A program made the position numbers and the translations under genes. From assembly GCA_039920285.1 (NCBI GenBank), contig JBDSDX010000001.1, forward strand, positions 630,001 to 662,000: a stretch of DNA of 32,000 nt. The letters are read 5' to 3'. This DNA comes from Candidatus Saccharimonadota bacterium. GTDB taxonomy: Bacteria > Patescibacteriota > Saccharimonadia > Saccharimonadales > Saccharimonadaceae. Every line of letters starts with the position of its first letter. Within the stretch, counting starts at the first letter, position 1. The notes under the pieces are model-generated. The model saw nothing but the letters and a program-made list of their open reading frames with translations. It was not told the origin of the DNA and made no database searches. This document shows, piece by piece, positions 1 to 32,000 of the stretch.

Positions 1-609
1 GAGGATAGGGAGCACGGCACCATCAGATTGGGCATTTAAGAATTTATTTGAGTGCCACGCGGTCGCCAGCGGGCCGGTCTCTGCCTCGCCGTCGCCAACC
101 ACACAGGCGACGATCAAGTCGGGGTTATCAAAGGCGGCACCGAACGCATGACTCAGAGAATACCCCAGTTCACCACCTTCGTGAATTGATCCAGGTACTT
201 GTGGCGAAACGTGGCTCGACAACCCGCCAGGGAATGATGACATTTTAAAGAGGTTGCGAAGACCATTCTCATCTTGAGTCACTTCAGGATAATACTCACT
301 GAATGTCCCTTCGAGGTAGACATTTCCAACAATCGCTGGTCCACCATGTCCTGGTCCTGAAATATAGAGCATGTTTAGATTATCTTTTTTAATCACTCGG
401 TTGAGGTGTGTATAAATAAAGTTTTGGCCTGGTGAGGTTCCCCAGTGTCCGAGAAGTAATTTCTTAACATGTTCAATTTTAAGCGGCTCTTTAAGAAGCG
501 GATTATCACATAAATAGATCTGTCCAACGGTCACATAGTTGGTTGCGCGCCAATAGGCGTCAATGTTCTTGAGCATCTCTTCTGAGAGTGGGGTATCGCT
601 CGGACTCAT
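1..609 (-). CDS. xfp: Phosphoketolase (xylulose-5-P/fructose-6-P), N-terminal 203 codons; gene continues past window start
   Basis: Not in the ORF track because it runs off the edge. Reading the reverse strand from ATG 609..607 gives [33 protein letters not shown]...[15 protein letters not shown]...SGPGHGGPA...[43 protein letters not shown]. This is the conserved TPP-binding N-terminus of phosphoketolases. The frame is open to position 1. Confidence 0.9.
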
Positions 610-1772
610 ATTGTTTCCTCCTGATGGATATGCTGATAGGCAATCCTGGCTATAACGTTACTTTCATTGGTACTAAACACGTGCACACCCGTCCCACTTC
701 CATCGACAGAAATCGTCAGTTCGTGTCGATCATTTTTTTCATCATCAATCTGAATACCCAAATATTCCAACCCGTCGCATATGCGTTTTCGAAGTACCGA
801 CGACTGTTCACCAATACCACCTGAGAATACGAGACTATCGACACCACCTAAACTCGCACTCAAAGCTCCGATGGCTTTTTTGACATCATAACAAAATAGT
901 TCAACAGCCTCAGCTGATTCTGGGCGAATAGACGCTTCATCAATTAATGTGTGCATATCAGCCGACGAACCAGACACTCCGAGTAAGCCAGATTCATAAT
1001 TAACCATGTGGTTATACTGTTCGATAGTCATGTCGTACTTTTTATGTAAGTACCATACAAGCCCCGTATCAACATCGCCGGACCTCGTACTCATCACCAC
1101 ACCCGAGGCAGGCGTGAGACCCATCGTCGTGTCGATTGGTTTCATATCTTTCGTTGCAGTCAGACTCGCACCGCTTCCAAGATGGGCAAAGATAATGCGT
1201 CCATGAGCCACCACGTCACCAAACTCGTGTTTTACGGCTGACAGTAAGTACTCGTATGAAAGCCCGTGAAACCCATAGCGACGGAGTCCGTCAGATTGAT
1301 ACTGACGAGGAATCGGAAGGAGTTGAGCAATTCGAGGTAAGTCATTATAAAAAGTCGTGTCATAGCAGGCGACATGTCGCACATCGGGAAAACGCGTCAT
1401 CACTACTTCAAGCGCTTTCAGAAACGGCACGGTATGTTCAGGGTCGAGTTTATTATCAGCTTGAAGTCGTTGAATAAAGGAATCATCAATATCTTGTGGG
1501 CCACTTTGGCCTTGGCCACCGTATACAACCCTATAGCCGACCGCCGAAAGAGTCGACGTGTCGATTTTTGTATTCAATTCATCAATAAGTGATTCGATAG
1601 TCTGCTGGTGATCGCCACCGCTTGTTGAAACGGTCGCGAGCGGAGTAATTTCAAAAGATTCATCAATGGATACAACCGCGAGTTTGATACTCGAGGACCC
1701 CACGTTAACCGTCAATATGTTAGTGCTTATTCCCACCGATTCATAATAACAGAGTGGGGCAGATAGATACAC
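606..1772 (-). CDS. ackA: Acetate kinase
   Basis: 388-aa ORF with acetate/propionate kinase motifs: [40 protein letters not shown]. The stop TGA overlaps the xfp ATG (ATGA at 606-609). The start is uncertain. The track start at 1772 is GTG and sits inside a 9-bp hairpin (1756-1764/1775-1783). GTG 1736 or TTG 1715 would give a more typical N-terminus. Confidence 0.9.
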
Positions 1773-1811
1773 TGATCTGCCCCAGATAATAAGCAGCTGT
1801 CTATCGATTGT

Positions 1812-1820
1812 TGCTATAAT
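1812..1820 (+). promoter_or_regulatory. Extended -10 box TGCTATAAT
   Basis: Exact TGnTATAAT. It lies 27 nt upstream of a GTG-initiated mini-ORF that has a GAAAGGG Shine-Dalgarno. The same 9-mer recurs upstream of two other genes in the window (8575-8583, 22723-22731). Confidence 0.4.
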
Positions 1821-1846
1821 GAAATCATTACACGAAAGGGCGTACT

Positions 1847-1918
1847 GTGTCTAAAGGAACCAACCACAAAAAAGCGGTGAAAAAACCAAAAAAGTCTAAG
1901 GTCATTACCGCTGTTTAA
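1847..1918 (+). CDS. Possible 23-aa lysine-rich micro-protein (VSKGTNHKKAVKKPKKSKVITAV)
   Basis: GTG start 6 nt after GAAAGGG, preceded by the TGCTATAAT box and followed by hairpins and a terminator. It is too short for the ORF track and I recognise no family. Confidence 0.25.
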   Translation: MSKGTNHKKAVKKPKKSKVITAV

Positions 1919-2005
1919 CAGCGAAGTAGAAGTAAACCCAGAAGATTCATGGTCCATAAAGTGTCGTGAATCTTATTTAATACTGATGTATTTAGGAATT
2001 AAAAT

Positions 2006-2038
2006 AGCCCTACTCGGGCAAAACCGGTAGGGCTTTTT
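2006..2038. terminator. Intrinsic terminator hairpin, probably bidirectional
   Basis: AGCCCTAC-t-CGG / CCG-GTAGGGCT stem followed by TTTTT on the + strand and preceded by an A-rich run (T-run on the - strand). Confidence 0.6.
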
Positions 2039-2082
2039 GGCTTACTTCAAGGGTATAACACCGCGCTTGAAGTAAGTGGGTT

Positions 2083-2113
2083 GGGGTGCACCGGTAGAAA
2101 ACCGATGCACCCC
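2083..2113 (-). terminator. Stem-loop 25 nt downstream of the flotillin stop
   Basis: GGGGTGCA-c-CGGT / ACCG-a-TGCACCCC, 12 paired bases. There is no clear U-run, so its function as a terminator is tentative. Confidence 0.35.
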
Positions 2114-2138
2114 AACAACACTATGTGATACTCGTGCG

Positions 2139-4064
2139 TTAGCTCTTCTTGCGAGAACGCGACTTGCCGGCCTTTAGACCAGCGTCGAGCAGCTCACCAG
2201 GTGTGAACCTGCGACCAAGCAGGCCTTCTAGGGCCGAGATGTCGACACCGAAACGCTCAGCAATGTCAGTTGCCGAAACGCCACTTTCGGTTGCCTCCGC
2301 CAGTGCCTGTTCAAGCGTTGCACGATCGAGCGACGAATCCACTTCAGCCACCACAGGGGCGGCTGATTCTTGTGCTTCGACGAATGTCGAAGGTGCGGTT
2401 GCTGTCGGCTCGACAGGAGATGCCGGTTCGACAATCGGCTGCACAACGGCTACCGACGCAGACACAGGCATCTCGCTGGTGGGCGAGGGACTGGTCACTG
2501 TCGAAACAGGTGTCGGCGACTCGACGGCGACGGAAGTCGCAGCCGGAACATCAGACACCTTGCCGCCGTTTCGGATAGCAGCGAGAGTCGCCCCGAGCGC
2601 TCCACCTATGGTGGAATCGAGGAGACCTTCGCTCCGAACATCGATCTTCGCCAACAAATCGGGTAGGTTACCGAGTACTCTGGAGACCAAGTCTCCGTTG
2701 TCACCGTTTGCCCCACCCATGTCGACGAATCGTGCATTCTTGCCGACTTCTGCCATCACCTGTCCGACGTTCGTCGAAATGGTGATACGAGCATGAGCCT
2801 CGACTTCTGCCAGCGCCACCGTAAGGTTAGCGCCGCCTTCTGCCGCCAGTGCCTGAGCCATCAGGAGCTGAGCATTCGCCTCGGCTTCACCGAGAGCCTG
2901 CTTTGCGGCAGCCTCCGCTTCACCTTGCGCCCGAGCCACTTCAGCTGCAGCCAGACCCGTCTCACGGGTCTGGTGTGCACGTGCTTCAGTGGTGCGGTTG
3001 ATCGCGTCGGCTTCACCTTGCGCCCGAATAGTCGCGGCGTCGGCGTCGGCTTGCGCCGTCCGCCTCGTCACTTCCGCAGACGCGTCAGCTTCAATCTCTA
3101 GCTTCCTCTGAGCAGTCTCCGCTTCAGTCACCTCGACATCACGTCGGGCAGTTGCTGCAGCTTGACGCTGCTGCTCCTTGATGACAGCTACGGCACCCTC
3201 TCGGGTTGCGAGCTCCTGATTACGAAGCTCTGTTTGGAGTTGGCCAGCGATGTTCGCATCGGCTTGGGCTAGATCTGTCTCCGCTCTCACGGCTGCTTCT
3301 CGCAGAGTGACTTCACGAGCCTGTTCGACGACCGCCAGGTCGCGCTTTTGTTCCGCAGCCTTGGAGGCGTTGTCAGCCTCGGCAGCGCGGATTGCGATGC
3401 TTTGGTCGGCGTCAGCCTTGAGGTTGGCAGCAGTTGTGCGCTTCTCCTCACGATCCTTCGCCGACAGGTGGTCGTAGTACTCGTTGGGATCGGTGATCTT
3501 ACCGATATTGAGCGAGACTAGCTTGAAGCCCAGGTCAGCCATGCTATCCCGGACACCAGTGTTGACCTTCTCGGCGAAACCGGCCTTATCACGGACCAGG
3601 TCTTCCGGGGTGAGCGTCGCAATGACAGCACGCACTTCTCCCTCCAGCGTCTGCTGAAGAGAGTCTGCGATCTTACCCTCGTAGTTGGTAAAACCGAGGA
3701 TGGCATTGCGAAGCGACTCATTGAGATTGCCGTTCTCGTCTTTCGACGTGTCGGCACGTAGCTGTGCAGTCCACTCAACGATCACGTTGACCATAGTGGT
3801 TGTCTGCGTCGCTTCGTTGGTCGACGTCACCGTCATCAGACCAAGATCAAAGAACTCGGCCTTACGGAATGGTGGTACGAAAGCACCACCACCCACTCGA
3901 ATAAGTGGGTCGCCCTTGCCGCCGGTGATCACGATCGCCTGGTTGGCGTCCGCAATCTTGTAGCGTGCACGAACATAGACCATGGTGACAATTGCCACGA
4001 TGACCACGATAGGAATAGCCATGATCCAACCGATGCTGGAAAGAAAGCTGAAGAAATCGTTCAA
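2139..4064 (-). CDS. Flotillin-like SPFH/band-7 protein with extended C-terminus
   Basis: 641 aa. TTG start with AAAGG 8 nt upstream. It has an N-terminal hydrophobic hairpin, an SPFH core (AIVITGGKG, FFDLGLMTV, VIVEWTAQLR), and a long Ala/Glu/Arg coiled coil with RAQGEA repeats. These are followed by a Pro/Thr/Ser/Val-rich linker and a ~70-aa tail. Confidence 0.85.
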   Translation of the reverse strand: MNDFFSFLSSIGWIMAIPIVVIVAIVTMVYVRARYKIADANQAIVITGGKGDPLIRVGGGAFVPPFRKAEFFDLGLMTVTSTNEATQTTTMVNVIVEWTAQLRADTSKDENGNLNESLRNAILGFTNYEGKIADSLQQTLEGEVRAVIATLTPEDLVRDKAGFAEKVNTGVRDSMADLGFKLVSLNIGKITDPNEYYDHLSAKDREEKRTTAANLKADADQSIAIRAAEADNASKAAEQKRDLAVVEQAREVTLREAAVRAETDLAQADANIAGQLQTELRNQELATREGAVAVIKEQQRQAAATARRDVEVTEAETAQRKLEIEADASAEVTRRTAQADADAATIRAQGEADAINRTTEARAHQTRETGLAAAEVARAQGEAEAAAKQALGEAEANAQLLMAQALAAEGGANLTVALAEVEAHARITISTNVGQVMAEVGKNARFVDMGGANGDNGDLVSRVLGNLPDLLAKIDVRSEGLLDSTIGGALGATLAAIRNGGKVSDVPAATSVAVESPTPVSTVTSPSPTSEMPVSASVAVVQPIVEPASPVEPTATAPSTFVEAQESAAPVVAEVDSSLDRATLEQALAEATESGVSATDIAERFGVDISALEGLLGRRFTPGELLDAGLKAGKSRSRKKS

Positions 4065-4285
4065 GGGTCTAGCCTTTCATTTGGAGGAACTAACTGCGGA
4101 CGCAGATAGTCACATAGTGCTGAATTGTGAGGTTCGCTGCGTCCCACCTACAGTAGTATTATTTTAGACTATAATTGTGAAAAAGTCAAGCAACTCTACA
4201 CTGGTCAGCATACAACACACCACATATTGAAAAATATGCAATTTAAGTGCATAATAATTGAGCAATTGCACCCCGAGATGGAAGG

Positions 4286-5212
4286 ATGGATGCAATGACA
4301 ATCGGATGGGTACTAGGAGTCATCGGCGCGATTATCGTGCTGTGGATTATCTGGGGAATCGTAAACCACACCGTCATCAAGCCGAGACGTCGCAGACTGC
4401 GACATGAGGCATGGCAGTTACAAGAGCGCACCGAGTGGCTCGACAAGTTCGCGACACTGAACACGGACGAGAAACTCGCCTGGATGCACAAACCAGACGA
4501 GCGCTGGGCGAATGCTGAGACCGCCGCCGCGGTTGAAGCAATTAATGAGGCTGAGGTCCGAGAAGAGGCCCGAATCCTTGCCGAACGCACAGGTGAAGCG
4601 ACGCAGTTCTACGCCAAACTACGTCTACTCACCGACGTTCGAGAGCGCTGGGCACTGCTCAAGGATGCACCGGAAGGTCCGGAATACGTCGATGACGGTG
4701 AGACAAGCCTGAACGACTACTGGAAAATGGGGATGAAGCAGTATGCCAAGCTCCTCCTTGATGAGGTCCGCAGCGGTAACGCTGCAAGCTTCTTCGAGCT
4801 TTCTGATCTGGTCTTTGCTGACCAGTACGACGATAACAGCTACCGGTACATTGTCGGGAAGAAGTTCAACGTTCCAAAAGACTGGGACGAGCTAGTAACG
4901 ACGTTCTTCAAGAATCCATCGGTCAAGCAGTTCTGTAACCAGCGGGACTACGCTCCGAACGAGATTCTGCTGGTAGCCACTGAGGCTCTCCGCACCCACT
5001 CGTTTATCGCAGCCAAGCATGTACTGGCATACAGCATGGTTTCCGACGAGCACAACTCGGGTTACGGCTCGAGTCGACACTCGCAGAGGTACTGGCCGTA
5101 CCGCGATGCGATCGGCGAGCTTCTACTCACCGAGTTGGCAGCGATGGTGGATAGCGTGCACGTAACGCGTGGACTGTTCCAGCACGAAGTGGCAACAACC
5201 GTCGTCGAGTAA
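4286..5212 (+). CDS. Hypothetical membrane-anchored protein
   Basis: 308 aa. One N-terminal TM helix (IGWVLGVIGAIIVLWIIWGIV) followed by KPRRRR. I recognise nothing in the rest of the protein. ATG 4295 has better SD spacing (GGAAGG). It is followed by two hairpins. Confidence 0.6.
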   Translation: MDAMTIGWVLGVIGAIIVLWIIWGIVNHTVIKPRRRRLRHEAWQLQERTEWLDKFATLNTDEKLAWMHKPDERWANAETAAAVEAINEAEVREEARILAERTGEATQFYAKLRLLTDVRERWALLKDAPEGPEYVDDGETSLNDYWKMGMKQYAKLLLDEVRSGNAASFFELSDLVFADQYDDNSYRYIVGKKFNVPKDWDELVTTFFKNPSVKQFCNQRDYAPNEILLVATEALRTHSFIAAKHVLAYSMVSDEHNSGYGSSRHSQRYWPYRDAIGELLLTELAAMVDSVHVTRGLFQHEVATTVVE

Positions 5213-5227
5213 TCCTCGATCATTAGA

Positions 5228-5263
5228 GAGGGTGACCGAGAGCTAACACTCTCGGTCACCCTC
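5228..5263 (+). other. Perfect 15-bp stem-loop
   Basis: GAGGGTGACCGAGAG (5228-5242), 6-nt loop, CTCTCGGTCACCCTC (5249-5263). It lies 16 nt after the stop of the 4286-5212 gene. Confidence 0.6.
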
Positions 5264-5267
5264 CAAC

Positions 5268-5290
5268 AACACCTTCGGGTGTTATTTTTA
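5268..5290 (+). terminator. Canonical intrinsic terminator
   Basis: AACACC-TTCG-GGTGTT stem-loop (UUCG tetraloop) followed by ATTTTTA. Confidence 0.65.
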
Positions 5291-5332
5291 TACCAAATGA
5301 GACCCAATTGGGTCTCATTTCTATAATAATTT

Positions 5333-5366
5333 TGGCTGAGTGTCTGGGTCTAGAACCTACTCTCTG
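5333..5366 (-). repeat. Degenerate tRNA 3'-end copy A (B-type)
   Basis: The reverse complement ends ...GGTTCTAGACCCAGACACTCAGCCA, against copy B ...GGTTCGAATCCCTCCCTCTCAGCCA (16/25 identical). The flank ATAATAATTTTGGCTG is 15/16 identical to the flank of copy C. A GAGACCC-N4-GGGTCTC hairpin sits beside it at 5295-5320. Confidence 0.5.
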
Positions 5367-5438
5367 ACAATACTCTTCTTATACTCATCAGCCAGCGTAT
5401 AGATCGATATATCTTCAAGTTTCATATACACTAATTAC

Positions 5439-5978
5439 ATGAATGTCAAAAAGATAATCATATTTCATGGAACCGATGGTAATCCGCAAGCATGCTGGTA
5501 TCCTTGGTTGCGCAACAAACTTGAGGCTCGAGGCTACCAGGTTTCAGTTCCTTATTTTCCAGAGATGAACAAAGAGCCGATCGATACATTTATCAAAAAG
5601 GTCCTAACCGCCCATACAATCGATGGGGAAACGGTACTTATAGGCCATTCCGGTGGTGCTGCGCTGGTTCTTAGTGTATTAGAGCATATTCAGGTGCAAG
5701 TACCCCAAGCTATGCTAGTGGCCGGCTACTCAACTCGGCCAAATGAGAGTGAAGAACCCGTCTTGCAACCTACCTACGACTGGAGAAAGATGCGCAACAA
5801 TGTCCGTGATATATATATAATAAATTCAGTTAATGACCCTTATGGATGCGATGAAAAACAAGGTCGAGTACTCTTTGATAATTTAGGTGGAACGCAAATC
5901 GTTTGTGACGAAGGTCATTTTGGTGATTTTGATCAACACTACCCGACCTTTGATCTGCTTGAAAAATTAATCAATTAG
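5439..5978 (+). CDS. YdeN/RBBP9-type alpha/beta serine hydrolase
   Basis: 179 aa. Motifs: IIIFHGTDGNP..WYPWL, nucleophile elbow GHSGGA, and a late NDPY and GHF. The family assignment is from motif memory. Confidence 0.7.
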   Translation: MNVKKIIIFHGTDGNPQACWYPWLRNKLEARGYQVSVPYFPEMNKEPIDTFIKKVLTAHTIDGETVLIGHSGGAALVLSVLEHIQVQVPQAMLVAGYSTRPNESEEPVLQPTYDWRKMRNNVRDIYIINSVNDPYGCDEKQGRVLFDNLGGTQIVCDEGHFGDFDQHYPTFDLLEKLIN

Positions 5979-6099
5979 GATATGGGCCGGGATGTGAGTA
6001 TTCATCTTAATCACTAATCCAGGACAGAGTAAACGTATTACCTTGCGGTACATAAAAGCAATTGAGACCCATACGGGTCTCAATTCTATGTGTCGCATC

Positions 6100-6133
6100 T
6101 GGCTGAGAGGGAGGGATTCGAACCCCCGAATGC
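6100..6133 (-). repeat. tRNA-Gln-type 3'-end fragment B (CCA, acceptor strand, T arm, start of variable loop)
   Basis: TGGCTGAGAGGGAGGGATTCGAACCCCCGAATGC is 32/34 identical to 8593-8626 of the intact tRNA-Gln. Both differences are in the acceptor strand. There is no 5' half. The homology ends within the stop codon of the adjacent ORF. Confidence 0.85.
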
Positions 6134-7293
6134 TATTTAGTTACGCGAAATCCTACTAATGTACTCGTCAATGTGGGTGAATACCCGAGGGTCAATCGAT
6201 ACAGCCCAGCATAGGCAGCGTCATCCATATATCCACCTCTTATAAAACCTCTTAAAGAAAGATCATCGCTATTAGACTGGATATGTCCAATGCCGTTCGT
6301 AGGAGAAGTTAGTGTTGCTGCTATTGCATTCGCATATGCTGGATTAGGATTTGGGGATACAGTACCTAGATTTGGTAAAGAGTTCCATTGGCGCCAGTTG
6401 TTGCCTGAGCCTCCAGGTTGTCCACCAGTGGTTTGACCACTTGTCCATTCCCACACATTTCCTATCAGATCCCATATAACATTGCCATTACTGAGAGTGA
6501 GCGTCCGCCGCTGAGTTCCACTTACATTACCAGTATTTGCATAGCCATTAGCATCGCTTACGTCTGCAACAATTGCTGTCGTTGGACTATTGTCGTTGTG
6601 CCCTGAGTATATATATCCGCTTCCTACTATTCCGCTCGACCAGTTGCTACTCACATTAAAGATATTCTGTGTAATGGTTAGCCATTCTGCTTCGGTAATC
6701 AAGTGACACCCGCTACACGCGGCTGACGACGCCGTCGTTACGTCTGATTGCGTCACAGACACCCATGGCGTTCCCGTTGCTTGGCTCGTGGCAATGCCAC
6801 CCACGTTCTTTGCTTCATATTTCATTACACAAAAAGCTTGAGTGCCATACAGACTCGAGCCAGGAACGACAATATAATTCGTTGGGCATGACGAGCCGTT
6901 ATCAAGTGTCGTAGGCGATACTCCAGTATGCCCTGGGCACGGTCCGAGTACTATCGAACCATTATTTGCAATATGTGCACTCACACTGTTAATTGTTGCA
7001 GTTACACAATAATTATTCGGTGAAACAGCCGTATTAAGTATGTACTGATAGGTTGTTGCGTCATTCGTGACCCCAGCGGCACCAAGTGTTGATGGAAATT
7101 GGTCATTATTTAGTTGTGTATAAGCAATAATTTTTCGACTTGCCTGCGCGACACCAGTAGTGACTGCTGCTCTATTCGCTTTATTCTGAATACCAGTAAA
7201 CGAAACTATTGTAATAGCGGCAAGTATACCAATGACAACAATGACAATAAGCAACTCAACGATCGTAAATCCTCTTTGCTTATTGACTTTCAT
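6133..7293 (-). CDS. Type IV prepilin-like N-terminus fused to an FGE-sulfatase/SUMF1-like domain
   Basis: 386 aa. KQRG|FTIVELLIVIVVIGILAAI is the prepilin cleavage/methylation motif (Gly-1, Phe+1, Glu+5). The C-terminal ~230 aa carry FGE-sulfatase family signatures: HLITEAEW, GNVWEWTSG, RGG, GFRV. SD AAGGGG lies upstream. Confidence 0.8.
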   Translation of the reverse strand: MKVNKQRGFTIVELLIVIVVIGILAAITIVSFTGIQNKANRAAVTTGVAQASRKIIAYTQLNNDQFPSTLGAAGVTNDATTYQYILNTAVSPNNYCVTATINSVSAHIANNGSIVLGPCPGHTGVSPTTLDNGSSCPTNYIVVPGSSLYGTQAFCVMKYEAKNVGGIATSQATGTPWVSVTQSDVTTASSAACSGCHLITEAEWLTITQNIFNVSSNWSSGIVGSGYIYSGHNDNSPTTAIVADVSDANGYANTGNVSGTQRRTLTLSNGNVIWDLIGNVWEWTSGQTTGGQPGGSGNNWRQWNSLPNLGTVSPNPNPAYANAIAATLTSPTNGIGHIQSNSDDLSLRGFIRGGYMDDAAYAGLYRLTLGYSPTLTSTLVGFRVTK

Positions 7294-7365
7294 ACTTATT
7301 GTTGCCCCTTTGTTCCCATGATAGCAAAAAAAGACGATTACTCGTCATTTTAAACATAATAATCT

Positions 7366-7389
7366 TGGCTGGGATGGAGGGATTCGAAC
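7366..7389 (-). repeat. tRNA-Gln 3'-end fragment C
   Basis: TGGCTGGGATGGAGGGATTCGAAC is 24/24 identical to 8593-8616. Homology is then lost. The 5' T-stem strand is absent, so it cannot fold as a tRNA. Confidence 0.85.
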
Positions 7390-7406
7390 ATACCCGTACA
7401 GATGAT

Positions 7407-7892
7407 CTAAACCCATCTTCGAATTGATTGTCTGTATTGGGTGTATGATTTCCCGAAAGCTACTTCAAGCTTTTTCTCTTCATATGGAATGACGATAAAG
7501 TTTAGAACAAGAAAATAAACGACTGGGCCGATGAACGCGGCTAGCGAACCTACTAAAGTCGCCACCCCAACTATGAGAGTAAGTTCAGCGAGATAAAGTG
7601 GGTTGCGGCTTACGGAAAAGAATTTACTTGTAATTAGTTGCTCTGATGTTTTAACGACGTCCGTCGAGCCTCCGCGGCGTATCATAAATACCAGTATAGC
7701 AACACTACACCCTATTCCTCCGATAATTAGCATGGCACCCAAAATGGAATTGACGGCTGCTGGAAAAACTTGAGGTCCAGGAATCAACTTACCTAGAAGT
7801 AGCGCACCCATGATGGTACTCAAAAGTGTTAGATCAGGTAGTGCATTTATTAACTTATCTTTCATAGCTTTCTCGTAGTATACCAGTTTCAC
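7407..7892 (-). CDS. Isoprenylcysteine carboxyl / phospholipid methyltransferase family membrane protein
   Basis: 161 aa and multi-TM. It has the SRNPLYLAEL motif and a C-terminal EEKKLEVAFGKSYTQYRQSIRRWV, which fits the ICMT/PEMT family pattern RNPxY ... EExxL..FG..Y..Y. The track start is GTG; ATG 7865 is an alternative. Confidence 0.7.
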   Translation of the reverse strand: MKLVYYEKAMKDKLINALPDLTLLSTIMGALLLGKLIPGPQVFPAAVNSILGAMLIIGGIGCSVAILVFMIRRGGSTDVVKTSEQLITSKFFSVSRNPLYLAELTLIVGVATLVGSLAAFIGPVVYFLVLNFIVIPYEEKKLEVAFGKSYTQYRQSIRRWV

Positions 7893-8066
7893 GACACCCA
7901 GATGAGCACGTAATCATACCATGCAAGATACACCCCAATTAGGATCAATACATCTTATTAGGGTAAGCCAATACTGACATCACCTTCGATAAGTATATTT
8001 TTAATTCTTTAATCATACCAAAAACAAATAGACTCCACGAATGAAGTCTATTTATATAAATAATCT

Positions 8067-8095
8067 TGGCTGGGGAGATGGTTCTGGAATAGAAC
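8067..8095 (-). repeat. Degenerate tRNA 3'-end copy D
   Basis: AATAATCTTGGCTGGG (8061-8076) is 16/16 identical to the flank plus acceptor of copy C. The T-arm region is decayed (GATGGTTCTGGAATAGAAC). An 8-bp hairpin, AATAGACT/AGTCTATT, sits beside it. Confidence 0.5.
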
Positions 8096-8271
8096 TTTTG
8101 ACGAAGAGATAAAACAAGAAAGATTTTGCGTCTACTACTCAAGAAATTCGTGAATTATTAGATAAGACCACTTCCGATGTGTTACTTACGAGCTGAACCT
8201 ATGTATCATATAGTATACTGCCCTTAGCAGTGACCCCTCATTTCTCAGAAGCTAACATAATTCAACCTTAC

Positions 8272-8568
8272 CTAGCGCTGATACTCTTCTATTACATCGA
8301 CGCTGCCACCATAGGGAATATTCGGACTCTTTTTTGCAATCTCAACTGCAGCATCAAGCGACTCAGCTTCAACCATAGATGCGCCTCGAAAGTTGCCACT
8401 ATAATCGGCTATTCCATCAGAAGAAACAACTTTCCCCGTAGAGCCTTTAAGACCGTATTGTTCGTGAAGATTAGTACTCCAGATACGCCATGCCTGGCGA
8501 TTCTCCTGAACTCTGTCAGATGGTATTGGGTCTGGGCCCGATCGGTATATAAAGATATATGATCTCAT
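8272..8568 (-). CDS. YciI/DGPF-like small protein
   Basis: 98 aa. The pattern MRSYIFIY...W..W...L...G...V...GASMVEAESLDAAVEIAKKSP...GGSVDV resembles YCII-related domain proteins. It starts 25 nt after the tRNA-Gln 3' end. Confidence 0.55.
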   Translation of the reverse strand: MRSYIFIYRSGPDPIPSDRVQENRQAWRIWSTNLHEQYGLKGSTGKVVSSDGIADYSGNFRGASMVEAESLDAAVEIAKKSPNIPYGGSVDVIEEYQR

Positions 8569-8574
8569 ATAATG

Positions 8575-8583
8575 ATTATAGCA
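8575..8583 (-). promoter_or_regulatory. Extended -10 TGCTATAAT, 6 nt from ATG 8568
   Basis: The reverse strand reads TGCTATAAT-cattat-ATG. This spacing implies a leaderless transcript. Confidence 0.45.
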
Positions 8584-8592
8584 TAGGATTCT

Positions 8593-8667
8593 TGGCTGGG
8601 ATGGAGGGATTCGAACCCCCGAATGCTGGTACCAGAAACCAGTGCCTTACCACTTGGCGACATCCCA
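8593..8667 (-). tRNA. tRNA-Gln (anticodon CUG)
   Basis: Manual cloverleaf: TGGGATG-TC-GCCA-AGTGGTAA-GGCA-CTGGT-TTCTGGT-ACCAG-CATTC-GGGGG-TTCGAAT-CCCTC-CATCCCA-G-CCA. It has a U1:A72 pair, discriminator G and an encoded CCA. It closely parallels E. coli tRNA-Gln. Confidence 0.92.
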
Positions 8668-8690
8668 AAGCTCACATTATTTTACCACAG

Positions 8691-9956
8691 CTAAGGGGTT
8701 AACGTATCGACATTCTCGACGACGGATTTTTTGACGTCGGCTGTTTCAAGCTGACGATTCGCCAAGAACAAGAAGGGAATCGCAAAGAGTTGGATGATTC
8801 CAGCCACCGCATACGAGGTTGCATAACCGTGTATATCAGCGACCTTACCGAGCCCTGGTTGGCTCACCACGCCGCCACTTGAACCAAGTAGTGAATCGAA
8901 CGACAAGACGGTCGCACGTTGTTTACTGGGGATGAGGTCATTCAGATATGCTTGGCGGACCGGCATCACCGAAGCACCGATAAGCCCCCAGAGCACGACC
9001 ATTAAAATAACGAGATAGAAGTTCGGCATGAAGTAGAGTGCGATTAATATAAAGGCGCTGAGTGTTGTGCCGATGAGTAAAATTGATGTCCTCTTTTTAA
9101 ACAGACGACGAATAGTCGGAACTAATAGGCCGCCAACGATCTGCGCACCGGCTACAACTGCCGCAGCGAGTCCAGCGATCCAATAGGCCTTTTCATCGCC
9201 ATAAAGATTCAGAAGATATGGCTGAAGCGCATAGAATACATATATACTGACGCCCGAAATAAACGGCGCAGCGATCATCACCCAACGAACAGCTGGTTTT
9301 CCGAAACCATACTTCACCGATGTGACCAAGATACCTTTAATAGCTTTTGAATATTTCACACCTTTTTCAGGTGAGAAGCCGAGGTCTTTCATAAAAAGGA
9401 ATGCGACAATAAAGGTCACGACGAGAAGCCCAGCTCGAACAATATAGGGGACACCGAGGTTGCTAAACTGAGCAATCAACCCACCACCAACCGAACCGAG
9501 CAACATCGCGATGCCACCAACAACTTGGGCTTTACCGAAAACAGTATCGAGTTGGCCTTTATATTTGGTAAATTTGAGTGCATCCACAAGCCAGGCGTCG
9601 GTTGCGCCTGAAAAAAATGTAAACCCAAGCCCTAAAAAGAGTGAAACTACCGCCCAGAGCGCAAATGGTGCATGGGTCCAAGCGAGAACGAGATACAGGA
9701 ACGTCGTGATAGCCAGCGTCAACGTACCGAGCAAGTACGACAGACGACGACCTTTTGCATCCGCAACGACCCCTGTTGGAATTTCAAATAGGACCATTCC
9801 GACAGTAAAAAATGCGTTGGCCGCAAAGGCCTCAACGATGCTTAATCCTGCGTCGAGTAAGAACAATGTGTTGATACCCCAAATGAGTGAGGCGGCCAAT
9901 GTATTGAAGAGATTAAGCGTTAAATACGTACGAATTATCGTTTTAGAGGTCGACAT
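8691..9956 (-). CDS. MFS transporter
   Basis: About 12 hydrophobic helices and MFS motif A (GVVADAKGRR). I prefer ATG 9956 (MSTSKTII..., 421 aa) to the track start at 10037, which overlaps the divergent gene. TATACT lies 6 nt upstream of 9956. Confidence 0.85.
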   Translation of the reverse strand: MSTSKTIIRTYLTLNLFNTLAASLIWGINTLFLLDAGLSIVEAFAANAFFTVGMVLFEIPTGVVADAKGRRLSYLLGTLTLAITTFLYLVLAWTHAPFALWAVVSLFLGLGFTFFSGATDAWLVDALKFTKYKGQLDTVFGKAQVVGGIAMLLGSVGGGLIAQFSNLGVPYIVRAGLLVVTFIVAFLFMKDLGFSPEKGVKYSKAIKGILVTSVKYGFGKPAVRWVMIAAPFISGVSIYVFYALQPYLLNLYGDEKAYWIAGLAAAVVAGAQIVGGLLVPTIRRLFKKRTSILLIGTTLSAFILIALYFMPNFYLVILMVVLWGLIGASVMPVRQAYLNDLIPSKQRATVLSFDSLLGSSGGVVSQPGLGKVADIHGYATSYAVAGIIQLFAIPFLFLANRQLETADVKKSVVENVDTLTP

Positions 9957-9978
9957 AGCACCAGTATAGCGCAGACCT

Positions 9979-9987
9979 TGGTATAAT
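9979..9987 (+). promoter_or_regulatory. Extended -10 TGGTATAAT, 6 nt from ATG 9994
   Basis: TGGTATAAT-ggactg-ATG. The divergent MFS gene has TATACT (9963-9968, - strand), also 6 nt from its ATG. Confidence 0.45.
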
Positions 9988-9993
9988 GGACTG

Positions 9994-11295
9994 ATGCGTA
10001 AAAAAGATCTCCCCACCGTTACTGTGACTCTCGACAAAATTGTTGGAGGTGGTCAGGCAATGGGGACCATGGAAGATGGTAGAAAACTCTTTGTTTGGGG
10101 TGGCTTGCCTAGCGAAACCGTCGAAGTACAACTCACTAAAAAGAAATCGAAACTTGCTGAGGGCTACGTCACCTCTGTAACCAAAGCCAGCAAAGAACGT
10201 GTGGAACCACGCGACGAAGAAAGTTACATTTCCACCAGTCCATGGCAAATTATGTCGCTCGAAAGTGAACAAATCTATAAAGCAGCACTTATTAAAGAAG
10301 CCTTCGCTCTCCACGACATTACGTTACCAAACGATGTCACACTATTTACTGACGGCAAAGACTATGAATATCGCAACAAGGTTGAGTTTAGCTGGTGGGT
10401 TGATGCCGAAACGCGTTATCTCGACCTCGCTTTCTTCCGCCGTGGCACCCATGGCAAGATTCCTATTCAGGATACGTCACTTGCACACCCAGCCATCAAC
10501 GAAGCTGGTCAAGCCATTCGCGATCTTTTGATCAAAAAAGGTATCAGCGGCTTCGACCTGAAGACACTGTTGGTCCGTTGTGACGCAAACGGAAATGTTG
10601 TTGCACAACTATATGTAAAGACCGAAGAATTCCGTCGTCCCTCAGATCAAGATCTTGAAGCATTGCCGATTAAAGGCTTTGAACTCATCTTTAGTAATCC
10701 AAAAAGTCCTGCCAGCGTCATTACGAAGCGACTATTTAGCTGGGGAGAGACGACCTTATCTGACACGATTTTGAACGTACCATTTACCTACGCGACTGAA
10801 GGTTTCTTCCAGATCAACCTACCTGTCTACAGCCAAGCCCTCACTGACATGAAGGAATGGGTCACACCAGGGAAGCCTGTTATCGACTTATATAGTGGTG
10901 TCGGCACTATCGGTCTTACTATCGGTGGCGACAACGTTACGCTCGTCGAGCTCAACGAATCGGCGGTGCGTGAAATGAAAGAAAATATTACCTCACTCAA
11001 ACGCGACGCTACCGCCAAAGCAATCCTTGCAGCCAGCGAAAAAGCACTCGAATATATTCACAGTACCGACCTTGTCATCGTTGACCCGCCGCGTGCTGGC
11101 CTCCACCAAGATGTCATCGTACAATTACTGGCTGAGCTGCCTGAGCGAATTATTTACTTATCATGCAACCCTGTCACACAAGCTCGTGACATCATGTTGC
11201 TCGCAGAGAAGTATGAGATTAAACATCACCAAGGCTACAACTTCTTCCCACGCACTCCACATATCGAACATCTCGTTATTTTAGATAAAAAATAA
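9994..11295 (+). CDS. TrmA/RumA-family RNA (uracil-5)-methyltransferase
   Basis: 433 aa. N-terminal TRAM-like region, SAM-fold motifs DLYSGVGTIGL and VDPPRAGL, and catalytic Cys motif YLSCNP. It lacks the RumA Fe-S cysteines. Confidence 0.85.
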   Translation: MRKKDLPTVTVTLDKIVGGGQAMGTMEDGRKLFVWGGLPSETVEVQLTKKKSKLAEGYVTSVTKASKERVEPRDEESYISTSPWQIMSLESEQIYKAALIKEAFALHDITLPNDVTLFTDGKDYEYRNKVEFSWWVDAETRYLDLAFFRRGTHGKIPIQDTSLAHPAINEAGQAIRDLLIKKGISGFDLKTLLVRCDANGNVVAQLYVKTEEFRRPSDQDLEALPIKGFELIFSNPKSPASVITKRLFSWGETTLSDTILNVPFTYATEGFFQINLPVYSQALTDMKEWVTPGKPVIDLYSGVGTIGLTIGGDNVTLVELNESAVREMKENITSLKRDATAKAILAASEKALEYIHSTDLVIVDPPRAGLHQDVIVQLLAELPERIIYLSCNPVTQARDIMLLAEKYEIKHHQGYNFFPRTPHIEHLVILDKK

Positions 11296-11329
11296 ACCCA
11301 CCGTTAGGTAAGTAGTCGAGGCGCGGCCC

Positions 11330-11351
11330 GGGTGAGCCCGAAGGCCCACCC
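11330..11351. terminator. GC-rich stem-loop between convergent genes
   Basis: GGGTGaGCC-CGAA-GGCcCACCC (8 bp plus one mismatch). No T-run. Confidence 0.3.
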
Positions 11352-11363
11352 AGACACGCACCT

Positions 11364-11717
11364 CTAGTGGGGATGCTTGCGCTCCTGTGCGCGTTCATAA
11401 CTCTTGTGGACACAGTCCACGAAGGCTTTGAACACGCAACTAACAGCGACGATGATCAGAATCCACTCGATGAGTGAGACCCAGATGGCGCCATCACTGG
11501 CATCCGTGCGGTTGATTATCTTCGCGAAGTTCGCGTAGACATCACCCTTGAGCATGTCGATTGCAAGCGCAACAGCCATCACCGCTGCGAGTATCCCAAT
11601 GATCGGAATCCGCAACTGGAGGCCATTATTCTTCACACCCCACACTGTTAATGCGACCAACGCAAAGATGGCAAGTACCGCCACCAGCATGATCACCTCA
11701 ATCAACGCCGTATCCAT
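11364..11717 (-). CDS. Small hypothetical membrane protein (3 TM)
   Basis: 117 aa. Strong SD GAGGAGGAG immediately upstream of the ATG. Three hydrophobic helices. I recognise no family. Confidence 0.55.
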   Translation of the reverse strand: MDTALIEVIMLVAVLAIFALVALTVWGVKNNGLQLRIPIIGILAAVMAVALAIDMLKGDVYANFAKIINRTDASDGAIWVSLIEWILIIVAVSCVFKAFVDCVHKSYERAQERKHPH

Positions 11718-11790
11718 TGCTCCTCCTCAGGGGTGTTTGGGGTCGTTATATCTATATTATAGCATAATTACATAAATAATTCAATCATGC

Positions 11791-11819
11791 TGGACAAAAG
11801 ATCGAGCTTGTGCTACAAT
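11791..11819 (+). promoter_or_regulatory. Sigma-70-like promoter for the DEAD-box helicase
   Basis: TGGACA, 17-nt spacer, TGC-TACAAT (extended -10). It predicts a ~120-nt 5' UTR with several small hairpins before SD AAGGGGAG. Confidence 0.45.
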
Positions 11820-11946
11820 AAACCCATTGCATCCGAATGGATACCGTCTCTATCTCATCTGAATAGATATCAAAAGGTTCTCGCTGTTCGTCTGCAGCGC
11901 AATCACATCTATTTATAATGCCCCGAAAAGGGGAGACAGGACTTTA

Positions 11947-13191
11947 ATGTCATTTCGAAACTCATCACCTTCTAACTCACGATCACGTACTAGTCGTCCA
12001 GGCCAGGGAAACAACCGTTCATTCGGTCCTCCTCGACATGCCCAACGAAGTGGTGGCAACCGTCGTGGTGCTTACATTCACCCAAGCAAGTTTATCAACA
12101 AAGCCGTTGCTGCAGCTGAAGAAGTTGTCTACGAAGCGAAGCACAAGTTTACTGACTTTGCTTTGAGCGAAGCACTCCAACAGAACATCCGCGACAAGGG
12201 CTATACTATCCCAAGCGCGATCCAAGACCAAGCGATTCCATTTATCCTTGATGGAAAAGATGTTATCGGACTTGCGAACACTGGTACTGGTAAGACAGCT
12301 GCCTTTGCTTTGCCTATTATTCAAAACCTCGACCGTAACGCGCAGACCCCTGCAGTTCTGATCATGGCGCCAACTCGTGAACTTGCTCAGCAAATTGACG
12401 AACAGTTCCGCCAATACGGTAAGGGCCTCGGCTTTTACTCTGCAATTTGTGTCGGTGGTATGAACATCGACCGTCAAATCCGTGACCTTCGACGTAAACC
12501 GCACGTCATTATTGGTACTCCAGGACGCCTGAAGGACCTTATGAAGCGTAACGAACTCAAACTTGACCACATCTCAGTTGTCGTCCTCGACGAAGCTGAC
12601 CGTATGATGGACATGGGATTTGTCGATGACATGAAACTTATCCTTGGTTTGACTCCAAAGTCTCGTCAAACACTATTCTTTAGTGCGACGATTACGCCAA
12701 GTATTCAAATCTTGGTTCAACAATTCCTCCGTGACCCTGAAACTGTCTCTGTCCGTACTGCTGAAACAAGCGAACACGTCGAACAAGACATCATCGAGTC
12801 TCCAACCAAAGAAGCGAAACTTGAGATTCTGACTGAAATGCTTAAAGCAAGTGACTTTGAAAAAGTCCTCGTCTTTGGTGAAACAAAGTTTGGTGTCCAA
12901 CGCTTAAGTGACCACCTCGAACGCGAAGGCTTTACGTCTGCAGCAATCCACGGTAACAAGTCACAATCACAGCGCCAACGTGCTCTAAAGGCTTTCAAAG
13001 ACAACAAGGTAAAGATCTTGGTTGCAACTGACGTTGCTGCTCGTGGTTTGGACATTCCAAACGTGAGCCACGTCATCAACTTCGACCAACCTGCGTCATA
13101 CGAAGACTACATTCACCGTATCGGCCGTACCGGTCGTGGTGGTGCAAGCGGTAAAGCATTTACCTTCGTTCCGACTCAACACAACCGTTAA
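11947..13191 (+). CDS. DEAD-box ATP-dependent RNA helicase
   Basis: 414 aa. Q motif (GYTIPSAIQ), Walker A NTGTGKTAAF, PTRELA, DEAD, SAT, HRIGRTGRGG. It has an Arg/Ser/Gly-rich N-terminal extension. Confidence 0.92.
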   Translation: MSFRNSSPSNSRSRTSRPGQGNNRSFGPPRHAQRSGGNRRGAYIHPSKFINKAVAAAEEVVYEAKHKFTDFALSEALQQNIRDKGYTIPSAIQDQAIPFILDGKDVIGLANTGTGKTAAFALPIIQNLDRNAQTPAVLIMAPTRELAQQIDEQFRQYGKGLGFYSAICVGGMNIDRQIRDLRRKPHVIIGTPGRLKDLMKRNELKLDHISVVVLDEADRMMDMGFVDDMKLILGLTPKSRQTLFFSATITPSIQILVQQFLRDPETVSVRTAETSEHVEQDIIESPTKEAKLEILTEMLKASDFEKVLVFGETKFGVQRLSDHLEREGFTSAAIHGNKSQSQRQRALKAFKDNKVKILVATDVAARGLDIPNVSHVINFDQPASYEDYIHRIGRTGRGGASGKAFTFVPTQHNR

Positions 13192-13235
13192 ATTTCGCTC
13201 TCCTACTAAATTCTATTTGTGATTGCGTTTATGTT

Positions 13236-13244
13236 TGTTAAAAT
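13236..13244 (+). promoter_or_regulatory. Extended -10 TGTTAAAAT, 6 nt from ATG 13251
   Basis: TGTTAAAAT-aaatgt-ATG. Confidence 0.4.
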
Positions 13245-13250
13245 AAATGT

Positions 13251-14924
13251 ATGCGCAAGCTGAGATGGGGCTTTACTTTAGTAGAATTGATTGTCGTAAT
13301 CGCGACTATAGGTATCTTAGCGACAATTGCCGTCATCGGTTTATCTCGTTATCAAGCAGACACGCGCGACGCCCGTCGCGCGTCAAGCATTTCTGTCATT
13401 TCTGAAGCACTTGAAAAATATTATGACAACAACGGAGAATACCCGAGTTGTTCATCAATCAAGAGCTCGGCAACAACAGTTGTCACCTCAACCCTCGTTG
13501 GTATCGACAAAACCGCCCTTGTTGCACCTCAAGCCGATACAACACCGAGTGCAAATTCACTTCAATGTACCAGTGATGGAGCATTATTAACCGCCAATGG
13601 GACGGATTTCTTTGAATACACCGGAGATAACAGTGTCGCCTGTAATACCAACATCTCATGTCTTCAGTACACGCTGAAATACAAAGAAGAAGCTACAGGA
13701 GCTGTTAAAACAGTGACAAGTCGTCGCAATACATCGATTTCTACTTCTGGTGCCTCGACACTCTCAGCTTCAAACATCAGCTTTGCGAGTGTCGACTTAT
13801 CCTGGACTGATGTGAGTAACGCGACGAAGTATACACTCCAGCAAAGTACAAACGCCAGCTTCCCTCAAGATGTGTCGACCATAACGACCGCAGATATCAA
13901 CGGCACATCACAGTCAGTCAGTGGTTTGACTTCAAATACATCATACTTCTTCAGAGTCCGTTCGGATGCAGTCGGAAGTACTGGAAATTGGTCAAATACA
14001 CTTCCCGTCACAACACTTCTCTTATCAAACCCGACAGGGTGTGTTGCAACTGCCAACTCAAGCTCTCAAATCACCGCGAACTGTAATACAGTAGCCAATG
14101 CCTCAACCTACGACGTCCGCTATTCATTGGACAGCACCTTTGGTTCAGGTGTAACGTCATTTACAGGACTGGCGAGCCCTACGAAAGTGGTCACTGGACT
14201 CGCAGTGGGAACTCAGTACTTCTTCCAAATGCGGGCCGTCGCTCCAACCGTCACTGGTTCATGGTCATCTACCTTTAACGCCACGACAATCGTTCCTGTA
14301 CCTACCTGTACAGCCTCGACCGTCAACTCTAATACCCAAATCACGGTTAGTTGGAACACGGTAGCTGTTGCGACGAGCTATACATTGCAATACGCCACAA
14401 ACTCTGGGTTTACTGGTGCAACAACTGTTAGCGGTATCGTTACCACCAGTAAAGCCATACCTGGGCTCAACAATGGCACAACGTATTACTTCAAAGTTGC
14501 CGCGCTCAACGGCTCTACCTCAAGTTTGTACGGTGCCTGTCCGTCTGCAACAACAGGAGTAAACGGTCCAAGTAGTGTTGGCTGGTCTGCCGAAGCCTAC
14601 ATGGTGCGTGCCCGTGCTGGCCTTCCATGGATGCCTGGCGCTGACCCTGGATATGGCTCAACATTCTACACAAACGGTATGTATATTACCGGAACCTGCT
14701 CACCAGGTGCAACAGTTGTAACGAGACTGTACTCATACTATGCATACTCGAATAACACGTCACCAAATAATGCGACTCTCATGGACTGGACATGGGGCAC
14801 GCAAGACCGCTACGTCGTTGGGGGAAGTGGTAGCTGGCAGGTCTGGTGGCAAGGATGGGTTGCTTGTCAGGTTGGAGGCACTCGTGCGGGAGATACATAT
14901 CTAGGAAATGCGGGGCCATACTAA
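13251..14924 (+). CDS. Type IV prepilin-like N-terminus fused to three fibronectin-III-like repeats and a Trp-rich C-terminal domain
   Basis: 557 aa. RWG|FTLVELIVVIATIGILATIAV is a prepilin motif with Glu+5. Three ~87-aa repeats (aa ~168-435, nt 13752-14555) each show SW(T/N)..V..A(T/S)(K/S)Y.(L)Q ... L...T.YFF(R/Q/K)V.A ... S. The C-terminus is rich in W/G/Y. Confidence 0.8.
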   Translation: MRKLRWGFTLVELIVVIATIGILATIAVIGLSRYQADTRDARRASSISVISEALEKYYDNNGEYPSCSSIKSSATTVVTSTLVGIDKTALVAPQADTTPSANSLQCTSDGALLTANGTDFFEYTGDNSVACNTNISCLQYTLKYKEEATGAVKTVTSRRNTSISTSGASTLSASNISFASVDLSWTDVSNATKYTLQQSTNASFPQDVSTITTADINGTSQSVSGLTSNTSYFFRVRSDAVGSTGNWSNTLPVTTLLLSNPTGCVATANSSSQITANCNTVANASTYDVRYSLDSTFGSGVTSFTGLASPTKVVTGLAVGTQYFFQMRAVAPTVTGSWSSTFNATTIVPVPTCTASTVNSNTQITVSWNTVAVATSYTLQYATNSGFTGATTVSGIVTTSKAIPGLNNGTTYYFKVAALNGSTSSLYGACPSATTGVNGPSSVGWSAEAYMVRARAGLPWMPGADPGYGSTFYTNGMYITGTCSPGATVVTRLYSYYAYSNNTSPNNATLMDWTWGTQDRYVVGGSGSWQVWWQGWVACQVGGTRAGDTYLGNAGPY

Positions 14925-15574
14925 TGATGAAAAAAGTACTTATCAGTGTCGGAGTTATCCTTATTGTTGCTGGAATCGCCATCGGTGTCCTTTATTTCAC
15001 GAAGCACTCGACGCAAGTTCCCGCAAACAACACTCCGGTTGTCGTGCCCGTCCCTGATCTTTCAAAAGATTATGGAGCGTGCCGCATTCTTGACGAAACA
15101 TCTATAAAAACTGCCCTAGGTACTATCGCAACCACACTTCAAGCACCGCAAAATATGGGTATAGCACAAGATAAATTAGCTGGTGCTGGTGTCAGTGATA
15201 TTGTTTCAGATTCGCAGGTGTGTATCTATGCGTTTAATACGGGTGGAACAGTTAAGAACGGGTACAACTCAGACAATGCCTTTATCATTCAAGAAACAGC
15301 CTACAGTAACGAGTCTGGTCCAAAATCACTCATTGAACAACAAAAATTGGACCCGACATCAGTGATAATCGAACAGCTGGGCGATGTAGCATTCTATAAC
15401 GCGAGTACTGCCGCCAAAGGACCCGGGGCAATCAATAGTTTTGGACTGCAAGTGTTTACAGGCAAAACATCGGTTGAATACACGATTCATCAATCAGCAG
15501 AAACAGCATCATTCACTAGCGAAACAGGCAAAGCAGCCCTCACACAACTCGCGAAACTTGCCAAACAAGTCTAA
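14924..15574 (+). CDS. Hypothetical membrane-anchored exported protein
   Basis: I prefer the start MMKKVLISVGVILIVAGIAIGVLYF at 14924, which overlaps the upstream stop (TAATG). The 14846 track start would overlap the pilin gene. 216 aa with one N-terminal TM helix. Confidence 0.6.
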   Translation: MMKKVLISVGVILIVAGIAIGVLYFTKHSTQVPANNTPVVVPVPDLSKDYGACRILDETSIKTALGTIATTLQAPQNMGIAQDKLAGAGVSDIVSDSQVCIYAFNTGGTVKNGYNSDNAFIIQETAYSNESGPKSLIEQQKLDPTSVIIEQLGDVAFYNASTAAKGPGAINSFGLQVFTGKTSVEYTIHQSAETASFTSETGKAALTQLAKLAKQV

Positions 15575-15577
15575 CAA

Positions 15578-16075
15578 TTAGCTAGTTTTAATACGTCGAT
15601 ACGTGAATTTGGTACTTTGGCGCCATTCACCAGTACTATCACTATCATATTGATACAAAATACCATTCTTTACTTCTGAAATAAGGATGAGTGCCGGGCT
15701 ATACGGCGTCAATGTTCGATAAAAGATAATATCTTCGTGGTTAATATGGCTTCGTCCAGGAAATACTTCACGAAACTTCGCAGTACCGACTTCATCGAAG
15801 TAGTGAGGACGGCCTTTCGGTGGCATGTAAAGTTCGGCTTTGAGACCAACGCGTGAGACTATTTTTTGAACATCAGATAAAAGCAACTTCGACTGACTCG
15901 AAACATACAGAAAGAGTTGTTTCTTTTTTGTCAGAAAGAGTGTCGCTTCGGCGGTACGGCTGACAGGAAAACGGCGACCAATAACGGCATCAATGTCAAT
16001 ATCAACACCAAACTGACTTTTTGCAATCTTCTCCAGCGCAAAGTCGTCGTAGACTTGTTCATTCATGTCTGTCAT
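15578..16075 (-). CDS. Hypothetical protein
   Basis: I prefer ATG 16075 (MTDMNEQVY..., 165 aa), which has SD AGGGGTGG upstream. The longer track start at 16195 would run through the divergent promoter and the helicase start. I recognise no family. Confidence 0.55.
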   Translation of the reverse strand: MTDMNEQVYDDFALEKIAKSQFGVDIDIDAVIGRRFPVSRTAEATLFLTKKKQLFLYVSSQSKLLLSDVQKIVSRVGLKAELYMPPKGRPHYFDEVGTAKFREVFPGRSHINHEDIIFYRTLTPYSPALILISEVKNGILYQYDSDSTGEWRQSTKFTYRRIKTS

Positions 16076-16147
16076 TGTACCACCCCTGATACCCTTGAAC
16101 AAACTAAGAAGTAGGATATAATCAGCAAATTCATGAGCCGACAGGGG

Positions 16148-16156
16148 TGTTATAAT
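16148..16156 (+). promoter_or_regulatory. Extended -10 TGTTATAAT, 7 nt from ATG 16164
   Basis: TGTTATAAT-aagatta-ATG. A second candidate promoter, TTGAAC-16-TATAAT, lies at 16095-16122. Confidence 0.4.
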
Positions 16157-16163
16157 AAGATTA

Positions 16164-19100
16164 ATGAATTTTTCAGAGAGGTATACGCAGCTCAATACTG
16201 CCCAAAAAGAGGCCGTTGATCACATCGACGGGCCAGTCATGGTCATTGCCGGACCTGGCACAGGCAAAACCGAACTTCTCAGCGTCCGAACCGCCAATAT
16301 CCTTTCGAAAACGGACACACTCCCAGAGAATATTCTTTGTTTAACTTTCACCGAAAGTGGTGCAGCCGCTATGCGTCAACGTCTTGTCGGTATCATCGGC
16401 AAAGATGCCTATAAAGTAGCGATTCACACTTTTCACAGCTTTGGTACTGAGATCATCAACCAAAATCGTGAATATTTTTACCGCGGGGCAATGTTTGAAC
16501 CAGCCGATGACTTAAGTCGTTACGAAATTTTGCGTGGTATTTTTGACGAGCTCGATTACAAGAACCCACTCGCCAGTATGATGAATGGTGAATACACCCA
16601 TCAAACTGATGCAACAAAAGTTATTTCAGAAATAAAACGGAGCGGATTAACGAGCGATCAACTCCTCGCTATCATCGAAGCTAGTGAGATAGCACTTGAT
16701 AACGCCGAACGGCTGGTTGCCCCGATCCTCAGCGGTACCGTGTCAGCAAAAGTGCGCGACAACCTCACTGAGATCCTTCCAGAGCTCCAGGTTTTCGCTG
16801 CCGAGTCAGAGACACTATTCGACATAACTCCACTCGCACGAGCGATCTATAGCGGTCTTGTAACAGCAATTGAATTATCCCAAACGGAACACCCTACAAA
16901 GCCGATTACTGCGTGGAAAAAGAAATGGCTCGAAAAAAATGCAAGTGGTGATTTTGTCTTTAAATCACGTAAACATTTGATAAAACTGCGTGCAGTGGCG
17001 TTCGTCTACTATGAATATCTAAACCGTATGGAACAAGCGAGCTTATTCGATTACGACGATATGATTCTACAAGTCGTTCATGCCATGGAAGTTAACGATG
17101 ATCTTCGGTTCAATCTCCAAGAGAAATATCTCTATATCATGGTCGACGAATTCCAAGATACCAACCTCGCTCAGTTACGTATTTTACACTCACTAACCGA
17201 TAACCCGGTTAACGAAGGCTTACCTAATATCTTAATTGTCGGTGATGATGACCAAGCAATCTATAGTTTCCAAGGTGCCGACATTAGTAACATCCTTAGT
17301 TTTGAAGAAATCTATCCTGCTGTGTCAAAAGTTGTCTTAAAAGATAACTATCGCTCTGGTGAAGCGGTTATTGCTGAATCCCGTGAAGTGATTATTCAAG
17401 GTAATGATCGTCTCGAGAATAAAGACCCTGACATCGATAAGCAATTGACTGCGCAAAAAAACCTCACCGCGATCGTTGAACTTATTCATGCACCAAGCAT
17501 CGATAGCGAGCGCCATTGGCTCGTCAACTCAGTTGCTGAATCAATAAAAAAGGGGACTGCGCCTGCAGATATTGCAGTCCTGACACGACGTCACCACGAA
17601 ATTAAAAGTTTATTACCGTATTTTGAGGCAGCGGGCATCACCGTCAACTACGAACGTCAAGAAAACGTCCTTGAACAACCACCTATTGTCGCGTTAGAAC
17701 AATTGGCCAATGTTGTGATTGCCCTAGGGAAGGGCGAACACGACACTGCCAACAGTCTACTGCCGCGTCTATTGGCACACTCCGCCTGGGGAATCACCCC
17801 AAAAGAACTCTGGGAACTCAGCACTACTGCCTACCAAAATCGTCAGCACTGGCTTGAGGTTATGACGACAACGCCACGCTTCCTTGCTATTCATAGCTGG
17901 TTAATTGAGTTAGCTGCCTTAGCACCAAACATGGCATTGGAGCCGATGATTGATCGCTTGATCGGTCAGAATGAAGATGGTGTCAGTCAAAGTCCATTCT
18001 TTGAATATTTCTTTGCTTCAGACAAATTAGCCGAAACACCAACGCAGTATTTAGACTGCCTTGCGGCACTTCGAACCATTCGTTCAAAACTTCGTGATTA
18101 CCGACCAAAAGATCCGCCGACCTTGGCGTCCTTTATTGAGTTCATCGGTTTGCATCGTCGACTCGGCAGTAACATTATGGTTAAACATACCTCTCTTGAG
18201 GGTGATGACACAGCCGTTAACCTCATGACTGCTCACAAATCAAAGGGACTCGAATTTGATACTGTCTATATCTTCAACGGTGTTGATAATGTGTGGGGCG
18301 AAAAAGCTATCAGTCGCGGTCGCTCAATCAATTATCCAGAGAACTTGACCTTCGCCGATGCTGGCGGCACCGCTGATGAACGATTGCGTTTATTTTACGT
18401 CGCGATGACTCGTGCCAAAGCACGACTGGTTATGAGTTACAGCGATACTAATGATAGTGATAAATCGACCTTGATCGCGAGTTTCTTGAGTGAAAAAGCT
18501 GGCATCGCAAAAGATATCCCAGCACTCAATGATACCCAACTCACCACCGCCGCAGAACTTGCGTGGTATACACCACTCGTTGAACCGTCAACTGACCTCC
18601 AGAAGATTCTCGCACCAACGCTTCAAAATTATCGACTGAGTACCACTCATCTCAACGCCTTTATCGACCTTCCCCATGGAGGACCGCAACACTTCCTCTT
18701 GAATCACTTACTTCATTTTCCTAGCACAAAATCACCGTCGGCATCATACGGAACAGCGATTCATGACACCCTTCAACATGCCCACGTTCACCTAAGCGCT
18801 ACAGGAGAGCAAAAACCACTCGAAGATATTTTACAAGATTTTGAAGTCAATCTTAAAAAGGCTCGTCTCAGTTCGCTCGATTACAATACCTATCACCAAA
18901 AAGGAAGCGAACAGTTACAAGCATTCTTAGCAGTGAAATACGAAACCTTTAACCGTGAACAGAAGGCGGAACTCGATTTTGGAAATCAAGAAGTAATGCT
19001 TCATGATGCACACCTGACTGGTAAAATCGATGTCGTCGATATCAACGCCAAAGAAAAAACAATGATCGTGACTGATTATAAAACAGGGAAGCCTGCCACA

Positions 19101-19433
19101 AGTTGGAAGGGCAGTGACGATAATGAAAAGATTAAACTACATAAATATCGTCAGCAACTTATGTTTTATCATTTGATGATTAAAGAATCCCGCGATTACC
19201 ACAACTACACTGCTGAAATCGGCCGACTTGAGTTTATTGAGCCGACAAAGACGGGAGAGATTTCAACACTCGAAATGTCATTTGAAAAAGAAGAAATTGA
19301 ACGATTCACATTACTTATCGGCAAGATATGGGAGAAAATCGTAACTCTTGATTTACCTGACACTTCAGGCTTTGAATCAACATATAAAGGCATCCTCGCC
19401 TTCGAAGATGCGTTGCTCGACGGTACTCTCTAA
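16164..19433 (+). CDS. UvrD/PcrA-type SF1 helicase with C-terminal RecB-family PD-(D/E)XK nuclease (AddA-like)
   Basis: 1089 aa. Walker A AGPGTGKT, DEFQDTN, IVGDDDQAIYSFQGA, TAHKSKGLEFD, YVAMTRAK. The C-terminus has GKIDVVD ... VTDYKTGKP ... YRQQLMFY, which matches the nuclease D...(D/E)xK plus QxxxY motifs. Confidence 0.85.
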   Translation: MNFSERYTQLNTAQKEAVDHIDGPVMVIAGPGTGKTELLSVRTANILSKTDTLPENILCLTFTESGAAAMRQRLVGIIGKDAYKVAIHTFHSFGTEIINQNREYFYRGAMFEPADDLSRYEILRGIFDELDYKNPLASMMNGEYTHQTDATKVISEIKRSGLTSDQLLAIIEASEIALDNAERLVAPILSGTVSAKVRDNLTEILPELQVFAAESETLFDITPLARAIYSGLVTAIELSQTEHPTKPITAWKKKWLEKNASGDFVFKSRKHLIKLRAVAFVYYEYLNRMEQASLFDYDDMILQVVHAMEVNDDLRFNLQEKYLYIMVDEFQDTNLAQLRILHSLTDNPVNEGLPNILIVGDDDQAIYSFQGADISNILSFEEIYPAVSKVVLKDNYRSGEAVIAESREVIIQGNDRLENKDPDIDKQLTAQKNLTAIVELIHAPSIDSERHWLVNSVAESIKKGTAPADIAVLTRRHHEIKSLLPYFEAAGITVNYERQENVLEQPPIVALEQLANVVIALGKGEHDTANSLLPRLLAHSAWGITPKELWELSTTAYQNRQHWLEVMTTTPRFLAIHSWLIELAALAPNMALEPMIDRLIGQNEDGVSQSPFFEYFFASDKLAETPTQYLDCLAALRTIRSKLRDYRPKDPPTLASFIEFIGLHRRLGSNIMVKHTSLEGDDTAVNLMTAHKSKGLEFDTVYIFNGVDNVWGEKAISRGRSINYPENLTFADAGGTADERLRLFYVAMTRAKARLVMSYSDTNDSDKSTLIASFLSEKAGIAKDIPALNDTQLTTAAELAWYTPLVEPSTDLQKILAPTLQNYRLSTTHLNAFIDLPHGGPQHFLLNHLLHFPSTKSPSASYGTAIHDTLQHAHVHLSATGEQKPLEDILQDFEVNLKKARLSSLDYNTYHQKGSEQLQAFLAVKYETFNREQKAELDFGNQEVMLHDAHLTGKIDVVDINAKEKTMIVTDYKTGKPATSWKGSDDNEKIKLHKYRQQLMFYHLMIKESRDYHNYTAEIGRLEFIEPTKTGEISTLEMSFEKEEIERFTLLIGKIWEKIVTLDLPDTSGFESTYKGILAFEDALLDGTL

Positions 19434-19436
19434 GCA

Positions 19437-19465
19437 TTGACTTACCACTGTAAAAATGCTATATT
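19437..19465 (+). promoter_or_regulatory. Near-consensus sigma-70 promoter
   Basis: TTGACT, 17-nt spacer, TGC-TATATT (extended -10). It begins 4 nt after the helicase stop. Confidence 0.55.
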
Positions 19466-19695
19466 AGGAGACGTATTGATCGAGGAAGTGAGACGTTGGT
19501 AGCACGCTATGTGATACCCATATCCCACTTCCTCTCAAGTACATTGAGATAGTGAACTGCTCTTGAGTCTATACTCAAGAATAGAAGTCTCGTCATCGTG
19601 TGGTTTTTCTCCTCAGGACTCCTACACGGTGGCGGGACGCCAACTCGCACCATTTGCGATCCATGCACCATCAACACCTCGGAAGGGGGTGAAAC

Positions 19696-19851
19696 ATGGC
19701 AAACGCCGCACAGGTCACGGCCGCAACCGCAAGAGTTGCCGCCGGTACCGCCAACCGCGACGAGGCAGCTCTCGTCGCACGCGCCGCAAAGGTCGCCAGC
19801 CCAGCTGGTCGAGCAGCGACGGCAGCACAGGCTACTTCCGGCAAGAAGTAA
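19696..19851 (+). CDS. 51-aa alanine-rich small protein (MANAAQVTAATARVAAGTANRDEAALVARAAKVASPAGRAATAAQATSGKK)
   Basis: Strong SD GGAAGGGGGTG with spacer AAAC before the ATG. The codons are G-rich in first position (GCN/GNN), which looks like real coding. It is followed by a 15-bp hairpin. It is below the ORF-track size cut-off. Confidence 0.4.
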   Translation: MANAAQVTAATARVAAGTANRDEAALVARAAKVASPAGRAATAAQATSGKK

Positions 19852-19866
19852 GCCAGTCACCACACC

Positions 19867-19900
19867 GGGAGGTGGCCGAGCATCTGCTCAGCCACCTCCC
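19867..19900 (+). terminator. Strong stem-loop after the small ORF
   Basis: GGGAGGTGGC-c-GAGCA-tc-TGCTC-a-GCCACCTCCC, 15 paired bases. No T-run follows. Confidence 0.4.
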
Positions 19901-19986
19901 AATGCGCGGTTCACTATCTCCGCTCAATCTATTCATAAACTATTGTGAGTAGATTGAGCGTTTCACTTTATGAGACAATATATACA

Positions 19987-20931
19987 ATGAATAATTTTTG
20001 GCAGAACCTCCCAAAACCATTCTTCATCTTGGCTCCCATGGAAGCCGTGACAGATGTCGTGTTTCGTCATGTCGTCAAAACAGCTGGCGAACCAGATGTC
20101 TATATGACAGAGTTCACCAATGCCGCCAGCTACTTTAGCGAGAAGGGTCGAGATAGCACCAAAGGTCGCCTTGCTTTCACCGAAGACGAGCAACCAATCG
20201 TCGCTCAAATATGGGGATCGAACCCTGAGCACTTCAGCTTTATGGCGAAGGGTCTGAAAGACCAGGGATTTGCTGGTATCGATATCAACATGGGGTGTCC
20301 GGCCAAAGATGTCGTTAAAACAGGTGGGGGTAGTGGACTCATTCGCGATCCAGAACGAGCGACGGCGCTTATTGCTGCGGTGAAGGAGTCTGGGTTACCC
20401 GTCAGTGTAAAAACTCGTCTCGGCGACGTCAAAACTGAGGAATTTATCCCTTGGCTGACTCACATTTTTAAACAAGACGTTATTAACCTTACCATCCACC
20501 TACGTACGCGTAAGGAAATGAGCAAAGTTCCGGCACACTACGAATTAATCTCTGAGATTAAAAAACTGCGCGACGAAATCGCACCGCAAACACTTCTTAC
20601 GATTAACGGTGATGTCCGTGATCGCGCGCATGGCCTTGAACTCGTCGAAACGTATGGTGTTGATGGCGTTATGATTGGTCGTGGAGTCTTCACAAACCCG
20701 TATGCGTTTTCAAAAGATATTCGCGAGCACAGTCGAGAAGAACTTCTTGGTTTACTGGGACAGCAACTTGATTTATTTGATAAGTACTCAGAAGAATTAG
20801 AGCCACGGAAGTTCGATCCCCTGAAACGATTTTTTAAGATTTACGTTCGTGATTTCGATGGCGCCGCTGAACTTCGGGATGCCTTAATGCATACAAAAAG
20901 CACCGATGAGGTGCGTGCGTTACTGAAATAG
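19987..20931 (+). CDS. dus: tRNA-dihydrouridine synthase
   Basis: [17 protein letters not shown] and [23 protein letters not shown] are Dus family signatures. I prefer ATG 19987 (MNNFWQNL..., 314 aa) to the track start at 19945. Confidence 0.88.
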
Positions 20932-20960
20932 TCGCAAAGACCCTTAGAAGATGACACCCG

Positions 20961-21003
20961 ACAAGCGGGGCAATAAGGCATCACGCCTTGTTGCCCCGCT
21001 TGT
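20961..21003. terminator. 13-bp perfect hairpin between convergent dus and plsC-like genes
   Basis: ACAAGCGGGGCAA (20961-20973) pairs with TTGCCCCGCTTGT (20991-21003). The right arm lies inside the last codons of the acyltransferase gene. Confidence 0.4.
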
Positions 21004-21634
21004 CTTCGATGTACTTCGTCCCCGAAACTTTCGCCATGCGTCGCATGAGTCCAGCCGTCAGAAGACGAAGCACGAGACCGTCCGACGCTTCATTAGCCAG
21101 CTTACGCAGGATGAGTCGACGTTCGATCTGCGGGTCGTACGGCTTGCAGATGATCATTTCCCGCGGACCGTTCCCCCTCATGCCCTTCAGGGCGATGATG
21201 ACGATCGGTACACCAGCTTTGAGCGCGAAGCGAATCGCACCCGTCTTGCCAACGTGGGTGAAATCGTCGTGACGACGAGTCGCCTCAGGGAAGATCAGGA
21301 GCGTTTTGCCGTGGTTGAGCGCATCAATTGCCGGAGCAACTGCTTCAATACCACGCCCATTTCCTCGCGGAACCGGGATACACCCGCCTTCACGGAGTAC
21401 CCAGCCAACAACGGGGATCTTGAAGAGCTCCGCCTTGACCATGATAGTGAACTCTCGATACTGCAGGTAGCCCGGAATGATGATCGTCTCCTTACCAGAC
21501 TTGTGCGGCCCCGCGACCACCACACAAGGGCCAGCAGGTAGGTTCTCTGCGCCGGTAATCTTCGTTGGATACACCTCGCGGGCGAACTTGCCGATGATAA
21601 ACCGTCGCAGGAACCAATTTAAGTTCCGCCTCAT
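20981..21634 (-). CDS. plsC: Lysophospholipid (1-acyl-glycerol-3-phosphate) acyltransferase family
   Basis: 217 aa. HKSGKE (H-x4-acidic motif I), FPEATR (motif III), GVPIVIIAL (motif IV). SD GAGAGGGGTG with spacer AAAC before the ATG. Confidence 0.72.
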   Translation of the reverse strand: MRRNLNWFLRRFIIGKFAREVYPTKITGAENLPAGPCVVVAGPHKSGKETIIIPGYLQYREFTIMVKAELFKIPVVGWVLREGGCIPVPRGNGRGIEAVAPAIDALNHGKTLLIFPEATRRHDDFTHVGKTGAIRFALKAGVPIVIIALKGMRGNGPREMIICKPYDPQIERRLILRKLANEASDGLVLRLLTAGLMRRMAKVSGTKYIEDKRGNKA

Positions 21635-21743
21635 GTTTCACCCCTCTCAAGGGTCTTTGCTTGTTAAGGGCACGCGGGAAGTCCCCGTCGTGCACATATA
21701 GAGATACTACCCCTTATCTAACGGGGGTGCAATCATAAGCCTC

Positions 21744-22712
21744 TTAGAGAAGTTCGTCGGGTCGCTCGCCGTCACTATGATCGACGAGACCTGCAGCGAT
21801 GCGACTGTGTATTTTTGCGTAATTAATGGCGACGGCGTCAGTGAGACTCGCACCGGCAACAACGCGCAACATGAAGGCGGTTCGAAGAAAAATATATGTC
21901 GCATTCAGACCAATATCTTCACGAAAACGATTATACGAACTCGAGCCTTGATAACCGCTATCTTCACTTGGGAGTTGTTGTTGCATAAGACTCCGAACGG
22001 AGTAGGGAATCGCTGTATCAATCTGCCACCGATAATACGCCTCGACTGGATCGCCATCAAACTCATCACCTTCCTCAAGGTTCATAACGAGTGATGGTTG
22101 CGGTTCGTATCCGGCTAAGATAAGGTTATCGACGTCAGCTAATGATATTGGTGAGAGAGTTCTGTGCGCTGTTTCCATAGCTGTTGTTCGCCATTTGGGA
22201 TAAGTTGGCTGCCCTTGATTATTAAAAATAAGTATACCCATTGATGCCTGCATAAGATGTGATTGGAGCGCAGTTTCAGCAGAAACACCCGAATTGCTCA
22301 TACCTGCGGCAAGACACCACAACACATCACCCGCTTCAGATAAAAGAGCGACACGTTTTTGCTCTGTTGGTTCTTCAAGATAGGCGAGCATTGCTGCATC
22401 TGTTTCAGCGTATTCTTCAATAAGCTTCTCTCCGAAACGTTCAGCCGATTCACTCGTCCCATGCTCTGTTTTCCAGGCGTGTTGTGTCCAGAGTTGCCAG
22501 TCTTCAAGAGTAAGTCGAGCCGGGTCGGTTTCAATTACTTCAGAGAACGCTAGGAGTTCTTCGTCTGTTAAGATGCGTCGAGAGTAGAGGCCTGATTCCA
22601 TTGCCACAGAATCATTCTCACCTGAGCCAAATAAATAATGACTTGGCCCTTTAGGGTTAATCATAGTTTTAGGTGTGCCACCGTCACCGCGATTGATAAA
22701 CAAATCACGCAT
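21744..22712 (-). CDS. Hypothetical protein, possibly MazG-like all-alpha NTP pyrophosphohydrolase fold
   Basis: 322 aa. KLIEEYAETD...LLSEAGDVLWCLAA resembles the MazG EExxE ... E.GD..W/Y.L pattern. The C-terminal INYAKIHSRIAAG resembles the distal MazG helix. The function call is weak. Confidence 0.5.
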   Translation of the reverse strand: MRDLFINRGDGGTPKTMINPKGPSHYLFGSGENDSVAMESGLYSRRILTDEELLAFSEVIETDPARLTLEDWQLWTQHAWKTEHGTSESAERFGEKLIEEYAETDAAMLAYLEEPTEQKRVALLSEAGDVLWCLAAGMSNSGVSAETALQSHLMQASMGILIFNNQGQPTYPKWRTTAMETAHRTLSPISLADVDNLILAGYEPQPSLVMNLEEGDEFDGDPVEAYYRWQIDTAIPYSVRSLMQQQLPSEDSGYQGSSSYNRFREDIGLNATYIFLRTAFMLRVVAGASLTDAVAINYAKIHSRIAAGLVDHSDGERPDELL

Positions 22713-22722
22713 GTATATAGTT

Positions 22723-22731
22723 ATTATAGCA
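22723..22731 (-). promoter_or_regulatory. Extended -10 TGCTATAAT, 10 nt from ATG 22712
   Basis: The reverse strand reads TGCTATAAT-aactatatac-ATG. No SD in between. Confidence 0.4.
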
Positions 22732-22763
22732 CAAATGTATAAAAAAGTCTATTAGTGGGGCGT

Positions 22764-23189
22764 CTAGCCGCGGCGTCGACGGCGGTGCAAGTCAGCAACC
22801 TGGAGTCGTACCATGTGACGGTCGACCATCTCGCGTGCCTTATCAAGCTCGACTTGGTCTTTCGCTTCATCACGAAGCTTCAGCGCACGTTCCAGTGCAG
22901 CTTGTGACTCAGCTTCAAGAATATCTTCACCATGATCGGCTTCATCAACCAAGACGCGGATAGCTTCAGGGCTAATTTCAATAATTCCACCACTAATCGC
23001 AAAATACTCAAGATCTGAATCTTCATCTTTCTTGTCGTGACGAACTGCTAATGCACCCGGCACCACAAGGCTGACGAGTGGTTCGTGACCAGGAAACACT
23101 GCAATTTCACCGGCCGATGTCGGCGCGATGAGTTCGTAGATGTCTTGGTCGACGCGGACGCCGCTAAGGGTGATGAGTTGCAAATGCAT
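22764..23189 (-). CDS. atpC: F1 ATP synthase epsilon subunit
   Basis: 141 aa. Supported by its operon position after atpD and by the N-terminal beta-sandwich pattern (LITLSGVRVDQDIYELIAPTSAGEIAVFPGHEPL). Unusual C-terminal HRRRRRG. Confidence 0.85.
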   Translation of the reverse strand: MHLQLITLSGVRVDQDIYELIAPTSAGEIAVFPGHEPLVSLVVPGALAVRHDKKDEDSDLEYFAISGGIIEISPEAIRVLVDEADHGEDILEAESQAALERALKLRDEAKDQVELDKAREMVDRHMVRLQVADLHRRRRRG

Positions 23190-23194
23190 CGTAA

Positions 23195-24879
<1,685 letters not shown>

Positions 24880-24887
<8 letters not shown>

Positions 24888-25749
24888 GAAGGGCCTCAAC
24901 ACCACCACTGATTTCTGCTAGTTCCTGAGTGATCGCACTCTGACGAGCCTTGTTCATCTCAAGAGTCAAATCATCAACCAAGTCAGAAGCATTATCGGTA
25001 GCATTTTTCATAGCTAGCATACGCATACTATGCTCACTGGCGCGCGAATCAAGCAATGACTGATATATCTGTGCACCAACGAGACGATAGGCGACACCAT
25101 CAAGCACCTCTTCGGTACTCGGTTCATAGGTGACATCGCTCGCAACTCCTGGTTCATTGGTTGGCTCAAAGCCAGCTGGTAGCACACGAATAACTTTTGC
25201 TTCCTGAACAAGACTGCTGATAAAGTCGGTATAAATGACGTCTACTGCGTCAACTTGACCACTGGTAAAGAGGGTACGGGCACTATCGAGGATTGCGCGA
25301 AGCTCGCTACCATCTGGCTTGTCGGGTAATTCTTCGTATGCACCCAGCACCTGTGTGTCTTTGATGCGAGCAGCGAACTGAGCAGCCTTACGGCCAACGG
25401 TAATCGTGGTGTTTTTAATGCCGGCTTTATCATCGCTGACAAGTTCATTAGTATACACACGAACGATATTACTGTTATACGCACCGGCCAGACCTTTGTC
25501 TGAAGCGATTACAATCAACAATCGAGTTTTTACTGGGCGGTTTACAAATAACGCGTGGTTACGAACTGACGTGTGGGTCGAAAGAGCAGTTAAAAGTTGA
25601 CGCGCAGCTAAAGTATACGGCGCTGATGCCTTCGTTGCATCTTGCGCACGACGCATCTTACTGGCAGCAACAAGTTGCATCGCCTTGGTAATCTGGCGAG
25701 TGCTTTTGACGCTCCTAATGCGTGACTTTAATATCTGCGTTGAAGCCAT
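24880..25749 (-). CDS. atpG: F1 ATP synthase gamma subunit
   Basis: 289 aa. N-terminal ILKSRIRSVKSTRQITKAMQLVAASKMRRAQ and C-terminal ARQSAITQELAEISGG are gamma signatures. Confidence 0.93.
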
Positions 25750-25751
25750 TA

Positions 25752-27278
25752 CTAGTCTTCAAATCCTTTCGCACTGGTGCGGGCAACTTTTTCGACAAGT
25801 TTATTCAACTCATCAGTTGGTTTTCCACCCTTATCAAGTTCGCTCATCTCTTTTTTGTGTTCAGCCCATAATCGTGTCAAAAGTGCCGCTTGAGCATCTT
25901 TGACTTTAATCGAAGGCACTTCATCAAAGTAGCCGTTGATAACTGCTGAGATACTCACTACTTGTTGCCAGACACTCATTGGTTGGTACTGAGGTTGTTT
26001 CAAAAGCTCAGTCAAACGTTGACCACGATCAATTTGCTGTTTCGTTGCGACATCAAGGTCACTACCGAACTGCGCAAAGCTGGCAAGTTCCCGGAATTGT
26101 GACAACCCAAGTTTCAAACCACCACTGACAGATTTCACACCAGAAGTTTGTGCTGCACCACCGACACGAGAGACAGACAAACCAGCAGAGATTGCCGGAC
26201 GAATACCTTGGTAAAAGAGATCTGTTTCAAGGAAGATCTGACCATCGGTAATCGAAATCACGTTGGTTGGAATGTAGGCACTAATGTCGCCAGCTTGTGT
26301 TTCGATAATCGGGAGAGCTGTCAAAGACCCTGCACCAAGTGCATCAGATAGTTTCGCTGAACGTTCAAGCAAACGAGAGTGAAGGTAAAACACATCACCA
26401 GGATACGCCTCGCGTCCCGGTGGGCGACGAAGAAGGAGTGACATTTGACGGTAAGCAACGGCATGTTTTGTGAGGTCGTCGTAGATCATCAGCGCATGTT
26501 GGCTGTTGTCTCGAAAATATTCACCCATCGCAGTCCCGGAGTAGGGAGCCAAGTAAAGGAGCGATGCCGGATCCGAAGGACTCGTCGCGACAACGATAGT
26601 TTGCTCCATAACACCTTCTTTTTTCAATCGTTCAACAAGGCGAGCAATCTTAGACAACTTTTGACCAATAGCAACGTACACATTCACCACGCCAGTTTTT
26701 TGTTTGGCTTGGTTGATCATAGTGTCGATCGTCAGAGCCGTTTTACCAGTCTGGCGGTCACCAATAATCAGCTCACGTTGACCACGACCGATAGGGAACA
26801 TTGAATCAATCGCCATAACACCAGTCATCAATGGTTCGTGGACCGATTTACGACCCATCACACCGATCGCTTCGCGTTCGACAATACCCATTTGTTTGGC
26901 TTTAATCGCTGGACCACCATCGAGTGGGCGACCGAGTGGATCAACCACACGACCAAGGAGTTCTGGGCCAACAGGAACTTCAAGAACCGTTCCTTTAAGA
27001 CGAACAGTTTGACCAGCTTTAACCTTTGAGTCTTCGTCAAGAAGAACAGCGCCGATTTCATCTTCGAGCAAGTTCAAAGCAAATGCTTCAACAATGCCTT
27101 CTTCAGTTTCAATCAGTAAGACTTCGCTATACCCAGCGTTTCGTAGACCATGTACCCAGACAACGCCGTCACCGACGCGCATCACGACACCAACTTCGTC
27201 GAGGTCTTTGTCGGTCTCAAGATTCTCGATCGCTTTTCGTAGATCTTTTGATAGTTCAGTAATAGATAAATCGCTCAT
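25752..27278 (-). CDS. atpA: F1 ATP synthase alpha subunit
   Basis: 508 aa. Walker A GDRQTGKT and a conserved alpha-subunit sequence. Confidence 0.95.
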
Positions 27279-27288
27279 AATATTCCTC

Positions 27289-27687
27289 TTAGGCTTTCTT
27301 GAATCTTGTTTTAAAGACGGTCAGTTGGTGGGCAATGGTCTGGTCAAATTCATAGCCCGGTAGGTTAATTTTCACACCACCAATAACAGATGGGTCAACG
27401 GCTGTATCGACAGTGACGGTCATGGCTTTGGTTTTCTTCATAATGAATGCTGTGATAGCTTTTTTGGTTTCAGCACTGAGATCAAAGGCTGAAATTACTG
27501 TCGCGCTGATGATGCCGTTTTGTGATAAGAAGTAATTCACATCCCGCACAATCAGCTCAAGTTCTTTGGTGCGACGTGTTTCAACGAGATACGCGGCTAG
27601 CTGTTTGATCACCTTGTTACGACTGTCTTTCGCCATGTTATCGGCAACGTACAGTGACAGGCTCCGACGAGAGATTTTCCGAGCCAT
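27289..27687 (-). CDS. atpH: F1 ATP synthase delta (OSCP) subunit, short form
   Basis: 132 aa. Supported by its operon position between atpF and atpA and by the C-terminal [11 protein letters not shown] motif typical of delta. It is about 45 aa shorter than the usual bacterial delta. Confidence 0.75.
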
Positions 27688-28223
27688 TACTTACTCTCCT
27701 TAATCGCTGCTGCAATCAGGTCGGCGTCGATTGATTTTGTAAGCTTTGCACCGACAACTTTTTGTGTTGCCATAGCAACCAATTCAATCGTTTCGTTGTA
27801 GAGGTCTTTTTTAACATTCGCAACGTCTTTTTCAATCTGAGCTTGTGCATCTGCAACAATCTGCTCGGCATTTGTTCGTGCTTTTTGTTCACTATTAGTG
27901 ACAATCTCAGATGACTCAAGTTTCGCAGTGTCAACAATCTCAGCTGCTTGCTTACGCGCTTCTGCGAGTAGGGCAGCGACTTGTTCTTGATTCTTCACGA
28001 CCGCTTCTTGCGCTTTTGCTGCAGCTTTTACCGCTGCGTCAATATTCGCTTGTCGATCGTCAACGGATTTCATGAGCCATGGATACACGAATTTGCCCAG
28101 TAAAAATACGAGGATCAAAAACGCGATGATCTGCAAGATCAATAGTCGCCAGTCAATACCAAGCGCGACAAAAATATCGCTCTTCGATGCGGTGGTCTCA
28201 GCAAATTGGCTCAATGAATTCAT
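27687..28223 (-). CDS. atpF: Fo ATP synthase b subunit
   Basis: 178 aa. A single N-terminal TM helix followed by a long Ala/Glu/Lys-rich helix. Stop/start overlap TAATG with atpH. Confidence 0.85.
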   Translation of the reverse strand: MNSLSQFAETTASKSDIFVALGIDWRLLILQIIAFLILVFLLGKFVYPWLMKSVDDRQANIDAAVKAAAKAQEAVVKNQEQVAALLAEARKQAAEIVDTAKLESSEIVTNSEQKARTNAEQIVADAQAQIEKDVANVKKDLYNETIELVAMATQKVVGAKLTKSIDADLIAAAIKESK

Positions 28224-28232
28224 GTGTTGTGC

Positions 28233-28445
28233 CTACAGGAATTTCGCAATAATTGCCACGATGATACCGATAATTGCCAATGAGTCAGCAAAGACGATCG
28301 CGGTGATCATGAGGGTACGAATATCGCTTAGTTTTTCTGGGTTACGTCCGAAGGCGTTGAGTGCTCCTGCGCCAATGAGGCCAATACCGAGGGCTGCACC
28401 GAGTGCAGGTAGGGCGTAGGTCAGTCCGAATGCTAGTTGATCCAT
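28233..28445 (-). CDS. atpE: Fo ATP synthase c subunit
   Basis: 70 aa. Two-helix hairpin with a GRNPE loop and a helix-2 carboxylate (VFADSLAI). Confidence 0.9.
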   Translation of the reverse strand: MDQLAFGLTYALPALGAALGIGLIGAGALNAFGRNPEKLSDIRTLMITAIVFADSLAIIGIIVAIIAKFL

Positions 28446-28475
28446 TATTTCTCCTTAATTACTTGCTTAATTATA

Positions 28476-29282
28476 TCATTCTCTTGCGAGGACCTTCTTC
28501 TTAGGCTTCGCAGGTGAGTGAGCAGGTGAATCGCCGTGTGAGGTGACGGCGAGAGACGTAAAAATCAAAGTGAGAACAAAGAACACGTATGACTGAATAA
28601 AGCCGATGAAGAGTTCGAAGGCCATAAAGAACGGCAAGGTAACCGTCGCGAAGTAACTCGTCAGTACAGCAATCACAATCAAGAGGACTTCACCTGCAAA
28701 CGCATTTCCAAAAAGACGAAGTGCCAAGGCAGTTCCACGAGAAACTTCACCGATAAGTTCGAGTGCTCCCTCAAATGACCCAATTGGATCTTTCAAAGGA
28801 TTCTTAAAGTAGCGACGGCCATTTCCAAATATACCAAGATGTTTAATCGCGTACATCTGAACGGTCACGACAGTAATCAAAGCGAGTCCAAGTGTGAAGT
28901 TCAAATCAGATGCTAAGCTGCGCAGAACCGGCACACCATTCCATCGAATCGAATCAAGTCCTGGGATAACACTGAGCCAATAATTGATCAAAACCACAAA
29001 GAACATTGTGATAGCCAGTGGGGCTATTTTGCGACCAAGTTTTTTATCAGGAATAACATCATCTACTTGCTTAAGAAGTCCTTCGAAGACCCACTGCACC
29101 AGCCCGACAAAACGATTGTATTTACCACGTTTGACACGACTAGAAACGTAGAACAAGATCACTAACGTAATAAGTACACCCACGAATCCAGTAACTATGG
29201 CATTTGTGATTGGCAATCCCATAAAAGTAAAGAGCGTTTCAGAGGCAATCGAAATATGAAGATCAAGTGCAGCAAATGTCAT
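28476..29282 (-). CDS. atpB: Fo ATP synthase a subunit
   Basis: 268 aa and polytopic. Essential-Arg motif LALRLFGNAFAGE. Confidence 0.92.
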   Translation of the reverse strand: MTFAALDLHISIASETLFTFMGLPITNAIVTGFVGVLITLVILFYVSSRVKRGKYNRFVGLVQWVFEGLLKQVDDVIPDKKLGRKIAPLAITMFFVVLINYWLSVIPGLDSIRWNGVPVLRSLASDLNFTLGLALITVVTVQMYAIKHLGIFGNGRRYFKNPLKDPIGSFEGALELIGEVSRGTALALRLFGNAFAGEVLLIVIAVLTSYFATVTLPFFMAFELFIGFIQSYVFFVLTLIFTSLAVTSHGDSPAHSPAKPKKKVLARE

Positions 29283-29545
29283 TATCGTGATTTCCTAACA
29301 TCACGGATCTGCTTCGCGATCAGAAGAGCACTCACTAGCGTACCGATAATCATGAAGACTATAGTGGCGAAGGGGGCAATGTTAAACATATGATCAATTC
29401 CGATACCTAAAAAAGTTCCCCCGATGGTTGGCACAAAAGCCCTCCAGGTGGTGTCTAGGGCAGTAGCGAGCAACAACATCGACGCAGCATGCGGAGATTT
29501 TGTCGTCTGGCTTACCGGTTTAATCGGACGAGGCGACTGAGACAT
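29282..29545 (-). CDS. atpI: AtpI/AtpZ-like small membrane protein
   Basis: 87 aa with two TM helices. It is the first gene of the operon, and its stop overlaps the atpB start (TAATG). Confidence 0.6.
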   Translation of the reverse strand: MSQSPRPIKPVSQTTKSPHAASMLLLATALDTTWRAFVPTIGGTFLGIGIDHMFNIAPFATIVFMIIGTLVSALLIAKQIRDVRKSR

Positions 29546-29556
29546 AATATGTTCCT

Positions 29557-29585
29557 ATTTTAACAGGGAAGGGAGGAGTTGTACA
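29557..29585 (-). promoter_or_regulatory. Candidate atp operon promoter
   Basis: The reverse strand reads TGTACA, 17-nt spacer, (TGT)TAAAAT, 11 nt before ATG 29545. Confidence 0.35.
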
Positions 29586-29599
29586 GTCATGGCTCGTGA

Positions 29600-32000
29600 T
29601 TAATGGAGTGCAGTTACTGAGAAGGTGCCACTTGTCGTAAATGTGTGTATCGTTCGTCCACCAGAAGTTGTAACAGTACCACCGGTCGCTGCAATTGTTC
29701 CTATAGGATACGAAATAATAACGATACCAGATCCGCCCGTACCACCAGTGCCCGAGGCGCTACAACTCGCGAGTTGCGTTGCACCACCACCGCCGCCACC
29801 AGTGTTCGCGGTACCATTGATACCATTACCGGTACCACTTGCGCCACCTGCGCCGCCGCCGCCAACACCACCCGCACCGGGTGCAAGACCACGGCTACAG
29901 CCATAATCACCGCCACCGCCACCGCCGCCGCCATATATAACTGAACTGCCAGACAAGGTAGAACTAATACCAGCACCACCTACACCCGAAGTACCAGGGC
30001 TTGGCGTACTAGCGCTTCCGCCGACTCCACTGGCACCACCACCGCCTGAGGCAGGGTATTGACCGCTATACTGTCCTGCAGTACCACCACTATTTCCTTG
30101 GCTTGGAATCCCAGTTGCAAGATATGCAGTAGACGACGCGCCGCGCCCACTTCCGCCGCCGCTTCCGCCGTTCGATCCATTTGCCCAATTTCCCGCACCA
30201 CCACCTACAGCCGTGAGACCAAAGACGGTTGTATCGACACCGTTCGTTTGCGCAGCTCCGCCAGCGCCAATCGTGACACTATAGAGACCGACTGAAGTAA
30301 TTGCAGGTGTTGACGTCAAAACGCCACCAGCACCGCCTCCACCTGAAGCCCCCGCAATGCCACCGCCGCCACCACCGCCGACAAGCAATACATCTACTGA
30401 AGGATAAAGCACACCAATAATGAAGGTGCCGCTCGAATAGAAGGTGTGGACGGTTTGGCCACCCACTGTCGTGATTGTTCCACCTGTTGCGGTCATACTT
30501 CCGATCGGATAGGAGATAACGACAATACCAGACCCGCCATTACCACCTTTATTAGTGAGGTTATAGTGTGCGCCACCACCGCCACCGCCACCAGTGTTCG
30601 CCCCAGCATTTCCACCAGGCGTATTGGCCTGTGCAACCGTCGCGCCACCACCGCCAGGAGAACCAGCGTTCAAGCCTGCACCACCTGTTGTTACCCCGAT
30701 CGCGCCACCGCCACCGCCACCATTTCCACCGTTTCCACCAATACCTGTGTAGCCAGATCCGCCACCACCACCGCCCCAGTAATAATTAGGTCCGAGAATA
30801 TTGTTTGCGACACCAATGCCACCTGTGCCAGGGTTAATTGTGCCTGCACCTCCTGCGCCGCCACCGCCACCAGGGTAATAACAACCTCCCGCAGCGCCAC
30901 CCTTAAATCCTTGTCCAAAGACTCCGACAGCTGAATACACTTGGTTACATCCAGCCGTTCCACCGCCTGAAGCACCTGAGAAAGGAGCATTTCCTAATGA
31001 GCCGTCCGTTGAGTAGTCTGAGCCACCACCGCCGCCACCAAAAGCGGTGATAGAACCGAATGTCGAATTTCCTCCACTCTTACCCGATAACTGAGCTGCG
31101 CCCGCAAGCGCTCCAGGACCACCCACTCCAACCACAACGTTAACAGATCCCCGTGCTGTGTATGTCCCGTTATATATGACGCCGCCACCGCCACCGCCAC
31201 CGCCCATCTCACCGCCGCCACCGCCACCGCCACCAACTACCAAAGCAGAAACGGTTCCCGTAGCGAGTGCGTCAGGTGTCGGAACGAAGGACGCATCGTA
31301 CGAATAATAATCTTTGCTTGGCAACCAGACATTGTTCGTCGACCAGTTATAGTCGGTCTGACTGAGCACTAAATTATCTGAGGCACGCCACGCCGTGAAG
31401 TAGAAGTAAGGACTTCCTCCGGCTGCTCTCTGTTTCACAGCAAAACTATGGTCACCTGGTTGCAACGTGACCGAATATCGAGTCACAAAGGCCGAAGTTC
31501 CCGTACCAATCTTATTTCCGTCAAGAAATATTTCACAATCAAATGTACAAGCAAAGCCTATATTTACCGGCGTTGCGACTGATACTGATACCTTACGATT
31601 ATCCCTAAAGTAGGCATACCCCGTACCCGCTGCAGCGGGCGTCGTGATGCCCTTGGCGGCTAAGTTTTCAGCCCAAGCAAGGTGAGTCCATAGTCGTGCT
31701 GGTTGCCACGAGCTAGGATCGGCGTAGTAGTCTGGAGAGCTAAAATGTTCACTATCTCCTGTACTCACACGCCAGTCAGAATCAGTCACAATCAAGGGAA
31801 TACTACTATCTGACTTCTTTATTGCAGCAATAAAACGAGACGCACGAGGTTCAAATGTCTGATTCGTCAGTTCTACCACGATCGTATTACAGCCAGGGAG
31901 AAGGCCAACGGAACCAGAGCCTTGGGAGCCATCTGAATTAAATAATTTTGTCCCATTAATAAATACATCAGCTGAATCTAAATTCGACGGTGTATACGCA
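29600..32000 (-). CDS. Very large glycine-rich repeat protein (C-terminal >800 aa; N-terminus beyond window)
   Basis: The frame stays open upstream of the track's GTG 31879 to position 32000 (...DVFINGTKLFNSDGSQGSGSVGLLPGCNTIVVELTNQ). The N-terminal part has beta-sandwich-like repeats. Two Gly-rich modules follow (aa 209-488 = nt 30416-31255; aa 495-757 = nt 29609-30397). Each starts (L)VVGGGGGGG and ends GG(N/T)GGSGIV(V/I)ISYPIG..ATGGT.TT.GG.T.HTF..SGTF. Confidence 0.85.
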   Translation of the reverse strand, partial: AYTPSNLDSADVFINGTKLFNSDGSQGSGSVGLLPGCNTIVVELTNQTFEPRASRFIAAIKKSDSSIPLIVTDSDWRVSTGDSEHFSSPDYYADPSSWQPARLWTHLAWAENLAAKGITTPAAAGTGYAYFRDNRKVSVSVATPVNIGFACTFDCEIFLDGNKIGTGTSAFVTRYSVTLQPGDHSFAVKQRAAGGSPYFYFTAWRASDNLVLSQTDYNWSTNNVWLPSKDYYSYDASFVPTPDALATGTVSALVVGGGGGGGGEMGGGGGGGGVIYNGTYTARGSVNVVVGVGGPGALAGAAQLSGKSGGNSTFGSITAFGGGGGGSDYSTDGSLGNAPFSGASGGGTAGCNQVYSAVGVFGQGFKGGAAGGCYYPGGGGGAGGAGTINPGTGGIGVANNILGPNYYWGGGGGGSGYTGIGGNGGNGGGGGGAIGVTTGGAGLNAGSPGGGGATVAQANTPGGNAGANTGGGGGGGAHYNLTNKGGNGGSGIVVISYPIGSMTATGGTITTVGGQTVHTFYSSGTFIIGVLYPSVDVLLVGGGGGGGIAGASGGGGAGGVLTSTPAITSVGLYSVTIGAGGAAQTNGVDTTVFGLTAVGGGAGNWANGSNGGSGGGSGRGASSTAYLATGIPSQGNSGGTAGQYSGQYPASGGGGASGVGGSASTPSPGTSGVGGAGISSTLSGSSVIYGGGGGGGGDYGCSRGLAPGAGGVGGGGAGGASGTGNGINGTANTGGGGGGATQLASCSASGTGGTGGSGIVIISYPIGTIAATGGTVTTSGGRTIHTFTTSGTFSVTALH

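Follow-up and report, generated by a model that had tools for sequence, protein, structure and literature searches.

We find that the window analysed here (the whole stretch of 32,000 nucleotides) carries an intact tRNA-Gln(CUG) gene followed, downstream on its own strand, by four copies of its 3' end, all in one (direct) orientation and delimiting four intervals with a single gene each. This array probably arose by tandem accretion, that is, by repeated site-specific integration into the tRNA-Gln gene, leaving integrase-less mini-islets akin to cis-mobilizable elements (CIMEs).

Four downstream copies of the tRNA-Gln 3' end

ARAGORN and Rfam both called a sole tRNA-Gln(CTG) gene, and alignment placed the four co-oriented 3'-end copies downstream of it, in agreement with the earlier note on this DNA. 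The tRNA gene, the copies and the terminators behind them are as follows.

8593..8667, minus strand: intact tRNA-Gln(CUG), CCA encoded (ARAGORN; Rfam tRNA, 61.4 bits)
8057..8095, minus strand: copy D, flank AATAATCTT and tRNA 3' end TGGCTGGG, with an exact 16-mer common to copy C
8024..8055, minus strand: terminator hairpin of copy D, 14 bp then a T run (fold z=-5.5)
7356..7389, minus strand: copy C with flank ATAATAATCT, 24/24 against the tRNA 3' end from T loop to CCA
7333..7346, minus strand: terminator hairpin of copy C, 5 bp then T7 (weak fold)
6100..6134, minus strand: copy B, 33/35 against the tRNA 3' end from variable loop to CCA
6060..6099, minus strand: spacer GTGTCGCATC and terminator hairpin of copy B (flank comparison, folding)
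5323..5359, minus strand: copy A, flank ATAATAATTT, next TGGCTGAG, then a diverged body (local alignment)
5295..5320, minus strand: palindromic terminator hairpin of copy A, homologous to the B hairpin (84%) and to the native hairpin of L010

The 24-mer TGGCTGGGATGGAGGGATTCGAAC is present at three sites in the window (8593; 7366 with 0 mismatches; 6100 with 2 mismatches) and had 0 occurrences in 100 shuffles, which confirms copy C as 24/24; the tRNA core was not found elsewhere in the 32 kb. Copy B is near-identical to the tRNA from variable loop to CCA as claimed, its extent being 33/35 over 6100-6134 where 32/34 had been given. Copies D and C do share the exact 16-mer AATAATCTTGGCTGGG (16/16), and D reaches a local score of 16, one above the best of 100 shuffled 4-kb controls (15). 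Copy A scores just 14-16 against C, which is borderline, and 23 against B with the hairpin included (null maximum 16); its identity to B, put at 16/25 previously, is 18/25. The tRNA body alone detects neither A nor D (scores of at most 11, null 95th percentile 12), so that their tRNA homology consists of the last 8-11 nt and the flank. Their earlier description as decayed copies is thus an interpretation, which holds in that both exceed the shuffled controls once the flank (for A also the hairpin) is counted. D is supported only by the common flank together with the final 8-11 tRNA nucleotides; the same applies to A, which has in addition a hairpin homologous to that of B. Beyond flank and 3' end, D is a non-tRNA stretch with a 5-bp hairpin (GUUCU/AGAAC) at the T-arm position. 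An independent Logan contig (L171) matches window positions 6556-8619 with 100% identity, covering C and D. The flank motif also has one chance-level match inside a gene at 31307.

All four copies share a module overlooked in the earlier note, namely about 10 nt followed by a terminator hairpin on the minus strand. Other Saccharibacteria tRNA-Gln genes examined likewise continue with about 10 nt and then a terminator hairpin; the intact tRNA-Gln of the window differs, and flank comparison and folding revealed no terminator hairpin and no stable fold 3' of it. Native-type flanks lie behind the displaced copies. In the closest relative, L010, the intact tRNA-Gln is followed by a flank that agrees with the B spacer region at 22/22 positions and by a hairpin homologous to that of B, the two stems differing by two compensated changes. 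Compared with L010, the tRNA body is thus separated from a native-type 3' end by about 2.5 kb. The D terminator is similar to those that natively follow tRNA-Gln in L057 and L178, and the flank TTTTAAACATAA at the C terminator to the native L057 flank. Copy A is 22/27 identical to the distal tRNA fragment of L010, their flanks being unrelated. The tRNA bodies of the window and L178 are identical save three compensated acceptor base pairs.

Each unit holds one complete gene

The start-to-start spacings of 526, 701, 1266 and 767 bp were correctly given before, as was the presence of one ORF of unrelated function per interval. Each interval has one complete gene with Pfam support (YCII, PEMT/ICMT, N_methyl pilin plus FGE-sulfatase, Ser_hydrolase), and the order on the minus strand is tRNA, YCII, D, ICMT, C, pilin, B, serine hydrolase, A.

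8272..8568, minus strand: unit 1, YCII-domain protein, 98 aa (Pfam PF03795, E=4e-5)
7407..7892, minus strand: unit 2, PEMT/ICMT-family membrane methyltransferase (Pfam PF04191, NCBIfam)
6133..7293, minus strand: unit 3, type IV pilin (N_methyl) fused to an FGE-sulfatase-like domain, 386 aa (Pfam, NCBIfam)
5439..5978, plus strand: unit 4, serine hydrolase PF06821, 179 aa (Pfam)

The YCII gene starts 25 nt past the tRNA, with TATAAT 7 nt 5' of its ATG. The methyltransferase, annotated by NCBI in a 152-aa form from M10 (P0001, 100% identical), has its stop codon 18 nt from copy C. The stop codon of the pilin-FGE gene (6133-6135) overlaps the end of the B homology by 2 nt; the overlap claimed for this stop is real to that extent, and homologues show the C-terminus to be natural (GFRVTK* against GFRVAR* and GFRVSR*). 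The serine hydrolase gene is inverted relative to the other three. GC3 of the cassette genes (0.35-0.39) is below that of core genes (0.40-0.49).

The same site is hypervariable in related genomes

The array lies between two conserved boundaries.

4286-5212, plus strand: hypothetical gene, 308 aa, NCBI locus tag ABIP50_03410, conserved left boundary (4286..5292 with terminators)
5228-5263 and 5268-5283: two terminators of the 308-aa boundary gene, within the left boundary 4286..5292
8691..10037, minus strand: MFS transporter, conserved right boundary (Pfam, synteny with relatives)

The MFS transporter ends 24 nt from the tRNA-Gln 5' end, an order common to the window, L178 and L091-L096, and the 308-aa gene with both its terminators also borders the arrays of L069 and L178. 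Comparison of syntenic loci, which had been proposed as a check, found the site to be hypervariable: between the gene at 4286-5212 and tRNA-Gln lie unrelated genes in each genome, four in the window, five in L178 and one (an NYN gene) in L069, and the intervals of L178 and L069, both Saccharimonadales, likewise contain tRNA-Gln fragments. L092-L096 have MFS, tRNA-Gln and terminator free of insertions (L092 seen over a short stretch only), and L091 has one short, doubtful tRNA fragment.

About 9 of the 30 tRNA-Gln loci examined contain tRNA-Gln fragments, some of them flanking single defence genes: in L172 an OLD-family gene has a tRNA-Gln fragment on either side, and the L010 array carries Shedu SduA and two further genes. 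Exactly one complete gene is found in 7 of 8 gene-bearing units (five genomes). Near-empty units, seen for instance in L072, L080 and L027, measure 41-220 nt (L027, L069, L072, L080, L172). The fragments fall into length classes of about 8-11, 17-24, 34-35 and 50-60 nt. Such classes are expected, being those usually seen when elements integrate into tRNA genes, and a sublocation concept for them is cited in PMC3146451. We saw no att-flanked cassette shared by two sites, and the ICMT homologues examined in context (62-68% identity) have surroundings without tRNA fragments.

Integrases adjoin the same tRNA in viral contigs

No integrase, transposase or phage family was found by Pfam and PHROGs in the scanned ORFs of at least about 100 aa in the window, and tblastn of the window with two tRNA-Gln-associated integrases gave no match, in line with the absence of recombinases from the 32 kb reported before. 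Among the best 120 matches of an integrase profile search none came from the source contig (795 kb), and the approximately nine arrays yielded neither an intact or fragmentary integrase nor any other mobility gene. In viral contigs, tyrosine integrases of about 298-300 aa adjoin the same tRNA-Gln sequence; they are Xer-like, and Pfam shows just SAM-like and catalytic domains in them. Viral contig L009 has an intact tRNA with flank AATAATATCTTGG, like the C and D flanks. L003 has a 34-nt tRNA fragment with its junction where B has it, a position also found in L002, and the L003 integrase gene sits where the pilin gene adjoins the junction in the window.

Discussion

The attB site is carried by the tRNA-Gln(CUG) gene at 8593..8667, and these observations support the earlier view of the repeats as att-type scars of integration at the tRNA-Gln 3' end. 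Under tandem accretion, the tRNA-Gln gene would be an integration hotspot of Saccharimonadales, into whose 3' part small DNA elements would successively recombine by a tyrosine-integrase type of reaction. Each incoming element would supply its own tRNA 3' end, short spacer and terminator, so the tRNA gene would be rebuilt, and at each insertion the older 3' end and terminator would be displaced downstream; the newest unit would then adjoin the tRNA. The units would be att-flanked, integrase-less islets of the CIME kind, which either were small originally or were trimmed to the useful gene by strong deletion pressure (genome of about 0.8 Mb). That an integrase acted at the junctions of this array, and that the units arrived in this sequence and then decayed, is inferred from the arrangement of the locus.

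Several results count against accretion. Mobility-gene debris is absent from the arrays, where random decay should sometimes leave some; complete single genes are the rule; the natural pilin stop falls exactly at a junction; and no cassette in att-flanked form was met twice. The derived bases common to copy A and the L010 distal fragment are not predicted by simple neutral decay. The displaced flanks and terminators resemble native tRNA-Gln flanks of other Saccharibacteria lineages, which accretion explains only if elements are assumed to copy host flanks.

Some of these features speak for an alternative that we consider unlikely, in which the units are functional miniature cassettes consisting of a gene, a tRNA-mimicking site of about 25-35 bp and a terminator. 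They would be excised as circles and inserted at tRNA-Gln by a recombinase acting in trans, either a host enzyme or a short tyrosine integrase of Xer-like type borne by a phage or element, with a logic like that of pdif modules or integron cassettes. Across five genomes, units of 0.5-2.2 kb repeatedly carry a single complete gene and no recombinase debris, the gene stop lies 0-35 nt from the junction, and the start module of tRNA 3' end, spacer of about 10 nt and terminator is constant. The tRNA-associated viral-contig integrases (about 298 aa) are Xer-like, and with just two kinds of Pfam domain simple core sites may suffice for them. A-type fragments of two genomes carry the same derived bases although their flanks are unrelated, and D retains a hairpin at the T-arm position, both resembling conserved recombinase-binding half-sites. 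Against this, neither a circular junction nor a second site with an identical or near-identical cassette came to light, att flanks are absent around the ICMT homologues examined in context, and the near-empty units look decayed rather than cassette-like. Junction positions in at least three classes also make one dedicated enzyme unlikely.

We hold a recombinase-free build-up to be improbable. Saccharibacteria import DNA by means of a type IV pilus, and DNA of another lineage with its tRNA-Gln, terminator and neighbour gene could be inserted by tRNA-anchored homologous recombination with an illegitimate far join, or by exchange of whole arrays between fragments. This would fit the displaced flanks and terminators that look native elsewhere (B and A to L010; C and D to L057 and L178), the tRNA body that matches L178 save for the three compensated acceptor pairs, hinting at patchwise replacement, and the finding of no array with a recombinase. 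However, all copies are co-oriented and each keeps the tRNA 3' part only, junctions recur at T loop, variable loop and 3' end in independent genomes, which is a signature of site-specific recombination, one-sided homology-facilitated insertion does not naturally duplicate the 3' end of its anchor, and integrases using the same tRNA-Gln sequence exist. That there is no biological array (the repeats being chance similarities, members of a scattered terminator- or REP-like family, or products of misassembly), as the weakness of A and D against the tRNA body alone and the chance-level flank-motif match at 31307 might suggest, is already contradicted and hardly credible given the 0 matches of C and B in 100 shuffles, scores of D and A above every shuffled control with flank and hairpin counted, the core's absence from the rest of the 32 kb, the exact match of 6556-8619 in an independent assembly, and syntenic arrays in other genomes.

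Tandem accretion also has precedents. In Dehalococcoides, many direct repeats of the ssrA 3' end delimit strain-variable tandem islands (McMurdie et al. 2011, PMC3146451), 15 of which have no module for integration and were suggested to be cis-mobilizable elements (PMC3146451). The window resembles these in its small genome, its one small-RNA gene and its tandem units between 3'-end repeats. Those islands have a tmRNA target, a 20-bp repeat, many serine-recombinase modules and multi-gene islands of kilobases (PMC3146451), whereas the window has a tRNA-Gln target, no recombinase and units of 0.5-1.3 kb with one gene and a terminator of their own. CIMEs are documented decay products of ICEs or IMEs that move with a conjugative partner (ICESt1 family; PMC5704250). 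The window shares with them integrase-less att-flanked units in tandem at a tRNA gene, but no parent element or decay debris was seen at its locus. To our knowledge, Saccharibacteria have no conjugative elements. In the tRNA islands of Prochlorococcus, which are shaped by tycheposons, newer elements push older ones inward, and the islands contain dispersed pieces of tRNA genes as well as degenerate remnants (Hackl et al., bioRxiv 10.1101/2020.12.28.424599); there too a streamlined genome with few classical mobile elements has islands at specific tRNA genes. Tycheposons bring their own tyrosine or serine recombinase, a replication module and cargo of up to 10 kb or more (10.1101/2020.12.28.424599), while the window showed neither a recombinase nor a replication gene, and its partial tRNAs enclose one gene each.

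Integron arrays are similar in their mostly single-gene, recombinase-free units with a site-like repeat near the stop codon. An integron reading is not supported: the 32 kb yielded no intI, attI or Pc, the repeat consists of a tRNA 3' end and not of a structured attC-type site, and one gene, the serine hydrolase, is inverted. Each unit moreover opens with a terminator, so that its gene, unlike those of integron cassettes, needs its own promoter. The pdif (XerC/D) modules of Acinetobacter plasmids are likewise small and recombinase-free, with short simple tyrosine-recombinase sites, and presumably move in trans. Their sites, dif-like 28-mers, alternate in orientation and lie on plasmids, whereas the window has chromosomal direct repeats derived from a tRNA gene.

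The earlier note had favoured a cassette array over a classical island and had called the arrangement unusual. Nothing found separates the locus from classical tRNA-targeted integration, and integrase-less tandem att-flanked units have been described already (CIMEs, Dehalococcoides, Prochlorococcus). On the accretion reading, the locus would represent a known island-building process, here on a miniature scale, with units that are unusually small, free of integrases and found again in related genomes.

The tRNA-Gln 3' end recurs in a repeat series

As in a classical tRNA-integrated island, one end of the array is marked by an intact tRNA gene, the tRNA-Gln(CTG) at 8593-8667 (minus strand), which is the sole tRNA in the window, and the far boundary by direct repeats of its 3' end, copies D, C, B and A, all in one orientation. 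Copy C (7366-7389) is an exact recurrence of the 24 nt from the tRNA T loop to CCA (core repeat TGGCTGGGATGGAGGGATTCGAAC), and copy B carries the core at 6100-6123 with 2 mismatches and an extended identity of 33/35. The 24-nt core had no match in any shuffled control. The repeat spacings reported in the earlier note are correct, each interval does hold one gene, and the stop codon of the pilin gene does overlap the B homology, the pilin C-terminus being natural.

Copies D and A, which the earlier note took for decayed tRNA copies, were scored by local alignment against shuffled 4-kb controls. D reached 16 (null maximum 15) and A, taken with hairpin, flank and fragment, reached 23 (null maximum 16), so that both are genuine members of the repeat series; they exceed the controls only with the flank and, for A, also the hairpin. 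Against the tRNA body alone neither rises above chance in these controls, and the part of the claim that derives them from the tRNA by decay is not proven. Half of the exact 16-mer common to D and C is flank (8 nt), and the tRNA contributes no more than its last 8 nt; A (A-type site TGGCTGRGNNNNTGGGTCTAGWACC) has in common with B the flank, TGGCTGAG and a hairpin of 26 nt with 84% identity. Positions 6556-8619 of the window recur without any change in an independent Logan assembly, and therefore C and D are not assembly artefacts; an exact-protein look-up located the ICMT and RumA proteins only, on short Logan contigs identical to the window. Recombination of the ICMT unit is predicted to leave a deletion junction in which CATTTTAAACATAATAATCTTGGCTGGG is joined to GAGATGGTTCTGGAATAGAAC and a circle junction in which CTATTTATATAAATAATCTTGGCTGGG is joined to ATGGAGGGATTCGAACATACCCGTACAG.

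We rejected the idea that the repeats are tRNA-like processing signals, since C is unstructured and only B keeps the T arm. Copy D (8074-8095, minus strand) has lost T-arm sequence similarity, yet a 5-bp stem-loop (GUUCU AUUCC AGAAC) stands at the equivalent position. The intact tRNA-Gln(CUG) and its orthologue beside the MFS gene of the syntenic contig L178 (15470-15544) are identical in the D, anticodon and T arms and differ in the acceptor stem at three consecutive pairs, all compensated (GGGATG/CATCCC in the window, GGGGAT/ATCCCC in L178); the 3' strand of the altered pairs lies within the integration-swapped segment and the 5' strand outside it.

Each repeat copy is followed by its own terminator

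Beyond each copy, on the tRNA strand, come an A+T-rich spacer of about 10 nt and a hairpin with a T run, a feature absent from the earlier note:

Terminator-like hairpins 3' of the repeat copies
5295-5320, tRNA strand (minus), hairpin and T run after copy A
6060-6085, tRNA strand (minus), hairpin and T run after copy B
7333-7346, tRNA strand (minus), hairpin and T run after copy C
8024-8055, tRNA strand (minus), hairpin and T run after copy D

A unit may therefore be read as a tRNA 3' end, a spacer, a terminator, one gene and a junction. The hairpins are unrelated in sequence except those of A and B. Among the Saccharibacteria tRNA-Gln genes that we collected, most have a terminator hairpin starting within about 10 nt of CCA; the window's intact tRNA-Gln is an exception with no hairpin, the YCII gene beginning 25 nt 3' of the tRNA. 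Units measure 0.5-1.3 kb in the window and 0.6-2.2 kb in relatives, nearly all with one complete gene, and 0-35 nt separate stop codon from junction. Non-coding spacers in the window array do not exceed 180 nt; we saw no pseudogene debris in this array and no integrase debris in any array examined.

The gap between tRNA and YCII (8568-8592) contains no terminator and no obvious Shine-Dalgarno sequence, and TATAAT lies 7 nt upstream of the ATG. Taken with the 25-nt distance, this suggests that the YCII gene is either co-transcribed with the tRNA or read from a leaderless mRNA. At the opposite edge, a stretch of only 93 nt (5228-5320) holds three consecutive hairpins: the 308-aa hypothetical gene has two of them as its terminators, conserved in the syntenic contigs L069 and L178, and the third, a perfect palindrome, belongs to copy A.

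The array lies among housekeeping genes and encodes no detectable integrase

The remaining genes of the window are housekeeping genes (acetate kinase, DEAD helicase, AddA-type helicase-nuclease, Dus and the F1Fo ATP synthase operon). The window belongs to a genome of Saccharibacteria, order Saccharimonadales. Its ICMT and 308-aa proteins have matches of 100% identity in NCBI, from a Candidatus Saccharimonadales bacterium MAG; both are encoded there on a contig of 795,370 nt, the 308-aa gene as ABIP50_03410. The 80 best relatives of the RumA-like gene, the nearest 85% identical at the protein level, come almost all from Saccharibacteria MAGs, with a few generic labels and one Dongiaceae label.

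Pfam and PHROGs searches of the larger ORFs matched no integrase, transposase or phage family, and tblastn with two tRNA-Gln-associated integrases likewise revealed no recombinase in the 32 kb, in agreement with the earlier note; by these searches, the array differs from classical islands in having no element-encoded integrase by an att end. An integrase profile search returned none from the source contig among the best 120 of 962 matches. In IMG/VR, we found no relatives of the YCII, ICMT and hydrolase proteins, one distant match of the pilin cassette protein, and no parent element carrying the cassette genes. A defence role for the four cassette genes was rejected, PADLOC giving no match to any of them. 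Homologues of ICMT in L172, L176 and L177 (other contigs compared) lie inside long runs of small accessory genes with no adjacent att fragments, contexts that lend no support to the ICMT cassette moving as a unit.

Left of the array, the flotillin/SPFH gene (2139-4064) and the 308-aa gene (4286-5212, plus strand) have a GC content of 0.55-0.59 and GC3 of 0.60-0.67; GC3 of the core genes around 2000-5212 is 0.40-0.49. An island reaching leftward into the high-GC segment 2000-5200 was rejected because L069 and L178 keep the 308-aa gene as their boundary. Its family is rare, with 6 clusters in 5.8 billion proteins (E<=1e-10). A 205-aa ORF on the minus strand (15578-16195) overlaps the start of the AddA-type helicase gene; its match to LAGLIDADG_3 is weak (E=0.003) and falls short of the Pfam threshold, and PHROGs and NCBIfam gave no match.

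Relatives carry empty or differently filled sites

L010, the closest relative, has GATGCGACACATAGAAATGAGACCC and then GGGTCTCATTT after its intact tRNA-Gln(CTG). The region beyond copy B matches this native flank 22/22 over the spacer, with a homologous hairpin that has two compensated stem changes. Compared with L010, about 2.5 kb (YCII, ICMT and pilin) thus separates the tRNA body from a native-type 3' end and terminator. Five metagenomic relatives with MFS-tRNA-Gln order (L092-L096) have the tRNA and then its terminator with no fragment detected, L092 having been checked over about 300 nt only, and a sixth (L091) has one doubtful short fragment. The insertion is accordingly absent from L010 and L092-L096, and L178 and L069 have different content. 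In L091-L096, from soil metagenomes, short tRNA-like pieces occur about 40-100 nt beyond the native terminator of tRNA-Gln(TTG), for example GGCTCGAACCCCCGAA, which is inverted, and GTTCGAATCCCTCATCC in L091.

The left edge is kept in two other genomes, in which the 308-aa gene is followed by both terminators. L069 has a RumA 58% identical to that of the window, and in L178 the MFS protein is 81% and the 308-aa protein 63% identical. Their gene orders are as follows:

Order of features in the two syntenic loci
L069: 308-aa homologue, both terminators, 21-nt tRNA-Gln fragment, 170-aa NYN-domain gene, second 20-nt fragment, about 120 nt, intact tRNA-Gln(TTG), RumA
L178: 308-aa homologue, terminators, fn3 protein, CPT-like protein, heliorhodopsin, HIT, short fragment (TGGCTAGGGA, 17/18 with flank), 177-aa gene, tRNA-Gln(CTG), MFS

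Between the 308-aa gene and tRNA-Gln, not one gene is common to the window, L069 and L178. The locus is thus variable between relatives, in line with the reading of the earlier note, as L178 and L069 carry different genes within the same boundaries. Similar arrangements were found elsewhere. L172 has fragments of 23 nt and 9 nt on either side of a 569-aa OLD-family ATPase-TOPRIM gene (PADLOC Old, 2e-25), and a copy of the native terminator comes after the 9-nt one. L010 has a distal fragment that Shedu SduA and two small genes separate from the tRNA. Contigs L072 and L080 have in common a homologous non-coding unit of about 190 nt, bordered on one side by the tRNA and on the other by a displaced fragment of 17-19 nt that has its own terminator. 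In L027, a fragment of 19 nt lies 41 nt away from the tRNA. In total, about 9 of some 30 tRNA-Gln loci with enough downstream sequence have fragments, and no integrase was detected in these by tblastn with the two integrases, which matched only viral contigs and two unrelated loci, or by Pfam on the array genes.

Several of the fragment-bounded units in relatives hold stand-alone defence-type genes (Shedu SduA, L010 4602-5930; OLD-family, L172 1883-3592; NYN nuclease, L069 8378-8890), and the heliorhodopsin gene of L178 (13314-14075) lies within the variable interval from the 308-aa gene to tRNA-Gln. The unit of about 190 nt beside tRNA-Gln(TTG) in L072 (~5690-5850) and L080 (~4480-4640) has TCAAATCTYYTGATTTGTACA and, further on, TAGCTGATGATG in common and could be a miniature element or a small RNA gene. 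The distal fragments of the window (5333-5359), L010 (3482-3508) and L178 (~14853-14878) are closer to each other than to the tRNA; window copy A and the L010 fragment are 22/27 identical, with common GGGTCTAG(A/T)ACCTA and both flanks unrelated. Such A-type fragments could represent a conserved recombinase half-site instead of neutral decay. Two metagenome contigs with an MFS homologue (L154 7165-11149 and L156 13828-17811) have a dense array of about 25 tRNA genes in 4 kb.

Viral integrases lie at the same tRNA-Gln sequence

The 24-mer is present in eight IMG/VR contigs. L009, of which L005 is nearly a duplicate, has an intact tRNA-Gln, and the end of a 298-aa tyrosine integrase lies about 120 nt from the tRNA 3' end; the L009 flank (ATTAATAATATCTTGG) is much like those of A, C and D. 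In L003 (and L002), a 34-nt fragment and a terminator come after a 299-aa integrase, with the junction at the same position as in B, and L004, L006 and L007 have 50-60-nt fragments. The L009-type and L003-type integrases are only 28% identical to each other, and Pfam recognises in both only a catalytic domain and a SAM-like N-terminal one. When all loci are taken together, the fragments form length groups of about 8-11, 17-24, 34-35 and 50-60 nt. These match the 3' end, the T loop, the variable loop and the anticodon region, which are classical sublocations of tRNA/tmRNA integration (concept cited in PMC3146451).

The flank motif AATAATN{0,3}CTTGGCTGGG had 79 matches in viral contigs, and only those in L005 and L009 run on into tRNA-Gln; the others were set aside as chance. 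Motif ATAGGATTCTTGGCTGGG had no match in viral contigs. Among deposited phages, the L009 integrase found only distant integrases (tblastn, at most 29% identity), and the array matched only phage tRNA-Gln genes (blastn).

Origin of the array

The geometry of the repeats, the displacement of the native flank, the behaviour of the site as a hotspot and the presence of integrases at the same sequence point to one process, successive site-specific integration into tRNA-Gln. Each integration would rebuild the tRNA-Gln gene and displace older 3' ends outward. We consider it probable that the units had an integrase-dependent origin and decayed to integrase-less islets under strong deletion bias in a genome of about 0.8 Mb; near-empty units of 41-220 nt and the several junction classes favour such decay. 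The recurrence of single complete genes, the common derived bases of copy A and the L010 fragment (22/27 between unrelated flanks) and the 5-bp hairpin of D in the place of the T arm would instead favour intrinsically minimal cassettes moved in trans, a somewhat unlikely alternative. We regard as unlikely its extension to a Saccharimonadales-wide pool of miniature recombinase-free cassettes moving in and out at tRNA-Gln through a trans-acting short Xer-like tyrosine recombinase, in which a cassette may consist of one gene, often for defence or surface functions, behind a tRNA-Gln 3'-end mimic and a terminator. If true, this would amount to integron-like gene capture with the tRNA gene as attI and the tRNA kept intact. 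Recombinase-independent exchange by transformation and recombination would account for displaced flanks that resemble the native flanks of other lineages but leaves the fixed junction classes unexplained, and we hold it to be improbable. Chance or artefact is hardly credible given the controls and the independent assembly.

Comparison with known systems

We classify the array as an accretion hotspot at tRNA-Gln in Saccharimonadales, with units that are single-gene and free of an integrase. Compared with classical tRNA-integrated islands, it has the att-related features but not the integrase. The descriptive definition of cis-mobilizable elements (CIMEs), flanked by attL/attR and without integration and transfer genes (PMC5704250), applies, as the array has attL/attR-type flanking repeats and no such genes. 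CIMEs and accretion are known in streptococci (PMC5704250); tandem ssrA islands of Dehalococcoides include 15 without an integration module, proposed to be cis-mobilizable (PMC3146451); and tRNA islands of Prochlorococcus contain stacked elements, partial tRNAs and remnants (bioRxiv 10.1101/2020.12.28.424599). The process itself is already known from such examples. What is unusual is the miniature, clean units, mostly one complete gene with its own terminator module and no integrase debris.

Like tycheposons, the array involves integration at a tRNA with partial tRNA copies left; unlike them, it has no tyrosine or large serine recombinase of its own and no replication module of the usual kind that we could find in the window. 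The features of an integron are lacking: no tyrosine recombinase that could represent intI with attI and Pc was found in the 32 kb; the repeat is a tRNA 3' end with adjacent terminator-like hairpins and T runs, not attC; and in place of promoterless cassettes in one orientation, the units start with a terminator and the serine hydrolase is inverted. Modules of the pdif/Xer type have dif-like XerC/D sites in inverse orientation, whereas the sites here are direct repeats of tRNA origin. The earlier view of a cassette array more than a classical island is partly supported: no integrase was found in the window and the units are single genes, but the att-related features of islands are present and the three integron features compared are absent. 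Full-text searches of incomplete coverage, judged by title and abstract, gave no published description of such a tRNA-integration hotspot in Saccharibacteria.

Significance

The genomes of Saccharibacteria, like those of other CPR bacteria, measure about 1 Mb. To our knowledge, few mobile elements have been described in CPR, and their gain of accessory and defence genes is poorly understood. Flanked by two conserved genes, the tRNA-Gln 3' end is a defined and recurrent point of entry at which single genes turn over between lineages; those seen there include pilin, membrane methyltransferase, Shedu, OLD-family nuclease, NYN nuclease and heliorhodopsin. If the units are only scars, they would be the CPR counterpart of the Prochlorococcus tRNA islands and the Dehalococcoides ssrA islands. 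If they are mobilised in trans, they would constitute a new minimal gene-capture system, and genetic tools for cultivable Saccharibacteria would gain a ready-made integration site that restores the tRNA.
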